61,980 nt of DNA, taken from positions 1 through 61,980 of IMG/VR virus record IMGVR_UViG_3300026290_000012. The stretch is one strand, 5' to 3'. The translations under genes and the position numbers were made by a program. This DNA comes from a virus. The notes beneath the pieces were generated by a model. It ran no database searches and was not told the DNA's origin. It saw nothing but the letters and a program-made list of their open reading frames with translations. Position 1 is the first letter of the stretch. Every line of letters begins with the position of its first letter. Positions 1 through 61,980 of this stretch are shown here, piece after piece.

Positions 1-41
1 CTTGCGGTAAAGATACATCTTACTCTTACTCATGCGGAACT

Positions 42-275
42 TCAAATTAGAACCTCCATACCATTCATCCATGCCTGTAACCATCCATGTTCTGTCCAAT
101 ACCTACACATATCGACAAATGTGTAAGTCTTGTTCTCATACTCTATCTTACGAGGAATATTCTTACCATTGACAAAATCAAGGAATGCTACTTTCATAAC
201 CGATTCAAAAGATTCAATGGTAATCCATCGTTCTTTTTGCATTTTTTCCATATAATAATAATGTGCAACTGACAT
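42..275 (-). CDS. hypothetical protein (77 aa)
   Basis: Co-oriented, tightly packed with the minus-strand operon; no recognisable motif. Confidence 0.55.
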   Translation of the reverse strand: MSVAHYYYMEKMQKERWITIESFESVMKVAFLDFVNGKNIPRKIEYENKTYTFVDMCRYWTEHGWLQAWMNGMEVLI

Positions 276-345
276 CTAATCCATCTCCGAAGTAATACAG
301 TAATCTGAATATGTTTTTCTCACTGTTATGCGCTTTAAAATTGAT

Positions 346-759
346 TTAAAGGTTGTTATGAAAAAACCCATTATCACCATGATCAAGTGGTTTGTCATAT
401 TTATAATACCAAACTTTAGGTGGTATATATGGTTCAAATTTATACGGGTTAGATTTCTTCCATAATTCAAGTCTTTTCTCGTTTTCATAAATACCAATTT
501 CACCCTTTAACCGCTTTACTTCTTCTTCAAGTTCTTTGATCTTATCTTTTAATGTGTCTATTTCATTACAATCTTCAATCTCTAATTTATTTACAAACAT
601 TTCGATGATAATTGAACTTACCGATTCAATTTCTTCTGTGTAAGTGATTTTTGTTACACCCTTCATTTCCTTATTATCAATAAAAACATTCTTAACTCGA
701 TACCCATCATTTACAATTTTAACATCATGTAAATCTAAACCCATTATAATCACCAACAT
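346..759 (-). CDS. hypothetical protein with coiled-coil segment
   Basis: Operon packing; heptad-like IDTLKDKIKELEEEVKRLKGEI. Confidence 0.6.
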   Translation of the reverse strand: MLVIIMGLDLHDVKIVNDGYRVKNVFIDNKEMKGVTKITYTEEIESVSSIIIEMFVNKLEIEDCNEIDTLKDKIKELEEEVKRLKGEIGIYENEKRLELWKKSNPYKFEPYIPPKVWYYKYDKPLDHGDNGFFHNNL

Positions 760-953
760 CCATAGTCTGTAAGATTAATACATTCACCACAGTGTTCACA
801 TTCTGCCATTTTAACAGTACCAATACCCGTTCCAGTAAAAGTAATGTGAATAGTGGATTGATACTTGTTATCATCAAAGCATCGCTCATGATGCTGGATG
901 AATTGATTAAATTGTGCAAGTTCATTTTCATTGAGTTCTAACATTATCCACAC
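750..953 (-). CDS. small hypothetical protein with C-terminal CxxC knuckle
   Basis: Overlaps the RNR stop; CEHCG motif. Confidence 0.6.
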   Translation of the reverse strand: MWIMLELNENELAQFNQFIQHHERCFDDNKYQSTIHITFTGTGIGTVKMAECEHCGECINLTDYGCW

Positions 954-3532
954 CTACTGTATCCACATGCACACGTAACACATCCTTCAACCATACTCAT
1001 TTTCTCACCACATTCAGGGCAGATATTTGATTTAGTCTTTACTTCTTTCTTACAAGGTATAGGAGAGGGTTCTAAATCCTTATCAGGAATTAGACTCTCT
1101 ATTACTCTTCCTACAACATCTGCACATGACTTTCCATCAGATTTACCTTCAGAGAATTTCTTGTAAGCGACAGGGCAAGTAACATTACGCAGAGTTTTAA
1201 TTATATCCCATGTAGGAACATTCCAACGCATTGCAAGTGAAATCATCTGCCCAAGTGCATCATTCATAGCGGTGCAACCACCTTTGTTGTTTATAATGCA
1301 CTCATACGGCTTGCCGTCCTTCTCTGCAACAGAGATGATTAGTTTGCCACAACCACTACGACGCTTACTATTTGTAGCGGGAAGGTCAGCGGGACGTTTG
1401 GGAAGGATTCTTTCATCGGTAAGTGTTGTTACAGGAGTTGATGTTGATTCTTTCTTTAGTTCCATAACAATATCATTTCTGCTGCCTGTTACGTAAATGG
1501 TAACTCCCTTACACTTTTTCTCATAAGCATAAAGAATTGCACTTCTAATGTCATCTTTAGTAGCGCCTGAAGGCATATTGATAGTCTTACTGATAGCAGC
1601 ATGACAATACTGCTGAAACGCTGCCTGCATGTCAATGTGTGCCTTCCAATCAATGTCTAGTGCGGTTTTGAACACAGATTTAAACTCTACGGGCAACCAT
1701 GTAATATCCTGAATAGTTCCTGTTTCGTAAGCATGATTAACTACTTCCTGTTTCTTCTTATCCCACTGTGTAAATTCACAATGCGTTTCGATATACTCAT
1801 CTAACTTTTCCTCAAATACCGGATCAACCATTAGGTATCCTTTCTTTTCGCCGTCTACCCATGTGTAACGCTTATGCACCAGGGAGAATACAGGTTCAAT
1901 ACCATATGAGGTTTCAGAAAGTGTTGCAATGCTTCCAGTGGGCGCTATGCACGTTGTAGTAGCATTACGCATTGGAATATCTTGTAGGAACCACTGTGAA
2001 CCTTCATAAGCGGGGAATGTTCCAAGTTCTTTTGCAAGTTCACGCGATGTCAAAACAGACATATCATTAAGAATACCCATGACTAATCTTGCCTGATACA
2101 ATGCATCAGAACTATCGTAAGGAATACCCATCTTCATAAGCATGTGATGGAATCCCATGTAACCCAATCCAATCTTACGAGTCTTTTTACTCGCGTCTGC
2201 AATCTCTTCAATAGGATATTTGTTAAGATCAATAATTTTATCAAGAAACTCTGTTGCTTGTTCAATTGTGTTGATTAGTTTTGAAGTATTAAGTTTATCA
2301 TTATCTATGTAGTTAGATAAATTTATACTACCTAGATTACAAGACTCGTAAGGCAGTAGCGGCTCTTCACCACAGTTACGAACTAAAATATCATTTGCAA
2401 AATAATTATGATACTTGTTTACTGTCATACTGTAAACATCTTCTGTATGATCAAGATATTCTACATGATCAACCATTTCTAGTTCTTTAGAGTAATTAAA
2501 TAACTGCCAATTTTTCATTAGATTTTGTGCTTCAATATATCCAATATCACATACAAATATCTTATGTTCGGGTGTGCAAATTATTTCTCTTTTTGTTGTA
2601 ACAATTTTTACTAAACTTGCATTTTCTCGTGTCTTTCTAATATTAAATGCATTATATTCATATATTGGGTATTGCCATGAATTAATATCAACACAATATA
2701 CCTTTACCTTCTTCCCTACAAGTTCTTTAATTGGAATATCACCATTAACAGTTTTAATTAATGTGCTTCCAATTAAACAAGGATTTGTCGCCTCAATATT
2801 ACCAAGATGTTTACAAGTATTTACATCATTGATATAATCGTAAAACAAAACTCCAGGTTCGCCTGTCTTAGAAATTCCATCTACAATTAAATCAAATAAT
2901 TCTTTTGCTCTTACTGTTTTGTAAACTTTACCATTAAAATGAAGATTGTAATCTGAATCATCTTTTACTGCTTTAATAAATTCATTATCAATCATCACTG
3001 AAATATTGAAATTAGAAAGATCACCTTCAGTATTCTTACACGTAATAAATTTCTCAATGTCAGGATGCCAAACAGGGAGAACACCCATATTCGCACCCCT
3101 TCTTTTAGATCCCTGCTTCACAGCATCAGTAGCAGCATTAAACACTTTCATGAAAGAAATAGGGCCGGATGCAACACCATCTGTTCCATTTACTTTATCA
3201 CCTTCAGGTCGAAGATTGCCAAATGAAAAACCCGTGCCTCCAGCAGCCTTATGAATCAATGCTGCATTCTTAATTGCATCAAAGATTCCTTCCATTGAAT
3301 CTGGAACCTTCAAAACAAAACATGCAGAAAGTTGTCCAATACTTGTTCCCGCATTCATCAAAGCAGGTGAATTAGGCACAAAATCTTTATTCACCATCAT
3401 GTCGTAATATATCTCCCTCTCATCATCCGTATTTCCTACATAGTCTGCAACTCTTCTACAAACATCTTCCCAGGATGATTCACCTTCACGAAAATAACGA
3501 GCAGCGAGAACTTCATTAACGATGTCACTCAT
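944..3532 (-). CDS. nrdJ: class II (B12-dependent) ribonucleotide reductase, intein-containing
   Basis: PNSPALMNAG, GGGTGFSF, RRGANMGVL, ATNP|CGEEPL, TCIAPTGS motifs; C-terminal TSCPD-like and Zn-ribbon tail; no small-subunit gene in the window. Confidence 0.92.
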   Translation of the reverse strand: MSDIVNEVLAARYFREGESSWEDVCRRVADYVGNTDDEREIYYDMMVNKDFVPNSPALMNAGTSIGQLSACFVLKVPDSMEGIFDAIKNAALIHKAAGGTGFSFGNLRPEGDKVNGTDGVASGPISFMKVFNAATDAVKQGSKRRGANMGVLPVWHPDIEKFITCKNTEGDLSNFNISVMIDNEFIKAVKDDSDYNLHFNGKVYKTVRAKELFDLIVDGISKTGEPGVLFYDYINDVNTCKHLGNIEATNPCLIGSTLIKTVNGDIPIKELVGKKVKVYCVDINSWQYPIYEYNAFNIRKTRENASLVKIVTTKREIICTPEHKIFVCDIGYIEAQNLMKNWQLFNYSKELEMVDHVEYLDHTEDVYSMTVNKYHNYFANDILVRNCGEEPLLPYESCNLGSINLSNYIDNDKLNTSKLINTIEQATEFLDKIIDLNKYPIEEIADASKKTRKIGLGYMGFHHMLMKMGIPYDSSDALYQARLVMGILNDMSVLTSRELAKELGTFPAYEGSQWFLQDIPMRNATTTCIAPTGSIATLSETSYGIEPVFSLVHKRYTWVDGEKKGYLMVDPVFEEKLDEYIETHCEFTQWDKKKQEVVNHAYETGTIQDITWLPVEFKSVFKTALDIDWKAHIDMQAAFQQYCHAAISKTINMPSGATKDDIRSAILYAYEKKCKGVTIYVTGSRNDIVMELKKESTSTPVTTLTDERILPKRPADLPATNSKRRSGCGKLIISVAEKDGKPYECIINNKGGCTAMNDALGQMISLAMRWNVPTWDIIKTLRNVTCPVAYKKFSEGKSDGKSCADVVGRVIESLIPDKDLEPSPIPCKKEVKTKSNICPECGEKMSMVEGCVTCACGYSRCG
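2375..2779 (-). mobile_element. mini-intein (135 aa, no endonuclease) in RNR
   Basis: Begins CLIGSTLIKTVNG after ATNP; block B-like CTPEHKIF; ends DVYSMTVNKYHNYFANDILVRN followed by Cys+1 of CGEEPL. Confidence 0.92.
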
Positions 3533-3537
3533 AGTAA

Positions 3538-3909
3538 TTACCTCTTGAATAGTTTGTAAGTGTAGGCGTGTGCATTAAAATATTTAGCACAATACTTTGC
3601 AGTCTTTGGACCATTGAATAATTTACAAGAGAATACATCAATATAGCAACAATCAGTCTCCTCACTGAAGTGTGCCGTGATACATGATGTTTCAATCAGT
3701 TGCATTACAGAGTAACCGTAAAGATGAGGTTCAGTTCCAAAGCGTTCTGCAATCATATCTCCATGACGTTTCATTTCAATATAATTGCACAGATCAATCA
3801 TCCACGCCTTGATATACTCAATGTCACAAATCTTTTCGTGATTGCACTCAAAAAGATTCATGTGTAATGATAAACCAAAGTCACCCTTCAAGTTATTCCA
3901 CCTTCTCAA
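3538..3909 (-). CDS. speD: S-adenosylmethionine decarboxylase proenzyme family (pyruvoyl-dependent)
   Basis: GYSVMQLIETSCITAHF and CYIDVFSCK match the AdoMetDC self-cleavage and C-terminal motifs. Confidence 0.8.
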   Translation of the reverse strand: MRRWNNLKGDFGLSLHMNLFECNHEKICDIEYIKAWMIDLCNYIEMKRHGDMIAERFGTEPHLYGYSVMQLIETSCITAHFSEETDCCYIDVFSCKLFNGPKTAKYCAKYFNAHAYTYKLFKR

Positions 3910-4135
3910 GTCTCATTACCATTTTCTCATACTCGTAATATTTACCTGTCTTTTCAATAATCTTACTCTGTGCATTCTTGATTACGGGTTCATCCATTGC
4001 CATTCCAATGACCTGCTCATTTTCATCTCTGATTATGTATGTTGGATAACCCGAAAGGAAAAAGGAGAATGTTGCTCTAATATACTGATCGTTCTGATTC
4101 TGACTTTGATTCTGTGTTTTAACCATCTTAATCAA
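3893..4135 (-). CDS. hypothetical protein (80 aa)
   Basis: Overlapping starts/stops with neighbours. Confidence 0.55.
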   Translation of the reverse strand: MIKMVKTQNQSQNQNDQYIRATFSFFLSGYPTYIIRDENEQVIGMAMDEPVIKNAQSKIIEKTGKYYEYEKMVMRLEKVE

Positions 4136-4784
4136 CTCCTACAAGTCTTTCAATATCATTTTCATCTCGCGTTATATAAATGTGTGGAATTAGACTAATG
4201 TGTTGATAGCGTCCTACGGGTAATCCAAGTGCATCTGCAATGTATTTTTGAAGATGAACAAGTCCAAATGCATTTTGCCCGAATGCCGCGCACATATCAT
4301 TGCTACGGAAGGTTACATTCATGCACAACTTTCCATCGATGATTACACATTGCACATGATTTAGACAGGGGCAATTCTCCATATCAAAATGCACAGGTGG
4401 ATTCCAAAGACTCATTACTGCTTGGCGAGAAGTAGGATGTTCTCTAAGTTCATTGATTACATATTCCACTTGATTGAAAATGTTGCATGCAGGGCCGTTT
4501 AAATCATATTCATATCGAAATAAAAGATTATGATACGTGTAATCAAAGTCTGCCTTAGTTCCATGTAGAATCTGATCTGCATACTGTTCTGCAAACATCC
4601 TACCAAATGCTGCTTTATCACTTACCATTGGTTCTGTGAATGGATTATCAATCACAATACAAGAACCATCAATCTCAAGTGTCTTTTCACCTTTCGTAGT
4701 AATGCGCTCGTAACCCTTACTGTATATTTCCTTTACAATAAGTTCATGTGCCTTACCAATACAATACGTATGAATCATCTTCAT
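4128..4784 (-). CDS. thyA: thymidylate synthase, short archaeal type
   Basis: SRQAVMSLWNP, catalytic PCL, FRSNDM, Asn in GQNAFGL (dUMP-specificity position), HIY. Confidence 0.88.
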   Translation of the reverse strand: MKMIHTYCIGKAHELIVKEIYSKGYERITTKGEKTLEIDGSCIVIDNPFTEPMVSDKAAFGRMFAEQYADQILHGTKADFDYTYHNLLFRYEYDLNGPACNIFNQVEYVINELREHPTSRQAVMSLWNPPVHFDMENCPCLNHVQCVIIDGKLCMNVTFRSNDMCAAFGQNAFGLVHLQKYIADALGLPVGRYQHISLIPHIYITRDENDIERLVGVD

Positions 4785-4786
4785 GG

Positions 4787-5659
4787 TTACACCAATAACT
4801 GTTTCAAGAGAAAGTCAATCTCATCCTGCAAATAATCAAGCGATAAATTATTGTTTATTCTACACGTAAACAATTCACTATCTTTATGTATTGTAAACAT
4901 ACCTTCATCTCTCTCTACACGTTCCTTGCCTACACGTTTGATTCTGGTAGACAAATCAGCATAAACACGAATGCACTTGATGTCATACACTTCACTGAAA
5001 TTTTGCATGAGGTAAATCAATCCACGCTCATCAATAACATACGTGTTAAAATCCAGCACATCCTTCTTCAGACAACAGTAGCGATGCCCACCAAATTCAG
5101 TGTAGGCAATCATATCATCATGCGAGAAAGTATCAAACTCTTCTTTGGTTACAAATGTATGACCTGTCTCACCTGGATAACGCATAGGACGATCAGTGTA
5201 GGACTCCATCATCTTGATACCATGTTCACGTTCTATGTATTCTGCAATGGTTGTCTTACCGCTACCCGATTCACCTACAATGCAGATAATGAGAGGTTTA
5301 CGATTTGCCTTACGTGTAATAAAACGATAAATCTCATTCCAGTTCATGATATTACACGGATACGCTTTATCATCAATGTAGACATCTGCACCAATCTTTC
5401 TACAATCGTTACCATACTCTTCAATACGGTAACAAAGGTTCTCATTAACAGCAGAATACTTGATTCCCATTTGTTTAAGGAAATCAATCATATCCTGTTC
5501 TTCCTTGCCCTGTCGGCAAGAATTGATGATAATCTCATGCCCTGCATCAAACAGTTCATTGATCACCTTCTTTGCATTGCGCTTCAGATAACCAATGCCA
5601 GGATACTTGTTTGTTACAATAGTTCCATCGAAGTCTACTGCAATGACTAATTTCTTCAT
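4787..5659 (-). CDS. HAD-family phosphatase fused to guanylate-kinase-like P-loop kinase
   Basis: N-terminal IAVDFDGT and YIDDK; C-terminal GESGSGKTT, SYTDRPMR, YTEFGGHRY. Start moved to ATG 5659 because of an upstream GGTGA RBS. Confidence 0.8.
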   Translation of the reverse strand: MKKLVIAVDFDGTIVTNKYPGIGYLKRNAKKVINELFDAGHEIIINSCRQGKEEQDMIDFLKQMGIKYSAVNENLCYRIEEYGNDCRKIGADVYIDDKAYPCNIMNWNEIYRFITRKANRKPLIICIVGESGSGKTTIAEYIEREHGIKMMESYTDRPMRYPGETGHTFVTKEEFDTFSHDDMIAYTEFGGHRYCCLKKDVLDFNTYVIDERGLIYLMQNFSEVYDIKCIRVYADLSTRIKRVGKERVERDEGMFTIHKDSELFTCRINNNLSLDYLQDEIDFLLKQLLV

Positions 5660-6063
5660 AAAATCACCATTGATGTTATAAATCCTAACCAAAATGTAAG
5701 AAACGCTACAGTGAGTAAATCATACCTATTATGTTGTTCTTCAGTTATTTCTTCAGTAAACAAAACCTCATCATCCTCTTCCATTTCCTCCAATTCATCA
5801 ATGATCATATCTACATCAATGAATCGTACTTCGGATTGAGGATTGATTTCTGCTATCGCTTTCAGTGTAATGAGAAAACGTGTAACAGCAACAGCAAACT
5901 CCTCATCGTCAAACGATGTAATAAAAAGCGTAGATGACGCTAATCCATTTACATCATATCTTTCAGTTAATTCATTGTAGCGACACTCGAAACCACAAAA
6001 GTCAAGGAAATTGTGAGGGGTGTAACATTTACTCTCCTCATCATACATATCTAGGTAGAACAA
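5656..6063 (-). CDS. acidic hypothetical protein with C-terminal transmembrane helix
   Basis: Asp/Glu-rich; hydrophobic LLTVAFLTFWLGFITSMVIL tail. Confidence 0.6.
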   Translation of the reverse strand: MFYLDMYDEESKCYTPHNFLDFCGFECRYNELTERYDVNGLASSTLFITSFDDEEFAVAVTRFLITLKAIAEINPQSEVRFIDVDMIIDELEEMEEDDEVLFTEEITEEQHNRYDLLTVAFLTFWLGFITSMVIL

Positions 6064-6954
6064 TTAATCAACTCCAGTTTGAATGTCTCTGATTCTCTGC
6101 TGATAATACTGGAAGATGTTTCGTGGTGCTTTACAGTTATGTTTCCTACACTCTTCATTGATGTATTTTGCAACCAATGGCATTGCAACTTTAATATCAG
6201 TAAAGTCACTACCAATATCTGTTCTTACCTTTTCTATTGCACCGTAGATTTCAGAATCAGGTAAAATAGGCAATTGAATTTTATCTTTTTCTTCCATTCT
6301 AGGTATCTTTTCCAGAGAAGGAAGATCTTGCTTCTCTTTGAAGTAAACAATACCTCTCTTAGTTCCTGCACCTTCACCACAATTCCAGGGTAGTTCAGCC
6401 CAAACCTTTCCTACAACACCTTCCATACTGTTATCTTTCGCCTTCTCAATCATCTCATCCTTGAACTTGTAAAGGGATTCAATGGTTGAAACATTGCACG
6501 TTCCATATAAATCCACTACAGGAATATCAAAGTGGTAACAAGTCTGATACACTTTATTGTAATGTAGGAATCTATTTTGTTTCGTGCTCCAAATATCAAA
6601 CACTACAAAGTCAAAATCCTCATGCATTTCAATGCGCGTAGGTGAACGTCCTTTCATCAACATCTCACCAAACACTACAAGTTCATCACCATAATCACGT
6701 TCATTGAGAATCATTTCTCGAATTGAATCAACATGAGGCGTTTGATTGAATCCACTGTAAAACATATCAGAGGCATTTGCTAGATTCCTACTGCGTAAAT
6801 GAATGTTATTTTCATCATTTAAACAGATTCCAAGGCAGGAACCATCTCTTTTTACTTGAAAAAAGATTTCCTGACCCAAAAGAATCTCAGGGTTAGGTTT
6901 CAGATTTGCAATCCTTTCAAGTTCTGGATACCTGATCTTATCAATCTCAATCAT
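6064..6954 (-). CDS. ATP-dependent RNA ligase-like nucleotidyltransferase
   Basis: Motif I KRDGS, III VFGEM, IIIa FVVFDI, IV EGVVGK, V FKEK; no OB domain recognisable. Confidence 0.75.
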   Translation of the reverse strand: MIEIDKIRYPELERIANLKPNPEILLGQEIFFQVKRDGSCLGICLNDENNIHLRSRNLANASDMFYSGFNQTPHVDSIREMILNERDYGDELVVFGEMLMKGRSPTRIEMHEDFDFVVFDIWSTKQNRFLHYNKVYQTCYHFDIPVVDLYGTCNVSTIESLYKFKDEMIEKAKDNSMEGVVGKVWAELPWNCGEGAGTKRGIVYFKEKQDLPSLEKIPRMEEKDKIQLPILPDSEIYGAIEKVRTDIGSDFTDIKVAMPLVAKYINEECRKHNCKAPRNIFQYYQQRIRDIQTGVD

Positions 6955-7050
6955 CCTTTCACCTGCATAATTAGTTTTCAGTCTGATTATATATATCTTA
7001 TGTTTTTGACGGAGAGTGTATCAATTACAATACACGTTATGAAACACCCA

Positions 7051-7188
7051 CCACAATCAAAAAATCATACCAAAGTCATAGCATTTTCGCATGGTTTAGC
7101 ACCCTATCTCTTGTGGGATGAACATTTATATCACCCTGAAAAAACATATCGAAAAAACGTGCATTTTACTCAAAGAATTGAAGAGATT
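7051..7188. repeat. dispersed ~125-bp non-coding repeat, copy 1
   Basis: CCACAATCAAAAAATCATA identical to 28764-28782; TTTTACTCAAAG lies 125 nt from the start, versus 124 nt in copy 3. Confidence 0.75.
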
Positions 7189-9512
7189 TACCAAAACCTC
7201 TCAACACCATCCAGTTCATGTATGTTCCATCCCATACTCAAGAATATGTAATGGAATTTCTCATCGATCAACTTCTCTGCCATGCGCGCATAATCTATAA
7301 TGAATCCTTCAGGTATTGGTTGCTCATCGGTGAATGATATTGCATGGGTCTTAGGCAGTCCAGGTGGAACATCTTTGACATAGACATATTTCACCTTCTC
7401 CATCTTGATGTTACCATTACAATATTTATTGAAATAGATTGCACCGTGGATATGAATAGGCATGTTAGAAGTGTATTCGTGAAATTCCTTTGATACACCT
7501 TTTGGAATACCTATTTCGTAAGGAGAGTATTCACCTGCAATGATCTTGTCCCTTACATTCTTCACCATTGGGAATATCTCATCCTTACCCTTACCCGTAA
7601 GAATCATCCGAAACACATTACTCTGTAACTCTCTAATTATGGTAGGTGTGTCACTACGCTTTGCCTCAAATCCCTTGATTTCAAGTTTGGGGTGTTCAGA
7701 TATATCAACACCATCCTTGTATACAATTAGACCTGCATATCGCTTCTTTACGGCATTATCATACTCATCACCCACAAAGAATACATTACTGTAAATCTTT
7801 TCAAATTCAATGAACATTTTGTTGTAGGTTGAATCACCAAATTCTGTTTCACAAAAGTAATCAAGTGAGTTGTTAATGTAATCGATTGTGTCGTTACCTT
7901 CTTTAATTAATTCGGACAACGTATTACTCTTTAAATCGAAAATGCAAGCGTCAGTGTCCCCGGCCACTATATTATGTCCTCTCTCTTTTATCTTTTCCTG
8001 CATCCACAAATTAGTTCTCCTACCGAAGTAAGTAATAGACTTACCAATATCTCGCGTAAACAATCTGAAATGTGGTGCAAGCATCACTCCATAGACCGAG
8101 TTGAGTAAGAACTTGCACACGGTCTGAATAGTATCCCACATTTCGTAATCATGTGAACCATGTTCAAAGGTATCACGCTTCTTTTTAAACTCCTGTCGTA
8201 AATTCCATAGATCCTCTACTACACGCGGAATGAAACCACGCTTATCCAGGCTGAAGTAAACATCATCTACCTGCACATATTTGTTACATTTTGTTACATC
8301 ATGCACAATCGTTTCCGGTGACATATTACATGTAAGAATCGCGGTAGGATACAAAGAACGCACATCACCCACAGCAACGTTCTGATGGACTCCTACCGTT
8401 GGTGTAATTACAATAGCGCCTGTAATTTTTGTGTAATCCTTCTGCTTACGAGTAGTGGGTAGGACAATGCCATACTCCTTAGCCTTGAGTAAGAAGAAAC
8501 AATCCAGCACCTTACTGTTGTAGAATACATCATACCAACTGCAAAAGGTAAAGCGACGAATGGTATCAAAGTATTTGACAATCCCCTTTGACTCTTCAAT
8601 CTTTACCATAAGATAGACATCTTTGATATTATACTCAATGAACTTGTCAAGATTGTTACGCCAAAAGTCTTGGAACTTCTCTTCATGTTCTATTTTCCCT
8701 ACACCTAACTCTTTTTGTGAAATGTATTCCAGGGAATATGATTCCATCTCTTGCGTAGACAGTTTTCTGTAACAAACCATTAAATCCAACCAGATTCTAC
8801 ATCGTGGTTTGTCTGCCATGTCTCCATAACCCTTACTCATTTGTTTAATGGGAGATAACAAACGTGGATTAATTCTCAACGCCTTCATGCGGTTAAACAG
8901 GTAAGGGTAATCAAATCTATCACCGTTCCAGGCAAGAAAGAGATCAAAATCTAACTGCTGTACAAAGGTAAGGAATTTATTGAGCATTTCCTTTTCAGTG
9001 GTAAACATGAATATGCGCGCTTCAACTTCATGTCCATCAAACTGAATCTTACGTGTGTATTTGTCCTTACTGACTACTCCATCCGGTGCAACGGTAAAAC
9101 AATAGTAGAGGTTACGAAAGTTGTCATAGGCAGCAATGGAAGTAATTGTAGTGTCGGCCTTTGCAATGTTAGGGATTCCATCCGTTTCAATATCAAAAAA
9201 ACATATCCTAATCGTCTCGCTTTCAATACCTGTTTGATAATAATTATCAATCAAATATCTTGTAGTGGAAGGAACATCAGCCTCATACGTGTTCTTATAC
9301 AACTTCTTATTGTCCCTATAATCTTTCTGATTGACACACGTAATACGCTGTAATGTCTCACCAAACAGAGAATAGTAGGTTTCTCCTACAATGTTCTGTC
9401 GTGGCACGTAAAAATAAGGTTGGAAATGATTGATACGTTGCTCGTAACGCTTACCGTGTTCATCCCGACCACGAATGATAATAGAATCCCCTATCGCTTC
9501 GGTTATAATCAT
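7188..9512 (-). CDS. polB: family B DNA polymerase
   Basis: Exo motifs FDIET, WNGDRFD, YNIKD; pol motifs DVRSLYP, KFLLNSVYG, GDTD. Confidence 0.96.
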   Translation of the reverse strand: MIITEAIGDSIIIRGRDEHGKRYEQRINHFQPYFYVPRQNIVGETYYSLFGETLQRITCVNQKDYRDNKKLYKNTYEADVPSTTRYLIDNYYQTGIESETIRICFFDIETDGIPNIAKADTTITSIAAYDNFRNLYYCFTVAPDGVVSKDKYTRKIQFDGHEVEARIFMFTTEKEMLNKFLTFVQQLDFDLFLAWNGDRFDYPYLFNRMKALRINPRLLSPIKQMSKGYGDMADKPRCRIWLDLMVCYRKLSTQEMESYSLEYISQKELGVGKIEHEEKFQDFWRNNLDKFIEYNIKDVYLMVKIEESKGIVKYFDTIRRFTFCSWYDVFYNSKVLDCFFLLKAKEYGIVLPTTRKQKDYTKITGAIVITPTVGVHQNVAVGDVRSLYPTAILTCNMSPETIVHDVTKCNKYVQVDDVYFSLDKRGFIPRVVEDLWNLRQEFKKKRDTFEHGSHDYEMWDTIQTVCKFLLNSVYGVMLAPHFRLFTRDIGKSITYFGRRTNLWMQEKIKERGHNIVAGDTDACIFDLKSNTLSELIKEGNDTIDYINNSLDYFCETEFGDSTYNKMFIEFEKIYSNVFFVGDEYDNAVKKRYAGLIVYKDGVDISEHPKLEIKGFEAKRSDTPTIIRELQSNVFRMILTGKGKDEIFPMVKNVRDKIIAGEYSPYEIGIPKGVSKEFHEYTSNMPIHIHGAIYFNKYCNGNIKMEKVKYVYVKDVPPGLPKTHAISFTDEQPIPEGFIIDYARMAEKLIDEKFHYIFLSMGWNIHELDGVERFW

Positions 9513-9535
9513 ACGTAATGATTATAATTTGTGGG

Positions 9536-9552
9536 GTTATAAACTTATTGAA
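9536..9552 (-). promoter_or_regulatory. archaeal BRE/TATA promoter, probably giving a leaderless polB mRNA
   Basis: Minus strand AATAAGTTTATAAC, about 26 nt before the ATG; no RBS. Confidence 0.5.
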
Positions 9553-9564
9553 TTGAAAAAAGAG

Positions 9565-10071
9565 TTAAAAGAAGTAATCAAGAGAATTGCATTGATGTGA
9601 CTTCTTTGATTGTTCAATGCGCGTCTTATCGGGCATTGTAAGTTCAACCTTCTGTTTCTTGAACATTTGTTCATCCGCTTGCATTTCCATGAGTAATGTT
9701 TTCATGGTTTCCTTGTCACTTACGTGCATCTTAATGAGTGGGACATATTCATCAAATTCTCTTTTACTCATCTCAAGCGCACTTGATGTTTTTTCGTAAT
9801 AAGTATCGAGTAGAGAATCTAACTTGTCCTTCTTTACCTTATCCTTACGTATCCAGGTAGGAACACGATTCAACTGTTGCGCATGTAAGAGTAACAATCC
9901 ACGAAAGATTGAGGGATTGATCTTGAATAAATATTGGTTAAGTTTATCCGCTTCCTCCAGATACATTACATCCTGCGAAAGAATACGGAGAAGCATGTAT
10001 TCCTTCCCTGTAAGATATGCAGGATATATCTTCTCCTTACTGATAATGCGCTTCATTAGATTAAACGGCAT
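9565..10071 (-). CDS. putative clamp-loader accessory subunit (T4 gp62-like)
   Basis: Size, position beside polB, pattern YMLLRILS..DKLNQY..W.RK.K..YY..SKRE..EY. Recalled resemblance only. Confidence 0.4.
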   Translation of the reverse strand: MPFNLMKRIISKEKIYPAYLTGKEYMLLRILSQDVMYLEEADKLNQYLFKINPSIFRGLLLLHAQQLNRVPTWIRKDKVKKDKLDSLLDTYYEKTSSALEMSKREFDEYVPLIKMHVSDKETMKTLLMEMQADEQMFKKQKVELTMPDKTRIEQSKKSHQCNSLDYFF

Positions 10072-10076
10072 TTACA

Positions 10077-10868
10077 TCACCACCATGCATTTTCACAAAC
10101 ATCATTACAAGTTATTTTTCTACCCTTTTTACCAAAGATCCACCATTCCATTACTTTTTCTGCTGTTGAATAATTTTTGAACTCTTTACCTCGTTCTTTT
10201 CTTAATTTTAACATTTTTTCGAATGCTAATAAATATGCATTATAATATTTTGGATACCGTTCAATATCTTTTAACTTTTGTTTAACACTATGCATCGGAC
10301 ATAAAATACAACCAATTCTTGTGTAACCCTCATCATAAAGGCATGGGTATGGTAAATTATATTTATGTATATATTCCCATACCTCATCTTCAGACCAATC
10401 AACTATTGGATTGAGGAACATTAAATTCTTTGTCCGTCTTGATTCATGATAAATTGGTCTATCACGCCGTCGTAATGATTCTTGACGTCGCACCCCAACA
10501 ACTACTGTTCTACCAATGCCATTCATCTCTTTTAATTCATGACAACAATATCTTACAATTCTTGTTGGTGGCATACCTTTTTCTTTAATCAAGCGAAACA
10601 TGGATTTTTTAGGACGCAACCATTCGATTTCTGGATAGTGTGTCCTGACAAATTGTAAAACTTCAGGTGGTTCAACTGTTGTTATATTAATATGTGTGTC
10701 ATATTTAACACCTGCACGTTTTACAAGATCATATACCACAATACTATCTTTCCCTCCACTAAATGCAACATAATATCCTTCTTCTGGTTCATACTGTTTA
10801 ATACGCTCTATTGCAACTAATTCCTTGTCAATTACACCTTCAAATGTTGTTTCACGTAACATAATCAA
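10077..10868 (-). CDS. PAPS-reductase-family (PP-loop) protein
   Basis: AFSGGKDS PP-loop, RYCC, GVRRQES, PIVDWS, RIGCILCP. Confidence 0.85.
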   Translation of the reverse strand: MIMLRETTFEGVIDKELVAIERIKQYEPEEGYYVAFSGGKDSIVVYDLVKRAGVKYDTHINITTVEPPEVLQFVRTHYPEIEWLRPKKSMFRLIKEKGMPPTRIVRYCCHELKEMNGIGRTVVVGVRRQESLRRRDRPIYHESRRTKNLMFLNPIVDWSEDEVWEYIHKYNLPYPCLYDEGYTRIGCILCPMHSVKQKLKDIERYPKYYNAYLLAFEKMLKLRKERGKEFKNYSTAEKVMEWWIFGKKGRKITCNDVCENAWW

Positions 10869-10881
10869 ACACCATTATATA

Positions 10882-11370
10882 TTAGATTGAACAGCATTTA
10901 ATACACTCCTTATTTGTCAAACCATTCCGCATACGTTCACCAAATACCACAATGCAAGATGGAAATGGTGCTGCCATAGGTTTACGATGAAAAGGATTAG
11001 TAAATTTGACTCTACCACTGATAAACCTGATCTCATCGGCAAGCATGATGTATCTGTGCCAATAAGAAGTGTCAGTGCGAGCAGGAATAAGGCAAACAAC
11101 TGTAGCACCACATAACGCTTCATTGTAAGCCTTCTCTACCCATCGTGATATTTCTTTCCCGTAAGGAGGATTCATAAACACTACATCTTTACTCCAATCT
11201 TTGTGAAGTCCATTATCCTCAATCGTGAAGAACTTGTTACACTTTGCATTCTGTGATGTCGCACACGGATCAAGCGTAAATCCAAATTCATCATTGAGTG
11301 TATCAAATAATTCACGCGGGGTTTCCCATTCCATATCTTTTGAAGAATAATGCACATCCATCTTACTCAT
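10882..11370 (-). CDS. phage-type DNA N6-adenine methyltransferase
   Basis: WETP, FTLDPCA, MNPPYG, LIPARTDTSYWH. Confidence 0.88.
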   Translation of the reverse strand: MSKMDVHYSSKDMEWETPRELFDTLNDEFGFTLDPCATSQNAKCNKFFTIEDNGLHKDWSKDVVFMNPPYGKEISRWVEKAYNEALCGATVVCLIPARTDTSYWHRYIMLADEIRFISGRVKFTNPFHRKPMAAPFPSCIVVFGERMRNGLTNKECIKCCSI

Positions 11371-11653
11371 AGTCTACACCACACGTTTTAGTGACAAATT
11401 CAAGATGTTCAATCGAATCAACAATCTCAGTATGTTTTTTTAAATCGTAACCATAAATCTCAAGGAATGATGATGTAGAACGGATAATACGTTGTTCACG
11501 CTCTGTTTCATGGTAATCAAAGACTGCAATGAGTTTACCATTGGTATCTTTGTAGACACCATTGAAATTATCATTGAGGAGTAAGCGTAAGGTAGAGAAA
11601 CATACATTGAGAGGAAACTTGTGAAAGTCGGAGTAGTTAAAAAGTAGTTTCAT
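11363..11653 (-). CDS. hypothetical protein (96 aa)
   Basis: Operon packing. Confidence 0.55.
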   Translation of the reverse strand: MKLLFNYSDFHKFPLNVCFSTLRLLLNDNFNGVYKDTNGKLIAVFDYHETEREQRIIRSTSSFLEIYGYDLKKHTEIVDSIEHLEFVTKTCGVDYE

Positions 11654-11658
11654 GGTTA

Positions 11659-12210
11659 TTACACCTTAGTAAGATGATAACGGGAAAGTGTTGCACCTGT
11701 CTGATTCTTGTATTTGGAAGATGATTTCTCATTATAACCCACTCTACATGTTTCGCCCTCGAAGAATACTAACTGTGCAATCGGCATACCACTGTAAAGG
11801 CGAATAGGACGATTATTCACATTGTAGAGTTCAAAGGTAAGTGTTCCACCAAAACCTGCATCAATCCATCCTCCAGTTTGATGTATGGTAAGACCTAATC
11901 GTGCAAGAGATGATTTACCTTCACATGCAGCACAAATATTCTTGGGTAAGGAAATAGTCTCCTGTGAAACAGCAAGCATAAACATTCCAGGTTGAATAGT
12001 GAACGTTTCTGCCTCTACAACTTCATGCCCATAAATAATTGTATTTCTATCATACGGATCAATCATCTGCCCGTTATTAATGTAATATTTGAATTGATTT
12101 GAAAGGTGTAAATCATAGGAATTAGGATTGATACTATCTTCATTGTAAGGAGCAATACCAAGTGTCCCATCCTCAATACGCTGTTTAATCTGATAGTCTA
12201 CCAGAATCAT
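11659..12210 (-). CDS. dcd: dCTP deaminase
   Basis: INPNSYDL, EGKSSLARLGL, IDAGFGGTLTFE, IAQLVF, KYKNQTG. Confidence 0.92.
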   Translation of the reverse strand: MILVDYQIKQRIEDGTLGIAPYNEDSINPNSYDLHLSNQFKYYINNGQMIDPYDRNTIIYGHEVVEAETFTIQPGMFMLAVSQETISLPKNICAACEGKSSLARLGLTIHQTGGWIDAGFGGTLTFELYNVNNRPIRLYSGMPIAQLVFFEGETCRVGYNEKSSSKYKNQTGATLSRYHLTKV

Positions 12211-12449
12211 TCTTTTTCTCTCTTGTTTATGTTGTATTTGTTAAACTGACTGTACGTGTATAATGGACACTGTGTCTGATCACACTCTACTTTACCATCT
12301 TCACAATATCCCTGACAATCATAACAATAAGCGTATATTGCTTCTTTTCGTGTAATATGTTCACCCTTAAGGTAACTGATGAGTTTAGACTTACCCCTGT
12401 TATGCATACCGTTTTTTTCGATGAGTTTAATGATTGAATCGTTGTCCAT
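12207..12449 (-). CDS. small Cys-rich (Zn-binding) hypothetical protein
   Basis: AIYAYCYDC..C..CPLY pattern. Confidence 0.65.
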   Translation of the reverse strand: MDNDSIIKLIEKNGMHNRGKSKLISYLKGEHITRKEAIYAYCYDCQGYCEDGKVECDQTQCPLYTYSQFNKYNINKREKE

Positions 12450-13376
12450 TTATGCACCCTTCTTACCAAGAATCTTCATGAGTTTAAAGGCCATATTTGT
12501 AAAGGTAATCTCTGCATTGGCACCATACACCATTCTGTAATCTGTTTCAGCGATGATCTCAATGGCAATAATCTTGTCAGAAGCGGAAAGGGAAGTATCA
12601 TTCCACACTTTTAAGTAAATCTGGAATACAATGCTCCTGAAATCAACTGTGTTACTATTCCAGAGTTTACGCGCTTCTGTAATCTTCCTACTCTGGATTA
12701 ACGTGTAAAGTTCATCTGCAATATTGATATTCTTTTTAGTGTCTAATTCACCAAGATTCTTGTAAATGTCAAGTGCCTTTACCATTGAACGAATGTCAGG
12801 GTAGTTTACATCAATGATTTCATTAAGACTCACATCGTCAATGTCAATGTCCTCTTCCTTACAAATGAATTGTAGACGCGCTAGGATTTCATTACGTGCA
12901 GGTTTCCCAAATGATATTACTTTACACCTGGAACGGAGTGGTTCAATGATTTTAGAGATTGTATTACACGTAAGAATGAATCGGCAGCGAGAAGAATACT
13001 CCTCCATAATGTTACGGAGAATATTCTGTGCATCGGCGGTTAAACCGTCTGCTTCATCGAGATGCACAATCTTAGGCACATCAGATTTGAATGATACAGT
13101 AGAGGCGAATGCTTTAACCTTTTCACGCACCGTATCAATACCTCGCTCATCTGATGCATTGAGATACAGTTTGTCAGCACCAAGTTCTTTTATAATGATT
13201 TTGGCAAGCGTAGTCTTACCTGTTCCCGCACTCGATTCAAAAATCAGATTAGGTAGAGAAAACGGATTTTCCCTTACAACTTTGCGTAATCCAGCAATTA
13301 CAGTGGTATCGTTACCAATGTAATCTTCAAACGTTTGTGGCCTGTATTTCTCCACAAAAAGTTTGTTGGTAATCAT
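12450..13376 (-). CDS. rfcS: replication factor C small subunit (clamp loader)
   Basis: VEKYRP, GTGKTT, LNASDERGID, LDEAD, LRSRC, DIRS. Confidence 0.95.
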   Translation of the reverse strand: MITNKLFVEKYRPQTFEDYIGNDTTVIAGLRKVVRENPFSLPNLIFESSAGTGKTTLAKIIIKELGADKLYLNASDERGIDTVREKVKAFASTVSFKSDVPKIVHLDEADGLTADAQNILRNIMEEYSSRCRFILTCNTISKIIEPLRSRCKVISFGKPARNEILARLQFICKEEDIDIDDVSLNEIIDVNYPDIRSMVKALDIYKNLGELDTKKNINIADELYTLIQSRKITEARKLWNSNTVDFRSIVFQIYLKVWNDTSLSASDKIIAIEIIAETDYRMVYGANAEITFTNMAFKLMKILGKKGA

Positions 13377-13381
13377 TCACA

Positions 13382-14173
13382 TCACCACGTAACTTTGTGC
13401 GGAATAAGTAAACCAGAAACATTAATCTCAGTGTTCTTACCTGTAATGTAATCAAACGTAATAGGGTAAAGAACATCATTACCATACTGGTCTTTCGTCT
13501 GCTCAGTGACAAAACCCATTGTAATGTCTAATTGTGCCTCTGCAAATGCATCCTCAAGGGCATCGATGGAAATATCCACCGTAAACTCTTTACCATACTT
13601 GTTATCAATATCCGCGTGAACTTCAAGTTTAGAACGCTTATCAGTGCTTAATTTAATGTATTCTCCCTCTTCTGGAATGGTAAAGCATACAACAGTCTCA
13701 CCAAGATTCTTTGCAACCTTGATAAATTTCTTTATATCATCTGCATCAAACGCAATGACAATGTTACGCGGTGGAATAATCGCTTTAATGTCCTCGATAC
13801 TCTTACCCGGAATACTCCGTGACGCATACTCATAATCAATCTGTGGAACATTAACCGTCAATTTATCGTCAGCAAGAACAATCAAATCGTCAGTTGTAAC
13901 CACACCAACAAACTCTTCATCGAAGTTAGCGAGATACCGCTTCTTGAAATCGAGTTCATTGATACACATCTCTACAGACTCATTAACATCATACTCAACC
14001 TGTTTACCATTTGCAATAAATGCGGTAATCATCACTCGCTTCTCGGTGTTGGTTACATGTGCAATGATATTTTCATTGGGCTTACGAGTAATAACCATAT
14101 CACCGTTCATCGCGATTCCAAGCACATTGATAAAATTCTTCAGAGTAGTAACATTAATACGCATTAAACTCAC
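13382..14173 (-). CDS. PCNA-like sliding clamp
   Basis: 263 aa acidic alpha/beta protein with a two-domain clamp-like pattern, directly upstream of rfcS. Confidence 0.6.
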   Translation of the reverse strand: MSLMRINVTTLKNFINVLGIAMNGDMVITRKPNENIIAHVTNTEKRVMITAFIANGKQVEYDVNESVEMCINELDFKKRYLANFDEEFVGVVTTDDLIVLADDKLTVNVPQIDYEYASRSIPGKSIEDIKAIIPPRNIVIAFDADDIKKFIKVAKNLGETVVCFTIPEEGEYIKLSTDKRSKLEVHADIDNKYGKEFTVDISIDALEDAFAEAQLDITMGFVTEQTKDQYGNDVLYPITFDYITGKNTEINVSGLLIPHKVTW

Positions 14174-14994
14174 TCCTTCTTATTAATCAAATTATACAGA
14201 GTTGTCCCAGTAACATCATACTTACCTGGAGGATACTTCTTCTCTTTCTTACTCGATTCAATGATTGCAAAGTAATGAGCGTCATCTTTGACCATTTCAC
14301 GCACAGTATGAATCTGCACCTGCGTTTCTTTCATTACCTTGCTCGCCCACTTTGGAACCTCTTTAGACTCAATAACCTGACCCATACGGACAAGTGTAGT
14401 GTCAGTCTTAGGATACATGATGTAGATTACACCACAACGTGCAGATGCAACACATTTATCATGTAGGTTATCAATTAGCATATTACGAATCTTCCAAAGA
14501 TTCTGATTTACTACACCTTGAAATTTGTCAATCTTAAGTTCTAAACGTCCTGCATTCTCGCAAATCTCTGTATACTGCTCAATTCCATCCACTACAATCC
14601 AATCAGTTTCATTCTTCTCTTTGATTGCATTGAGCAGAAATGTATTCCAATCACAGACAATCTTTGATGTGCGTAACATATCCTCTGCCGTTGAACGATC
14701 ATACGGACGGAGAGAATCAAGCACCTGAATATTCAAATTCTTCTCTTTGATGTAATCAAGTTCTATTGGTAAGACACTATTCGTATCAAACGAAAGAACC
14801 TTTACACTGGAACCAGGTGCGATTAATCCGTAGACAGTAGTTGTCTTACCAGTGTTTTTGTCACCATATACACCAATAATATCCTTACTCTGTGGTGGAA
14901 GAATTGCATCATCATAGGAAAATGATGCAGTAGGATCTTCCTTCTGTTGGATTTCCTCTACCGCTTTATTCAGCGTTTTCTTACCAAGTGCCAT
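14170..14994 (-). CDS. P-loop ATPase, Sak4/AAA_24-like recombination protein
   Basis: Walker A GDKNTGKTT, Walker B WIVVDG; next to the SSB gene. Confidence 0.6.
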   Translation of the reverse strand: MALGKKTLNKAVEEIQQKEDPTASFSYDDAILPPQSKDIIGVYGDKNTGKTTTVYGLIAPGSSVKVLSFDTNSVLPIELDYIKEKNLNIQVLDSLRPYDRSTAEDMLRTSKIVCDWNTFLLNAIKEKNETDWIVVDGIEQYTEICENAGRLELKIDKFQGVVNQNLWKIRNMLIDNLHDKCVASARCGVIYIMYPKTDTTLVRMGQVIESKEVPKWASKVMKETQVQIHTVREMVKDDAHYFAIIESSKKEKKYPPGKYDVTGTTLYNLINKKE

Positions 14995-14999
14995 TATTT

Positions 15000-15218
15000 T
15001 TACCTTTTGTTATAATGACCAATAGACATAGGAAGCGATGCAACAAACAGACCAAGCACAATACCACAAATGGTTTGCCAAAGTCCCGTAATACCAATCA
15101 TACCTAGCAACACATACGCAACGTAGCAAAATGCAGCATACCAAATGAAAAGAAATGCAATGCACACTACAATAATTACAATCCAACCAATTATCTTTAA
15201 TCCTTCAATATAATTCAT
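15000..15218 (-). CDS. small two-helix membrane protein
   Basis: Almost entirely hydrophobic. Confidence 0.6.
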   Translation of the reverse strand: MNYIEGLKIIGWIVIIVVCIAFLFIWYAAFCYVAYVLLGMIGITGLWQTICGIVLGLFVASLPMSIGHYNKR

Positions 15219-15237
15219 GTAGGTTCACCTAAAAAGA

Positions 15238-16377
15238 TTAGAGGAAATCATCATCCTCAACAAATGCATCAGTAGTCTCTACATCCTCTGCAATCTCATA
15301 CAAATCTTCAGGACGCGAGAACTTGGGATCAGTGACGAAACCAAGCAGATTACCACTTGCTTCACCCCTCTTATTGAAGTAGGGTTTGAAACATACAATG
15401 CCTACTGCCTGCTCACAGAGTCCCGTAACAACACCAGGAGAACATGATAATGAAACATTACCCTCGAAATCCTCATCGAGTGGTGTAACCTCTACAAAGG
15501 CATACTCATCAAACAGACTAATCTTAGAGATAATGGCTTCAGCAAGCAGGAACTTCTTATCCGAATACTCACCATTGATTACTTTTGCCTCAATGTCATA
15601 CACATCTTCAAAGGCAGCACAGTTATCTCCAAACGAGTCCTCTACGAGTGTAACAAATTCATCGTAATCAAAGTCATCGTCAAGATCTACAAGTTTAGAT
15701 GTGTTAATTCCAGTAGAAATGTTTACAACATCTTTGTTCTCATCCTTACACGTTCCCCTAAACATGTAGATCTTGCCAAATTCAGGAACAAAATTTGCAG
15801 GATCTTTCACATAGACAACACCGGGTTTTACCTCACCGGAATTAGGCATTTCAAAGAATCCATATGCCCTGTTCTCCATCTGAACCTTCGGAATCTTCTT
15901 TCCAATAAGGAACGCCTGGAATGTCGTGGTATTCTTCTTAGTGTAGAGTAGATTACCGTCTACATCAATCAGACCGTCAGCGATAGCATTTTCCTTCCAC
16001 TCATCGCCAAACATCTTCTTGTAGATTGCAATCTCATTATTTGCATCAGCGTTTGCCTTCTTTACCGAATCATACGGCTTGGTGTAACCAAAGAAGAAAC
16101 CTTTGAACGGTAACATGTTAGAACGCAATGCAGCGTTGTAAGAACCAACAATCGATTTGATGGTAACAATACTTGCCTTAGACTCCGTGATACCGTCCCG
16201 CTTCATATATTCAGCAAAACGCTTCTTATACTCAGCCATGATAACATCAGGACGCTCACCGACCTTTTCTGCAATCTCATTGATTCTTGCTACAATGCTC
16301 TCGTCCACATCAGTAGACTTATCTTTCTTACTTTTCAATGCCAATCTAAGCACCAATATGTTATTGGTAAGTTCCAC
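15238..16377 (-). CDS. putative single-stranded DNA-binding protein (RPA/OB-fold)
   Basis: Beta-rich, OB-like segments (GKIYMFRG), acidic tail ending VEDDDFL; replication context. Confidence 0.55.
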   Translation of the reverse strand: MELTNNILVLRLALKSKKDKSTDVDESIVARINEIAEKVGERPDVIMAEYKKRFAEYMKRDGITESKASIVTIKSIVGSYNAALRSNMLPFKGFFFGYTKPYDSVKKANADANNEIAIYKKMFGDEWKENAIADGLIDVDGNLLYTKKNTTTFQAFLIGKKIPKVQMENRAYGFFEMPNSGEVKPGVVYVKDPANFVPEFGKIYMFRGTCKDENKDVVNISTGINTSKLVDLDDDFDYDEFVTLVEDSFGDNCAAFEDVYDIEAKVINGEYSDKKFLLAEAIISKISLFDEYAFVEVTPLDEDFEGNVSLSCSPGVVTGLCEQAVGIVCFKPYFNKRGEASGNLLGFVTDPKFSRPEDLYEIAEDVETTDAFVEDDDFL

Positions 16378-16394
16378 TATAAAAAAGATTTGAT

Positions 16395-17897
16395 TTAAGA
16401 TAGCATGTAAACAGTAGTACCTTCATCCTTATTCTTCAATACACGCATCTTTCCACTTTCTATAAGTAATGCGAGTAGTTTTTCAGAAGAACTCTCACCG
16501 GCCCCAAAACTCTTGAAGAACACTTTTTGCCATTCTTCCTTAGTGTAGCGCATACCAATGAATTCCCTACGCAAGCGCATAACGAGCCTATTTAACTTTT
16601 CGTTGCGTCCTGTGTTGTTTGAAATAATATAGAACGCTACAGAGCGCATAGCAGGGAATAACAAACGTGCCGCATTGTGCGCGTCCTCTTTGTCGATATA
16701 ATTACGATAGTTCATCAAGCCGAATAATGCAGCCACTTTGATGAAGTTAATTGATACACGCGACACCATTGATTCCCATGCCTCAATTTGCTCAGGATTC
16801 AACCCTGGAACAATGTTACGTAACTCGTTTATGTATTCGTTGATAATCTCATCAACACCCGCGCGCATATAGATTGTTTCAGTATCCTTATGCATGTTCT
16901 GTAGGTTCTCTACCTCTTCCTTCAGTTTCTTACGTAATATATTTTGCAGATTCTCCTTATCCTTACGCTGTTTCTCTGCTTCGGATATATCATCCACAAA
17001 AGAAGGTATGGCACTTACAATATACTCTGAAGTCTTTGTGCGCTTGATAGGATCTTCTGGCTGCACGTAGACAATCATGCGTGGGAACAATCCTTTCTTG
17101 AAGAGATGAGTATAAGTATCCAAATGATAACTCGTAATCACCAAAGAACATGTAGGGTTTGAATGAATACGGTTATCAGTAGAAGTAATCATGTTACCTT
17201 TAGAACCAATGCGATTCATAGTTTTGTCAAGTAGGGCCTGAATGTGAATCTTCTTATGATCAAGGACTGCTTCACCTTCATCAAAAACCACGTAATCATA
17301 TGATGCTAATATTCCTGGTTCAACCGGGTCAACCCATCCTCTATCTTTCTTACTGAACGCATTGATACGCATGTTATTAGAAACAATCTTTTTGTTGATT
17401 TCTCCAATTAACTTGTTTATTTTAAATACCCCTACAGAATAATAAGACTTATCCGCTATATCTGCAAATTCAGCAAGTATATCATTAAATTCACTCTTTG
17501 CCATACCGGACGGCATAATCACACAAGCATGTAAACGTAAATCATCCTTTACACCGCGTTCAACACGCACATGATTAAAGAGTTGAGATAATGCTACAAA
17601 TCCATAAATGTCACAAACATCAGCATTGAGCACAACGCGCGTATTCCAATACTTACGCCACAGATCAAGAAAGTTATATCCATCTCTATCACAGGTTAAA
17701 TCTTTGACAAGAATATCATTCTTACGCTGTAAATACCTCATCTGATATAAACGCTGTTCTCGCGTATACTCTTCAAACCCAAAAATTTCAAAGTATTCTT
17801 CGCCGTAAACATCAATGCACAATTCATTGATCCGCTGTAATAACTCTTCATCATTGAGGTATCCAACTTCATCCTCTAATGTCATTTCTTTATCCAT
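16395..17897 (-). CDS. MCM-like AAA+ ATPase (putative replicative helicase)
   Basis: LRLHACVIMPSGMAKS (variant Walker A), GILASYDYVVFDE (MCM-type Walker B), C-terminal wHTH-like segment. Confidence 0.55.
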   Translation of the reverse strand: MDKEMTLEDEVGYLNDEELLQRINELCIDVYGEEYFEIFGFEEYTREQRLYQMRYLQRKNDILVKDLTCDRDGYNFLDLWRKYWNTRVVLNADVCDIYGFVALSQLFNHVRVERGVKDDLRLHACVIMPSGMAKSEFNDILAEFADIADKSYYSVGVFKINKLIGEINKKIVSNNMRINAFSKKDRGWVDPVEPGILASYDYVVFDEGEAVLDHKKIHIQALLDKTMNRIGSKGNMITSTDNRIHSNPTCSLVITSYHLDTYTHLFKKGLFPRMIVYVQPEDPIKRTKTSEYIVSAIPSFVDDISEAEKQRKDKENLQNILRKKLKEEVENLQNMHKDTETIYMRAGVDEIINEYINELRNIVPGLNPEQIEAWESMVSRVSINFIKVAALFGLMNYRNYIDKEDAHNAARLLFPAMRSVAFYIISNNTGRNEKLNRLVMRLRREFIGMRYTKEEWQKVFFKSFGAGESSSEKLLALLIESGKMRVLKNKDEGTTVYMLS

Positions 17898-18789
17898 ATA
17901 AAATTCCTCTTACGTAAGAATAATCTTCAAATAGTAAATCATCGGGCAAATCCCACTGTTGCCTAAACGTATTCATCTTCTGTAACTCTTTATTAATAAC
18001 AGTGGGTGTAACGGTGCTACTAGTGTAAGGGCGCATGTTCTCATCATACAGGGTAGAGAAGTTACGATTATCGAACATCATGCCTGTATTCCTTACTGTG
18101 TTGCCCTGGAGGGCAATTAAACGCGATCTGCATCTGTAATGTAAAGGTGGACGGTAATATTGTGCCTCACTTGCAGAAAAAATAGAACCATTCAACATGC
18201 GACATATATCTGATGTCCTATTGTCTATTACCGCTCGGAATTGAAAATAATTTGTTCCAGTTTCAATGTAGGACTGAATCACTGCATAATTATAAATATC
18301 ATTCACAAGTGTCCTTGCAACAATTCCTGTGCGATGAGCAAAAGAATCATTGTAAATATTTAACAATCGCTGTTGAACCTGATGCACATTCATTTTTGCA
18401 ATTTCATCTACCGAGTAAGTGGCATAGAATCTGTTAAAAACATCGCGCATAATGTTCTTACCACTTGACCAAAATAACACAGCAATGAGATATTCTATCA
18501 AAGCAACGTCACGATACTCTTCTTCTATATCTTCTGCTGCATACACATGGTAATCACTCTGTTCTGCTTCCATAATACCAAGTGCAAGGACATCATACAC
18601 ATGATTCGAGATTTTGATACGTGATACAGGGCGATTCAACTCAATAATCAATGCACGTTCAAGTGAATCGTTGATATTAAACTTGGTTGAAATATTTGTA
18701 ATAGAACGAGTAAAAAAAGTATTCAAAGTTCTACTCATACGGGTTTCTAACTGTAATACTTTTCTTTCGTTATAGTAACTTAAAACCAT
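17890..18789 (-). CDS. minor head protein (Mu gpF/SPP1 gp7 family)
   Basis: FRAVIDNRTSDICRMLNG..PPLHYRCRS motif. Confidence 0.85.
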   Translation of the reverse strand: MVLSYYNERKVLQLETRMSRTLNTFFTRSITNISTKFNINDSLERALIIELNRPVSRIKISNHVYDVLALGIMEAEQSDYHVYAAEDIEEEYRDVALIEYLIAVLFWSSGKNIMRDVFNRFYATYSVDEIAKMNVHQVQQRLLNIYNDSFAHRTGIVARTLVNDIYNYAVIQSYIETGTNYFQFRAVIDNRTSDICRMLNGSIFSASEAQYYRPPLHYRCRSRLIALQGNTVRNTGMMFDNRNFSTLYDENMRPYTSSTVTPTVINKELQKMNTFRQQWDLPDDLLFEDYSYVRGILYG

Positions 18790-19553
18790 ATTTCTAATCC
18801 TTGTTTACTCTCTTGATTTATAGTGGGTTTATGATTCTTGATCCTTTCAAGAATAATATCATAATACCCTTTATCTATTTCAAATCCAATAAAATTTCTA
18901 TTCGTGTTCATGCAAGCGATTGCAGTAGTGCCACTTCCCATACAGTTATCTAAAACAATATCACCTTCGTTTGTGTAAGTTTTAATAAGGTATTCAAACA
19001 ATTTAACAGGTTTTTGTGTTGGATGCATTTTTGTTTTTTCTCTTTGAATTTTAATTATACTGATAGGAAATCGCTTATCGGTTTTTTCTATTTTTCTTTT
19101 ACCACTTGTAATATTATTATGTGAATTAATATTATTAATACTACCAGAATATTTAATTAATAAACCTTGTCGCATTTGTGGATTATAAGTGGGTTGTTTT
19201 TTATAAAAAACACAAATATTTTCATGTATCTTACCAATTTGCTTTCTTATATGAACAAAATTAGTAATTTGTTCTTTTTCCCAAATAATTTCATATCTAA
19301 AATTATCTATATTACTCAAAATTAATTTACTTGTAAATGGTTGACTGCCAGTTAAAACAATAGCACCATTATCCTTTATAATACGATTATATTGTTTCCA
19401 TAATGGTTCAAAAGGAATAATTGTATCCCACTTACATTTTGTAGTCCCGTAAGGTAGATCACAAAGAATCATATCAATTGACTTATCTTCAATCCGATTC
19501 ATTCCTTCCAAACAATCCTCATTATAAACAACATTCAACTCCATATGTATCAC
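18780..19553 (-). CDS. DNA N4-C/N6-A methyltransferase (beta class)
   Basis: DMILCDLPYG, HPTQKP, VLDNCMGSGTT, FIGFE; more AT-rich than its neighbours. Confidence 0.92.
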   Translation of the reverse strand: MIHMELNVVYNEDCLEGMNRIEDKSIDMILCDLPYGTTKCKWDTIIPFEPLWKQYNRIIKDNGAIVLTGSQPFTSKLILSNIDNFRYEIIWEKEQITNFVHIRKQIGKIHENICVFYKKQPTYNPQMRQGLLIKYSGSINNINSHNNITSGKRKIEKTDKRFPISIIKIQREKTKMHPTQKPVKLFEYLIKTYTNEGDIVLDNCMGSGTTAIACMNTNRNFIGFEIDKGYYDIILERIKNHKPTINQESKQGLEIWF

Positions 19554-19594
19554 TATTTTATTTCCTGTAACAACTTTAAAAAGGTTGTTATATG

Positions 19595-20959
19595 TTATTC
19601 TTCACTGGGATATTTCATTCCATTATCAGTAGGTTTTCTACCCTTTCTTCCACGCTTCAAAAGTTTAATAGTATTATCTCCATTGTCACGCTCATCTTTC
19701 TCAATCATTTCCTTCGGGAAACCTAACGATACACGCAGTTCAGGTTTGTTGATCACAGACATCGTGTAAGCATCAAGTAAATCTCCAGGCTGCACAGCAG
19801 GTTTCGAGAGTTCTTCAAAGACTACTCTGATGTCATCGGGGTTCTTGCCCATTGCAATAGCACGCTGTTTGATGATACCACCATCATCATTCAGGATACT
19901 CATGATCTTCTTCTGCAACCCTTCGAGCACCACCAACCTATCTGCCTCAGACACATATCCTGCTGCATACGTGGTTCCTTCCGCTCTACCCATTGTAAGA
20001 GGTGCCTGGAGTAATCCTACCTGAATATCAGTTTCAAGACTTTCCTTAAATCCTGTGACGTTGATGTTACTTCCACCAGAATCTAACTGCTTGATGTCAA
20101 ATCCTGCACCAATAATATCCTGGTTCTCTTCGATATACTGATGCTCATCACTTAATTCCTGCATGATTTCCTGTGCCTCTACCATTGAAATATCACCGGA
20201 AGCAAGCATATCACCAAGAATACGGTAATCAATGAAGTAACGTCCAATTCCATACTTCTTAATGTATTTCGTGTAACCTTCAACGAGATCAAGATATTTA
20301 TAGATAAGATCCTCAATAGGAGTAATCAGAGAAGTGCCGTAGATACCATACGTTTCTCTACCAAGAATATCTCTGAACGTGTAATCATTTGCACAGAATG
20401 AACCATACATAACCTGATCAGGACGATAAGAACCTGCTTCTAAATCATTAAGGTTGCCCCTTTCATTGACATAAAAACGATTAATTGGAGGGGTGAGAAT
20501 AAAAGTAACATCTGTACTACCCTTTGTTACACCACGTGGAACAATGGTAGTTTGCGACATGAGTAGGGGTTCAAATCCCATTTTATCAGGATTCTTAACA
20601 TTGTTATAGAGTCCTACGTAAGTCCCATCCCTACACAATAATCGTGCAAGAGTCTGTGTTTTCTCCTCGAAATTAATTCTATCTGACCACTTTTCAAAGT
20701 TCTTTACAAGCGATGATTTTCCCTCAAATCTAATACCCTTTACAAGCGTAAGAGCAAGTTTCTGAAGCGGAATGAACACATGAGGACTTGTAAGCGAAAG
20801 TTGCCGATACAGATTGAATTTGTTGGTTGTATCGAAATTTCTGTAAGCACCCGCTTTGTATATTGTATCCTTACGCTCTATTCCAGTAGAGGCAAAAACC
20901 TTTACAATTTTAGATTTCTTTCGTTCTAAATCTATTGCTGCATTTGTTGTATCAGTCAT
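19595..20959 (-). CDS. putative portal protein
   Basis: 454 aa, located between TerL and MuF, helical with portal-like size. Confidence 0.6.
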   Translation of the reverse strand: MTDTTNAAIDLERKKSKIVKVFASTGIERKDTIYKAGAYRNFDTTNKFNLYRQLSLTSPHVFIPLQKLALTLVKGIRFEGKSSLVKNFEKWSDRINFEEKTQTLARLLCRDGTYVGLYNNVKNPDKMGFEPLLMSQTTIVPRGVTKGSTDVTFILTPPINRFYVNERGNLNDLEAGSYRPDQVMYGSFCANDYTFRDILGRETYGIYGTSLITPIEDLIYKYLDLVEGYTKYIKKYGIGRYFIDYRILGDMLASGDISMVEAQEIMQELSDEHQYIEENQDIIGAGFDIKQLDSGGSNINVTGFKESLETDIQVGLLQAPLTMGRAEGTTYAAGYVSEADRLVVLEGLQKKIMSILNDDGGIIKQRAIAMGKNPDDIRVVFEELSKPAVQPGDLLDAYTMSVINKPELRVSLGFPKEMIEKDERDNGDNTIKLLKRGRKGRKPTDNGMKYPSEE

Positions 20960-20963
20960 ATTA

Positions 20964-23486
20964 TTATCTCCTATTTATACCAATCATGAATTTACGTTTA
21001 CCGCGCTTTCCTTTCTCCTTAAACACCGCACTCTTGTTAATCGTCATTCTTACAAGTCCTTCGAGTGCATCAGGAGCATCATCGTGTTTGTGAACCGGGT
21101 ATCGCACTAATTGATTAATCAGTTCAGGATACGCTTCAGTCCAATCATCACGAAACAGGACTTTGCCTGATGTAACAAACGGTTCAACAGATTCAATACG
21201 AATCCGTTTCTTCTTCTGATTCTTAATTTCTTTAATTTTCATGCGCTTACGCATGTCTTTGATTTTATCATTGCGTTCTTTAAGGAATTGAGAAATAAGA
21301 CTCTGGAAACCGTTTGTTTCGATTCCAAGTTCTTCACAATTATAAAAGTTGTAATAATACACCATCTTCTCAATAGAAACATTTGGCGGTGATGTATTAC
21401 TTAACCAACAATCACGCACGTAAAGAACATGGTCTTTGATTGCACCTACTATAATAACGCAAAAATCATTTTCGTTACCAAGTGCCGGATCAACATAGAT
21501 AACATGCCTACAATCCTTGAAGTAAGGATTCTGTGCACGTTCTTGAGGCATTTTCTTTTCAGTGTAATATTGCAAGTTCTCCAGTTTGAATAACTGTGTC
21601 TCAGAGGGTAGCGGTTGGTTTAAATACTGACTTGAAAACTCTACTGCACCTTTCTCAATGCGTAGTGCCTGAATCTTTTGCTCGTTATAAATTGAAGGAT
21701 ACTTTGGATTACCATCTTTATCTACAATGGAATCAATTTCAATATCATAACGCATAAAATCAGGCAATTTTGGATTCTGCTCAATGATTTCGCCGTATAA
21801 TTCTGCGTCGGACCATCTGGTACCTATTACCATTAAAAGACCATCAGGCTCCAAAATGGAGATTAAATCTTTATACCAACGCTTCTTCTGCTCACGAATA
21901 GCAGCAGACTCACGATCTGCGTTATTACAATTTCCTAAAAATACAGTTTTATTATTTCTCCTTACAAATAAAATATGATTAGGAACTTCAACACAATATA
22001 CTTTACCATCGTAATCTGTTTTATACCAATGACATTTTCTTACTTCAGTTTCATTTGTCCCTGGTGATAATTCATGAACCAAATAACATCTATGTCTAAA
22101 TTTTTTACTTTTTGAAAAAGGATTTAAACGCATTCTACTACTAAGTGATGCACATCTTCCTATTTTCAAAACTAACTCTTGTAAGTCATTTGCTAAATAA
22201 GGTGAAGATGTATAATATTCACGATACCCATATTTCAAATATCCATCACCAAGAAAATAACCATTTAAAAAAATATCTATTTGTCTTGGTGATAGGTCTT
22301 TAATAAATTGTGGAACTTTTTTATTAAAGGATTTTGTTCCAAATTGAGCAAGGTATGTTGCTAATTGCGTTGAATGAATTGTGTAATAATTTCTATTACC
22401 ATCCTGATGTGTATAAACTTTATACTCAAAGGGTAATCTTTTAAATAAATCTTCTATAATTTTACATTGTTCTTGATTGACTGTAGGTGATTGACAAATG
22501 CTTACACTATTATAATTTTTTCCACCTCTTGAACTTATATGGCCTTCTGAAATATACCAACCAAGAAATGCAAGAAAATCATCCATCTTAATTTTTACTT
22601 CATCTCTTTTAGCACCATTACCTAAAACCATTTTTGGTAATACAAATGTATCTATTTCTTTACCTTTCCAAACACCACTTTTTTGAAAATAGCCATTTAA
22701 TCCATAAATTTCTTCTGCTGATTCTAACTTATAATCATGTATTGGTGCTGCTCTTCTAAACCAATAATTATGATCAGGTGTTGTAAGAATATCAAGAAAC
22801 TTTTGTTTAACCCCAATCATTTCACCTTTGTAATCTTTCTCAATGTAACGTATTGGTTTTTGATATTCAATTTCATTAGTTTTAGGATTTAATGTAGCGA
22901 CAAGATCAATACCCTTCTCTAAATCCTTAAACAACTTCCAGCCGTTATCTGTAAGAATCTCCGTTTTATCATCATAACATACATCATCACATATGATAAT
23001 ATCATAATGTTCTGACGTTAAAGCAGCAAGAGCACCACGCGCCTTAAGGTTTGGTTCTTTCTTTATAATACGTGGATTTAAAATAATTTCTTGCTGATTC
23101 TCTCTTGTAATGGGATTATCATTTCCAAAGTCAGCAAAGAACTGTTTAATATTTTCATTCTTTGTTAACTGTTCCTTGATTTCAGAAAGAATCTGCTCTG
23201 CTAAGTCATTGGTAGCAGATGTAATGAGAATACGTAAGGTGAACTTTCCATCGTGTTTTACGTAATCATCAAGTAATCTATCAATTACAAAAGAAACATC
23301 ATAGATAGTAGTCTTATAAGTTCCACGCGGTTTCAAGCGCATGATACGTTTGTGAGTCTTGATTGCTTCTTCAAGGTTATCGCACCACTCTTTATGAACA
23401 TCCTCAGTTATTTTCTCGTAACCAAGCATGTATTTTGCAATATTGAAAAGAGTGAGGCGTTTACCATGATAAACAATATTCGACAT
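20964..23486 (-). CDS. terL: terminase large subunit, intein-containing
   Basis: PRGTYKTT Walker A, IIICDD Walker B, VIGTRW, YVDPA, HDDAPDALE nuclease motif. Confidence 0.93.
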   Translation of the reverse strand: MSNIVYHGKRLTLFNIAKYMLGYEKITEDVHKEWCDNLEEAIKTHKRIMRLKPRGTYKTTIYDVSFVIDRLLDDYVKHDGKFTLRILITSATNDLAEQILSEIKEQLTKNENIKQFFADFGNDNPITRENQQEIILNPRIIKKEPNLKARGALAALTSEHYDIIICDDVCYDDKTEILTDNGWKLFKDLEKGIDLVATLNPKTNEIEYQKPIRYIEKDYKGEMIGVKQKFLDILTTPDHNYWFRRAAPIHDYKLESAEEIYGLNGYFQKSGVWKGKEIDTFVLPKMVLGNGAKRDEVKIKMDDFLAFLGWYISEGHISSRGGKNYNSVSICQSPTVNQEQCKIIEDLFKRLPFEYKVYTHQDGNRNYYTIHSTQLATYLAQFGTKSFNKKVPQFIKDLSPRQIDIFLNGYFLGDGYLKYGYREYYTSSPYLANDLQELVLKIGRCASLSSRMRLNPFSKSKKFRHRCYLVHELSPGTNETEVRKCHWYKTDYDGKVYCVEVPNHILFVRRNNKTVFLGNCNNADRESAAIREQKKRWYKDLISILEPDGLLMVIGTRWSDAELYGEIIEQNPKLPDFMRYDIEIDSIVDKDGNPKYPSIYNEQKIQALRIEKGAVEFSSQYLNQPLPSETQLFKLENLQYYTEKKMPQERAQNPYFKDCRHVIYVDPALGNENDFCVIIVGAIKDHVLYVRDCWLSNTSPPNVSIEKMVYYYNFYNCEELGIETNGFQSLISQFLKERNDKIKDMRKRMKIKEIKNQKKKRIRIESVEPFVTSGKVLFRDDWTEAYPELINQLVRYPVHKHDDAPDALEGLVRMTINKSAVFKEKGKRGKRKFMIGINRR
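21930..22979 (-). mobile_element. intein (350 aa) with LAGLIDADG homing endonuclease in TerL
   Basis: Starts CYDDKTEILTDNGW directly after Walker B; LGWYISEG and FLNGYFLGDG motifs; ends VYCVEVPNHILFVRRNNKTVFLGN before Cys+1. Confidence 0.93.
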
Positions 23487-23971
23487 TATTCATCTGGAAT
23501 ATACTGCACCCAGGCAGGAACAATGTGTTCAACCTTATCAACAATCTCACCGTCAAGACGCGCTTTCAGCAAAAGGAGTTCACGCTTTTCACGTAAGAGT
23601 TTTGCATGAGTAGGTGTGTTTTCCTTACCCTCTGTAATCATCCTACGTTCAAGTAAATTGATCTTAGCAAGTTCCTCAGTAATAACATCAACATTCTCAG
23701 AATCCTTAATCTTCTGAATCTCACTATCTAAATCAGTTTCAGCAGATTCATCATATTCAAAAAAGATATGTTCACGATGTAATTTAAGATCCGCAACATC
23801 AACAAATATACCATCTGCTTCAAGTTTACTCTTCAGTTCATTGATGGGAATACTTGCCGTAAAAAGAATCGGGTCAACTACTGTACTTAAATCTGGATTC
23901 TGACAAAACACACAACCCTTTACATTTTTATTGGAAACAATTTTGTCTCCAACTTTTACACCCTGTTTCAT
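23486..23971 (-). CDS. putative terminase small subunit
   Basis: Directly upstream of TerL; N-terminal CxxC..H and helical C-terminus. Confidence 0.55.
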   Translation of the reverse strand: MKQGVKVGDKIVSNKNVKGCVFCQNPDLSTVVDPILFTASIPINELKSKLEADGIFVDVADLKLHREHIFFEYDESAETDLDSEIQKIKDSENVDVITEELAKINLLERRMITEGKENTPTHAKLLREKRELLLLKARLDGEIVDKVEHIVPAWVQYIPDE

Positions 23972-24095
23972 GTAAGATACCTCGAAAAATAGTTAATAAT
24001 AAATAGATAGTATAATATCTAAAAATACTACTATTTAAATGTTTCGTATAAAAGTGGGAAAAAGTTAAGAGAAGTGTAAGAATAATAAGAAAAAG

Positions 24096-24311
24096 TTAAT
24101 AATTTAAATAAAAATTACCATATTCATCAAAACTCTTTTCTTCAATACTAATATCTTCGGATAATTTTACAAACTTTTCTCCATCAAACTCATAATTCCT
24201 ATCATCAATAGAAATAATTGCACCAACATTATTAGAACAATTATAACCAGTTGAATCTTCATATATCTCAATAACCTTTGCAATAATATTTAACATCTCT
24301 TGCTCGTTCAT
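24096..24311 (-). CDS. hypothetical protein (71 aa)
   Basis: GGTGA RBS, operon packing. Confidence 0.55.
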   Translation of the reverse strand: MNEQEMLNIIAKVIEIYEDSTGYNCSNNVGAIISIDDRNYEFDGEKFVKLSEDISIEEKSFDEYGNFYLNY

Positions 24312-24321
24312 TACTCATCAC

Positions 24322-24477
24322 CTAATGATAAATTAAACAAACATCTTCACCAAAATTATCAGGATCACATACTTCTAAACAATCAGCAGACCAAAACCAT
24401 GTATCACTTACTCCAAAATAAACAGGTAGGTTAGGATTAAGTTCTTTTAACTTTTCAATTAATTCACCTACATTCAT
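24322..24477 (-). CDS. small protein MNVGELIEKLKELNPNLPV (51 aa; not in ORF track)
   Basis: Translated manually; GAGGTG RBS; fills the gap exactly. Confidence 0.6.
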   Translation of the reverse strand: MNVGELIEKLKELNPNLPVYFGVSDTWFWSADCLEVCDPDNFGEDVCLIYH

Positions 24478-24480
24478 CTT

Positions 24481-24792
24481 TTACACCTCTGACTCATGCC
24501 CACATGCATAACATCTGTAGCCAACAATCAATATTTCAGTAGCGGTAGTTGAACCCCAGGGATGTGACTCATAGATTAACTTGTAGTCCTCATATTCGAG
24601 TTTTGCACCACAATCACTACAGTAGTCCATGTAGATACTGGTAGTGTAAACATCACCATTTTCTTTTAGATAGTGATTACCACATTTCAGTTGTTTACTA
24701 CCCGCTACAACTGGAACACCATTCTCTTTTATTTCCTTACGTAGTTCTGCTATAGACTGCCCACAGCACTCACAAAATAATGGTTCATACAT
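24481..24792 (-). CDS. Zn-finger hypothetical protein
   Basis: Three CxxC pairs. Confidence 0.65.
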   Translation of the reverse strand: MYEPLFCECCGQSIAELRKEIKENGVPVVAGSKQLKCGNHYLKENGDVYTTSIYMDYCSDCGAKLEYEDYKLIYESHPWGSTTATEILIVGYRCYACGHESEV

Positions 24793-24962
24793 TACTCATC
24801 CCTCACACAAAACGTATGCAATGTCTCATCCTGCCAAATCTTCTTCAAGTAGCAACTATTACAGATCCTATCCTTCTCATCTGCACATGAAAAAGGAATA
24901 TTTGCATCCTCTTCTGTGGTTTCATATGACCCACCACATACTTTACATGTAGTGATAGCCAT
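24792..24962 (-). CDS. small Zn-finger protein (56 aa; not in ORF track)
   Basis: Manual translation MAITTCKVCGG...ICNSCY; stop overlaps the next start. Confidence 0.6.
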   Translation of the reverse strand: MAITTCKVCGGSYETTEEDANIPFSCADEKDRICNSCYLKKIWQDETLHTFCVRDE

Positions 24963-24964
24963 GT

Positions 24965-25441
24965 TTAATCCCTTACTGTGTATCCAAATGGAACCTTACC
25001 ATCAATGATAGACTGCCAACGTGCCTTTACTGATTCATCGGCATATGTTATCTCACAAAGATTTTCTCTTGCTTGTTTTCGTATCCAATCCCATGTTCTC
25101 TTGTCAATAGTAGTAAACTTATAATCAAACATTGGATAAAGCATTTCTTCATATTTAATAAGACATAATGGTTTATTCTTGCAACCACATCCCCAATTCT
25201 GTATATACTCCCACATGACTGCACTTGATTGAAATCCAGTAATACCATGATACTTTGACATTACCCAAGATGCAGCGAGAGCAGCAGCATTTGTAGCATA
25301 AATTACAGTATCATAATTATGTGAATACTCATTCAGCATTTTGATAAATGCAGGTAGTGTTTCTACCGTCTGCTTTTCTGCCTCGCTATACCATGCATCT
25401 CGTAGTGCAAACAACTCTTCATTACTCATATCCTTTGACAT
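24965..25441 (-). CDS. hypothetical protein (158 aa)
   Basis: First gene of the minus-strand block, with a TATA-like element upstream. Confidence 0.65.
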   Translation of the reverse strand: MSKDMSNEELFALRDAWYSEAEKQTVETLPAFIKMLNEYSHNYDTVIYATNAAALAASWVMSKYHGITGFQSSAVMWEYIQNWGCGCKNKPLCLIKYEEMLYPMFDYKFTTIDKRTWDWIRKQARENLCEITYADESVKARWQSIIDGKVPFGYTVRD

Positions 25442-25569
25442 GGATATAGTGTAGGAGATTATAGTATATAATTATTTTGAAAATGAATTGTTATGTAAGT
25501 AACGTGTAAGGACAGTATCATAATATATTATAATATTATTATTACTCTTGTCTTACCTGAAGATCCATA

Positions 25570-26005
25570 TTAGTAAGAATCATGTAATGAATATGTATAC
25601 TACTTTCTTACCCTATTCTTACAGGTGTAAGATGGTCATTACATGACATGCAATTTCATAAGTACTGTACAAGTACTATGTACAATAGATTTGCAAATCT
25701 ATTATCAGTAAGAATTATCATTACACTTGTCCTACAAGAATCTCATTACAAGTAGGATTTCATAAGTACTGTACAAGTACTGTACAAATCTTTTTGCAAA
25801 CCGATTTGCAAATAGGTATAGGGTAAGAATCATGTAATGATGTGTATTACGCTAGTCTTACATGAAATGGAATTTCATAAGTACTGTACAAGTACTATGT
25901 ACATTACTATATGTACATTATATATTTCTTACATGTAATGATTATCAAAATATAATAGCGTGTAATAACATCATTACACTATCATTACACTTGTCCTACA
26001 AGAAA
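25570..26005. repeat. nested direct-repeat block (iteron-like)
   Basis: ATTTCATAAGTACTGTACAAGTACT x3 (25653, 25757, 25872); GTAAGAATCATGTAATGA x2 (25573, 25823); TATCATTACACTTGTCCTACAAGAA x2 (25716, 25980). Confidence 0.85.
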
Positions 26006-26228
26006 TTCAATACCACGAAACATTGGCATTGTTAGACAAAACTGAAAAAAGTGTGAATATAGTCAATATTCGCAGATTTTGAAAAAAAATCGATACCACT
26101 GGCTATAATATATATAATATTCCTTTGCTATTTTATTTATTAGTAACTAATAGTATATAAAGGTTTCTATTCTATCCTAAGAGTAACTTGCACTTAGAAA
26201 GGAAATGAAAATGTACGAAAAAATAACA

Positions 26229-26380
26229 TGTGACATGCACACTACAATCAAATTTTTACCTTACTTCTTTATAAAGAAACATGCCAAGTTTAGACCTATC
26301 TTTTTACGGACGATGTTTTATACCTCTGTGAAAGTTAGGGTGAAAATAATGCAGTTTTACTCAAAGATTTAAAGAGATTC
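26229..26380. repeat. dispersed ~125-bp non-coding repeat, copy 2
   Basis: 26328-26366 matches 28849-28887 at 37/39 nt; 26267-26303 resembles 41351-41387. Confidence 0.8.
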
Positions 26381-26388
26381 AAAAAGTG

Positions 26389-26598
26389 TTATAAGTAGAG
26401 ATGTTTATTCTGATTCTTGTAGACATTCACAATCTTGTGTCCATTGTCACTTTGCGAGTCTACATTAATCAAGTGTAGAAGATCCTCATAACTTACATAG
26501 AGTTTCTTACCGTTCATGTTAAGTTCAACAAATTCTTCACCATTGATATACTTCTTTGTCGCTTCGCCTACTTTTCTAAAGTCAGCCAACGTAATCAA
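26389..26598 (-). CDS. hypothetical protein (69 aa)
   Basis: GAGGTTGA RBS-like sequence upstream. Confidence 0.5.
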   Translation of the reverse strand: MITLADFRKVGEATKKYINGEEFVELNMNGKKLYVSYEDLLHLINVDSQSDNGHKIVNVYKNQNKHLYL

Positions 26599-26636
26599 CC
26601 TCTGAATAAGAGGTTAGGTAAAAGGGTATAAAAAAG

Positions 26637-26867
26637 TTATTGATTTGGTATTTCGACAACGCGAGCATTCTTGTTACGCAAATCGATGTATTTCTGATGG
26701 TCAAAGTTCTTTTGCTCGCTCATACGCTTGTTTCCAAAGGCGAGCATGATGTAGATCAGGATGTCGTCGCCCTCAAGATTCTTGGGAATGGAGTAGGTAG
26801 CGCGCACTCCATTCGAGTATTCTACAGTTACATCCTTTGTCTTACGCACTTCTAATCTTGGGGCCAT
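26637..26867 (-). CDS. hypothetical protein (76 aa)
   Basis: Abuts the stop of the upstream gene. Confidence 0.55.
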   Translation of the reverse strand: MAPRLEVRKTKDVTVEYSNGVRATYSIPKNLEGDDILIYIMLAFGNKRMSEQKNFDHQKYIDLRNKNARVVEIPNQ

Positions 26868-27473
26868 TCACTTCACCCTCACGCGAGTAATCAGGGTTTC
26901 CTTTACACCCTCATATGTTTCATGTCCCTTGACTTTACCACGCAGGTTGTAACGCTTTCCTGGTTCAAGTTTCTGCTGCGTTGCATACCACTTGAAGATG
27001 TTGCCCTGTTCGTCAGTCATTATGTAGAGGTAGGTTTCTCCATACTGATTAGGGATCACTTCCATGCTTTTGACATCAGCGGTTAGTGACAACATATTTC
27101 CTACCTGACCCTGCCATTCGGAAGGTTTCATTTTCTTATTCTCAAGTGCGCTTGTGTTCTGCACCTCGATTTCTTTTTGGGGTTTTGCTACAACTTCAAC
27201 AGATTCATCGCGCATGTTGCAGATGGTGTTGAATGCGCTTGAGTCCAGTAATTGAATGATATCAGGCTCAATCGCCTTGATAATCGCTTCGATTTCAACC
27301 ATGCGCATAGGTTCATTACTCATTCCATTATTCACTGGCAGTTCAATCTCTCTTACGACACGCATTTCGGATGGTTCTGCCGCAAAGATTGATGCAAGTT
27401 CATTCATTCGCTGAAAGCCTTGTTCAAAGACCTTCAAATTGTTCTTCGGAATTAGGTATGTTTTGGTTGGCAT
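26868..27473 (-). CDS. protein with C-terminal OB-fold-like domain
   Basis: GQVG..L....YG...IMTDEQGNIFKWY..GKRYNLRGKVKGHE.Y.G.KETLITR pattern; start taken at ATG 27473. Confidence 0.6.
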   Translation of the reverse strand: MPTKTYLIPKNNLKVFEQGFQRMNELASIFAAEPSEMRVVREIELPVNNGMSNEPMRMVEIEAIIKAIEPDIIQLLDSSAFNTICNMRDESVEVVAKPQKEIEVQNTSALENKKMKPSEWQGQVGNMLSLTADVKSMEVIPNQYGETYLYIMTDEQGNIFKWYATQQKLEPGKRYNLRGKVKGHETYEGVKETLITRVRVK

Positions 27474-27554
27474 GAGCGTGTATATACCACGAAAGTATAA
27501 ATAGTTTTTGCAGTTCAAAAAAACTTTATAACTCTACAAACAAAACAAGTAAGT

Positions 27555-28205
27555 ATGACAATTTTGAGCATGAAACATCGTAAGGTGATTGAAGATGAAC
27601 CCACACTTGACCAGGAAACGGTTGATGCACTCAAAGCGTGGGTTAACGAGCATAAAGGGCCTGAAATGGTAAGGATGTTGGATGATCTAGGTTGGTTTGA
27701 ATTTATGCGTCCATCGCCCTACATATTCTTTGGTATCTATCATAGGGATCTTAATCCAAGCACGATTGCATTAATGCTTAGGCATATCTTCTTATATAAT
27801 CCCAAAGTTTTATTTTACATAGCGCGGCGTGACATCACTTTCAAGCGTAAGGCAATCGCTAAGACTGACTTTATAGAAGTCATTATGGAAGAGTGTCGCG
27901 TGTGGAAATACATTTCAGGGGAGTTAATTGATATTTTGATCGGTAGTGAGTTTGATATTATTATTGCAGATAGGGGCATTCAACTACTCCGTCCACGCTG
28001 GATGAGTAAGGAAGAGAAAGTAGAATTTAATGCTCGCCTTGTGCAGTTACGAAAAGAACTTTACGGAAACGCTTACGCAAGCACCAGGGACGATGAAGAT
28101 TTTGCTGATGACTCGATTAAGAATAGAGAAGTGCATGAAGTGTTTGCACTCTTTGAAGATGAGATTGAAGAGTTAAAGAAGAATCCGAAAAAAACTTTGG
28201 ATTAA
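27555..28205 (+). CDS. hypothetical protein (216 aa), divergently transcribed
   Basis: Long ORF; GAAAGTATAAATA BRE/TATA upstream (about 27494-27506). Confidence 0.7.
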   Translation: MTILSMKHRKVIEDEPTLDQETVDALKAWVNEHKGPEMVRMLDDLGWFEFMRPSPYIFFGIYHRDLNPSTIALMLRHIFLYNPKVLFYIARRDITFKRKAIAKTDFIEVIMEECRVWKYISGELIDILIGSEFDIIIADRGIQLLRPRWMSKEEKVEFNARLVQLRKELYGNAYASTRDDEDFADDSIKNREVHEVFALFEDEIEELKKNPKKTLD

Positions 28206-28749
28206 TACTCTTACCTTTTTTAAAAAAATTTTAAAAAAACTTTAAAAAAACTTTGACTTTCTGAAGCGTTATTTAGGAAAAAAAGAAAAGGCAAGGTGGC
28301 CTTTTATGCGTATTTTTAACTGTAATGTTGTTATATTGTATTGGAATTACACGTAAAGACGCCAACCAAAACGTGTAATAGATCCCGAACCATGAGGAAG
28401 TGAGGCACAGCCGAATGTGGGCATACATGAGATGCAACGTAATTTCCATTCAGATTTTGTGTAATCACCTCGTAGAAATTAGTAACATCACGGATGAACG
28501 TGAAGGAGATTTCTTTGTAAGAAATTACATGGTAAGTCATGTGATCGTTGTTCTCCGTGGTGTTCTATATCTTATGTTGTCGCGTAAATATTTATACTTT
28601 TTGGTTTCACTACTTTCCTTACACTGGATAAAAGAGGAAACAACTTGTAAGGAAATGGGTGTATGTTATGTGTGTTGGTGTGTGTGACTATTTTCTTACG
28701 TGATACTTCTTACCCCGAGCATCGTGTAAGAAACAGTAGCGGAAACCTA

Positions 28750-28890
28750 TGTGACATACCACGCCACAATCAAAAAATCATATCAAACTCATGCGGTTTT
28801 TGATGGTTTTAGAGGGGTAACTTACAAAAAAGGTATAAACATACCACCGTGAAAGTTGGGGTGAAAATAATGCTGTTTTACTCAAAGGAA
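28750..28890. repeat. dispersed ~125-bp non-coding repeat, copy 3
   Basis: Shares blocks with copies 1, 2 and 4. Confidence 0.8.
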
Positions 28891-29018
28891 ATCGCTTCTT
28901 TTTTCTAAACCCACAGAACTTGATTTGAATTTTGAAAACTCACCGAATACCCCGGAAAGTGCCAAACTCGGGGCAACCCTAACCCCTTTCCTCTTTCCAG
29001 GATGTCCAGGTGTGTCAA

Positions 29019-29591
29019 CTATTGTATATCTTTGTTCATCGATGCACTTTTTTCGACATTAATGTATACATTTGAACATTGATATCCAGGGACGAACATT
29101 GATGATAGTTTGTGGTATTTTCGCTCATATGAGTAATAAATCGGAAAGTGCTTTTCCATCTCAATAATGGGATGGGTGCTCATGACCATTACGGCACAAT
29201 TATCATGATTATACATTTTTGAAAAATGGGTATCCACTTGGAGAATATAGGTAAGTGTATGGCTATGCTGATCTACTATGTCGTCCGATGTGGCATTGTA
29301 GTATCCCGGCATCCCGGTATCCCTACTAGATACCTGATAGAGCACTGACATATCAGTATAGGATAATGCGAGTATCGCGCGATCAGAAACAGAGAGCGTT
29401 CTAACCGTTTTTGGTGTATCAATCTCTTTGATTTGTGCTTCTTTTTCTAATCTCCTCAAATTGAGCATATTTGGATAGTGAATATACCTCCGTATCGTGC
29501 GTATAATCAACGATCTTGTATCGGTTAAGGGTAAAGTATCACCTGTAAAATTGATGCGCTTAAATCGCTTACAAAACGGTGATACTTTCAT
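29019..29591 (-). CDS. possible hypothetical protein (190 aa)
   Basis: ORF length only; atypical composition and no clear RBS. Confidence 0.3.
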   Translation of the reverse strand: MKVSPFCKRFKRINFTGDTLPLTDTRSLIIRTIRRYIHYPNMLNLRRLEKEAQIKEIDTPKTVRTLSVSDRAILALSYTDMSVLYQVSSRDTGMPGYYNATSDDIVDQHSHTLTYILQVDTHFSKMYNHDNCAVMVMSTHPIIEMEKHFPIYYSYERKYHKLSSMFVPGYQCSNVYINVEKSASMNKDIQ

Positions 29592-29789
29592 TACATACTA
29601 TATTGGTTCTGTGCGTATATATAGATAGTAGAGTATCTATATGAGGAAAGGAAAGGTATTAAATAGTTGGATAGTTATATGAGATTGAAACGTCTAATTT
29701 GGGTTTCGTTTGATGATTTGGCGTTATGTGTGTCGTTTTTCCGTTTTGCTTATGACATTTCGATAGGTATTTATACTCTTGAGATAATC

Positions 29790-29985
29790 TCTTAGTATCC
29801 CGTGGATACCCTAGTATGTGGATAGGGTACGACGTAGGCAAAACCGGAGCGAAAAGCATTCCAGTCTTTTACCTGTAACCGACATGTCATTACATGGGTC
29901 GCACAAGGTTTCAAACAAGAGGAAATGCTGAGTAGTGCATGTAATACTCTAATGCATATGCAAGCGGTATTGCCGGTATACAAAT
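29790..29985 (+). ncRNA. putative structured leader/ncRNA upstream of the early cluster
   Basis: TATTTATA at about 29769, followed by several nested hairpins. Confidence 0.35.
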
Positions 29986-29988
29986 AGT

Positions 29989-30031
29989 GTGCTCCACCGT
30001 TTTAGACGTCGGATCAAATCCAGTGGAGCAT
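29989..30031 (+). ncRNA. tRNA-like element 1 (weakest T-arm)
   Basis: GTGCTCCAC/GTGGAGCAT stem, CGT-TTTAG-ACG, GG-ATCAAAT-CC. Confidence 0.55.
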
Positions 30032-30062
30032 ATGCCCCAAATGGGGTAAAGGAAGTGATTTT

Positions 30063-30260
30063 ATGGGTGATTTAGGTTATTGTGCGGTATGCTATGACTG
30101 TGGAAAAGAATTTTTGTGTGGTGAACATATTCTTTCGTATCCTCCAAAAGAGAGAGTATGTTTTGAATGTGCTCATAAGAGACTAAAATACACCATAGAT
30201 GAATCAGAACCATACAATGATGATTTAGAGCCTTGTTTACCCTACTATGATTCTTTCTAA
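30063..30260 (+). CDS. small Zn-finger early protein
   Basis: CxxCxxC and CxxC; AGGAAGTGA RBS. Confidence 0.7.
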   Translation: MGDLGYCAVCYDCGKEFLCGEHILSYPPKERVCFECAHKRLKYTIDESEPYNDDLEPCLPYYDSF

Positions 30261-30300
30261 TCCCTCCATTTTAGATGTAGTGTTCAATCACAGTGGGATT
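30259..30300 (+). ncRNA. tRNA-like element 2
   Basis: AATCCCTC/GTGGGATT, CAT-TTTAG-ATG, GTG-TTCAAT-CAC. Confidence 0.65.
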
Positions 30301-30339
30301 TTTACCTATCAGGTAAAACTGATAGGAGGAAGTGAAAAA

Positions 30340-30768
30340 ATGGAGATATACGAAAGGAAAAAAACAACTCGTTTTGCGGTCGAACAACTGGAAAAACTCT
30401 TTGTATCGCTCAATGAGCGATTAGAGGAGGATATAGCCAATTTTGACGGTGAGAAGGAATTTTTTGCCATAGTGGAACATGATAATGGGTATATGCCTGG
30501 TGATTATAACAGAAATGTCTGGAAAACAGATAGAACGAAAATTGGATACCGAAATGGTGAGTTATGTTTGATTTGCCACAATTCTAGTTTTGACGAGGAA
30601 TACCGAGATTACTTTAAAGTTAGTGCTGATGAGTTTTGGAGAATTAAGAAAATTAACTTCAGCGAAATGTTTAACGCTCTCAAAGAGGTAGTTGAAGCAT
30701 ATAATGAGAAGTCGAAAGAGAAAGATAAGCAGATAGAACATTTTTTGGAAATTGCAAAACAATTTTAA
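30340..30768 (+). CDS. hypothetical early protein
   Basis: Start moved to ATG 30340 (AGGAGGAAGTGA RBS); in frame with track ORF 30247. Confidence 0.7.
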   Translation: MEIYERKKTTRFAVEQLEKLFVSLNERLEEDIANFDGEKEFFAIVEHDNGYMPGDYNRNVWKTDRTKIGYRNGELCLICHNSSFDEEYRDYFKVSADEFWRIKKINFSEMFNALKEVVEAYNEKSKEKDKQIEHFLEIAKQF

Positions 30769-30810
30769 CCCTTTTTCGCATTTTGGCGTTTGGTTCAATC
30801 CAGAAAAGGG
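30769..30810 (+). ncRNA. tRNA-like element 3
   Basis: CCCTTT/AAAGGG, CGC-ATTTTG-GCG, TTTGG-TTCAAT-CCAGA. Confidence 0.7.
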
Positions 30811-30846
30811 AATGCCTAGCAAAATGCTAGGTTATGAGGTAAAAGT

Positions 30847-30990
30847 ATGCAAGTATTTATTGAAGGGTGCAAAACCGCTAAAGAAGCGAGAGAAAAAGCA
30901 TCATGGGCTTCAAAAGTTGTAAAGGTTGAAGGTGGATATATTGCGTTTGAGTTTATGACTGATTACACCACATGGAAAAATCAAAAATAA
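30847..30990 (+). CDS. small protein MQVFIEGCKTAKEAREKASWASKVVKVEGGY (47 aa; not in ORF track)
   Basis: Manual translation; GAGGT RBS; bounded by elements 3 and 4. Confidence 0.75.
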   Translation: MQVFIEGCKTAKEAREKASWASKVVKVEGGYIAFEFMTDYTTWKNQK

Positions 30991-31036
30991 ACCCTTTTTA
31001 CTCGCAGGTAATGAGATTCGATTCTCAAAAGGGTTT
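30989..31036 (+). ncRNA. tRNA-like element 4 (best copy)
   Basis: AAACCCTTT/AAAGGGTTT, TTAC-TCGCAG-GTAA, TGAGA-TTCGAT-TCTCA, no unpaired linkers. Confidence 0.75.
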
Positions 31037-31062
31037 CCCGAAAGGGAAAGGAAAGTGAGAGA

Positions 31063-31635
31063 ATGATCATTGAAAGTGACGCAAAACATTTTTCGACACG
31101 TTATGTTGTTGGAAAGTATCGCATTTCGAGCATTCATTTTTTCGATACAAACGGTATTGTATGTGAGACTGATTGGGGATATCTTGAGAACAATGAAAAT
31201 TATATTCATCAGAGAATACCCAGTTTTGAGATTAAGAATCAAGACACTATTAAACTGAAGAGAAAACTTGATTTTAACACAAAAGAGGCATTTCTTTTTG
31301 AATCAAAAAGGGATTGGGATAATGCACTTACAACAAAACTGTATATCCCGTTTATCAAAGAGGATTGGGACATTGAAGAAGTATGGGAAATTGATATTGG
31401 TAATCCATCATTTGAAAATCTATGGAGAAAATTTCACCATAAAGAAAGTAATGCACTCATTAAGGTTAAAATTTCACAGAGAGATACAAAAGAAAAATCA
31501 TATATTGATAATCTCACTGAAATAATGAGATTAACTCATTATGACAAAGAAAATATGAGATTATCACAAAATGATATGGTAAACAACAAAGAACAGATTT
31601 TAGAACTAATGAAAGAGATTCTTAAATCCTCTTAA
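31063..31635 (+). CDS. hypothetical early protein (190 aa)
   Basis: RBS and cluster context. Confidence 0.7.
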   Translation: MIIESDAKHFSTRYVVGKYRISSIHFFDTNGIVCETDWGYLENNENYIHQRIPSFEIKNQDTIKLKRKLDFNTKEAFLFESKRDWDNALTTKLYIPFIKEDWDIEEVWEIDIGNPSFENLWRKFHHKESNALIKVKISQRDTKEKSYIDNLTEIMRLTHYDKENMRLSQNDMVNNKEQILELMKEILKSS

Positions 31636-31678
31636 CTTTTTCAGAAGTTAATCAAGGTTCATTACCTTAAGAGGATTT
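31624..31678 (+). ncRNA. tRNA-like element 5
   Basis: AAATCCTCTT/AAGAGGATTT, AACTT-TTTCAG-AAGTT, AAGG-TTCATTA-CCTT. Confidence 0.65.
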
Positions 31679-31705
31679 CCCGAAAGGGAGTGAGGAAGTG
31701 ATAAA

Positions 31706-31870
31706 ATGCTTCACGTATTGAAAAACGGCACAAAAAACATTGAACGGTTTTTAGAGAAATGTACTGTGAGAATACTCTGTAATCAATGTCATGGTGCTGG
31801 CTGTGCTCAGTGCTCAGGATATGGGTATACTAGAGAGATTATAGATCGGAAAAGAGTTTATGAGGTATAA
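31706..31870 (+). CDS. small DnaJ-type Zn-finger protein (54 aa; not in ORF track)
   Basis: Manual translation containing CNQCHGAG-CAQCSGYG; AGGAAGTGA RBS. Confidence 0.7.
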   Translation: MLHVLKNGTKNIERFLEKCTVRILCNQCHGAGCAQCSGYGYTREIIDRKRVYEV

Positions 31871-31873
31871 AGT

Positions 31874-32197
31874 ATGCAAAAATCAACCTTTAAGGTAGGA
31901 AGTATCATTAATGGTGCTTTAGGTATTTACATTCCTTATAATGTAGTCAATTTTGCTATACAAATGGGTTTTAATCCCTCTATTGAATGGAAACAATGTG
32001 TAAAAGAAGCAAAAGAAAAGGGAGAAGATGAAGAGGATTATTTGACACATAATTATGAATGGATTTATGAAGAGATGGAAAACGCCGAAAATTGGTTAAA
32101 CGCTGAAATAGCAGACAATGAACATTATTTTGGAACTGTGCTTGATGGAACAGATTGGGGCTATTGGAAAGTTGAAGAAGATTGGTTATCTATTTGA
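31874..32197 (+). CDS. acidic hypothetical early protein
   Basis: RBS, packing; Glu/Asp/Trp-rich. Confidence 0.7.
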   Translation: MQKSTFKVGSIINGALGIYIPYNVVNFAIQMGFNPSIEWKQCVKEAKEKGEDEEDYLTHNYEWIYEEMENAENWLNAEIADNEHYFGTVLDGTDWGYWKVEEDWLSI

Positions 32198-32209
32198 GGA
32201 GATGGAAGA

Positions 32210-32470
32210 ATGAAAGAGTATCTAAAAGAAATGAAAGAAAAAGGAAAGTATGATTATTATGCATGGCCTGGAGGATACCCATTATTTTATATTACAAAAG
32301 ATTATGGTATTTTGTGTCCAAAATGTTGTAATGAAAATAAAGAATTGTTAAATGATGAATATGATCCGCAATGGTTTGTTATCGATTATGAAGTTAACTG
32401 GGAAGATGATAAAATGTATTGTGATCATTGTAATGAAAAAATAGAAAGTGCATATAGTGAGGATGAATAA
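32210..32470 (+). CDS. acidic Zn-finger early protein
   Basis: AWPGGYP, CPKC, CDHC. Confidence 0.72.
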   Translation: MKEYLKEMKEKGKYDYYAWPGGYPLFYITKDYGILCPKCCNENKELLNDEYDPQWFVIDYEVNWEDDKMYCDHCNEKIESAYSEDE

Positions 32471-32512
32471 ACCCTTTTTACTTTAGGTAATGTGGTTCAA
32501 TCCAGAAAGGGG
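32471..32512 (+). ncRNA. tRNA-like element 6
   Basis: CCCTTT/AAGGGG, TTAC-TTTAG-GTAA, TGTGG-TTCAAT-CCAGA. Confidence 0.7.
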
Positions 32513-32544
32513 AATGTCCCATTAAGGGATTAGGAAGTGATTTT

Positions 32545-32988
32545 ATGCAAAAATGGAGCAGATCAGAGAATTATATAGGAGAAACGTATTATGACTACTA
32601 TGTTTTGCTCTCTCGTAATAGGGATAGTGGATTAGTAGAAGAATCAAATTTTTGGAGTGCTTTAAAGGCATTAAATGGAGAGAGTAAAACCGTTAAAGTT
32701 ATTCGTTCATCTCACTGGTTATGCGGATGGGTTGAATTTATTATAATCCATGAATCAGACATTAAAAGCGTTAATAAGGGTAATGAGATAGAAAAAGCAC
32801 TAGAAAATTATCCTATCCTAGATGAAGATGCGTTTGGTGAAATGGTATTAGAAAAAGAAACAGAAATGTTTGATCAAATAAAATATGATGCAGATCACGG
32901 TTTATATGCCTATTGGGATTTGCCGAAAGATTATACTGATGAGGATATATGGGAAAGAGTAAAAAGATATGTTTCTGATGAATGGTGA
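32545..32988 (+). CDS. acidic hypothetical early protein (147 aa)
   Basis: AGGAAGTGA RBS. Confidence 0.72.
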   Translation: MQKWSRSENYIGETYYDYYVLLSRNRDSGLVEESNFWSALKALNGESKTVKVIRSSHWLCGWVEFIIIHESDIKSVNKGNEIEKALENYPILDEDAFGEMVLEKETEMFDQIKYDADHGLYAYWDLPKDYTDEDIWERVKRYVSDEW

Positions 32989-32992
32989 TTAA

Positions 32993-33412
32993 ATGGAGTT
33001 TTCAGACATTTTAAAGCAGTTATGGCACAGTTCTTACTCTGATGCACTAACAGATCCAAAGGTGCATGTATTTGTAGGAAATAGCAGACACATTAGCGTT
33101 TCGCCGTTCTACAATTCAAATTGTGATATGGGTTTTGAAGATGAGAAGAAGTTACTACAAGGTAAGTTAAGGAAGATTAACGAAAATTTGTTTAAGAACT
33201 TTCATTTGCTTTGCTTTACGGAATTGAAAATTGTTCCGAAATTTAAACCTGGTAAAATCATCATATTCAATGAATATGGTGATTTTGTAAACGAACAGCA
33301 TATAAGGAATATACAAAAAATCATTAATGCTAATCCTCTTACAGTATTTAAGGTTAAAACAAAGCAGAATGTTGAATTGAAAGGTAATAATGTAAGAATG
33401 ATAAAGAAATAA
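32993..33412 (+). CDS. hypothetical early protein (139 aa)
   Basis: Operon packing. Confidence 0.65.
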   Translation: MEFSDILKQLWHSSYSDALTDPKVHVFVGNSRHISVSPFYNSNCDMGFEDEKKLLQGKLRKINENLFKNFHLLCFTELKIVPKFKPGKIIIFNEYGDFVNEQHIRNIQKIINANPLTVFKVKTKQNVELKGNNVRMIKK

Positions 33413-33541
33413 ATTCTCTTTTACTTTTCATAAAGGTTAATGGGTTTCCATTAACCGTGAAGAAGTGATAGGAGAAGAAAAAATGACTTATGAATTGACG
33501 AATGAAGGATTTAGAGCCAAGGTAGGAAGTGAGTTGAGATT

Positions 33542-33769
33542 ATGACATTTAAAGTATACATTATAGCCTGGAAAGACGGTAGTTCTCAAATCGGTGTAAA
33601 AAATTTGGGTTACAAATGGTATGAACGGTTTAAAGCGAATATTGATGATATCGATCAGGTATATGGATCTCAAATACCACATAGAGTAATCGCTGATACA
33701 CCTGATGGATATAGGATTATGACACCTACAGAAGCGAAACAAAGAGGATTTAAGTTTAGGTTTGTTTAG
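33542..33769 (+). CDS. hypothetical early protein (75 aa)
   Basis: GGAAGTGA RBS. Confidence 0.6.
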   Translation: MTFKVYIIAWKDGSSQIGVKNLGYKWYERFKANIDDIDQVYGSQIPHRVIADTPDGYRIMTPTEAKQRGFKFRFV

Positions 33770-33783
33770 ACAAGTGGAGTTTA

Positions 33784-33820
33784 GGTTAAGACAATTTATG
33801 TTGTCTTAACCACTTTTTTT
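33784..33820 (+). terminator. hairpin plus T-tract terminator of the early cluster
   Basis: GGTTAAGACAA-TTTATG-TTGTCTTAACC followed by ACTTTTTTT. Confidence 0.65.
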
Positions 33821-34425
33821 ATTCAATTTTGGTATTGCTACTATTTTGTTGATTAGTGTTACGGGATAATACTTTTTTGTTTCTATCCTATCCTGGTTAT
33901 GTGTGTAACTTTGGATAGTGAGAATGTCACCAGAGCCATATAGCGTTGATTTGAGACAGTTTGTTGATAATAGGTAGTTTAGTATGGGGAGAAGGGAGAT
34001 CGTCGATTTAAAGAAGGCATTTTTCTTTGAGATTTGGTGATTTGTGTTTTGATTTGGGTTTATTTGTGGAATTGTATAGAAGTATGATAAATGATTATAG
34101 ATTATTTGGATTTGGAAAGTAATTAATAAGTATGCACAAGTAGAGTTGTATACAAGTTGGATTGATGTAGAACAAGTGAAGTAGAATACAAGTAGTGTTG
34201 TGTTATTGTAATTTAGATTGAAAAACAATTGGGGTTGATATTGGGAAAGAGGAATGGATTAACAAGTAGAATTGTTTTAGATTAAATGGAGTTGTTAAGT
34301 AAAAAAAGTTTAGTTAAGTAAAGTAAACTATCCTCACCGCTCATAACCTGGAACTCATCATTCAATTTTCAGGTGTAACAATTTGTAACATTTTTGCATA
34401 TTTATTCGTATTAATTCGAACAATA

Positions 34426-34580
34426 AATCTATATAGATTCTATAAAACTATATAGTTTTCTATAGTGCTCTATAGGTCACTATAGTATTAGTTAGGTTAA
34501 ACCTAACTATCACCATTTCCATACATATACATGATTTATCACGATATGTATGTTGCCTATCTATCACGATCTATCACGGC
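34426..34580. repeat. helically phased TATAG repeats and palindromes
   Basis: TATAA/TATAG at 34441, 34451, 34461, 34471, 34481; palindromes at 34426-39, 34444-59, 34489-509; TATCACG x3. Confidence 0.75.
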
Positions 34581-35323
34581 TTGACTTGCGGTAAATGGAT
34601 ATTCCCCGCAATTATGCGTTTTGTTGTCTATTTGACTATTACTCAAAAAACTATGGAGATACACCAATAGAGTACATAGAATAGCGCAATAGCATAATGC
34701 TCACAGTGACAATATCGCGCGCGCCATACATCACTGTAGAAGTAGGGGCATATTGGGCAGGGATTAGAGCGTTGTATGATGAGGAATTGATGATACACAA
34801 GAGCATTTTTGTTTTCAATTTAATTCTTTTTTACTTTGACATTCCCTACCTATGATCAGTATCGCATGAGACACACATAGTATCGATATGAGACATTATG
34901 ATACCTGGTTGATATGCGAGTTGACACCGGATATGATAGGCTATTGTGGTGCTATTGTATGGCTATGTGTTGTCCATCTCACATATGAGATAGTCCACCA
35001 TTATTCACCACTTGATATGACTATGTATACCTATGTGCATTAATACAAATAGATGGACATTGATGTATTAGTTCGTACATTTACGAAAAGAGAAGCCCAG
35101 GGGTACCTTCGCACACTCAGGTTAAGTGCCTCATAAAAATTTTATAAAAAAATAACTAAACATGCCCATTCTGCCCTCTAAAACAGTCAAAATCCCACAT
35201 TATAATCACTTAACCCTATAACCATAACCCAAAAAAGAAATTATAACTTTTTAACCCAATTTAACGCAAAATAAACACTCTAAAATTATTTTTCTACAAA
35301 AAATTACAAAAAAGTGGGGTAAA

Positions 35324-35551
35324 TCACTTCCAGCACCACTTTACACCGTCATAAATCAACATAACACCAAATAAAACCATAAATAACAAACCAAACATTA
35401 TTGCACCTACAAAAGAACAATAACCAAAATCCATTATCAAACTATTCTCAAACAAAGCACCAACAAGCCATATTATACCTGTAAAAAAACAAATAAACAA
35501 AAACCCAAGAAACACACTCACAAAATCAATACAATCTATGTCAAATCTCAT
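35324..35551 (-). CDS. small two-helix membrane protein
   Basis: Hydrophobic ORF at the end of the minus-strand block. Confidence 0.55.
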   Translation of the reverse strand: MRFDIDCIDFVSVFLGFLFICFFTGIIWLVGALFENSLIMDFGYCSFVGAIMFGLLFMVLFGVMLIYDGVKWCWK

Positions 35552-35560
35552 TTTTAACCC

Positions 35561-35869
35561 CTAAATAATCTCTTTCCACGTAATTAACATATCCTTAAGT
35601 CCACTCCAACCGTATTTTGGTTCTGTTACAGTTTTATTCGCTGTAATCTCATATTTAGCATCCTCAACCTCTTTCATATTATCAAGAGGACACCAGGACG
35701 GAATACTCCTATTAAAAACATCTTCATCAATGACTCTTCCTCTCCTTCCAGGTTCATTCTCATCCATGAATAATGTGCAAACTGGTTCAGAGAAAGGCCA
35801 TGATGTTGTTCTATATTGTCCAACAGGACATTCCTTGCAATTGCACACTTTAAACATAATCACTTTCAT
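35561..35869 (-). CDS. Cys-rich hypothetical protein
   Basis: CKEC..C..WCPL; start taken at ATG 35869. Confidence 0.6.
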   Translation of the reverse strand: MKVIMFKVCNCKECPVGQYRTTSWPFSEPVCTLFMDENEPGRRGRVIDEDVFNRSIPSWCPLDNMKEVEDAKYEITANKTVTEPKYGWSGLKDMLITWKEII

Positions 35870-35926
35870 AATTTCAATCCTCACTCTTTTACTCTCCAGT
35901 AACACTTTCCCGCACAATCGTAACAC

Positions 35927-36286
35927 TCATATCTTCACCACAAACACTTTCTTTCCTACCTTACACATTTCTTGTATCATACTCTTTGTCCCATTACCAC
36001 CTGCATCAAAGGCAATTAGTATATCACCATACTCTGCCATTTGTCTATTACGAATTGGCCCTGCTGCCCGTCCATATTTATTCCAATCAGCCGGGAATCG
36101 TTTTACACTCCATCCATGCTTCTTTGCATACTGTTCACCAAGAGTATCAACACCAGGAGCACCACCAGAAATAAATTCAGTAGGAAGAATAAACTCTGTA
36201 ATCAATATATCATTTACCTGCTCTTCGAGAAACACGTAATCATCAAAGTAGCGAGAACCGGCAATAATTATACGCATAATAATCAC
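35927..36286 (-). CDS. SLOG-family (DUF2493/YspA-like) protein
   Basis: IIIAGSR, ISGGAPGVD, PADWNKYGRAAGPIRN, GTKSMI. Confidence 0.85.
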   Translation of the reverse strand: MIIMRIIIAGSRYFDDYVFLEEQVNDILITEFILPTEFISGGAPGVDTLGEQYAKKHGWSVKRFPADWNKYGRAAGPIRNRQMAEYGDILIAFDAGGNGTKSMIQEMCKVGKKVFVVKI

Positions 36287-36573
36287 TCAAACCATTTTCT
36301 TGCACGTTCAAACCAGGATTCATACTTCCATTCCTTACCCTTTTCTGTAAGGGAAATAACACCCACTGACGAATCATATTTATCATACTCAACTGTTACT
36401 AATCCTTTTATTATGAGTGTTTCAATATCAATTCTCTTACACGTTAATAAATTACCATTCAATATTCTAGGAATAAACCAACACTCATCGGACAGATCAT
36501 AAATAATAGTGTAATCACCTTCCTTCTGCAACTTATACATTATTTCCCGTTGCTTATGTGTTAGGTCAGACAT
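36283..36573 (-). CDS. winged-helix-like hypothetical protein
   Basis: LTHKQREIM...LIIKGLV...ISLTEKG pattern. Confidence 0.55.
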   Translation of the reverse strand: MSDLTHKQREIMYKLQKEGDYTIIYDLSDECWFIPRILNGNLLTCKRIDIETLIIKGLVTVEYDKYDSSVGVISLTEKGKEWKYESWFERARKWFE

Positions 36574-36793
36574 CTTTTACACCTAGTGTCTCTTCTCGTA
36601 GTGATAACCGTTCATATTCACTCCACCTTCACCGCTTTACCAAATAATCCCCATGCGAAAGTGTTAATAATTACCAACATTGTAGGGACAAATTCAAAGT
36701 TAATACTCAGTAGGCACACAAGCGATGCAAAACCCATTATGAAAAGAAAGAGGGAGAAACCATCAAGTTGCAATTTATAATCTTTAGTGTAAG

Positions 36794-37009
36794 TCATTTC
36801 TTCCCCTCCAGGTGATAAAATCCATTCTCTGCAAGTTCCCTAATGCGCGAAACATGTAGGAAACAATTAGTGCCATAATAACAAATACAAGTCATTTCCT
36901 CAAGTTGTTTTAAGTCTCTTACAAGTGTAGCCTGATTCATTACTTTTCCACTCTTTAATCCGTAATAATGAGAATCGTAGCGGGGCCTACTTCTGACCTT
37001 GTTCCACAT
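36794..37009 (-). CDS. hypothetical protein (71 aa)
   Basis: Operon packing. Confidence 0.5.
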   Translation of the reverse strand: MWNKVRSRPRYDSHYYGLKSGKVMNQATLVRDLKQLEEMTCICYYGTNCFLHVSRIRELAENGFYHLEGKK

Positions 37010-37224
37010 CCATGATATTCAGGATAAATCAGATGTAACAAATATCTATCCTCAACACCAACCACAAACGTTTCAACGCCCATACGCTTCTTTAATTCTT
37101 CAACTAAATCTTTGGTAGAAATATTCTCAAGTTTGTTGAATGGATTATATTTACTACCATTTACTCTAATCTCAACATCGCAATACAGTTTACCGATTGA
37201 TTTACCATTTACCATTTTAATCAC
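36955..37224 (-). CDS. hypothetical protein (89 aa)
   Basis: GGAGTGA RBS. Confidence 0.55.
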   Translation of the reverse strand: MIKMVNGKSIGKLYCDVEIRVNGSKYNPFNKLENISTKDLVEELKKRMGVETFVVGVEDRYLLHLIYPEYHGCGTRSEVGPATILIITD

Positions 37225-37227
37225 TCC

Positions 37228-37662
37228 TTACAGATTCCACAAATCTATGTGTCCTACAACTTCTGCATACTTGATTTCCTTATCATAATAATTATCAAAA
37301 GTTTTTAAACCAAGTTTACTAAACCATTGAATAGTAGCGGATTCTTCACCTACATATTTAACAAAACCCCTGAGAATACCACGCTCAATCACATCACCCA
37401 CTTTTAGATCCTTCACGTAGACTTTCCTACACGGTTTGATTACAAGTGTCTCCCAATTAATAGGGCCTTTGAATGTCATTCTATACTTCCCTACATAACA
37501 CACAACAACAGGATGAAATACACCACAGTTATGTGCTTCATCGTAATGATATTTAACATCTACACTATCAATTACAGCATCAACATTCTTGTAACCCCAG
37601 GGTTCATAGGAAAGTTTCACTTCCATGCCCGGTTTCAACTCTATGTAGTCTTTACACGACAT
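37228..37662 (-). CDS. hypothetical protein (144 aa, SH3-like beta segments)
   Basis: Promoter-proximal ORF. Confidence 0.6.
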   Translation of the reverse strand: MSCKDYIELKPGMEVKLSYEPWGYKNVDAVIDSVDVKYHYDEAHNCGVFHPVVVCYVGKYRMTFKGPINWETLVIKPCRKVYVKDLKVGDVIERGILRGFVKYVGEESATIQWFSKLGLKTFDNYYDKEIKYAEVVGHIDLWNL

Positions 37663-37684
37663 ACATTATAATGCACGTAGGAGG

Positions 37685-37698
37685 AAATAAAGGTTACG
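37685..37698 (-). promoter_or_regulatory. BRE/TATA promoter motif CGTAAYCT-W-rich
   Basis: CGTAACCTTTATTT here; CGTAATCTTTTTAT at 39646-39659; CGTAACCTATTTAT at 42105-42118 before the tRNAs. Confidence 0.55.
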
Positions 37699-37845
37699 AT
37701 TTAGTTTGAAAAGAGGAATAGTGTAACCACATTAGAATCAAAATATATGGTGCTAAACATATCAAAACTGCATACTTTAGACACCTATCTTACGCGGGAC
37801 ATACTTTTACATGGGTAGGAAAAGTAGTGTGAAAAAAGTGATGAT

Positions 37846-38166
37846 TTACTCTTCAAATTGGGCTTTAAAAATCATGTCGTAAATCTCACACGCGCATTCA
37901 ATCGCCTTACGCATATTCTCATCAGCGATTTCACACTTGTCATTGAGGTAGGCAATTACATTCCACAACTCAATGCGCTTTCCACCTTCAGGTGTAAGGT
38001 CATTGTAGACTCTAATACTATACCCACTTTTAATTAGTACCACAGACTTGTTCTTACGATTAATATGCATTTCCTCGAAGTAGTCAAATGGGTTATCCTT
38101 AATAGAATCATTTACATAATCACAATCAACACATTTTACAATATCTCTAATTTTAAAGTCACTCAT
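37846..38166 (-). CDS. hypothetical protein (106 aa)
   Basis: GAGGTG RBS. Confidence 0.62.
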   Translation of the reverse strand: MSDFKIRDIVKCVDCDYVNDSIKDNPFDYFEEMHINRKNKSVVLIKSGYSIRVYNDLTPEGGKRIELWNVIAYLNDKCEIADENMRKAIECACEIYDMIFKAQFEE

Positions 38167-38169
38167 TTC

Positions 38170-38370
38170 TTACACCTCATTTTCATAAAACTGTTTCCAA
38201 CATTTAACAATATAATCAATCTCCTGTTCATTCATTTCTAATTCAATGGATTCACCACTATACGTTTTGATTACAACTTTATAACCATCTATACAAGCAA
38301 TGTCACGCACATCAAATGCAGTAATAAAACCACGTTGTTCATTTTTAAAAACAATGATTGGTTGCTTCAT
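38170..38370 (-). CDS. hypothetical protein (66 aa)
   Basis: GAGGTG RBS. Confidence 0.6.
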   Translation of the reverse strand: MKQPIIVFKNEQRGFITAFDVRDIACIDGYKVVIKTYSGESIELEMNEQEIDYIVKCWKQFYENEV

Positions 38371-38380
38371 TTCTTACACC

Positions 38381-38644
38381 TCACAAAAACCATGTTCCTT
38401 CTTCTATACCGTGGTAAATCTTCATGTATAACCGAAATTCAATCATGTCAATGTTGCAGTTATCGCGCCGAATCTCCTTTGACAGTTCAATGAAAACATA
38501 CTCAAGATCATCACTCTTCTTTGTTGAGAATACACTAAGTTTCCTACCAGAATTAAGTGTAAGAACAATATTATCCTGAAATATTTCCATGAGTGATATA
38601 CTATCAACACTAATCAGATTCCTGTTAGAGTAAATGTAACGCAT
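38381..38644 (-). CDS. hypothetical protein
   Basis: Start taken at ATG 38644, next to the upstream stop. Confidence 0.55.
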   Translation of the reverse strand: MRYIYSNRNLISVDSISLMEIFQDNIVLTLNSGRKLSVFSTKKSDDLEYVFIELSKEIRRDNCNIDMIEFRLYMKIYHGIEEGTWFL

Positions 38645-38645
38645 A

Positions 38646-39026
38646 TTAATCATCCTCGATTGTAATTTCAGGTAAGGGTTCATGTCCCGTTTTCATCGGT
38701 TCATTGAAGTCCACAGTCCATCCACCTTCCGGGTAACGTTTCCATGCGCGCGCATGTCGAATTACCTGATAAATATCCCATGCCTCTTGTCCTGGCCCTA
38801 CAATGTCATTGTAAATACTATAATACTCATTTGACTCAAGTTCAGGGAAAATCATTTCACGTAAGCGATCAAGATAGAAACGCGCATTGTCCTGGTTGAA
38901 CTCGTGCTCGAACCTAAATTCGTCGGAGATTACATGGAACTGTCCCATACGCACACGAGAGTAAAACTCAAGTGCGCTCATTAGAACTTGTGCCTGACGC
39001 TGATTAAATGTAAGGGTAATCTTCAT
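38646..39026 (-). CDS. hypothetical protein (126 aa)
   Basis: GGTGA RBS. Confidence 0.65.
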   Translation of the reverse strand: MKITLTFNQRQAQVLMSALEFYSRVRMGQFHVISDEFRFEHEFNQDNARFYLDRLREMIFPELESNEYYSIYNDIVGPGQEAWDIYQVIRHARAWKRYPEGGWTVDFNEPMKTGHEPLPEITIEDD

Positions 39027-39181
39027 TGCACTTCACCACGAATTTTTATTTCTTATGGTAATCGTAATTTCATCACCAATAAACTGACTCATAATGTCAT
39101 CTAAATCTGTAGCACCTACTTTCCATGTGTGTAAGTCATTATCATAACTGCAATAACCTTTAATTCTTGTTTCCTCAATCA

Positions 39182-39607
39182 TCACTCACCACCTTCCACA
39201 AACTTCTTTACAGGTGTTCTCTTCACTTCCACAAGCGCATACTCTACTACTTCAGCATTGTAAGGATACTCTTTGTAAAGAGGAATACTCTGCTTTGTTT
39301 CGTAGTTGTAACCTATGCTCTGTTCAAAGTGTTTCTTCAGGTGACTCGCTTTCATCCAAAGTTTTCCATTATCACTGAAGAAAGGATACAAACCACCATT
39401 TGAATATGCACCATCTTTCTCTACACGGAATACAGTATCGCGCACTTCCTCATAGTATTCACTACCTGAAGATAATAGATTCAAATTGGGATCAAAATGA
39501 CATTGGCCCCACACTTTACCTTTACAACCTACCGCAATACATTCTTCATCCATGTTTCCACACGGTGTAACATCTTCCATGTTACCAATGAAACGATACT
39601 TCTTCAT
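39182..39607 (-). CDS. hypothetical protein (141 aa)
   Basis: AGGTGA RBS and promoter motif upstream. Confidence 0.65.
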   Translation of the reverse strand: MKKYRFIGNMEDVTPCGNMDEECIAVGCKGKVWGQCHFDPNLNLLSSGSEYYEEVRDTVFRVEKDGAYSNGGLYPFFSDNGKLWMKASHLKKHFEQSIGYNYETKQSIPLYKEYPYNAEVVEYALVEVKRTPVKKFVEGGE

Positions 39608-39890
39608 TCATTTTCACCTTACTATATACAGTTACAAGTGTAAGGATAAAAAGATTACGAAAAGAAACGCAAAAGAGGAAAGGGGTAATGTGTATTAGTA
39701 GTGAAATACTAATGTGTTAGTAATTAGTATTTAGATTTCTGTAATGGTCACTACAACCTTCCTATCTAAAAAATCAGGGATAATACTGTCAATAGAATCT
39801 TCACCAACACACCATTGATTATATTTGGTGTTATAATTAACAATGCCTTCAATCACAACTTCAGTAATCATGTAATTCACATCCTAAAAA

Positions 39891-40265
39891 TTAGGATTGC
39901 TCCATCTCCTCTGCAAGTTCAGCTGTTGCAAGTGCGAGCCAATCCAAGAACTCTTCCCTGCAAGGACAATCGTAGGTAAGGTTGGTAAAGAACGTGGTAA
40001 ACCCTTCAATTGTAATGATAAACGATTCATCAACCTGCTCCACCAGATCCATCTCCTCCAGGCGATTCATCATAACCTGCTGTGACTCCTCGCTCTTGAA
40101 ATCATCTGCATCCGCACCAAGCATCTGCTTGCACAGCACCGCATAGATGATTACTGCCCCTACCTCTGTGGGACAATACTGTCCCGATTCTGTGCGCTCA
40201 ACGATTCCAATCCCTTCAAGAAGATCATAGCCTTCCTTTACTTCATCGCTAACGTCAGGTGTCAT
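39891..40265 (-). CDS. highly acidic hypothetical protein with two wHTH-like halves
   Basis: LLEGIGIVERT..YCPTEVG and RLEEMDLVEQV..FIITIEG; TATA-like element upstream. Confidence 0.65.
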   Translation of the reverse strand: MTPDVSDEVKEGYDLLEGIGIVERTESGQYCPTEVGAVIIYAVLCKQMLGADADDFKSEESQQVMMNRLEEMDLVEQVDESFIITIEGFTTFFTNLTYDCPCREEFLDWLALATAELAEEMEQS

Positions 40266-40379
40266 GTTTTCCTTACACCGAATATTATGTCTACGCTTTA
40301 CTATTTATGCGTTGTGTAATGCACTCGTAGGGATAAACGGGTAAGAAGAGAAAGTAAGAGGTAATTGTAAGGTAGGTGA

Positions 40380-40890
40380 GGATACTAATTTAGATTAGGG
40401 TTTCTTGTAAGGACATTCTGCATATATATTATATTATTAATATTAATATTAATATTACTGATTTATTACACGTAATAGAATATCAAAATAGATATGGAAT
40501 AGAATTACGTGTAAGGAGAGGAGAATAGATATATGTTTAATATCATCATTACTGGTTCCTTACAAGAATCGATTACCAGTAAGAATATAGTATAATATAT
40601 TATTATATCTATCATTACAAGAAATAGAATACAAAAAGAAATACAAGTAAGAATATCAGTAAGGATAGTAAGTATATGATCATTATACTATTTCCTTACA
40701 AGAATCTTAATTTCATAATATAAGTACATAATTATGTACAAATGTAAGGAGGAGTATGATTATCAGTAAAACATTTCTGAGCGCGTAGCGCGAAGGCAGT
40801 AGCGAGCGTAGCGCGAGCGTGACTGCACCTGACAAAAAAAAGAAAAACCGGAAAAAAGAAAATGCATTTGTGGGGCAACGTGCCCCACGA
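40380..40890. repeat. second non-coding repeat block
   Basis: CCTTACAAGAATC x2 (40558, 40694); GCGTAGCGCGA x2 (40783, 40806); GTGGGGCA-ACG-TGCCCCAC hairpin (40870-40888). Confidence 0.6.
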
Positions 40891-41122
40891 AGGACCCCTT
40901 ACCCCTAATATATGCAACTCATAGTATATAAATGTTTCGGTCATTAATAATATTCATTATCTTAAATATATTTATTTTGGTATAAAATAGTATAATAATA
41001 TTACTAATAGTAATATGTGTAATGTGTATCATGCATTTTTTCATACAAAATTGATACGTGCCGCACTGGAAATGAAGGTTGTAATGGTAATGATTAAATA
41101 ATTAGTAATCAAAGTATTACAT

Positions 41123-41329
41123 ATGTCAGAAATGTGTCAGTTTGTCTTTACATGCATTAAGGATGGAGTTGTCGAGTATCACTACCTGTATTGCGCTGAT
41201 CTACTTGAAGCAGTTAAGAAGCATGAGATGATTTACGGGTATGAATATCAGGTAAGGAGGGTCGAAGTTCAGGAGGGAAAATCACCCGATAAATTTCAGT
41301 CTAATTTGTGGGACTACATCACCCGCTAG
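41123..41329 (+). CDS. hypothetical protein (68 aa)
   Basis: Isolated plus-strand ORF with plausible composition. Confidence 0.55.
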   Translation: MSEMCQFVFTCIKDGVVEYHYLYCADLLEAVKKHEMIYGYEYQVRRVEVQEGKSPDKFQSNLWDYITR

Positions 41330-41450
41330 AATCAAAAAATTTACCCCTTTCTTTATATAGAAACGTGCTAACTTTGACCCTATCTTTCAAAAAAGGTATA
41401 TTGGTATACCCATGAAAAGTAGGGGTCAAATTTTGCATGTTTTACTCTTC
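41328..41450. repeat. dispersed ~125-bp non-coding repeat, copy 4
   Basis: CTTTATATAGAAACGTGCTAACTTTGACCCTATCTTT resembles copy 2; CAAAAAAGGTATA shared with copy 3; TGTTTTACTC. Confidence 0.72.
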
Positions 41451-41470
41451 AATTTGGGCTTATCTCAAAA

Positions 41471-41710
41471 CTACCATGAGAAGAGTGCAATGAGGAACCA
41501 GATGAATCCTGATAGTGCTTCACTTGCAGCACTTAGTTTCATATTCATGGTAGCGAAAGTGATTGCGAGTGTAAACAGTCCAAGTGAAGTAAAGAGTGCA
41601 GTAAAGATATTTACAGAACCAATGTTGAAGATACAATCATGTAGTTGAGGAAGTAGAGTAATTGAGAATGAAAATCCTACGATACTAATAATCGCGTCTT
41701 GCCATTTCAT
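41471..41710 (-). CDS. PQ-loop/SemiSWEET-like small membrane protein
   Basis: Three hydrophobic helices with LLPQL after helix 1. Confidence 0.6.
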   Translation of the reverse strand: MKWQDAIISIVGFSFSITLLPQLHDCIFNIGSVNIFTALFTSLGLFTLAITFATMNMKLSAASEALSGFIWFLIALFSW

Positions 41711-41852
41711 GTTTGATTACCATAAGTTCCAGGGTTGCTTTGATCTCACGTAACTGTTCATCAGTAGCATCAATGATGAGAATTTTATGTGTTGTATGAC
41801 CTTTACCATTACTATCAGTAATATGGGTGGGTTTGGATATATGGAATAACAT
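41685..41852 (-). CDS. small protein (55 aa; not in ORF track) starting just after tRNA-Gln
   Basis: Manual translation MLFHISKPTHITDSNGKG...; ATG is 2 nt downstream of the tRNA discriminator. Confidence 0.45.
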   Translation of the reverse strand: MLFHISKPTHITDSNGKGHTTHKILIIDATDEQLREIKATLELMVIKHEMARRDY

Positions 41853-41854
41853 AA

Positions 41855-41992
41855 TTCTCCCGGCAGGATTTGAACCTGCGTCACTGGATTTCTTCAGAGT
41901 GTGACAGGAGTTACCGCCCGTTCAGACCAAATTGTGAGTTTTGCCCACACTCTACCAAAGTCCAGTAGGCTTACCGATTACCCTACGGGAGT
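41855..41992 (-). tRNA. tRNA-Gln(UUG) with 65-nt BHB intron (41890-41954) at position 37/38
   Basis: Cloverleaf; T-arm GCAGG-TTCAAAT-CCTGC; BHB central helix CTTT/GAAG, 3-nt bulges GG|T and AA|A, outer helix AGAGTGTG/CACACTCT; no encoded CCA. Confidence 0.92.
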
Positions 41993-41994
41993 GA

Positions 41995-42077
41995 TGCGTC
42001 AAGCAGGACTCGAACCTGCGATCCCCTACGGGAAGAGATTTTAAGTCTCTCGTCGTTTCCATCTTGACTATTGACGC
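41995..42077 (-). tRNA. tRNA-Leu(UAA)
   Basis: GCGTCAA/TTGACGC acceptor stem, AGAGA-CTTAAAA-TCTCT anticodon arm, long variable arm, GCAGG-TTCGAGT-CCTGC. Confidence 0.95.
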
Positions 42078-42178
42078 TCTATTTACTTTATTGCATCTTA
42101 CACCATAAATAGGTTACGTTACGTATCCGTTATACAAATGGAATGATTTAATAGAGATAATTTAAATACGTAATATAT

Positions 42179-42580
42179 ATGATGAGTAATAGTTTATCTG
42201 ACCTTGCATATTGTGCCGGTCTTATGGATGGAGAGGGTTGTATTACACTTATCAGGGATAGTGAATCAAATTATAGATTACGCGTTAAAATAACATCTAC
42301 TGATTATTCTGTTCTCGAATGGTTACAGGAACACTTTGATGGGTATATTCATCTCTCGCGTAAGGAAAGTAAATATAATAAAGAAGCGTGGGATTGGGTA
42401 TGCAAGGTTGAAGATCAGGTTGTGTTTTTATTCGGGATTCTTCCTTACACTATTATCAAGCGCGCACAGATCATTGAGGCGTTGAATTATCATTTTGAGA
42501 AACAGAATGGTGGTAAGTTAACTGAAGATGAATATAAGTTACGTAGTGCATATTACGAAAGATTAAAAACATTGAAATAA
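42179..42580 (+). CDS. free-standing LAGLIDADG homing endonuclease
   Basis: LAYCAGLMDGEGCI motif, single-motif size, PYTIIKRAQ. Confidence 0.88.
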   Translation: MMSNSLSDLAYCAGLMDGEGCITLIRDSESNYRLRVKITSTDYSVLEWLQEHFDGYIHLSRKESKYNKEAWDWVCKVEDQVVFLFGILPYTIIKRAQIIEALNYHFEKQNGGKLTEDEYKLRSAYYERLKTLK

Positions 42581-42620
42581 CCCCAATTTACTCTTCTTTT
42601 TTTCTTGACTTTTATACTTG

Positions 42621-42636
42621 ACCGAAAGGTTTAAAT
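42621..42636 (+). promoter_or_regulatory. archaeal promoter of the structural operon
   Basis: CCGAAAGG (BRE) directly followed by TTTAAATA (TATA). Confidence 0.7.
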
Positions 42637-42740
42637 AGTAGTAATAAAATACGTATATTATATTATATCTGTTTGTTAAACGGGTATAATAAACTATACT
42701 ATACTATAGTTTATTTTTTTGAATAGAGGGGTGAATTAAA

Positions 42741-43871
42741 ATCGTTTCTGAACGTTTGTTTTTGGATGGACCTGTTTTCCCAATTGCACAGAAGAACAGA
42801 AATGGATGGGGTGTTCCCCTCGATTCTGTTGATTCTGCTATTTCTTCATTAAAAACATCCGTTGTCCGAATTTGCCCCTCTATTTTTGGAGAGAGTGAAC
42901 ATCACTGTGATCTTTCGGGTAGTAGGAAAGATGAAATTGGTAAAGTTGTTGATGCTTACCTTGATAATAATGAGGTAAGAGCAGTTGTAGAAATTACTGA
43001 TTCAGCCGCTATACAGAAATTAAGTGATGGAACGTGGCAACCTACGTGGTCTGTGTTTGGTAGTGGACAGCGTGATTCTGACGGATGGGTTCATGGTTAT
43101 ACCAATGAATCGTTAACCTTTGTTAAGAATCCTGCCTGGGAGAACGCGAAAGGTGAAATAATCTTTTCTGCAAGTGAAGATGAACAATTAGAAGTTAAAA
43201 ATTTAAAATCTTACATTACGCTTGGGTTGAACCAGGATAAAGAAGATTTAAGTAAATATTACGCTTCTATTTTAAATTCTGATGATTTCCTTACAGATAA
43301 TCCATCTTCTACTATAATTGATAATATTAAAGGTGAAACTATGACTGATACTGTTGAAAACACTTCTACTGAGAGTGTTAAAAACATTCCTACTGATACT
43401 GTTGAAAGCACTCCTACTGAGGGTGTGGATTTTGAGAAGGTAATTGCCTCGAAGGATGAGGAAATTGCTAAACTTAAAGAGCAGATTAAAACAATGGAGA
43501 AGGTCCAGGCTGCTGCTATTACCCCTGAGACGTTTGAGACTGTTGTTGCATCGCGTATTGATACTGCACTCAAGGCAGAGCGTGAGCGCATTGAGAAGGA
43601 ACATGCACTTACTGATTACAAGAATTTGTGTGCCTCGCTTGAGATTGCGCCCGAAGTTGAGCGTTTCCAGAGTGAGAAGTTTACCGCTTCTGATGTGCGT
43701 ATGCACATTGAACTTCTGAATAAGGTTGCAGGTAAGCGTGAGAATGTTGAAGCGGGTGCTCCTATGTATACGCCTACTCCTGAAAAGAAGGGCGAGACTC
43801 CTGAATCGTTCCAGAATGAATCTGGTTGGACTGTCGGTTATTTCCGTGATGGTCAGTGGTTCACGGAGTAA
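42741..43871 (+). CDS. prohead protease-scaffold fusion
   Basis: N-terminal protease-like domain (KNRNGW..H..IGKV..WSV..LTFVKNPAWE), acidic linker, coiled-coil C-terminus; upstream of capsid genes. Start uncertain (ATC 42741 or TTG 42756). Confidence 0.7.
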   Translation: MVSERLFLDGPVFPIAQKNRNGWGVPLDSVDSAISSLKTSVVRICPSIFGESEHHCDLSGSRKDEIGKVVDAYLDNNEVRAVVEITDSAAIQKLSDGTWQPTWSVFGSGQRDSDGWVHGYTNESLTFVKNPAWENAKGEIIFSASEDEQLEVKNLKSYITLGLNQDKEDLSKYYASILNSDDFLTDNPSSTIIDNIKGETMTDTVENTSTESVKNIPTDTVESTPTEGVDFEKVIASKDEEIAKLKEQIKTMEKVQAAAITPETFETVVASRIDTALKAERERIEKEHALTDYKNLCASLEIAPEVERFQSEKFTASDVRMHIELLNKVAGKRENVEAGAPMYTPTPEKKGETPESFQNESGWTVGYFRDGQWFTE

Positions 43872-43895
43872 AATAATAATTTGAGGTGAATTTTT

Positions 43896-44840
43896 ATGGG
43901 ATATTATGGTTTTGTTGAGCCGGATAATAAGGTTATTGCTTACGCTCCTAATACTATTCTGATTCAGGAAGAGAAGGCAGAAGAAGCAACCATTAAGCCG
44001 GGCATGGTTGTAATGAAAGGCACGAATGACGATGATGTTGTTGCGTGTGATGGTGTTACGAAGGCACCGTTTGGTGTTGCAGGTTACGAGCAGTCTTTCT
44101 TAGGTGCTGCATCGTCTACGTCTAATCGTCCTGCCAATGTTGATACCGCTTACGCTAAGGACGCGCGTGTTCCTGTTCTTGGTGGTGGTGGTTTCGTTGC
44201 TATGTTACATCTCGCTCCTGGTGTTGGCACTGTGAAGGGCGATCTGCTCGCATCGTGGGGTGGTGGCACTGTTGTACCTGTTGTGCCTATGCCCGGAGGG
44301 TATGGTGTCAGGATTCCGTTTACTAAGAATGCTTCTGAGACTGATACTGGTGTTGATCTCCCGGAAGGAATTATTGTTTCTGATGTCATTGTTGAGGTGA
44401 CTAAGGAAGTTGCCCTTGCTACTATTGACGTTGGGATCCTGTCTACTGAAGATTCATCCGGCCCCGGCACTGATGGATTCCTTGATGGTGAATCGTGTGC
44501 TGATCTTGGATTCGTGAAGCATAATACTGTTGCTACCGCTGCCGGCGCTTCTCTTACGCTTGGTGACTATTTCAAGGAAGCAGATATTATCGACGCTACC
44601 TCTGCCGCTGCTCAGACTTATAGAGTTCCTAATTATCATGTTGTTGGTAGTGGTCAGGTTTCGGTTTCGTATAAAACTTCTGATAGTACCGATCTTGCAG
44701 GTAACTTCTACATGGTGTGTTCTGCTCCTGGCTTCCAGATTGTAGGACGTGCAGAAGAGACTCTTGCACCTGTTACTGAAAAAGTTGATAATGCTGATGT
44801 GTTTGTCAGTCAGGACGTTATGGCTAGGGTGTATATTTAA
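43896..44840 (+). CDS. putative capsid decoration/cement protein
   Basis: IKPGMVVMKG..GVAGY beta-tulip-like N-terminus; lies between scaffold and MCP. Confidence 0.55.
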   Translation: MGYYGFVEPDNKVIAYAPNTILIQEEKAEEATIKPGMVVMKGTNDDDVVACDGVTKAPFGVAGYEQSFLGAASSTSNRPANVDTAYAKDARVPVLGGGGFVAMLHLAPGVGTVKGDLLASWGGGTVVPVVPMPGGYGVRIPFTKNASETDTGVDLPEGIIVSDVIVEVTKEVALATIDVGILSTEDSSGPGTDGFLDGESCADLGFVKHNTVATAAGASLTLGDYFKEADIIDATSAAAQTYRVPNYHVVGSGQVSVSYKTSDSTDLAGNFYMVCSAPGFQIVGRAEETLAPVTEKVDNADVFVSQDVMARVYI

Positions 44841-44863
44841 ACTATTTTTGAGGTGACTATAAA

Positions 44864-45712
44864 ATGACTTTTCCCGTTGAATATTACAGACAGATAAAGG
44901 ATGCTATCGTTTTTACCGCGCGTAAACAGGCAGTAGCACGTAAGATTATTAATACTCGTAACATTTCCGGTGGTATTGGCGTTCAACAGTGGACGTATGA
45001 CACGGCAAATGAAGTTTCGGATGCTCTGCTGACGTATCAGTTTACGGACACCGCTGAGGATTGGATTGAACTTACTCGCACCGATGTGCCTATTCCGCTT
45101 CTGCATAAGGAGTATCGTATCTCGCGTAGGGATCTCGCTGCTGCTGCTCGTGGTGGATTTGGCATTTCGACCGCTACTGTTTCAAGTGCTGCTTACAAGG
45201 TTATGAATCTTGAGAATCAGTTAATTCTCAATGGTTTCGCTGCCGATGGAACTAACTATGATATCAAGGGACTTTATCAGAGTGCAGGTAACTCTTATAC
45301 CACGGAGAAGGATTTTGGAACTGCCGGGAAGCCGTTGGAGGCTGTTGCAAGTGCCATTGATCTGATGCAGGCTGATAACATTACTGGTCCGTATAATCTT
45401 GTGCTTAACCCCACTCAGTATATGGAACTTGCAACGTCTATTCTCGGTTCTGGTGCGGGTGAACGTGAAATAGCAATGGTCAAGGAGATTCTTGAGGGTG
45501 GAAATATTTACTCTACGTCCTTCCAGCCTGCTGGAACGGGTATGCTTCTTGCTGATGCTTCTGCCGGTTTCTTTGAAATGATTGTTGCACAGGACATGAC
45601 TACCGAAACTGAAGTGCTCCAGAAGTCTAAGGATCTGTGGGGTAGAGTTTACGAGTGTGTGATTCCTGTTGTCTATGATGCAAATGCGATTTGTAAATTA
45701 ACCAAGATTTGA
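44864..45712 (+). CDS. major capsid protein, HK97 fold, encapsulin/linocin-M18-like
   Basis: ARKIIN, PIPLLHKEYRISRRDL, ENQLILNG, GPYNLVLNP; 282 aa. Confidence 0.85.
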   Translation: MTFPVEYYRQIKDAIVFTARKQAVARKIINTRNISGGIGVQQWTYDTANEVSDALLTYQFTDTAEDWIELTRTDVPIPLLHKEYRISRRDLAAAARGGFGISTATVSSAAYKVMNLENQLILNGFAADGTNYDIKGLYQSAGNSYTTEKDFGTAGKPLEAVASAIDLMQADNITGPYNLVLNPTQYMELATSILGSGAGEREIAMVKEILEGGNIYSTSFQPAGTGMLLADASAGFFEMIVAQDMTTETEVLQKSKDLWGRVYECVIPVVYDANAICKLTKI

Positions 45713-45727
45713 GGTTGGTGATTTACA

Positions 45728-46117
45728 ATGTCTTGGAGTAATATTGCAGAACTGCGTGGATTGGTAGAGACTGAAATACCAGATTCTACCCTCCAAGATA
45801 TTCTTGATATTGCACAGAGATACATTGAATCACGCATTGGCGTTCAATTAAACCCTACATATGAAATCCAATCGGCTCATCTTTTTAAATCAGCCGCACT
45901 CACTCTAAAGCGAATGAAAACAAACGGTGAATTGCCGTATATGTCAAAGTTGGGGTCAGCCCAACAGTATAATGAGATTGACGATATAATCAAAATGTAT
46001 GAAGCAGAAACGTCAGCATTAATTCGCAAATCAATATTCAGTGTTCAGAAAGCCTCAACTGGATTACCATATATCCGTTCAAGATGTAAATACGTTGAGG
46101 ATGAAGAAAATGGGTAG
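45728..46117 (+). CDS. head-tail adaptor
   Basis: Position after MCP; helical pattern IPDSTLQDILDIAQRYIESR. Confidence 0.6.
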   Translation: MSWSNIAELRGLVETEIPDSTLQDILDIAQRYIESRIGVQLNPTYEIQSAHLFKSAALTLKRMKTNGELPYMSKLGSAQQYNEIDDIIKMYEAETSALIRKSIFSVQKASTGLPYIRSRCKYVEDEENG

Positions 46118-46367
46118 CACAGAATCATGCGAGTTACAGCATTGTCGTTTACGGACTGATATTTTATGTGAAGTTCAGCGTAGGGAAGAGAAGCAGGATG
46201 AACGATTTTACGCCCTTATTGATGAATTGAGATTGGATTGGAAGGAGACAAAGAAAGAGGTAATATTAATTAAAGATACGATGATACAGGGTTTTATAGC
46301 GTTGATTGTTGCTGTTATTGGTGTTTATGTTTCTTACCTCTTGTTAAATGTTAATGGATTTTTTTAA
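46101..46367 (+). CDS. small coiled-coil protein with C-terminal transmembrane helix
   Basis: Start taken at ATG 46101/46110; hydrophobic FIALIVAVIGVYVSYLLL. Confidence 0.55.
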   Translation: MKKMGSTESCELQHCRLRTDILCEVQRREEKQDERFYALIDELRLDWKETKKEVILIKDTMIQGFIALIVAVIGVYVSYLLLNVNGFF

Positions 46368-46376
46368 GGTGGTTTT

Positions 46377-46757
46377 ATGCAACAGAGTGGGTTTAAAATG
46401 AATAATATATTAAAGAAATTAGGCGCTTATTGCACCTTTCTTATTCAGGATTCTACAACTCCCTCTGACACTTTTTATCAAGAATCAACCACCATATATA
46501 AAGAAGTAAAATATTGGGCTGTTGTTCTCCCTGCCCGCGCATATGACTTACATTCTAATGTATTTGGACGTTTAGATCGTACTGGAGTTGAACAATTTGG
46601 TATCATTAACATTTTTATCAATATTCAGGATGGTGATACCATTGTTCTAAACCGTGATTACTACGTTGATAACGTTGGTAAATACCAGATTGTAGGAAAA
46701 GAGATTTTTGGAACATCATACTACTTACTTGAAGCACACCTGGAGTCTGCACTATGA
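46377..46757 (+). CDS. putative head-closure (stopper) protein
   Basis: Neck-module position; beta-rich. Confidence 0.5.
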   Translation: MQQSGFKMNNILKKLGAYCTFLIQDSTTPSDTFYQESTTIYKEVKYWAVVLPARAYDLHSNVFGRLDRTGVEQFGIINIFINIQDGDTIVLNRDYYVDNVGKYQIVGKEIFGTSYYLLEAHLESAL

Positions 46758-47176
46758 AAACAATGGTGCAAGGTGTAGAGGAAACTAATCTAAAGTTAAG
46801 TCAGATTCTTGCTGCTGTGCAGGAGAATATAGATAATACGCTTGATCTCTTTAGTGCTGATATGACAAAGGAGATTAAAGATTCTGCACCATATGATACA
46901 GGTCGCTACATGAGTTCTTGGTTCTATGAACGTAAAGAAGCGTTGAAGTATGCAATCGTAAGTCAAAATTCATACGTTCTTTACAATACGGTTCTTGTGT
47001 TTGGCACAGAGAAATTCAAACCGATTGCCAATGAATCGAGATATAAGTATTCTGATTCTGAACGTGGTATTATTCATGATGTAAGACAGATTAAGTTTAT
47101 CTATAGTATTAAACTTGGTCAGTTAATTAAGCGTGTGAACTTACTTAATGCAAATATATCATTAGCGGGGTTATAA
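46754..47176 (+). CDS. HK97 gp10-like neck protein
   Basis: IKDSAPYDTGRYMSSW motif. Confidence 0.7.
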   Translation: MKTMVQGVEETNLKLSQILAAVQENIDNTLDLFSADMTKEIKDSAPYDTGRYMSSWFYERKEALKYAIVSQNSYVLYNTVLVFGTEKFKPIANESRYKYSDSERGIIHDVRQIKFIYSIKLGQLIKRVNLLNANISLAGL

Positions 47177-47574
47177 TGGATATAGATGGTGTTTTAAAAG
47201 AGATTGCTGAGTTCATCGAAGAGAAGATTCCTGAACTTGATTCTAAGGTTACTACCATTTATCCCGAATCGGAAAGATTCGCTCCCCCTACTGTTGTAAT
47301 AGACATTGTAGCGGGGAGAGAAACCCTAATCATCGATGGAACAAAGACACATGAGTTAGTGCGTGTTGCAATCATTTCTGATAAGAAGAGTGAGATCAAT
47401 CGTATTTTTAATCTTATTACCGATGCATTTTTAAATCATGGTCGGGAGTTAAAGACGGGCATTTACAAAGGCATAAGTTATATTTCTCCCGTTGCTCCCG
47501 CATTTGTTGAAAAGAATAGTGCAATGAAACGTGAATTAGACATTGTTGTAATTGAATTTAGAAAGAGAAGGTGA
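47176..47574 (+). CDS. putative tail terminator
   Basis: Position before tail tube; FAPPTVVI. Confidence 0.5.
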   Translation: MDIDGVLKEIAEFIEEKIPELDSKVTTIYPESERFAPPTVVIDIVAGRETLIIDGTKTHELVRVAIISDKKSEINRIFNLITDAFLNHGRELKTGIYKGISYISPVAPAFVEKNSAMKRELDIVVIEFRKRR

Positions 47575-47579
47575 AAATT

Positions 47580-48500
47580 ATGGGACAGAACGCAGGTTAT
47601 ACTACAACTGTTGAATATGTTAAAGAAACCAAATTTGGTACGTTACCTACGAATCCTGAAATGGAATGGATTGGTATTGTTACTGATGCTAAGTTTACGG
47701 ATAAACCGAAATCGTTTTCCACGCGGTATTTTACTGATGCTGCCTACACTGATCCGAAGTCTGCTGCCTACAAGCACATTAAGACTGTGATGGAAGCAGG
47801 CGTAGAGATTGAGTATGTGCCACAGGGCATTTTAGATGGGTTCTTAGGATTTGCACTTGGTAGTGATACTTCTTGCACTGGTCTTGTAGATGGTATTAAT
47901 TCCGTTACGATTGGTGCAATTATTACGGGTGGAACAAATAAGTATCTTCTCTACAAGGGTTGTGTCGTAGATGAGTTTACGCTCACCATTCCTGAAGATG
48001 ATGTGCTGAAGTGTTCTGCTAAGTTAACTGCTGCTGATGCTGCCGCACCTTCCGCTACTAATTATACGGGAACGGGTAGTAATGCAACGGAGAGCACCGA
48101 TGCAATGCTTACGTGTGATGATATTAGTGATATTAAGTTAAGCACAGACAATGGCAAAACCTGGGTTAATGCTACTGATATTGTGCGTGAGATTGAGTTG
48201 TCTATCTCGAATAAGAATGTCTATCTCAAGGATCTTGCCTCTGCTAACAGCACTCATATTGCAGGTGTTGTAAACGTGGGTAAGGACGTTAAACTTGGTC
48301 TTGAACTGTATTATGATGATCTTGACCTTCTTACACAGGTTCGGGCTCTTACACAGTGTGGATTTAAGTTTACGTGTGATGACAAGACTTTCACGCTTAC
48401 GGGTGTTCAGTTCCCCGAGTATCCCCTTGATGTCAAGCCTGATGAGGTTATTGGGGATAAATTGGAATCGCTGCAAGTTACCGGGCTTACAATAGCCTAA
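47580..48500 (+). CDS. major tail tube protein
   Basis: YVKETKFGTLP, GCVVDEFTLTIPE, IELSISN; precedes chaperones and TMP. Confidence 0.75.
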   Translation: MGQNAGYTTTVEYVKETKFGTLPTNPEMEWIGIVTDAKFTDKPKSFSTRYFTDAAYTDPKSAAYKHIKTVMEAGVEIEYVPQGILDGFLGFALGSDTSCTGLVDGINSVTIGAIITGGTNKYLLYKGCVVDEFTLTIPEDDVLKCSAKLTAADAAAPSATNYTGTGSNATESTDAMLTCDDISDIKLSTDNGKTWVNATDIVREIELSISNKNVYLKDLASANSTHIAGVVNVGKDVKLGLELYYDDLDLLTQVRALTQCGFKFTCDDKTFTLTGVQFPEYPLDVKPDEVIGDKLESLQVTGLTIA

Positions 48501-48519
48501 ATATTTTTTACTGATTATT

Positions 48520-48942
48520 ATGGTTAATGTTATTATTAACAATGAAACTTATGAACTGACTGATGAACCTTACCACGGCATTGTGCGTAAGGTTCGGAAG
48601 ATGCAGAAAGCAATGCTTATTGATTTTCTATCCAGGTTCAAGGATGAACTTGACGATAGTATGAAAATTGAAGATGCTCTTGCCATGATTGCAAATAAGC
48701 ATCCCGATGAAATTATTGAATATTCAGAGCGTGAGGAAGATTTCATCATTGTTACTACGATTTCTCTCGCTACAAATAAGATGTGGAATATAGAGGATTT
48801 TGACACTGTTCCTATTGGGGAAATGGATAAGATTTTCCAACAGTGTAAGGATGTTCTTGGTGGCGATGTGAACCGTTTTTTCAGAGGTTACGCGACGAAT
48901 ACACAGGAAGCACCGAAGGAACTCAAGTTGAAGAAGAAGTAG
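48520..48942 (+). CDS. tail assembly chaperone (G-like)
   Basis: Lies between tube and TMP; T-TTT-TTC slippery heptamer at 48876-48882. Confidence 0.72.
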   Translation: MVNVIINNETYELTDEPYHGIVRKVRKMQKAMLIDFLSRFKDELDDSMKIEDALAMIANKHPDEIIEYSEREEDFIIVTTISLATNKMWNIEDFDTVPIGEMDKIFQQCKDVLGGDVNRFFRGYATNTQEAPKELKLKKK

Positions 48943-49250
48943 GACAACTTTCTTTTTCAAACAATAAAGTAGCAGAAGTGCGTAATAAACTCAAGGGACG
49001 TAAATACTTACGCAATCTTCTGGAAAAAGATACTTATTACAAAAAAATAGCGCGATGGAAACATGCATTGCGTAATGGGTCTGATGATGAAGATTTCGCA
49101 GACTTTGTATTAATTGATGCTTTTGGTTGGTCATGGGATGAATTAAACAATATTCCAGAACAGAAGTATCTTGCTATTTCTAAAATATTATCCTTAAAGA
49201 ATGCTGAAGAAGCAAAGCAGGCTAAGCGCCAAAAGATTAAGAAAAGGTGA
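48879..49250 (+). CDS. -1 frameshift extension of the tail chaperone (GT-like)
   Basis: -1 frame open from 48879 through GTG 48978 to stop 49250. Confidence 0.7.
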   Translation, partial: FQRLRDEYTGSTEGTQVEEEVGQLSFSNNKVAEVRNKLKGRKYLRNLLEKDTYYKKIARWKHALRNGSDDEDFADFVLIDAFGWSWDELNNIPEQKYLAISKILSLKNAEEAKQAKRQKIKKR

Positions 49251-49255
49251 TATTG

Positions 49256-52200
49256 ATGCAACTTGGAGATAATGACATTGTAATTTATGTCGGCGGTAAT
49301 ATTACTGACTTCCAGCAGAAGATGGCACAGGCACAAGGTATTACCGCTACCACAAGTGCATCAATGGCTGCTACATTCAATCGTGCAATGAATGGTGTAA
49401 GCGAAACAATGCGAAGAACGGGTAACACCCTGGTTGGTGCTGCCGGTGCTGCTTCGATTGGTGTTATTTATCCCATTACACGCATTGCATCTGCTATTTT
49501 TGATACAGGTAAGGAGTTTGATTTACTCTCACAGAAAACTGTATCAGTCTTTGACTTAATGGGTAGAAGTGTAAACGATGTAAGGGAAGATTTACAGCAG
49601 TTTGCGTATGATCTCGCCGGTTCAACAATGTTTACTGCCAATGACATTATGGAGTCCATGTATGGCATGGCTCAGGCAGGTATGCAGGTTGAAGATGTTT
49701 ACGCTATAATGCCTGAAGTAATCAACCTTGCAACGGCACAATCCACTGATCTTGATACTGCTTTCAAGATGCTATTTGCTACTCTTTCTGCTTACAAAAT
49801 GGAAGCGACAGAAGCAACACGCGTTACACATGCTATTGCTGCTGCTGCTAGTGCATCAGTCCTTGATGTTGAAGATTTAGTCCTTGCACTCAAATACATT
49901 AATCCTACTTTTGCCTCTCTAGGATATAGCCTGGAAGAAGGACTTGCAATGGCCGCAATGCTTCGTGACTTATCGTTTACGGGTCAGAATGCAGGTAGGA
50001 TTCTTCGTGATGCTTTCACTGATTTAATTGCACCCACAGCAGAAGCAGCAAGTATTATTCGTAAATATAATCTTTCTATCTATAAGAATGGTGATGAGTT
50101 AAACGGACTTGTCGCTGAATATCATAGTGCTGCTGAAGCACTCGATCAAATGAAGAGTAGCACATCTGCATCAAATGAAGAAATCCAGAAACACAAAGAC
50201 TTCATGTTAGAATTAGAACGGCAGATGCAAGGTTTAGATACATCGTCTGAAAAATGGCAGAGTTTAAACAAAGCACTTGGTGAAGCGAGGTTTGCCGAAA
50301 AGGTAATGAAAAATGAAGTCAAGAAATCTAATTCTGAAATTGAAAAGCAGACTGCAAAAGTAAAAGCCCTTGAGAAACAAGTTAATTCTTTCTCAATGAC
50401 GGGCGTAAAATCACCTGCTGAAATTTTCTCTGAATTTAATCGTGCCATGTCAGAGGGTATGACTGAAGGTGAGTTTTCCAAAATCTTCGGTAAACAGTCA
50501 TACGCTGCCATGATCCAGATGTCAAAAGGAACCGAAGAATACGGTGAACTTTTAGAGCAGATTACGTATGATGTTGAAAAAGGTAGTGAGGCAACACGAC
50601 AGGCAGACATTATTCTTCAATCAGCAGCAGCACAGTATGAAATTCTTACGGGTAATCTTGCTACAGTAGCAGCAGAGATTTATGGTTCTATTGAACCTGC
50701 ACTTTATTCATTGTTTACTTCATTAAATGCTAATCTTGATGGATTGAAAGAATTTTGTATAATGGTTGCACAGAATTTCATACCCATTGTGCAGAATATT
50801 GCTGATCATGTAATAGGGTTAATTAATTGGTTCAATGGACTGGATACAAGCACGAAAGAACTTATTGCAAAGGTGACTGCAATGGGAATTGCATTTACTC
50901 TTATTGCTGTTCCCCTGTTGTTGTTTTCTGGTATCCTCATGTGGACACTTTCACCTTTTGTAAAATTCATTGGTAAGATTGGACTTGCAGCAGAGCGTAT
51001 TGGTATCTTACGTGCAGGGATGGTTACATTCAATCCTGACGCTGTAATCTTTGGTAAAAACATAATGGATATCAAGAATTCAGTAGGAATGTTTGCATCC
51101 TCATTACTAAACATGAATGGTCCTTTAACCACTACTAAAAATGGATTAATATCATTATTTGCACCATTTAAATCTTGTGAAGCGTTTGCTACATCATTTC
51201 AAAATGTATTTGTTGGTGCTTTAGCAAAATTAGGTACTGTATTTTATGGTATAAAAAGTTTAATTTTTACAACTATTCCAGGTATTTTGACTGCACTTGC
51301 ACCTCTTCTTGGTTGGATTATTTTAATTGTTGGTGCAATTACTTTATTGTGGTTTGCATGGCAGAATAATTGGTTTGGAATCAGAGATATTACTGCCAAT
51401 GCTATCACGTTCATAATGGATCATATTAAAATTCTTACTGATTTTATTAGTGAGACGTTTGGTGTAATCTTTGATAGTGTTTCTAATTTAATTGATGCAT
51501 TTATTAATGGTGATGTAAACAGACTGTTCAATGCTTTAGGTAGTCTTATTGGTGGAATCATCAGGTTAGTGGGTGGTTTACCGCTTAAGATGCTTGAGGT
51601 TGGATTCCGTATGATCATTGATTTCTGTAAGGGAATCATTGATGCTGCACCGAATGTTGGTTCTTCACTTATTAAATGGATCTTAAACGGTGGAATCCAA
51701 GAGTTTATTGTTAATGCAATCAAAGCGGCTGTAGAAGCAGGTGCAGCATTTGTAAAGGGTTTCATAGATGGAATTACGGGTAAAGCACCTGATGTCAAAG
51801 AGAAGGCTAAACCTGTAGGCAAGGCAGTTACAGACGGCATAAATGATGGTGTAGAGTCTGGTTTACCCGATGTCTATAAAACAATGGAAGATGGTGCTGT
51901 AAAGAGTGCTAATATATTTGAACAGAAATTCAATGAAACGTTCAGTAAATTAGATACCAAGAATCTTACCGAAGATGAATTAAATAATTTTAAGGCACTT
52001 GAACTTTCAAGAAAGGTTATTGATTTAACAGAATTAACAGACGATGATAAACAGTTCATTGGTGAACTACAAACTATTATTGAACAGAATGGTGGTGAAA
52101 TACCAGAGAAATTAAAGAAGAAAATAGATGAACAAGTAAAGGAACAGAAACCCTGGGCTGCCTTCCATGAAGAGTTTAGGAAAGAGTTTGATTTAATTCT

Positions 52201-53377
52201 TCAAGAATGGAACGCCATGAGTCCTGAAATGGCCCTAGAATTGAAAAAAGGATTTAAAGCGGCAGAACCTTTTATCAAACTTACTGATGGACTCCAAGAT
52301 GAAGAAAAACAGTTGATTGGTTTCCTTGACTCTGTTGCATCTGAATCTGGTAAGTTACCTGAAGATTTACAAAATGCGTTAAACACTAAACTGAAGATGG
52401 AACAGCCGCTTGATGAATGGTGGACTGATTTCTATCAGAAGTGGAAGGATACAGAGAAATTAGTTGAAGAGAAAATAAATGAAGAACCTTTAACTATTAA
52501 AGTTGAACTTGAAATTATACCGAAAGAAGAAATTAAACCAGAAGTTGTAGAAGAAAAGAAAGAATATTCTAAAGAAGAATTAGAGCAAAAGGCAAGAGAA
52601 GCGTCTTTACTTTACAATAATAACTTTGCTGATGTTCTTACAGGTAAAACAAGTGCAACTAGACTTAAAACGATTATAAACGGTGAATTTAATGAGACTG
52701 TAAAAGATGCAGGTGTAGCGGGTGAAAATGCTGCAAAAGAGTTTGCAGATAATTTCACTAGTGGAATACGAGAAGAGGATATTGACAGACTGTTTATGGG
52801 GCCTGTCTCTTATGGTTTTGATAGTAATTACACTAATGCAACTGTAATTGATTCTGAAGATATAACCATTGATGCAACTGTCACGCCTACAATCGATGAG
52901 GAGAAGAAAGAACAGGTAAAGGTTGATTCTAACACAGAGGGTAAAGCGTTAGTTGAGTCTTACAAGAAAGGTGTTGAAGAGAAGAAACCTGAACTTGACG
53001 CTACAGTAGATACAGTAAAATCATCAATCCTTGAAAAGTTGAATCTTGCAGAGAAAGCGTATGATCTTGGTTACACATTTGTCAATTCCTACACGAGTGG
53101 TATATTAGCAGCACTTCCCGCACTTCAAGCGGCAGTTAATCAGATGAATGGTATTCTGAACAGTGTAGAAGCACCACCTGTCAGTGTTACGTATGATGTG
53201 TCTGCTGCAATGGTTAACTTCGAAGGTTTACCGCAACTTCAGGGTAGCGGCACTACGAATAACTATGACATTGATGTAAACCTTAATAATGCAACAATTC
53301 GTAGTGAGCAGGACATAGATAAACTTGCAGATGCCGTGTATGAACGTATTAGTAGGAATGCGGGGTTAACAGCATGA
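49256..53377 (+). CDS. tape measure protein (TP901-type core)
   Basis: About 1370 aa, Ala-rich helical; TMFTANDIMESMYGMAQAG and DVEDLVLALKY core; membrane segments; typical C-terminus. Confidence 0.92.
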   Translation: MQLGDNDIVIYVGGNITDFQQKMAQAQGITATTSASMAATFNRAMNGVSETMRRTGNTLVGAAGAASIGVIYPITRIASAIFDTGKEFDLLSQKTVSVFDLMGRSVNDVREDLQQFAYDLAGSTMFTANDIMESMYGMAQAGMQVEDVYAIMPEVINLATAQSTDLDTAFKMLFATLSAYKMEATEATRVTHAIAAAASASVLDVEDLVLALKYINPTFASLGYSLEEGLAMAAMLRDLSFTGQNAGRILRDAFTDLIAPTAEAASIIRKYNLSIYKNGDELNGLVAEYHSAAEALDQMKSSTSASNEEIQKHKDFMLELERQMQGLDTSSEKWQSLNKALGEARFAEKVMKNEVKKSNSEIEKQTAKVKALEKQVNSFSMTGVKSPAEIFSEFNRAMSEGMTEGEFSKIFGKQSYAAMIQMSKGTEEYGELLEQITYDVEKGSEATRQADIILQSAAAQYEILTGNLATVAAEIYGSIEPALYSLFTSLNANLDGLKEFCIMVAQNFIPIVQNIADHVIGLINWFNGLDTSTKELIAKVTAMGIAFTLIAVPLLLFSGILMWTLSPFVKFIGKIGLAAERIGILRAGMVTFNPDAVIFGKNIMDIKNSVGMFASSLLNMNGPLTTTKNGLISLFAPFKSCEAFATSFQNVFVGALAKLGTVFYGIKSLIFTTIPGILTALAPLLGWIILIVGAITLLWFAWQNNWFGIRDITANAITFIMDHIKILTDFISETFGVIFDSVSNLIDAFINGDVNRLFNALGSLIGGIIRLVGGLPLKMLEVGFRMIIDFCKGIIDAAPNVGSSLIKWILNGGIQEFIVNAIKAAVEAGAAFVKGFIDGITGKAPDVKEKAKPVGKAVTDGINDGVESGLPDVYKTMEDGAVKSANIFEQKFNETFSKLDTKNLTEDELNNFKALELSRKVIDLTELTDDDKQFIGELQTIIEQNGGEIPEKLKKKIDEQVKEQKPWAAFHEEFRKEFDLILQEWNAMSPEMALELKKGFKAAEPFIKLTDGLQDEEKQLIGFLDSVASESGKLPEDLQNALNTKLKMEQPLDEWWTDFYQKWKDTEKLVEEKINEEPLTIKVELEIIPKEEIKPEVVEEKKEYSKEELEQKAREASLLYNNNFADVLTGKTSATRLKTIINGEFNETVKDAGVAGENAAKEFADNFTSGIREEDIDRLFMGPVSYGFDSNYTNATVIDSEDITIDATVTPTIDEEKKEQVKVDSNTEGKALVESYKKGVEEKKPELDATVDTVKSSILEKLNLAEKAYDLGYTFVNSYTSGILAALPALQAAVNQMNGILNSVEAPPVSVTYDVSAAMVNFEGLPQLQGSGTTNNYDIDVNLNNATIRSEQDIDKLADAVYERISRNAGLTA

Positions 53378-54423
53378 AGGCAATTCTCCGTGGACTACGT
53401 GATTATAATGTCAATTCCTACACGGTTACTCTGATGAGTAATGAGAAGAAATATTGCGTTGTTACCATCTCTGCAAAAGACTACTACACGCTTCAGAGTG
53501 AATCAGAGTTGATGTTGATTGTTGATGGGATGGAAATATTCACTGGCGTAATCAACAAAATCAATTTTGATTACTTGAACAATAAATACAACATTACTCT
53601 GGATGAACTTGCCTACAAGTTATCATTTGACTATGATTTGATGAGTAAAAGTGCAAGTTTTGACATCACTTACACCTCAACTACCTCTGACATCATCTTG
53701 TCAGAGATCCTTGCTAATACAGCGTTTACAGTGGGTTACGTGCCAATACAGACTATTGATGAACTAAAGGGTGACAAACTCAATCGCTATGAGTGGTTAC
53801 GGTTACTTGCTGATAATTGTGTCTGTGGCCTAGATGCAAATGGTAAATATACTACTGATTCTGCTAACATTGTCTCTGAACAAACTGCGTGTGATGTGTG
53901 GACGGTAGGAAATGAGATTTTCATTGGTGTAAATGGTTGCACTCGTAGTAACAAGACAAGTCATACCTGGAACAAAAAAACATGCAACATATCCAATGCA
54001 ATTATTGATATTCCAGAGATTGAAGTTAATGTTCATCCTGTGCAGAAGGTTATTGTAATTGGTAAGGATGGTGTTACTGGTGAGGCAAGTGTGGGGACAA
54101 ATCCTACCATTGTTATTACTGATGATTCATGTACAGATGTAGCCGCATGTGAGAAACGTGCAAAAGATGAATTGAGTAAGCAGAATAAACTTGCATCACT
54201 CACGATTAATGTTGATCCTGACTTGTTCTACTCAAAGGCGATTGAACTCGGTTGTCACGTTACTATAAGTGAACCTGCATTCATTGCTGGTGCGTATGAG
54301 ATTATTGAAATGGAAATTACCAATGATAAATGTAGTATTACACTTGATAAACCAAAGAAACGATTAGAGACTATACTTGATGATTTGAAGCGTCGTGTGA
54401 ATTTAATTGAGAGGTGGAGATAA
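53374..54423 (+). CDS. baseplate hub/tail-tip protein
   Basis: Follows TMP; VIVIGKDG..ITDDS..AKDELSK..IELGCHVTI pattern. Confidence 0.6.
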   Translation: MKAILRGLRDYNVNSYTVTLMSNEKKYCVVTISAKDYYTLQSESELMLIVDGMEIFTGVINKINFDYLNNKYNITLDELAYKLSFDYDLMSKSASFDITYTSTTSDIILSEILANTAFTVGYVPIQTIDELKGDKLNRYEWLRLLADNCVCGLDANGKYTTDSANIVSEQTACDVWTVGNEIFIGVNGCTRSNKTSHTWNKKTCNISNAIIDIPEIEVNVHPVQKVIVIGKDGVTGEASVGTNPTIVITDDSCTDVAACEKRAKDELSKQNKLASLTINVDPDLFYSKAIELGCHVTISEPAFIAGAYEIIEMEITNDKCSITLDKPKKRLETILDDLKRRVNLIERWR

Positions 54424-57321
54424 ATGTATATTGGAGATATTTATATTCCGTATGTTTCGGAATTTTCAGCAAATAAAACCACCAAAGAAAGTAAGGAAAC
54501 TAACTTCATCTCTGGCGATGCTGATCTTGATGAGACTACACCGAAACTGAAAGAACTTACTATAGCGGGTGTTGCAGCAGCATATGGAAGTAAGACTTCG
54601 GATGATTACGCTGATGATCTTGAGGCAGCATTAATACGTAATTCTGCCTACAATATTGTTGAGTATAATAATAAGAAGGGTTACTTTGTCCTTACTGATA
54701 TCGATATACCTGACACAGTAGAGAATCAAAATGCGCGTGAGTTTACTGGAACAGGTAAGTTCCTTCCTGCTGCTCGCTATGAGTGTTCTTACCGTGTAGA
54801 GACTGATTATGTTGATAGTGATTTTGCAATTCAGTTCCCTCCAATCATCGCCCTTCCCACAGGTGCAACCAACGTCAGAATCAAATCGCCTTGGGAAATC
54901 ATGTTTATTGATGAATGGCATGGAACTGTTGGCAGTGATGGTAAAATATCTATATTTAAACCGTTTCCTATTTTTGATGCTGATAACTATGCTATAACAT
55001 CTACAGGCACTAAAACGTTTATGGAGTCTGCCTACGGATGTTTTGTAACAGTGCTCAATGCACAGAATAAGAAAACAGAATGGACTACAACAGTAGGAAC
55101 AGACTTACCTAAAGGACGTTACAAGATTGTATTCCGCTTACAGGATTTGAATGTTGCTGATGATATATCCGTGACCGTAACGGGCAATAAAAGTGGTGAA
55201 TTAATTAATGAAATATTCACAACAGGTAAAACTACATGGACTACCATTGAGACTTCAGAATTTGAGGTTATAACACATGAAACGTTGTCTGTTTCCATAA
55301 AGAAGGTAAAAGCAACAACTAATACAATCAATGTAAACTATGGATTTATTCTTCCCACCTATACTGCAAAGGTAGTATTTGAGAATGATACTGAAGTAGA
55401 TTGTGGTAATGTCAAGGTGTTTGACACCAATGGTTCTACAACTGAATCTGAATGGAAACAAGTGTTTAATTACAACCATGATTTCTCTACGGGTATAGTA
55501 ATTCAAAACTCATTTTTCCGTTGGCATGTGGATACAAATGAGGTTTGGGATAATACAGGTGAGTTAACCAATCTCATCAATAATCAGGTAGGAAGATTAT
55601 ATCCACGTGCATTTAAGAACAATGATGTCAGTTACATTGTGAAGGAGATTCGTCCTGATCTAGTTGAGATTGAGTTCTCCCTGTTTGATGGTGAGTCAGA
55701 TGCAGGTGCAACAGATTGTAGAGAGATAGTTCTTGCTCGTTTCACTCCGTTGTATGTTACTTTTGAATTAATTCGTAATGGAACATTTAAATGGGATTGG
55801 CATGTTGATTTCAGCACTATGCCTTCATGGAAGGCGATTAGTGCGCCTTCTGATTTAATGGTAACATCATCGTTAGCAAACACTGAACATACAAGTGAGA
55901 ATGGTATCTTTACAGTAATATTTGATGAGTGTATTGCAGGTATTTGTAAATCAAAGAATAGTAGTGCATTAGTGCTTGGTGAAGGTGGATTATATGTAAA
56001 TAATACTGCTGAATCGGGTAACTTTATGTTTACACTTTTTATGATTTCTGGTTCCCTGGGTTCAGAGTATATATTCCAAAATACTACTGATGTTACATTA
56101 TCAAACGTGCAGTCTAATAGGATATTTGATAATTTTGTTGTTGATTCTTCTGCTGAATATGATGTAGAAAATGGTAGTAATTTTACTGAAACGTATGCAT
56201 ATTCAACAAGGGGTTTAAGAATAAAAAGCGACAATGAAAAATTAATTACAAAAAAATTAAAGAATTTAAAACTGGGAACAGGCAATTATCAAATGGAAAT
56301 TCAAATACAGTCTACAAAAAGTGTTACAAGAGAAGCGGGTTTAATAATTGCTGGTGATCCTAATTTTAATAATACATATTATGTTTGTTGTTTAGAACTT
56401 GATGCATCACAACCTAATGGTGGTAATAAATCTAAAGTTAAACTGCTCAAATTTAAACAGAATCAAAATAGTCAAGGTTCTTATGGCACTAATGGTTACG
56501 GCAAATATGGTTATGGTGCAGATGGTAGTGAAGTAGTTGCTGCTTCTAAAACTATTGAAGCGGTTTCAGGTGGCATTTATAATATTGATTGTGATTATAA
56601 TAATGAAGAACGCTCTTTCAAAATATATTTTTATAGTGTTTTTGTTGACAAACCCACAATACCCACAATTACTTATATTGGCGATGAAACATTTGAATAT
56701 GGTAATGTTGGTTTATTTGTTCGTTCTTCTAGTGTTGGTATAGGTAATGTTGATGTTGTATTTTGGGAAATGAAAGTAACCGATTCAATGATTTATGAAA
56801 AGGCTGGTTATCCATTTACAGTTCTTGCAGGCACAACACATGGTGGTTCAATTGGTTCACAAACAATAACTATTTTTGATGGTATAATTGGAGAGGATAT
56901 AGATATTGGACGTTACAATTTAATTGTTCAGACTATTTCTACAAGTACAGCAAGTGAACTTACATTTTCATTTGTTAATGCAACAGATTCTACAACATTA
57001 GCCATTGATACATCTGCAAAAAGTGAAACAATCGGTGGTGATGCAGTATTAACGTCATATAATCATGTAATTGAATTTAAAGAATCTGATATTGGTGATA
57101 ATGCACGCATTTATTTAAGTAATACAATCAGTGGTTATTATCCTTTAACATTAATTACTTATGCTGCACTCATTCCTGTATCAAATATAGAAGGTAGTGA
57201 AATTATAACACCAACAAATCTTTCCTTTGCATCGTTTAATGAACAAAACTATTACAGAAATCTTGAACCTAAAGAATTTGGTTCAAATCTGTTAAATAGA
57301 AAGTATAAATCATACAGGTGA
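54424..57321 (+). CDS. large tail-tip protein with beta-sandwich/carbohydrate-binding-like modules (paralog 1)
   Basis: N-terminus MYIGDIYIP and several blocks shared with 58120..59955. Confidence 0.6.
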   Translation: MYIGDIYIPYVSEFSANKTTKESKETNFISGDADLDETTPKLKELTIAGVAAAYGSKTSDDYADDLEAALIRNSAYNIVEYNNKKGYFVLTDIDIPDTVENQNAREFTGTGKFLPAARYECSYRVETDYVDSDFAIQFPPIIALPTGATNVRIKSPWEIMFIDEWHGTVGSDGKISIFKPFPIFDADNYAITSTGTKTFMESAYGCFVTVLNAQNKKTEWTTTVGTDLPKGRYKIVFRLQDLNVADDISVTVTGNKSGELINEIFTTGKTTWTTIETSEFEVITHETLSVSIKKVKATTNTINVNYGFILPTYTAKVVFENDTEVDCGNVKVFDTNGSTTESEWKQVFNYNHDFSTGIVIQNSFFRWHVDTNEVWDNTGELTNLINNQVGRLYPRAFKNNDVSYIVKEIRPDLVEIEFSLFDGESDAGATDCREIVLARFTPLYVTFELIRNGTFKWDWHVDFSTMPSWKAISAPSDLMVTSSLANTEHTSENGIFTVIFDECIAGICKSKNSSALVLGEGGLYVNNTAESGNFMFTLFMISGSLGSEYIFQNTTDVTLSNVQSNRIFDNFVVDSSAEYDVENGSNFTETYAYSTRGLRIKSDNEKLITKKLKNLKLGTGNYQMEIQIQSTKSVTREAGLIIAGDPNFNNTYYVCCLELDASQPNGGNKSKVKLLKFKQNQNSQGSYGTNGYGKYGYGADGSEVVAASKTIEAVSGGIYNIDCDYNNEERSFKIYFYSVFVDKPTIPTITYIGDETFEYGNVGLFVRSSSVGIGNVDVVFWEMKVTDSMIYEKAGYPFTVLAGTTHGGSIGSQTITIFDGIIGEDIDIGRYNLIVQTISTSTASELTFSFVNATDSTTLAIDTSAKSETIGGDAVLTSYNHVIEFKESDIGDNARIYLSNTISGYYPLTLITYAALIPVSNIEGSEIITPTNLSFASFNEQNYYRNLEPKEFGSNLLNRKYKSYR

Positions 57322-57327
57322 TTAAAC

Positions 57328-57945
57328 ATGGTAAGTACTTATACTCCAAAATTGAATTTAGCAAAACCTGCTCATGGTGATGTTGATTGGCATATTCCGG
57401 TTAATGGAAATTGGGATAAGATTGATACTGAATTAGATAAAGCATTAAAAATAAGTGGAACGACGATTGATGCGGACAAGGACTGGGGCGGGAAGAACAT
57501 CACGAACGTTGGGATCATCACAGGCCGTGGTTTACAAGCCACGCAGAAAAAGTCGTACGCCGCGTCAGATACAGTGATCCACACCGTGTCCGGTCAGGTG
57601 GGCGCACAGACCGAATCGCCGAAGACAACCCACACGGCCACAGTACCACCGGGGTATATGACCTCAAAATTCCGGGTTAAGTTCGACTATCGCGGGCCCG
57701 GTGGGCGGCTCTGTTATGCCCGGCTTCTCCGGAATGGGCGACAGGTGGGGCCCCTGGCGGTCGCTACCGACGCCTCCTGGGCGACCTACTCGGTTGATCT
57801 CGATGACGTCGAACCCGGAACGGTATTCCAGGTTCAAGCATGGGCCGCGAGTTACGGAGACACTTCGTACACCCGCGACCTCCGGATCTGCGGGGAGGTG
57901 GAAACATATATCCGTACCATCGGATCGTCCGATGTAATGTGGTGA
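57328..57945 (+). CDS. short tail fibre/receptor-binding protein with chimeric GC-rich C-terminus
   Basis: YTPKLNLAKP..W..PVN.NWDKID anchor motif; abrupt GC shift near 57465. Confidence 0.65.
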   Translation: MVSTYTPKLNLAKPAHGDVDWHIPVNGNWDKIDTELDKALKISGTTIDADKDWGGKNITNVGIITGRGLQATQKKSYAASDTVIHTVSGQVGAQTESPKTTHTATVPPGYMTSKFRVKFDYRGPGGRLCYARLLRNGRQVGPLAVATDASWATYSVDLDDVEPGTVFQVQAWAASYGDTSYTRDLRICGEVETYIRTIGSSDVMW

Positions 57946-57946
57946 G

Positions 57947-58020
57947 GTCCTAGAGGCTGATCCAGAACAACAAGGATTGAAACTCCTGGCTGGCGCGTGG
58001 TAATTTCTCTCACACGACTG
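57947..58020 (+). CRISPR. solitary 37-nt CRISPR-like repeat plus 37-nt putative spacer
   Basis: GTCCTAGAGGCTGATCCAGAACAACAAGGATTGAAAC (57947-57983) has a GATCC/GGATT hairpin and a 3' ATTGAAAC handle; no second full repeat and no cas genes. Confidence 0.7.
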
Positions 58021-58036
58021 GTTCCAAATCGAGGAC

Positions 58037-58080
58037 GGAGCAGGTATGCATACAATCGTATACATAACCCCGGCTCCTTT
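58037..58080 (+). terminator. long hairpin plus short T-tract after the CRISPR-like unit
   Basis: GGAGC..ATGCATAC-AATC-GTATACAT..GCTCC followed by TTT. Confidence 0.5.
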
Positions 58081-58119
58081 AAATTATAATTCGTCTAAAA
58101 ATAATAAAAAGGTGTTACA

Positions 58120-59955
58120 ATGTATATAGGTGATATTTATTTACCAATTCTTTCCAACATTGATAAGAAATCTGTCTCGAAGATTACCAAAGAGATTGCA
58201 GGTATTAACGCTAAAGAACCGAGAACTGTTTCCATTCGTAGGAATCTGCAACCTATTACTCTTGAAGGTTATCTTTACAATGATGGTGAAAAGGATGATG
58301 CACAATACGCAGAAGATGTAGAAGCATTACAGTATCGTTCTGCTGGATATTGCTACACGAAATATGCAGACTTAGATGGTTTCATTGAGATTGAAAATGC
58401 TGAGGCACCACAGACTTCAGAGGAGTTAGGTGTAAGGAATTATTCAGTGGAAGGAAAGTATCTTCCTGCGAGCAAATATGAGCGTGTAGTGGAAGTGGAA
58501 ACAGAAATGCGTGAGAATGAATTTAATATAGAGTTCCCTCCGCATGTTGCTCTTCCCGTGGGCGCTACAAATGTAAGAGTCAAGACTTCGCAGGATAGTG
58601 TGAAGTTAACTGCACCTGCATTCATGGCAGGAGATATACCGATTTATAGACCGTTCCCTGCATTCTATCCTGATGATGTTACGCATTCAACAGGTGATAC
58701 TCCGAAGTATGATACTACGGCGTATAAGATGTCTTACAACTTACTCGATGCAAAGGATGAATATATTTCTTACACGTTTGTATCGGGTGTGGATGTCCCT
58801 CTTGGTTCTTACCGTGTAGTCTTACGCATGAAGAGTGACACTACAATCGCATCAGACGCACGTATCGTTGTTTTAAGCGGGGATAATGTTGTGGTAGATG
58901 ATTTGTATACCTTTGAAGGTAATGATGAAGAAACTGATGTTTTAAATGAAGGAAAATGGTTATTTTCGACTAATGAATCATTGCATGATCTTATAACTAC
59001 AATAACATCATTGGACAATACAGTTAATTTACGCGCAACATCTATGTTTGAAGATAGTCCACATTCACATATATTAATAACTGATGAAAATCAACCGATA
59101 AGTGGTGAATGGACTATTGTTAAAACTAAACCGTTCAATATTACACAAAAGGGTTTAACGTATACAATCAAAGTTCAAAAAGAAACTGATGATTTATCTA
59201 ATATTGCAGTTAACTATGGATTTCTCTTACCCGAAAAGAGAGCACGTGTTGCATTTGATGTAGGAGGAGAATATAATGTAGGTGAGTGTAAGGTATTTGA
59301 TACTATTACTACGGGTTCTGAAGAATCCGAATGGAAGCAGATTTATAATCCTGAACATGACTTTGTAGGTGACATTGTTGTTCAGAACCCTATAATGCGG
59401 TGGGTAATTAAACAGACTACCTGGAAAAATGCTAAACTCTTTAGTATATCAAACAACAATGTATTTGAAGTTGGTTCTTTTTACAATAAAGCGTTTGGTG
59501 ATAATCGTGTTATAATCAAGTTTAAAGAAATTAAACCTAATTACCTGAAGTTCACTTTCGAGTTAGATACAGGTAATGCAACCTCAATGTCTACAAGTGC
59601 AAAAGAATATGACACAGTAGAAGTTACACCATTTAATTTCATCATCAAAAAAGACATCATTGGTAATTTTAAAAATCATTATACTATAGAAACTGATTCT
59701 AAATTAATCATGGAAAAGGATAATGGTATTATTGTATTATTTGAACCAACTTTTGTTGGTGGTTTAATTAAATCTCATGATTTTGTAAGTGGGATTAATA
59801 ATGGTATTATTGAAACAACAAATAGTGTTACGGGTAATTCATATGTAATTCCTTTTGTTATTCCCCTTGAGGATAATAATACAATTAACTCACAAGATTT
59901 GGTTTTTCTTAGTACTGTTTATTCTTCGCAAAAATGTAAAGTTGAAGTAAAATAA
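58120..59955 (+). CDS. tail-tip protein (paralog 2)
   Basis: MYIGDIYLP, GKYLPA.KYE, FPPHVALPVGATNVRVK, GECKVFD..SEWKQIYN..HDF..IVVQN shared with paralog 1. Confidence 0.6.
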   Translation: MYIGDIYLPILSNIDKKSVSKITKEIAGINAKEPRTVSIRRNLQPITLEGYLYNDGEKDDAQYAEDVEALQYRSAGYCYTKYADLDGFIEIENAEAPQTSEELGVRNYSVEGKYLPASKYERVVEVETEMRENEFNIEFPPHVALPVGATNVRVKTSQDSVKLTAPAFMAGDIPIYRPFPAFYPDDVTHSTGDTPKYDTTAYKMSYNLLDAKDEYISYTFVSGVDVPLGSYRVVLRMKSDTTIASDARIVVLSGDNVVVDDLYTFEGNDEETDVLNEGKWLFSTNESLHDLITTITSLDNTVNLRATSMFEDSPHSHILITDENQPISGEWTIVKTKPFNITQKGLTYTIKVQKETDDLSNIAVNYGFLLPEKRARVAFDVGGEYNVGECKVFDTITTGSEESEWKQIYNPEHDFVGDIVVQNPIMRWVIKQTTWKNAKLFSISNNNVFEVGSFYNKAFGDNRVIIKFKEIKPNYLKFTFELDTGNATSMSTSAKEYDTVEVTPFNFIIKKDIIGNFKNHYTIETDSKLIMEKDNGIIVLFEPTFVGGLIKSHDFVSGINNGIIETTNSVTGNSYVIPFVIPLEDNNTINSQDLVFLSTVYSSQKCKVEVK

Positions 59956-59960
59956 TTAAG

Positions 59961-60326
59961 GTGATTGTTATGAATGAATTTGGTAATGCTTACATTGAAA
60001 AGGTTTGGTGCAATTCTGTTAGAACTCCTAAACCCCTTAAGGTTATTCCTTACAAGAAAGATTTTAAAGTATTCTTCAGCGTGAAGGGAACAGAAATAGG
60101 TAGAATAACGATTGGTATATTTGTGGATGATATTCTGGATCAGATGCTTACCACGAATATTCTAGAGAAAAATAAGAGTCTTGCAATTTGGTTCTGGTAT
60201 CCTTACAAGCGTAAGCAGATGGGTAAGCACATAATCCAGTTCAAGATTGGTGAGGCAACTGATAGAACGGCAGATTCCGTTACGTGGAAATATACTTCTG
60301 ATAAATATATAGTTGAGGTGAAATAA
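59961..60326 (+). CDS. small Ig-like structural protein
   Basis: Beta-rich; tail operon. Confidence 0.55.
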   Translation: MIVMNEFGNAYIEKVWCNSVRTPKPLKVIPYKKDFKVFFSVKGTEIGRITIGIFVDDILDQMLTTNILEKNKSLAIWFWYPYKRKQMGKHIIQFKIGEATDRTADSVTWKYTSDKYIVEVK

Positions 60327-60327
60327 C

Positions 60328-60501
60328 ATGGTTAAGTGGATTGTTACTATTTATGAAACATTAACAGCACTTAAAACTGCTGTTGAATCGATTGATAATA
60401 CGGTTGTTATACATATTATTCCTATCTTCAAGGATAATCGTCAGCAATATTTGTTAGCGATTGGTGATGATTTGTCAGTAATTGATGGAGGTAGTGCATA
60501 A
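60328..60501 (+). CDS. small protein (57 aa; not in ORF track)
   Basis: Manual translation MVKWIVTIYETL...; GAGGTGA RBS; TAATG coupling to the next gene. Confidence 0.6.
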   Translation: MVKWIVTIYETLTALKTAVESIDNTVVIHIIPIFKDNRQQYLLAIGDDLSVIDGGSA

Positions 60502-61892
60502 TGCCTAGAAAAGCATCAATACAAATTAGACGCGATACGCGCAATAATTGGTTAGCAGAAAATGCTGTTCTTAAGAATGGCGAATTGGGGTATGAAACTG
60601 ATACAGGTATACTCAAAGTAGGTGATGGAACAAGTGGTTGGAATACTATCGTTAGATTCGCCAACCAGAATGATGTTTCAATGTTAAATGAAAGAATAGA
60701 TGACGTTTTAACAGTTTCAAGTAATAATATCTATGGTGTCAAGATTGATACTACCAACCTGAATCCTGAAACAAGTGTTGCCTATACCGATGATGCAGCG
60801 GGATTTGTCCCTATGCGGGGTAATGATGGTAACTTTGATTGGGGTTCTTGGGAATTGCCGTTCAAATCATTAGGTATTCGTCCTTGTGTATTCAAGGATG
60901 GTGCGGTAAATTATTATCTTGATCCTAATGATTACACGAAGAAGATTGATGGTTCTAATGCTGATATTACATCCGGTCTTGATGGAGATGTAATGGTTGA
61001 AATTCCACAAATTTATTGGAAATTCAGTCAGAATGAAACTGATCGTTTTGTTCAGATTTCAAGAGTTCAACGTGAAGGTTTTGTTTGTCTTGCCCATATG
61101 CGTGGTGAAACAAAAGTTCCTGCAATTTATGTTGGTGCATACAAAGGGTCGTTACTCGGTGGTGTACTTCGATCTTTGTCGGGTAAAACACCTCTCAATA
61201 CCAAAACCCATGTAGAAATCCGTGGATATGCACAAGCAAACGGAGAGGGTTATGAACAGTTCTTATTTTATCAGATGCAGTTATTACAGATTTTGTATGT
61301 AATCTTCTTCAAGAATCTTGACGGTCAGACCGCATTAGGTAGAGGCAACGTAGATGCATCAGTAAGAATGAATACTGGTGCTCGTAATACTGATGGAATG
61401 TTTTGGGGTTCTACCGATGGAACCAAACAGATTAAATTTTGTGGTATTGAAGATTTCTGGGGCAATCAGAGAGATTGGATAGACGGATTGTGGTCTACAA
61501 CAAGCACCACGCCACCCAGAAAACTGTGGATTGCAACCGACGATTTCAACGTTGTGCCGTATCAGTTAGTAGGAGAGACATGGGTCGATGCCGAACCTAG
61601 ACCGGAGAATTATAAAGAATATGGAACTGGGTTTGATGTAAATAAAGATGGTTATGTTAAAGATATTCATGGAACAAATGAAACTGGTTTTGTAACAGTT
61701 AATAGTGGGGCGTCGGAGACGACACACTATTGTGATTATGCGTATCTTCAGGCGGGTTTCTTAGGTAATTTCGGCGGGTTTTGGACTAATGCGGGTACTG
61801 CGGGGCCCTTCGGTCTGCTTTTGAGCTGTTCGCCTGTGTATTCGAATTCGCGTATCGGCGGTCGCCTAACATGGATTAAAAAACAAAGTTGA
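60501..61892 (+). CDS. DGR target receptor-binding protein (Mtd_N-like N-terminus, C-type-lectin-fold C-terminus)
   Basis: IQIRRDT..W..N.VL..GELGYETDTG..KVGDG; GIEDFWGN..DWIDG; terminal GG.W..AG.F.L..S.S..IGGRL. Confidence 0.88.
   Translation: MPRKASIQIRRDTRNNWLAENAVLKNGELGYETDTGILKVGDGTSGWNTIVRFANQNDVSMLNERIDDVLTVSSNNIYGVKIDTTNLNPETSVAYTDDAAGFVPMRGNDGNFDWGSWELPFKSLGIRPCVFKDGAVNYYLDPNDYTKKIDGSNADITSGLDGDVMVEIPQIYWKFSQNETDRFVQISRVQREGFVCLAHMRGETKVPAIYVGAYKGSLLGGVLRSLSGKTPLNTKTHVEIRGYAQANGEGYEQFLFYQMQLLQILYVIFFKNLDGQTALGRGNVDASVRMNTGARNTDGMFWGSTDGTKQIKFCGIEDFWGNQRDWIDGLWSTTSTTPPRKLWIATDDFNVVPYQLVGETWVDAEPRPENYKEYGTGFDVNKDGYVKDIHGTNETGFVTVNSGASETTHYCDYAYLQAGFLGNFGGFWTNAGTAGPFGLLLSCSPVYSNSRIGGRLTWIKKQS
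61736..61870 (+). mobile_element. DGR variable region (VR)
   Basis: 61737-61771 aligns with 61946-61980 at 30/35 nt, with all 5 differences at template adenines; constant codons avoid A (GCG, TCG, GGC). 3' boundary estimated. Confidence 0.85.
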
Positions 61893-61944
61893 GGTGATAT
61901 ATATGTAGTAAATATTTTTTATCAAAAAGGGCATAAATGATTTT

Positions 61945-61980
61945 TTATACGAATCTTCAAGCAGGTTACTTAGGTAATTT
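61945..61980 (+). mobile_element. DGR template region (TR), 5' part, truncated by the window end
   Basis: TATACGAATCTTCAAGCAGGTTACTTAGGTAATTT versus VR TATGCGTATCTTCAGGCGGGTTTCTTAGGTAATTT. Confidence 0.85.

Follow-up and report, generated by a model that had tools for sequence, protein, structure and literature searches.

The genome segment considered here, a 61,980-nt stretch of viral DNA (IMG/VR record IMGVR_UViG_3300026290_000012) referred to throughout as the window, raises the question of what six short structured elements, repeated along one presumably early operon, do for the virus that carries them. Little is known about the expression and processing of early transcripts in archaeal viruses, and a preliminary description of the locus had proposed that the elements are miniature tRNA mimics at which the message is divided. 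We find these elements, here termed Y elements, to be real, conserved sense-strand RNA structures with covariation, which probably serve as points of cleavage or insulation along the lengthy early transcript.

The operon and its six Y elements

The assignment of the virus to archaea is borne out by CRISPR spacers identical to the window. A metagenomic array of 193 repeats contains at least 13 spacers identical to the virus, and the repeat of the spacer-bearing array occurs in genomes of the class Methanomicrobia. A Methanomicrobia methanogen is thereby supported as the host of this tailed virus, and a viral tRNA with a 65-nt intron also points to an archaeon; spacer 115 of array L150 matches element c1 with one mismatch. 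The operon is preceded by a TATA-box-like motif, found in the corresponding position of four relatives as TATAAATA or TATATATA, which lies about 25 nt before a conserved leader and is a probable archaeal promoter. Two hairpins of the leader keep their pairing through changes on both sides. The principal features, all on the plus strand, are as follows.

29768..29775, plus strand: TATA-box-like motif TATTTATA upstream of the presumed early operon, kept in four relatives
29800..29986, plus strand: structured 5′ leader before c1, with long invariant blocks in alignment A9
29987..30033, plus strand: c1 Y element, in the leader; outer stem GTGTGCTCCAC/GTGGAGCATAT, hairpin 1 CGT-TTTAG-ACG, hairpin 2 GGA-TCAAA-TCC
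30259..30300, plus strand: c2 Y element; outer stem AATCCC/GGGATT, hairpins CAT-TTTAG-ATG and GTG-TTCAAT-CAC
30769..30810, plus strand: c3 Y element; outer stem CCCTTTTT/GAAAAGGG, hairpins CGC-ATTTTG-GCG and TGG-TTCAAT-CCA; Y fold is the MFE fold
30990..31035, plus strand: c4 Y element; outer stem ACCCTTT/AAAGGGT, hairpins TAC-TCGCAG-GTA and TGAGA-TTCGAT-TCTCA; Y fold is the MFE fold
31624..31678, plus strand: c5 Y element; outer stem AAATCCTCTT/AAGAGGATTT, hairpin 2 AAGG-TTCATTA-CCTT
32472..32512, plus strand: c6 Y element; outer stem CCCTTTT/GAAAGGG, hairpins TAC-TTTAG-GTA and TGG-TTCAAT-CCA

The six elements lie where the preliminary description had placed them, between 29987 and 32512, and share the fold it ascribed to them: an outer stem and two small hairpins, and nothing more, in roughly 42-55 nt. 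The loops also agree with those quoted, both for the first hairpin (TTTAG in three copies, TCGCAG, TTTCAG and ATTTTG) and for the second (TTCAAT in three copies, TTCGAT, ATCAAAT and TTCATTA). According to ViennaRNA, the Y fold is the MFE or centroid structure of c1, c3, c4, c5 and c6, and it appears for c2 when the element is folded alone (47 nt). The MFE fold of c1 reaches -27.8 kcal/mol (z = -4.1), and that of c6 alone is thermodynamically weak (z = +0.3).

Five copies had been said to start at an upstream stop codon, which stands for four of them: c2 starts with the AA of the TAA at 30258-30260, c3 directly adjoins the 3′ side of the TAA at 30766-30768, c4 is placed at the TAA at 30988-30990 and c6 begins 1 nt past the TAA at 32468-32470. 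Copy c5 instead runs over the end of ORF 31063-31635, its outer stem overlapping, as had been pointed out, the last three codons together with the stop (31633-31635), and c1 has no ORF upstream and sits in the 5′ leader. As described, each of the six leads into a hairpin of its own, with a gap of 0-4 nt between the two, and then into an SD of the GGAAGTGA type and an ATG.

30034..30062, plus strand: c1 cassette; hairpin GCCCC-AAAT-GGGGT at 30034-30047, SD AGGAAGTGAT at 30050-30059, ATG at 30063
30305..30339, plus strand: c2 cassette; hairpin CCTATCAG-GTAAAA-CTGATAGG, SD GGAGGAAGTGA, ATG at 30340
30814..30846, plus strand: c3 cassette; hairpin at 30814-30832, SD GAGGT at 30836-30840, ATG at 30847
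31036..31062, plus strand: c4 cassette; hairpin TCCC-GAAA-GGGA, SD GGAAAGTGA, ATG at 31063
31678..31705, plus strand: c5 cassette; hairpin TCCC-GAAA-GGGA, SD GAGGAAGTGA, ATG at 31706
32516..32544, plus strand: c6 cassette; hairpin GTCCC-ATTAA-GGGAT, SD AGGAAGTGA, ATG at 32545

The full unit is therefore a TAA stop, a Y element, 0-4 nt, a stable hairpin, an SD and an ATG. Among 66 distinct cassettes, 61 start at the TAA or 1 nt past it, 63 have the hairpin within 3 nt downstream and 60 have the SD and ATG, at a median distance of 30 nt. The hairpins following the Y elements lead into the SD and carry no T-run, and we rejected them as bacterial-type intrinsic terminators. On inspection, no TATA-like motif was found between stop and ATG in the cassettes, the sole one lying upstream of the leader at 29768-29775. 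Other gaps of the operon hold conserved structures without a T-loop-like motif, for instance at 33413-33483, with orthologues in loci L055, L057 and L083.

Conservation, covariation and modularity

The covariance-model search suggested for these elements matches them and related contigs, with the exception of c1. A first model (R1), built from c3, c4 and c6, scores its own members at E values of 7e-14, 8e-14 and 1e-14, respectively, and also finds c5 (E 0.0095) and c2 (E 0.13); a second (R2), rebuilt from relatives, recovers c3 (E 1e-11), c5 (E 4.5e-4) and c2 (E 0.022). Neither model catches c1, the orthologues of which in L055, L057 and L083 nonetheless have the same fold, with compensatory changes in all three helices; copies of the c1 type can have wholly different outer stems and an unchanged fold. 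At L055, the c2 orthologue (position 4055) forms a perfect 8-bp outer stem, AACCCTAT/ATAGGGTT, and in the c5 orthologue (position 5273) hairpin 2 shows compensatory changes and the outer stem differs. The only other match listed for the window, 15199-15239 (E 0.011), was not accepted as a copy; no further convincing copy was found elsewhere in the window, where the elements are confined to one operon.

Covariance-model searches of related viral contigs and of contigs from biogas and fermentation metagenomes yielded about 70 distinct cassettes, all accepted matches being in sense orientation relative to the genes. One more was found in an unrelated-looking virus (L056, position 7943) with more GC-rich neighbouring sequence. 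That stems differ among copies and still pair, as first noticed within the window, extends to 32 distinct sequences, in which 92.4% of cells are paired compared with 79.0% after shuffling. None of 500 shuffles reaches the observed value, 11 of 13 pairs have changed on both sides, and sliding the partner by 1-3 columns as a control leaves 40-66% paired. Because pairing is kept above shuffles and both sides change, the structure is under selection. Judged from their sequences, the Y elements are a new family of structured RNA elements with about 70 distinct members, the function of which we infer below.

Covariation bears directly on two candidate roles. Archaeal RNA polymerases terminate at oligo-T without requiring a hairpin, and in most copies a run of four to five T lies in the 5′ half of the element (CCCTTTTT, CTTTTTC), no more than 12 nt from the stop. 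The elements might accordingly be leaky terminators or attenuators that grade expression along the operon. We regard this as very unlikely: it leaves unexplained the conserved complementary A-run, the two hairpins and the covariation, the T-run can equally be read as one strand of an A-U-rich stem, and termination at c1, in the leader, would shut off the whole operon.

The second role concerns DNA rather than RNA. Gene content between cassettes varies among relatives, and the modules themselves are reshuffled: L057 joins a c1-type Y element to a c2-type hairpin, L084 lacks the 47-aa gene and L086 is likewise recombined. The c2-type hairpin also heads the orthologous gene in L057 and L086, where the Y element before it is of another type; counting the window, three Y types precede one and the same combination of hairpin, SD and gene. 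Comparison of these arrangements indicates that modules recombine at the boundary just 3′ of the Y element, which is the predicted cut. Sites serving chiefly for such shuffling, with no RNA role, in the manner of PeSL cassettes or integron attC, would produce this pattern and are nevertheless highly improbable, since compensatory changes in three helices point to selection on the fold and not only on sequence identity, and inspection revealed neither attC cores (RYYYAAC / GTTRRRY), looked for in the flanks of c3, c4 and relatives, nor promoter-like motifs in the cassettes. Repeated functional cassettes would more naturally give rise to shuffling as a side effect.

tRNA-like features and candidate roles

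The proposed tRNA mimicry finds support in the T-loop-like loop of hairpin 2, the conserved G of loop 1 and the module boundary on the 3′ side, but neither in scores from tRNA models nor in a fixed geometry. In most copies hairpin 2 is GGTTCAATCC or GAGATTCGATTCTC, the exact canonical GGTTCAAATCC occurring only in L084:1167. Of the loops in 40 parsed elements, 16 are the 6-nt TTCAAT, two are TTCGAT and the others are (A)TCAA(AT) or TTCATTA; loop 2 always contains TC, and loop 1 nearly always ends in G. Hairpin 2 is separated from the 3′ strand of the outer stem by 0-1 nt in most copies, as in a T-arm. The 12-bp acceptor/T-arm stack put forward for the elements does not appear to be kept: in a greedy parse, with stem ends ambiguous owing to optional A-T pairs at both ends, the outer stem has 5-12 bp and hairpin 2 has 3-7 bp, for sums of 9-16 bp, mostly 11-14. 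Natural tRNAs with 8/4 and 9/3 acceptor/T-stem splits do exist (PMC5389517). Most hairpin-2 loops are of 6 nt, not 7, and the ATCAAAT and TTCATTA subtypes, in which the U54/A58 pattern is lost and closure to a tri- or pentaloop is possible, fall outside the T-loop consensus. Hairpin 1, with a 3-bp stem and a 5-6-nt loop, is not D-arm-like, and the elements show no discriminator or CCA signature.

Searches with the Rfam tRNA model RF00005 matched no element at E<=10, either over the whole record or over 29500-33500, and ARAGORN called no Y element as a tRNA. The only tRNA that ARAGORN found is a tRNA-Leu at 41995-42077; across 40 related loci, no Y element is replaced by a true tRNA gene. The elements match no other Rfam family, tmRNA and Y RNA included. 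A cloverleaf tRNA was dismissed for want of an anticodon arm, and a self-cleaving ribozyme (hammerhead, twister, HDV-like or other) for want of an Rfam match in the window and in 16 of the related loci; the junction strands, of 0-5 nt, are too short for a CUGAUGA/GAAA core.

Recognition of the elements by RNase P and tRNase Z is plausible on these features, and the role that we favour, tentatively and at somewhat less than even confidence, is that of a tRNA-like processing signal, or t-element, read by the tRNA end-processing enzymes of the host. The Y elements would close each small gene cassette as three-way junctions of about 45 nt, in which the outer stem would stack on hairpin 2 and the UUCAAU loop and the loop-1 G would form the corner. 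Host enzymes would read the stacked helices and make the main, tRNase Z-like cut just 3′ of the outer stem, leaving the downstream cistron to start with a 5′ hairpin that may shield the message and prevent the SD from being sequestered. We are less sure of 5′ cleavage by RNase P. The AA of the TAA stop is part of most outer stems, and that of c5 includes codons, so cleavage at the stem base would give an mRNA without a stop. To our knowledge, RNase III is absent from most archaea, which would make tRNA enzymes the obvious structure-specific cutter for a virus to borrow.

The order of stop, Y element, hairpin and SD would fit equally well if the elements were generic stability or insulation modules not read by tRNA enzymes. 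Under this alternative, the Y element would be a 3′-UTR structure blocking 3′-to-5′ decay and keeping a terminating ribosome apart from the cistron downstream, the hairpin behind the Y element would be a 5′-UTR structure holding the SD open, and any cleavage would fall to another endonuclease, such as aCPSF1 or one of the RNase J family. Variable helix lengths, the loops that do not resemble a T-loop, the silence of the tRNA model and the operon-gap structures without a T-loop-like motif, such as 33413-33483, are all consistent with it. Insulation does not explain why TC in loop 2 and G in loop 1 do not vary when the stems do, why a three-way junction is used instead of a simple hairpin, or why c1 occurs in the leader, where no gene lies upstream to be protected, and we consider it rather unlikely.

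Fixed loop bases on co-varying stems would also be expected of operator sites, at which a viral or host RNA-binding protein would recognise the loops on a Y scaffold and co-ordinate translation, decay or anti-termination of all early cistrons. The confinement of the elements to one operon of the genome fits this proposal, as do the several small zinc-ribbon-like proteins of no known family that the operon encodes. Set against this, no RNA-binding domain was found in ten operon proteins, the element in the unrelated-looking virus makes a host factor the more likely partner, and a site right after the stop, not over the SD, is unusual for a translational operator. Operators are, on balance, distinctly unlikely.

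A stronger version of the processing-signal reading, which we hold to be quite improbable, would have anticodon-less tRNA elbow mimics excised by RNase P and tRNase Z to give hairpin-capped monocistronic mRNAs, with the released RNAs of about 45 nt accumulating and acting also in trans (for example, by titrating out defence or processing factors that bind tRNA), in concert with the viral RNA-repair enzymes. If true, portable gene cassettes would give an archaeal virus its own counterpart to the tRNA punctuation seen in mitochondria. The least probable of the roles considered is that excised RNAs serve as trans decoys, either as tRNA elbow mimics against tRNA-directed defences or as an anti-tag-like crRNA sponge. 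Among the viral gene products are an RNA ligase and a phosphatase-kinase protein, which together make an RNA-repair pair; the virus also carries a solitary CRISPR repeat, and GGTTCAATCC agrees at 9 of 10 positions with the end of the host repeat, GGATTGAAAC, read as its reverse complement. Nonetheless, the free RNA is a prediction, anticodon nucleases cannot be baited without an anticodon arm, complementarity of 8-10 nt is weak in so common a motif, and the strict cis placement points to a cis role.

Relation to known systems and significance

Several systems use repeated structures between genes in a comparable way. The RNase III sites between phage T7 early genes and the promoter/stem-loop (PeSL) cassettes of T4-type phages are, like the Y cassettes, repeated structured units between small early genes that act as recombination points, and they split or insulate cistrons, as the Y cassettes probably do; they differ from the present case, where a three-way junction replaces the long duplex, no promoter motif is seen in the gaps and the host is archaeal. 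In polycistronic mitochondrial transcripts punctuated by tRNAs, and in MALAT1 3′-end formation at mascRNA, RNase P and RNase Z are recruited and RNA ends defined by tRNA-shaped structures between or after genes. Those structures are full or near-full cloverleaves seen by tRNA models, whereas Y elements lack an anticodon arm and obtain no tRNA-model score. The TMER units of murine gammaherpesvirus 68, in which a tRNA-like RNA is followed by hairpins that tRNase Z releases, share with Y cassettes a viral tRNA-like structure, a stable hairpin directly after it and a cut expected between the two, but they are pol III transcripts of a eukaryotic virus with hairpins that are pre-miRNAs, whereas here the hairpin heads an mRNA with an SD. 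The tRNA-like domains of tmRNA and of bacterial Y RNA (YrlA; PMC4201824) have acceptor, D-like and T-like arms and no anticodon arm, as here, and belong to stand-alone non-coding RNAs with Rfam models, whereas Y elements match none.

Closest in kind are the t-elements. A tRNA-like t-element is cut in vivo by tRNase Z and RNase P in Haloferax (PMC4326828), the H. volcanii t-element sitting upstream of 5S rRNA (Holzle et al. 2008, as related in PMC4326828), and t-elements define mRNA ends in plant mitochondria (Forner et al. 2007, PMC1920247). Both t-elements and Y elements are short and non-cloverleaf, combining an acceptor-like stem with a T-arm-like hairpin within longer transcripts, near mRNA or rRNA ends in the case of t-elements. 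Plant t-elements were found through the full GGTTCRANYCC motif, of which most Y elements (GGTTCAATCC) fall one base short. Y elements, the cleavage of which is a prediction, also stand apart in that they recur behind each gene of their viral operon, are fused to the stop codon and in every case lead into a hairpin-SD module.

If the cassette does recruit tRNA-processing enzymes, it would explain how separate, stable messages arise from one promoter, add a viral case to the few known t-elements and offer methanogen genetics a small processing part of flexible sequence, much as a t-element already serves in Haloferax (PMC4326828). Even with different enzymes, the Y elements would stand as a well-supported new structured RNA family, of applied interest through biogas reactors and linked to its host by CRISPR spacers.

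The Y elements and their cassette

The window carries six Y elements, each consisting of an outer stem that encloses two hairpins (hairpin 1 and hairpin 2) and loosely resembling a tRNA without its anticodon arm. All six are restricted to 29.99-32.51 kb, the start of a plus-strand series of small genes of unknown function; the operon adjoins a 1.8-kb stretch without convincing genes, at which both coding strand and GC skew change.

29987-30033: element c1
30259-30300: element c2
30769-30810: element c3
30990-31035: element c4
31624-31678: element c5
32472-32512: element c6

The positions of all six elements and the loop sequences quoted in the preliminary description are correct. The Y fold is both the MFE and the centroid structure for c1, c3, c4 and c5 and the MFE structure only for c6; c2 adopts it once the element is folded alone. 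Starts at an upstream stop codon, claimed for five elements, are seen in c2, c3, c4 and c6, which begin in or directly after a TAA; in c5 the element reaches into the final three codons of the gene before it, and c1 has no upstream gene. As described, a separate hairpin follows each element after 0-4 nt, and is itself followed by a GGAAGTGA-type SD and then an ATG. A covariance model, a check proposed at that stage, was built from c3, c4 and c6 and also detects c5 and c2. Covariance models yielded no convincing further copy elsewhere in the 62-kb window, where a match at 15199-15239 was rejected as a further member and an additional match is listed at 48801-48848.

The operon is common to three related viral contigs, with 75-82% protein identity and orthologous elements present. 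Metagenomic homologues of the protein whose gene lies between c2 and c3 number ~60, and on the contigs of seven of these the elements flank the gene on both sides; an exact 18-mer scan of metagenomes contributed ~30 extra contigs. Distinct cassettes, counted with duplicates and CRISPR spacers excluded, number 69, with full context in 66. A TAA lies at, or 1 nt before, the element start in 61 of these 66, a hairpin begins within 3 nt downstream in 63, and SD and ATG are present in 60, at a median distance of 30 nt. Accepted model matches are all in sense orientation relative to the flanking genes.

A single TAA, Y, hairpin, SD and ATG cassette was located at 7941-8025 of L056, a 58-kb virus in which the sequence around the cassette has a higher GC content and shows no evident relationship. 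An exact 16-mer scan of viral contigs returned 43 loci, approximately the number expected by chance, two of them genuine. Alignment of the 139-aa protein gave two relatives only, both already known. Used as anchors, the 190-aa protein retrieved no viral relatives and the 147-aa protein distant viruses only, all without the element. Isolated phages gave no DNA match to the cassette and no match to the protein of window:43896-44840 (314 aa, without Pfam family), and no description of elements of this kind, in phages or in archaeal viruses, came up in our literature search.

Conservation of the fold and of neighbouring structures

The Y fold is under selection. In an alignment of 32 distinct sequences, which was fitted to the model and is therefore biased towards the structure, standard pairs occupy 92.4% of cells versus 79.0% after shuffling, with none of 500 shuffles as high. 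In the same alignment, both partners vary in 11 of 13 pairs, and pairing falls to 40-66% when the 3′ partners are shifted by 1-3 columns. The c1-type copies provide independent support, because they go undetected by the model yet keep the fold: their outer stems read GTGTGCTCCAC, GTGTGCTCCAT, GTTCACTCCAT and TAATCACTCCAC, with a matching 3′ strand in each, while hairpin 1 changes from CGT/ACG to CGC/GCG and hairpin 2 from GGAT/ATCC to AGAT/ATCT. The TC of loop 2 is invariant while the stems vary, and the final base of loop 1 is G in nearly all copies. Watson-Crick kissing between the two loops was rejected, as their variants occur without covariation (ATCAG is found with both TTCAAT and TTCGAT). 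Wobble pairs are asymmetric, with G-U in 20 cells versus A-C in 11, favouring the sense strand only mildly. We regard the structure and the cassette as firmly supported.

Further conserved structures lie in the operon or just upstream of it:

29768-29986, plus strand: TATA-like box (TATTTATA) and ~190-nt leader, highly conserved in four relatives
33413-33483 of the window, and 7027-7103 and 7410-7486 of L055, 7118-7212 of L057 and 5054-5200 of L083 (related loci): other conserved gap structures, further down the operon

Two leader hairpins keep their pairing via changes on both sides. RNAalifold also pairs the leader segments GTGGAT, CGACGT and GGAGCG with parts of c1, a possible alternative conformation; this long-range pairing was set aside and the local Y fold of c1 preferred, since the compensatory changes of c1 are not mirrored in the leader. 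Two hairpins, CTTT/AAAG and GGTTAATGG..CCATTAACC, make up the downstream-gap structures, in which relatives differ by a compensatory change from C-G to T-A. On their 3′ side these structures overlap with the SD-like GAAGTGA, and they are without the TTCAAT loop.

The virus and its host

The 61,980-bp record is a complete IMG/VR virus record, with an estimated completeness of ~90% and a GC content of ~36%, and its ribosome-binding sites centre genome-wide on GGTGA. It is a tailed virus, with genes for a family B DNA polymerase (just 27% identical to T4-like polymerases), ribonucleotide reductase, terminase, a Mu-F-like head protein and an Mtd-type tropism determinant, and further genes for a clamp-loader-like ATPase, thymidylate synthase, dCTP deaminase and two DNA methylases.

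944-3532, minus strand: ribonucleotide reductase with intein (Intein_splicing/HINT)
20964-23486, minus strand: large terminase with intein (LAGLIDADG)
4787-5692, minus strand: RNA ligase (PF09414)
6064-6954, minus strand: neighbouring protein with N-terminal HAD-type phosphatase signal and C-terminal P-loop kinase
41850-41995, minus strand: intron-containing tRNA, ending 2 nt upstream of the ATG (41852) of the next minus-strand ORF
57947-57983: solitary 37-nt CRISPR repeat (Rfam CRISPR-DR7, 37.9 bits)

Judged by their domains, the ligase and its neighbour look like a PNK/ligase RNA-repair pair, similar in make-up to that used by phage T4 against tRNA-cleaving defences. With the tRNA end only 2 nt from the ATG at 41852, 3′-end processing could give a nearly leaderless mRNA. 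A free-standing ORF at 42179-42580, adjoining the tRNAs, is LAGLIDADG-like by sequence motif only.

The assignment to an archaeal virus, narrowed to one infecting a Methanomicrobia methanogen, is supported by the agreement of CRISPR spacers, repeat distribution, tRNA insertion and source of relatives. Two metagenomic CRISPR arrays with spacers against the window's virus group have the repeat GTTTGAATTGGACTAAGATAGGATTGAAAC in common. In array L150, which has 193 repeats, at least 13 spacers match the window perfectly and spacer 115 matches c1 with one mismatch, and spacer 15 of array L116 is identical to the Y element of three relatives; several spacers in arrays of this repeat aim at the Y elements themselves. 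Host arrays with the repeat also include L117, L093, L107 and L125. Of 401 genomes from Methanomicrobia, the GTDB class to which a Methanofollis MAG belongs, 3 carry the repeat with no more than 2 mismatches, one of them in 173 copies. The second tRNA of the virus carries a ~65-nt insertion at the anticodon loop, below group I intron size, and the relatives were recovered from metagenomes of biogas and fermentation systems. No Y element was detected in 151 Methanomicrobia genomes (rebuilt model including relatives, strict filters), a result of low weight.

The solitary repeat belongs to another repeat family than the arrays targeting the virus, and its best full-length match is a Methanofollis MAG repeat (35/37). 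A host call through it was dropped, because its 20-nt end recurs in many arrays, bacterial as well as archaeal, and lacks diagnostic value. The hairpin-2 core GGTTCAATCC (30792-30801, 32494-32503) matches at 9 of 10 positions the reverse complement of the repeat end GGATTGAAAC (57974-57983), from which the crRNA 5′ tag derives, so that each early intergenic gap has a sequence resembling an anti-tag; the likeness is probably a coincidence. A relative of the operon lies on L082 (NCBI FZPS01000056.1), a 565-kb record that looks like a concatenated metagenome assembly rather than a host chromosome; it was left out of the host call because its GC content is mosaic (0.30-0.61 over 12 kb) and its record name recurs among separate metagenome pieces.

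Likeness to tRNA and candidate processing

The preliminary description read the elements as tRNA mimics, and this likeness holds in part. Helix order is that of a tRNA minus the anticodon arm, hairpin 2 usually lies directly against the 3′ strand of the outer stem, and its loop, UUCAAU or UUCGAU, falls one base short of the T-loop consensus, with the canonical GGTTCAAATCC in one relative; the fixed G of loop 1 and C of loop 2 could pair as an elbow. Conversely, the Rfam tRNA model and ARAGORN detect none of the elements, stem lengths vary, and the subtypes ATCAAAT and TTCATTA fall outside the T-loop pattern. Hairpin 1 is unlike a D-arm. No Rfam family matches the window region or 16 related loci, which gave just chance-level CRISPR-DR17 and snoRNA hits (E 0.12-3), and the equivalent gaps of relatives hold no true tRNA gene or ribozyme (40 loci for tRNA, 16 against Rfam). 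The proposed 12-bp acceptor/T-arm geometry is weakened: in a greedy parse, where optional A-T pairs make the helix ends ambiguous, the outer stem spans 5-12 bp and the hairpin-2 stem 3-7 bp, and since their sums range from 9 to 16 bp (most often 11-14) the 7+5 arrangement of c4 is not a family rule. Natural tRNAs with 8/4 and 9/3 splits exist (PMC5389517).

The known kind closest to the Y elements is the t-element. In plant mitochondria, RNA ends are defined by tRNA-like elements (PMC1920247), and in the archaeon Haloferax, tRNase Z and RNase P cleave the t-element, which serves in vivo as a portable part for processing (PMC4326828). The best-supported reading, which we put forward tentatively, is that the Y elements are t-element-like processing signals; the enzymology behind them we infer. 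Five other readings account less simply for a three-way junction whose loop bases are conserved. The elements might be stability or insulation modules independent of tRNA enzymes, which is conceivable though doubtful, or an operator for a protein, which is unlikely; an oligo-T attenuator is improbable, sites of DNA-level shuffling are very improbable, and trans-acting decoys are the least probable.

As processing signals, the elements would direct a tRNase Z-type cut directly 3′ of Y. Counting against the likeness to tRNA, the AA of the stop codon lies inside most outer stems, so that a cut at the stem base would lose the stop. A cut 3′ of Y fits the modularity of the cassette, since the hairpin and SD move with the downstream gene and Y with the upstream stop: one hairpin and gene stand behind c2-type Y elements in the window, c1-type in L057 and c3-type in L086 (both related loci). 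The product would be a 5′-monophosphate RNA beginning 0-3 nt upstream of a stable hairpin, a plausible shield against 5′-to-3′ decay, and at c1 the same cut would trim the conserved ~190-nt leader off the first cistron.

Follow-up and report, generated by a model that had tools for sequence, protein, structure and literature searches.

Why does a tailed virus carry a single CRISPR repeat directly behind the stop codon of a tail-fibre gene, and what might this repeat do in the infected cell? The question is raised by the virus record IMGVR_UViG_3300026290_000012 of IMG/VR, the whole of which (61,980 bp, about 36% GC) was analysed and is called the window here. The virus is a siphovirus-like tailed virus, and its gene content includes a family-B DNA polymerase, a ribonucleotide reductase, a terminase, a tail tube protein and a tape measure protein. 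No cas domain was found among the 16 larger open reading frames of the window that were profile-scanned. The genes of the ribonucleotide reductase (944–3532, minus strand) and the large terminase (20964–23486, minus strand) contain intein-type inserts with Intein_splicing and LAGLIDADG_3 matches, and two adjacent tRNA genes, one of which is 138 nt long and probably intron-bearing, are located at 41855–42077 on the minus strand. In bacteria, solitary repeats of viruses are well established as a means of evading CRISPR, and Faure et al. reportedly dealt with solitary repeat units and RNA anti-CRISPRs in 2019. To our knowledge, the conflicts between methanogens and their viruses have barely been studied.

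The repeat occupies positions 57947–57983 of the plus strand and consists of 37 nt, GTCCTAGAGGCTGATCCAGAACAACAAGGATTGAAAC. It is intergenic, positioned between the open reading frames at 57328–57945 and 58120–59955, and a single G at 57946 separates it from the TGA stop codon of the fibre gene (57943–57945, plus strand). The Rfam family CRISPR-DR7 (RF01320) covers positions 1–37 of the 37 positions of the repeat with 37.9 bits, the gathering score being 37, and the E-value of the match is 5e-6 on 601 nt and 5e-4 on the whole window. In the consensus structure of CRISPR-DR7, the 5-bp stem GAUCC/GGAUU is formed by 57959–57963 with 57974–57978. Both the coordinates and this structure agree with an initial, sequence-only reading of the locus, which had placed a repeat with a GATCC/GGATT hairpin one nucleotide after the TGA. 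The viral repeat ends with the 8-nt tag ATTGAAAC (57976–57983), and the cut site of Cas6b is predicted between 57975 and 57976. The repeat had been called solitary, and it is indeed single-copy in the window at up to three mismatches, a cut-off at which shuffled sequences gave no match. The description as a bounded repeat-spacer unit did not hold. A degenerate second repeat downstream of the proposed 37-nt spacer was considered and found no support, since 285 of 2000 shuffles scored as repeat-like as the following 37 nt. What the virus carries is a solitary repeat unit, not a repeat-spacer-repeat array.

A stretch of guide length does follow the repeat, as had been proposed; the spacer of 37 nt originally assigned to it extends to 58020, and its last four nucleotides do not belong to the unit. 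These four and the next 16 nt make up ACTGGTTCCAAATCGAGGAC (20 nt, 58017–58036, plus strand), a native flank of the hairpin downstream that is also present in L064, a 42.7-kb IMG/VR virus of 63% GC with a homologous fibre gene and without the repeat. Since L064 has ACTGGTTCCAAATCGAGGAC and the same hairpin after a different untranslated stretch, only the repeat and the 33 nt at 57984–58016 (plus strand) are private to the repeat-bearing cassettes, all nine copies of which have identical sequences in these 33 nt. The strong hairpin noticed behind the stretch was borne out by folding. It is located at 58037–58077 (plus strand), with a free energy of -15.8 kcal/mol and a z-score of -3.6. The RNA structure of the region 57930–58095 as a whole is as stable as that of shuffles (z 0.09), and the terminal hairpin alone exceeds them. 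The hairpin is conserved behind homologous fibre genes, whether or not a repeat intervenes (L031-33, L056-58, L063 and L064), and it is likely both a terminator and the right-hand arm of a cassette exchange. Its core, GGTATGCATA..AT.GTAT.CATAAC, was observed after homologous fibre genes in viruses of 36–40% and of 62–63% GC.

The source of the repeat was sought in chromosomal CRISPR arrays. A search of one genome per prokaryotic species, in which the 25-nt 3′ part of the repeat was the query, gave matches in two places, an array of a Methanofollis MAG and an array of a Syntrophobacter MAG. The Methanofollis array is located at a contig end, and its full repeat is identical to the viral repeat at 35 of 37 positions; the differences are confined to repeat positions 4–5, and neither the stem nor the 8-nt tag is affected. 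The Syntrophobacter array (L002, CAXXDT010000014, on a 950-kb contig) contains at least 81 repeats, which match at 31 of 37 positions and have the same stem and AUUGAAAC tag. It could mean that syntrophic partners share a I-B repeat family across domains, or it could stem from the binning. A search of 401 genomes of the same archaeal class gave 72 repeat copies at 34/37 in genome G285, which an exact protein match identified as Methanoculleus sp. UBA303, and 12 copies in another genome. The viral repeat shares its 37-nt length, stem and AUUGAAAC tag with CRISPR-DR7 and with the Methanomicrobiales I-B arrays of Methanoculleus sp. UBA303 and the Methanofollis sp. MAG (34–35/37), whereas the viral unit is present in one copy, without a leader, and on a virus. 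Judged by these likenesses, the viral repeat belongs to the methanogen class 1 (type I-B) repeat family, to which it had been assigned in the initial reading. In a Methanomicrobia genome (L017, G037:C1:668117-668147), a single repeat of this family was observed in the chromosome, with an AT-rich, leader-like stretch with TATA-like boxes upstream and no array downstream; this locus may be an empty or collapsed array.

Methanoculleus sp. UBA303 has a complete type I-B system, in which the operon cas6b-cas1-cas4-cas8b-cas7-cas5-cas3 is followed by the array. The cas6b gene, an open reading frame for 228 residues at L062:5603-6289, was detected with the Cas6b models of PADLOC and was missed by PF01881. 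The spacers of the array (L028, G285:C46) are 33–40 nt long, about half of the 71 are below 42% GC, and AT-rich viruses appear to be a main enemy of this methanogen of about 61% GC. At least six array spacers match the virus with one to five mismatches. Spacer 60 has its protospacer at 54440–54473 on the minus strand (33/34 match) and spacer 15 at 31355–31389 on the plus strand (32/35 match), both with a 5′ TTA, and further spacers of UBA303 match at 31001–31033, 55760–55795, 33077–33111 and 29988–30021. The 5′ TTA was found at five of the eight candidate protospacers examined, and TTA is the putative PAM of the UBA303 I-B system. Because the spacers match the virus, the virus is exposed to I-B pressure from a host with this repeat in its array. 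The repeat and the spacers both point to this host, and thus a virus of 36% GC infects a methanogen of about 61% GC. The earlier suggestion that the repeat points to the host has thereby gained independent support from spacers that match the virus and from a genome with Cas6b and a full I-B operon. The host of this 36% GC tailed virus is Methanoculleus, a methane-producing archaeon.

The gene in front of the repeat (57328–57945, plus strand) follows the genes of the tail tube, the tape measure and tail proteins of 349 and 965 residues. Its open reading frame, tail-gene neighbourhood and fold matches identify the product, P0001, as a 205-residue short tail-fibre or receptor-binding protein, which has more than 200 relatives. 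The N-terminal adaptor of the protein is encoded by AT-rich sequence and its C-terminal beta-sandwich tip by GC-rich sequence. In the AF2 model, the C-terminal domain is a beta-sandwich with a pLDDT of about 95, and the top Foldseek matches of the tip are the tip of lambda gpJ, a short-fibre domain of cyanophage A-1(L), and CBM and C1q jelly rolls. The fold of the C-terminal domain, which is modelled with confidence, resembles phage receptor-binding tips and carbohydrate-binding modules. Hypervariable patches of the tip at 57700–57710, 57751–57782 and 57847–57856 have identities down to 53% between flanking blocks of 97–100%; they probably correspond to loops that contact the receptor and evolve under diversifying selection or micro-recombination. 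The variation consists of contiguous multi-base replacements and is not adenine-specific. A DGR variable region with a homing hairpin was rejected, since the window contains no second copy of 57400–58100 and no RVT_1 match was obtained.

The fibre tip, the solitary repeat and the hairpin together form a block of about 600 bp (57470–58075, plus strand) with a GC content of 55–69% within the 36% GC genome. The closest copies of the block are located on contigs of about 54–61% GC (L013-15, L039, L041, L044 and L045), which have the same repeat, downstream stretch and hairpin after the fibre stop codon. The identity to these contigs is 80–100% per 40-nt window, with one hypervariable patch of 53–60%; it begins in-frame behind a conserved adaptor motif, stops just past the hairpin and collapses outside. 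In total, the repeat-bearing cassette is present in nine contigs from several samples. An assembly chimera was rejected as the source of the GC-rich island, and the unit is not an assembly artefact, because identical AT/GC junctions, with AT-rich sequence on both sides, are present in the independent sample L012. AT-rich siblings of the virus carry other fibre tips at this site, some with the hairpin and none with the repeat. These comparisons indicate that a GC-rich fibre-tip cassette was swapped into the 36% GC virus, and that the repeat is the cargo of a mobile receptor-binding cassette that crosses unrelated virus lineages. The PHROG annotation of the GC-rich contigs matched almost nothing, and the contigs are called viral because of their fibre homology and because L064 is an IMG/VR virus. 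As in the swapping of receptor-binding modules by tailed phages, the C-terminal domain is exchanged in-frame behind an adaptor motif and siblings have alternative tips. In contrast to tailed-phage tip exchange, this block has moved across a GC gap of 25 points (about 60% to 36%) and brings along a CRISPR repeat.

The unit itself belongs to a known kind and has been catalogued before. Among the supplementary data of PMC10651486, the SRUFinder output contains a row for IMGVR_UViG_3300026290_000012 (Ga0209510_1000402) at 57947–57983, with the exact sequence and the subtype I-B, and with 100% identity and coverage to the database repeat I-B:64977. The unit is thus already known as a type I-B solitary repeat unit (SRU) and Racr candidate (Camara-Wilpert et al. 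2023, PMC10651486). A comparison with CRISPR repeat databases, which had been suggested together with the sequence-only reading, was positive both in this table and in Rfam, where CRISPR-DR7 matched at the gathering score. SRUFinder defines an SRU by a near-full-length repeat match of high identity, by the absence of further repeats, complete or incomplete, within 100 bp, and by a host with a matching subtype; the viral unit has the repeat match, is solitary, and has a host of matching subtype in the I-B system of UBA303. A virus-borne mini-array would consist of at least two repeats bracketing a spacer that matches a related virus or another mobile element; here, no two repeats bracket a spacer, and the collections searched contained no spacer target. 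Like the SRUs and Racrs of PMC10651486, the unit is a single intergenic repeat of host type on a virus that has no array and whose host has the matching subtype. Unlike the Racrs that were tested, it is of type I-B and archaeal, and it is located in the 3′ untranslated region of a late fibre gene; the Racr paper tested no I-B or archaeal unit, and its main text does not contain the term I-B (PMC10651486). The fibre-linked unit has neither an evident promoter in front of it nor neighbouring acr genes.

Based on the repeat, the host operon and the structure of the transcript, a decoy mechanism can be proposed, which we prefer tentatively and rate as somewhat short of probable: the solitary repeat may give rise to a Cas6b-processed decoy RNA against the type I-B immunity of the host. 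The repeat would be part of the fibre message or would be transcribed from a putative weak TATA-like box about 40 nt upstream. The host Cas6b would bind the GAUCC/GGAUU stem and cut 8 nt before the end of the repeat, and the cleavage would free an RNA with an authentic AUUGAAAC 5′ tag at its start and the hairpin at its end. The 8-nt AUUGAAAC handle, which had been attributed to Cas6 on first reading, is documented for the Cas6b of type I-B systems, which cuts 37-nt repeats so that the AUUGAAAC 5′ tag is left, and the 3′ ends are trimmed (PMC3479195). The 3′ handle of I-B crRNAs is dispensable (PMC4326828). Given this tag chemistry, the 3′ trimming and the dispensable handle, the cleaved transcript would be a crRNA look-alike capped by a hairpin. 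The non-targeting crRNA-like RNA and the Cas6b-bound repeat stub on the mRNA would compete with real crRNAs for Cas6b and for Cas5, Cas7 and Cas8b, which would weaken the I-B interference against the targeted virus. The unit itself travels with the exchanged fibre tip from one virus lineage to others that are unrelated. The sequence-only reading, in which host Cas6 would cut the late mRNA into an RNA that jams or redirects the effector, follows the usual view of such units in the literature. RNA anti-CRISPR activity of SRUs is known from I-F, I-C, I-E and other systems (PMC10651486); in the case of RacrIF1, a tag-less RNA induces an aberrant Cas6f-Cas7f complex, whereas the product predicted here has a full 5′ tag and resembles a crRNA. 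The position behind a late structural gene poorly suits the timing of an anti-CRISPR unless the unit has its own promoter, which is a guess. The repeat is also dispensable, since it is missing from the sister cassettes of L056-58 and L064, which have the same gene end and hairpin.

The variation among the copies bears on the decoy reading and on its strongest alternative. In eight aligned copies, the repeat has four variable sites in 38 nt, among them a broken loop-closing pair in L039 and a change of the tag in L044, whereas the 14 variable sites all spare the 53 nt downstream of it (post hoc P of about 0.02). The substitutions argue against a strict constraint on the repeat, as far as this alignment goes, and the low variation after it hints, weakly, at a role of the RNA downstream. 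A pure decoy would need a conserved repeat and not a conserved downstream stretch, and the observed variation therefore counts against the decoy. The alternative, which we consider unlikely overall yet worth serious attention, is that one repeat-spacer unit was captured once from a host array and has since been copied passively, as an inert passenger, with the exchange of fibre tips. The private insert of 37 + 33 = 70 nt is exactly one period of the host arrays, the spacers of which are 33–40 nt long, and substitutions in the repeat, stem and tag included, are expected of such a passenger. The slot between stop codon and hairpin carries unrelated filler of 19, 54 or 127 nt in sister cassettes; in the GC-rich contigs L056-58, in which the gene end (94%) and the hairpin are shared, 54 unrelated bases replace the repeat unit. 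The post-repeat stretch was also considered as a diverged form of the native 3′ untranslated region of L056-58, and this was rejected because 648 of 5000 shuffles aligned as well. The background divergence of the cassette outside the hypervariable patches is 0–3%, so that the identity of the copies needs no selection, and any exchange that recombines at the adaptor motif and at the hairpin would automatically co-transfer the unit. An inert passenger does not readily explain why the repeat is full-length and starts cleanly 1 nt past the stop codon, why stem and tag are kept in seven of nine copies, why the repeat fits the CRISPR type of the host that targets the virus, or why the 53 nt after it vary less than their surroundings.

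The invariance of the guide-length stretch in all nine copies, in which the repeat and the hairpin vary, would also fit a one-guide mini-array. The Cas6b-cut RNA would then be a working crRNA with an 8-nt tag and a guide of 33–37 nt, trimmed at its 3′ end from the hairpin, which we regard as improbable; to the same low degree we credit the further step that it would direct Cas3, through the Cascade of the host, onto a competing virus, a plasmid or a host locus. A crRNA of type I-B needs its 5′ tag only, as the 3′ handle is dispensable and trimmed, and archaeal virus-borne mini-arrays against related viruses are known, at least from the citation of Medvedeva 2019 in PMC10651486. The mini-arrays of SPV1 and SPV2, in so far as they are described there (Medvedeva et al. 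2019), likewise borrow host repeats without cas genes and have a guide-length stretch after the repeat, whereas here there is one repeat, no target was detected in related viruses, and the spacer does not vary. A search of the stretch against methanogen genomes and viruses had been suggested, and the searches gave no target. Queries with the exact 37-mer and with both of its halves gave no protospacer in IMG/VR, and JGI metagenome contigs contained no target for a seed pattern tolerant at positions 6, 12 and 18, the seven extra hits matching at the fixed positions alone. There was no target in the five array-bearing genomes, one of them bacterial, for a 24-mer at up to three mismatches, and none in 55 genomes of the Methanoculleus family for a 61-nt query, except for one chance match of 23/37 with the wrong flank. 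The phage collection and the sibling and fetched loci likewise contained no target of the post-repeat stretch. These searches cover the named collections, and absence from them is not proof of absence. The second repeat is missing, the repeat-less siblings hold unrelated sequence at the site, and the copies show no turnover of the spacer, all of which speak against a working guide.

A role at the DNA level, in which the repeat would serve for recombination with or integration into host CRISPR arrays or would distract Cas1-Cas2 as a decoy substrate, has been proposed for SRUs by literature quoted in PMC10651486, and the host does have cas1 and cas4, yet we consider it very improbable here, since the sequence upstream is coding and not leader-like, the cassette is absent from 48 Methanoculleus species genomes both as a provirus and in an array, and no array in the fetched data has viral DNA beside a repeat.

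In addition to the catalogue entry, our analysis provides the link to the host, the Cas6b and I-B operon of that host, the TTA motif, the match of the insert to one array period, and the travel of the unit in a fibre-tip cassette across the GC gap. Since the host genus, its Cas6b and I-B operon, the TTA PAM and actual spacers against the virus have been identified, the unit is a well-anchored candidate, and a direct test is feasible. A repeat that moves with a receptor-binding tip between viruses of distant GC content could show how counter-defence elements spread. We speculate, while considering it rather unlikely, that the cassette of about 600 bp is a portable "host-entry kit", in which a receptor-binding tip that determines the Methanoculleus-type host to be entered is coupled with a CRISPR-repeat RNA matched to the I-B system of that host, the repeat being half of the kit and no mere passenger; the use of the adaptor motif and the hairpin as the recombination arms of such a kit is similarly doubtful. 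If the kit exists, unrelated lineages of 63% and 36% GC would gain host range together with the matching immune evasion or a guide by a single exchange. The SRUFinder table that lists the present unit also contains other viral I-B units of the same repeat family. Of two further viral contigs observed, one (L037, IMGVR_UViG_3300010347_000937) carries a solitary intergenic GTCCGAGAAAGAGATCCATAACAACAAGGATTGAAAC of this family, and the other (L038, IMGVR_UViG_3300038652_000467) has a Methanosarcina-like repeat in a mini-array of two or more units.

Follow-up and report, generated by a model that had tools for sequence, protein, structure and literature searches.

Evidence for a compact diversity-generating retroelement directed at a tail protein in a probable virus of Methanomicrobiales

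Within the 61,980-nt stretch of viral DNA analysed here (hereafter the window), positions 60501-61980 very probably represent the front of a compact diversity-generating retroelement (DGR), arranged as target gene, VR, TR, RNA element and reverse transcriptase (RT) with no Avd, in a tailed virus of Methanomicrobiales with a genome of about 68 kb. A DGR had been proposed by a sequence-only reading of this DNA, and the proposal is borne out by a full TR, VR/TR mismatches confined to adenines and an intact DGR-type RT 117 nt past the TR, all present in an assembly of the same strain (L095). The complete cassette was read in this independent assembly and not in the IMG/VR record; the window itself holds 36 of the 134 nt of the TR and no RT. 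The features of the window that belong to the element are the following:

60501..61892, + strand: DGR target gene, a tail protein (463-aa ORF) with an N-terminal Mtd_N and a C-terminal variable domain of the CLec/FGE type
60519..60635, + strand: part coding for Mtd_N (Pfam PF18454, residues 7-45, E 2.1e-14)
61736..61869, + strand: VR of 134 nt, corresponding to the final 45 codons of the target; all 26 of its mismatches to the L095 TR are at A
61854..61869, + strand: putative IMH, the GC-rich 3' end of the VR (ATCGGCGGTCGCC...), the same in all VRs, boundaries uncertain
61870..61944, + strand: VR-TR spacer, 75 nt, including the target stop codon
61945..61980, + strand: first 36 nt of the TR, identical to the start of the 134-nt TR in L095, L009, L011 and L016

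A repeat search of the window paired 61736-61771 with 61945-61980 at 86% identity, a repeat of 36 nt where 35 had been read, and its five mismatches do all lie, as claimed, at A of the downstream copy (A>G three times, A>T twice). Taken alone, this short repeat gives a modest signal, with 11 adenines among 36 positions and a hypergeometric P of 0.0012 for five mismatches out of five at A. The repeat extends over 134 nt in the related contigs L009, L011 and L016, and comparison of the 134-nt VR of the window with the TR of relatives yields 29 mismatches, 28 of them at TR adenines (P = 4.7e-16), while comparison with the TR of L095 yields 26, all at TR adenines (G in 16 cases, T in seven and C in three). 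The TR contains 12 in-frame AAY codons, and the earlier guess that variable-looking VR codons stem from such templates proved right for ACT, GGT, CTT, AGC, TAT and CGT, which face AAT or AAC in the TR. Its placement close to the end of the target gene was also read correctly: the TR begins at 61945, 52 nt past the stop codon (61890-61892), with no ORF between.

The spacer between VR and TR carries an SD-like GAGGTGA with an ATG-TAG mini-frame behind it, together with A/T-rich TATA-like boxes 20-35 nt 5' of the TR that could act as a promoter. Where they overlap, this spacer and the TR are 100% identical between the window and L009, L011 and L016, whereas the genes are only 81-90% identical; a 36-nt core of the spacer served as a search probe. 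The putative IMH faces an IMH*-like ATCAGCAGTCACC in the TR. No variation was seen in the GC-rich VR end GGCGGTCGCC, in which three to four A positions of the TR are altered, and fixed differences between VR and TR occur at TR positions 122, 125, 129 and 132 in 10 of 10 VRs. No stable hairpin was found 3' of the VR, the folding there being no better than that of shuffled sequences (z = 0.32).

The IMG/VR record spans the whole window; it is linear, 90% complete according to CheckV, and ends inside the TR. A search of the whole record detected no RT gene, and a continuation of the TR at the window start by circular permutation was rejected, as the first bases of the window do not match the TR. 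The TR fragment is present in seven other viral contigs and relatives of the target protein on nine contigs, and an exact look-up of the target protein retrieved two further assemblies, L095 and L096. The latter, from the likely source sample of the window, shows no difference from it and stops at the same base. Over window positions 60043-61980, L095 has 99.3% identity to the window, with all 13 differences falling within 60221-60309, so that its target gene (463 aa), VR and VR-TR spacer are identical to those of the window, and its sequence runs on past the break with the TR at 1903-2036, a 117-nt spacer and the RT at 2154-3200. Extension of the contig had been suggested as the check on the DGR, and in L095 the TR indeed continues to 134 nt with A-only VR/TR mismatches and is followed by an intact RT. 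In relatives, the end and the start of the window are bridged by about 6.0-6.2 kb, in agreement with the CheckV completeness of 90%, and the region 3' of the RT connects to window positions 2-353. Because the two ends are bridged in this way, the record can be understood as a genome of about 68 kb, circular or permuted, from which about 6.2 kb is missing. The missing piece is best explained as comprising the remaining 98 nt of the TR, the 117-nt structured RNA and the RT, and the break in the assembly as lying at the VR/TR repeat.

The RT of L095 is 348 aa long and matches Pfam RVT_1. The motifs IGNYFSQ ([LIV]GxxxSQ) and YMDD (YxDD) are present both in this RT and in protein P0001, and alignment A4 shows no change at these positions. 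Among solved structures the RT is nearest to 8ub7, a 328-aa 'Reverse transcriptase' matched over the full length (E 1.1e-27; group II intron RTs, 7e-18), with which it has GIPIG..SQ in common and which we take to be the bRT of BPP-1. On these domain, motif and structure matches, the RT, which lies 117 nt past the TR in relatives as well, is assigned to the DGR clade. An internal deletion has reduced the RT to a 133-aa ORF in L010 and L011, which means that decay occurs within the lineage.

The spacer RNA between TR and RT forms a 4-bp hairpin and a long-range helix with 98.4% of cells paired; compensatory changes were found in nine of 12 pairs, none of 500 shuffles was as good, and the pairing was lost on sliding. 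The Rfam models RT-17 and RT-18 match this spacer (L095 2061-2145) over the full length of the model, RT-17 at a sub-threshold E of 0.0047. Given that RT-17 and RT-18 score 27.3 and 23.6 bits, below their gathering values of 40.4 and 41.3, the RNA is at best a divergent relative of these families, with which it shares the position upstream of an RT gene.

The suggestion that avd might also lie beyond the window did not hold, as the flanking ORFs had no match to Avd or HRDC in Pfam, PHROGs or NCBIfam, and a search for TIGR02436 in G000 and the L009, L011 and L016 records gave nothing. A 121-aa ORF 5' of the target was rejected as Avd since it appears beta-rich and not a helical bundle, and a divergent Avd may be among the small ORFs. 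DGRs without Avd are known, and its lack is therefore not disqualifying.

The target had been described as a receptor-binding protein. It starts with Mtd_N, a segment that in a PDB search also matches the N-termini of phage hyaluronidase tail fibres; it matches phrog_5302, annotated as 'tail protein' (1.6e-69); and its gene lies at the end of the tail module, which begins with the tape measure protein and includes several large tail proteins. An AlphaFold (AF2) model based on 44 homologues (pLDDT 79.6, pTM 0.81) has as its best PDB match a DGR variable protein, TaqVP (5vf4, E 6.8e-10), followed by PvdO/FGE/EgtB, Mtd and TvpA. The tail-protein part of the description is thereby supported, and these features suggest a role in receptor binding. 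For the C-terminal domain, a PDB sequence search gave no match to Mtd, and the fold match to Mtd is weak (1yu0, E 4.7e-3, TM 0.22-0.27), with TaqVP nearer; the target is probably Mtd-like in its working and not an Mtd orthologue. Two relatives whose targets are 49% identical (L014 and L015) have no VR/TR pair within the stretch searched, and vir335 has a homologous tail protein with no adjoining RT.

Following the Bordetella phage paradigm, the TR and spacer RNA would be transcribed, the RT would copy the TR into cDNA while misreading adenines, and the mutagenised cDNA would take the place of the VR. On the C-terminal, CLec-type face of the tail protein, about 12 residues encoded by AAY would then be re-drawn with scaffold residues kept fixed, and the host surface structure bound by the virus could change. 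Transcription, priming and retrohoming are all presumed for this virus by analogy.

The TR differs by only 0-3 nt across 13 contigs, and the 10 complete VRs are all different, lying 16-26 positions apart in pairwise comparison. Across contigs these 10 VRs have 36 variable columns, of which 30 are at TR-A positions and the other six are singletons. Inside the VR, protein P0006 is 70.5% identical to the window protein, against 97.2% over the rest, and among protein matches the VR identity stays flat at 66-73% at any backbone identity, with further VR variants present. Since a 97%-identical backbone carries a fully re-drawn VR, homing must be recent on the scale of the lineage, and the VR/TR pattern as a whole indicates that it has probably been both repeated and recent. 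Active diversification, as had been claimed, is thus supported at the level of the lineage, with at least 10 different VRs on one TR.

For the strain of the window itself, we infer current activity of the DGR. It could be argued that the cassette is real and now inactive in this strain, with a frozen VR whose differences from the TR record past homing only. The window, L095 and L096, three assemblies of one strain, have one identical VR, and the RT-deleted L011 and L010 retain 31 and 38 A-specific VR/TR mismatches, both of which speak for a relic. However, the RT of L095 is intact with its catalytic motifs, the spacer RNA is conserved, the conservation of TR and spacer exceeds that of the flanking genes, and the re-drawing of the VR on a nearly identical backbone is complete. 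On this evidence we regard a relic as unlikely and favor a functional element.

The host was addressed through tRNA and CRISPR sequences carried by the virus. Among the Rfam matches are a CRISPR-DR7 repeat (57947-57983) and a second tRNA, which has a long insertion and is the following gene:

41855-41992, - strand: tRNA-Gln(UUG) with an intron (Rfam and intron analysis)

The intron of this tRNA is 65-68 nt long, lies at 37/38 and shows a helix, a 3-nt bulge, a 4-bp helix, a second 3-nt bulge and a helix, i.e., a canonical 3-4-3 BHB, for which dependence on an archaeal splicing endonuclease is predicted. The nearest match to the full 37-nt CRISPR repeat of the virus is an array of a Methanofollis MAG, with two mismatches compared with 5-10 for bacterial arrays. 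Its 22-nt tail was rejected as a host marker because it is present in many bacterial phyla, and the full repeat and spacers were taken for host assignment instead. Window positions 42000-61980 yielded clusters of 33-50-nt matches among 401 genomes of the order of the Methanofollis MAG, and five such loci were then compared with the whole window by local BLAST. Regular arrays in genomes G053, G234, G041, G142 and G201 hold 10, 12, 4, 4 and at least one spacer against the virus, respectively; the targets are spread across the whole 62 kb, many are 100% identical over 33-39 nt, and the fifth array carries the virus's own repeat. The 12 Methanofollis genomes yielded the repeat only and no spacer matches, and Methanofollis was rejected as the host genus. 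We conclude that the host is an archaeon of the order Methanomicrobiales.

This agrees with the original call of an archaeal virus, which now has at least 30 spacers in five Methanomicrobiales genomes and the BHB-intron tRNA-Gln behind it. The contrary view would be that of a bacterial host and an ordinary phage DGR, with the archaeal signals introduced by gene transfer or mis-binning. The nearest annotated RT, from Psychrobacillus phage Perkons, is 55.5% identical, named homologues of the target at 45-50% identity come from Bacillota, and the tail of the CRISPR repeat is common in bacterial arrays. Against this, the spacers in arrays of the five genomes of the Methanofollis order number more than 30 and the 122 genomes searched from a bacterial class that shares the repeat tail yielded none, the full repeat is closest to a Methanofollis array, and the tRNA intron points to an archaeal splicing machinery; a bacterial host is hence very improbable. 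An archaeal host remains our reading, and because the RT and target are nearest those of Bacillota phages, it points to passage of the DGR module between such phages and viruses of methanogens. The chance that the repeat is a random or ordinary duplication of the 3' end of the gene without a retroelement is negligible, as the short second copy in the window and its modest statistics, which alone would allow it, give way to a full 134-nt copy with every mismatch at A, an adjoining RT and more than 90 related loci with the same layout, by which this explanation is refuted.

Archaeal viruses with DGRs have been found before (ANMV-1 and the methanogen viruses vir215 and vir525), and the kind of system described here is not new. 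The BPP-1 DGR (mtd, avd, TR, brt) resembles it in the A-specific transfer from TR to VR, the AAY-rich TR, a VR at the 3' end of a tail-fibre gene with Mtd_N and a CLec-type variable domain, the [LIV]GxxxSQ motif of the RT and a structured RNA between TR and RT. The present element differs from BPP-1 in that no avd was found in its records, target, TR and RT follow in that order with VR and TR just 75 nt apart, AAT codons outnumber AAC, no clear hairpin was seen 3' of the VR, the C-terminal domain is of a type closer to TaqVP/FGE than to Mtd, and the host is archaeal. TaqVP of Thermus aquaticus, the best structural match of the whole target model (TM 0.49 by target), has only 17% sequence identity to it, is a cellular protein and not part of a virion, and lacks Mtd_N.

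ANMV-1, a putative virus of ANME archaea with a DGR, was described in 2015 (Paul et al., 2015; PMC4372165). According to that paper, ANMV-1 is likewise a tailed virus of archaea in the methane cycle, whose target has an Mtd-like CLec C-terminus and lies beside tail-fibre genes. A figure legend in the paper gives it an Avd ORF, 114-bp repeats and a hairpin, whereas no Avd was found here and the repeats are 134 nt; the legend assigns its RT to an archaeal branch within the DGR clade, whereas the nearest RTs here are from bacterial phages; and the ANMV-1 host was deduced from a TBP gene and ANME-like proteins, in place of the CRISPR spacers used here.

Among GenBank entries, Caudoviricetes sp. 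vir215 (Methanomassiliicoccales) has a phrog_5302 tail protein, a 122-nt VR/TR pair and an RT in the same compact order. The RTs of vir215 and of vir525 (Methanosarcinales) are related, at 40% and 43% identity, respectively. Both viruses differ in host order and in habitat, being from the gut while the present family comes from digester and fermentation metagenomes, and in a target that is only 25% identical. Psychrobacillus phage Perkons (MT325768), with the closest annotated RT, has a homologous target (36%) directly upstream on the same strand, although its host is bacterial (Bacillota) and its genome is 137 kb. The match to Perkons thus points to probable sharing of the cassette across domains and not to common descent of the viruses.

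Host recognition by viruses of methanogens is little known, and few DGRs have been linked directly to an archaeal host. With the host order fixed by spacers, the full cassette available in L095 and dozens of VR variants at hand, the virus offers a tractable system for the study of receptor switching in viruses of Methanomicrobiales, which inhabit methane-producing digesters and fermenters.

A separate pattern was observed in the fate of individual adenines. All ten VRs of the window family have G at the positions of 13 TR adenines, three of which are synonymous GCA-to-GCG sites. Loci with related RTs were collected (44, then 80 more) from an RT clade with at least 577 viral relatives, and a VR-spacer-TR-RT layout with A-specific mismatches was seen in 29 of 45 and then in 62 of 78 loci. 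Outside the window family, among 75 distinct TR/VR pairs, 330 of 345 TR adenines before G (96%) are read as G in the VR, while at AAY sites the VR has A in 38-50%, G in 26-29%, T in 9-24% and C in 10-15%. At four-fold-degenerate third positions, 66 of 68 VR bases are G when G or C follows and six of 13 when A or T follows, and selection at the protein level for the fixed A-to-G sites was rejected on the basis of these positions.

A study of the Bordetella RT in Escherichia coli found that fidelity is governed by the 3' neighbour, that the main misincorporation is dC, and that the enzyme may re-use the preceding template base (PMC12875486, 2026). Such re-use fits the change of A before G to G; it fits neither the change of A before C to G nor the near-determinism, and simple re-copying of the preceding base was rejected as a full explanation, as A before C gives G and not C. 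The cause may be the enzyme, short-patch repair of G:T heteroduplexes or selection at the DNA level. We tentatively put forward, with some doubt prevailing, that mutagenesis in this RT clade is gated by context, such that AAY adenines are randomised and A before G, and mostly also before C, is nearly always copied as G. If true, the TR would have two classes of adenines, one diversifying and the other silently recoded to G, the calculation of TR-generated diversity would change, and natural sequences would attest, in a nearly deterministic form, to the context effect that was recently measured with the Bordetella RT. An enzyme-based context rule would bear on the prediction of DGR sequence space and on the engineering of DGR diversification tools. 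The broader rule that any isolated A becomes G was rejected, as TR positions 24, 50 and 119 vary or keep A.

Across 75 independent pairs of template repeat (TR) and variable repeat (VR), all associated with a single RT clade, the fate of a TR adenine followed its sequence context. In the window (VR 61736-61869) and in loci L051-L175, which carry related RTs, adenines preceding G in the TR nearly always appeared as G in the VR (330 of 345 cases over the 75 pairs), and those preceding C had mostly become G as well. Where a four-fold-degenerate third position preceded G or C, the VR carried G in 66/68, and the adenines of AAY codons in the TR were randomised in the VR. Protein-level selection was considered as the cause of the A to G pattern and does not account for it.

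Among the related viral contigs, the RT is internally deleted in L011 (9027-9428) and L010, from source samples 3300038318 and 3300038321, and a 133-aa ORF remains. Their VRs differ from the TRs at 31 and 38 adenine positions, respectively, and these DGRs look like decaying systems with frozen VRs.

Two features concern the region downstream of the RT:
window 26241-26385; L016 3028-3172; L012 5912-6055; L003 4145-4289: dispersed non-coding repeat of ~145 nt
L009 13380-13934; also L011, L016 and L095: conserved ORF of 184 aa, bearing an HELLH (HExxH-like) motif

Relatives of the window virus have an extra copy of the ~145-nt repeat (71-76% identity) downstream of the RT, in a stretch that is the counterpart of the ~6 kb missing from the window record. 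The 184-aa ORF is the third gene downstream of the RT, behind a small membrane-protein-like ORF; it has no Pfam match and may be part of a lysis or peptidase module.

Over window 60043-61980, the window and L095, an independent assembly of the same strain, differ only in a 121-aa ORF upstream of the target, where 13/13 differences fall within 90 nt (60221-60309). This cluster overlaps a protospacer (60283-60319) matched at 100% by a spacer of the Methanomicrobiales genome G053, and it may represent CRISPR escape or a recombination patch.

Two short elements lie among the tail genes:
window 59932-59954, 60303-60325 and 61879-61908: 23-nt intergenic motif, A-rich and then GTTGAGGTGA
window 57947-57984: single CRISPR repeat (Rfam CRISPR-DR7, 37.9 bits)

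The 23-nt motif is repeated ahead of consecutive tail-module genes. After its third copy, which lies past the DGR target stop codon and just upstream of the TR, comes nothing but an ATG-TAG mini-frame; this copy could be the remnant of a gene start or could serve in re-initiation. The CRISPR repeat lies directly after the stop codon of a tail gene; the nearest array is from Methanofollis (2 mismatches), and a nearly identical repeat occurs in an array of another Methanomicrobiales genome (G201), and that array also carries spacers against the virus.

Elsewhere, the following genes are found:
window 41855-42077, minus strand: neighbouring tRNA-Leu(UAA) and tRNA-Gln(UUG) genes
window 944-3532, minus strand: ribonucleotide reductase with intein signatures (Intein_splicing / HINT)
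window 20964-23486, minus strand: large terminase with a LAGLIDADG insertion

Many Methanomicrobiales genomes contain host tRNA genes that share 85-90% identity with the viral tRNA-Leu, and the viral tRNA-Gln is interrupted at 37/38 by a 65-68 nt intron with a canonical bulge-helix-bulge. Two essential genes, those for the reductase and the terminase, carry intein-like insertions.
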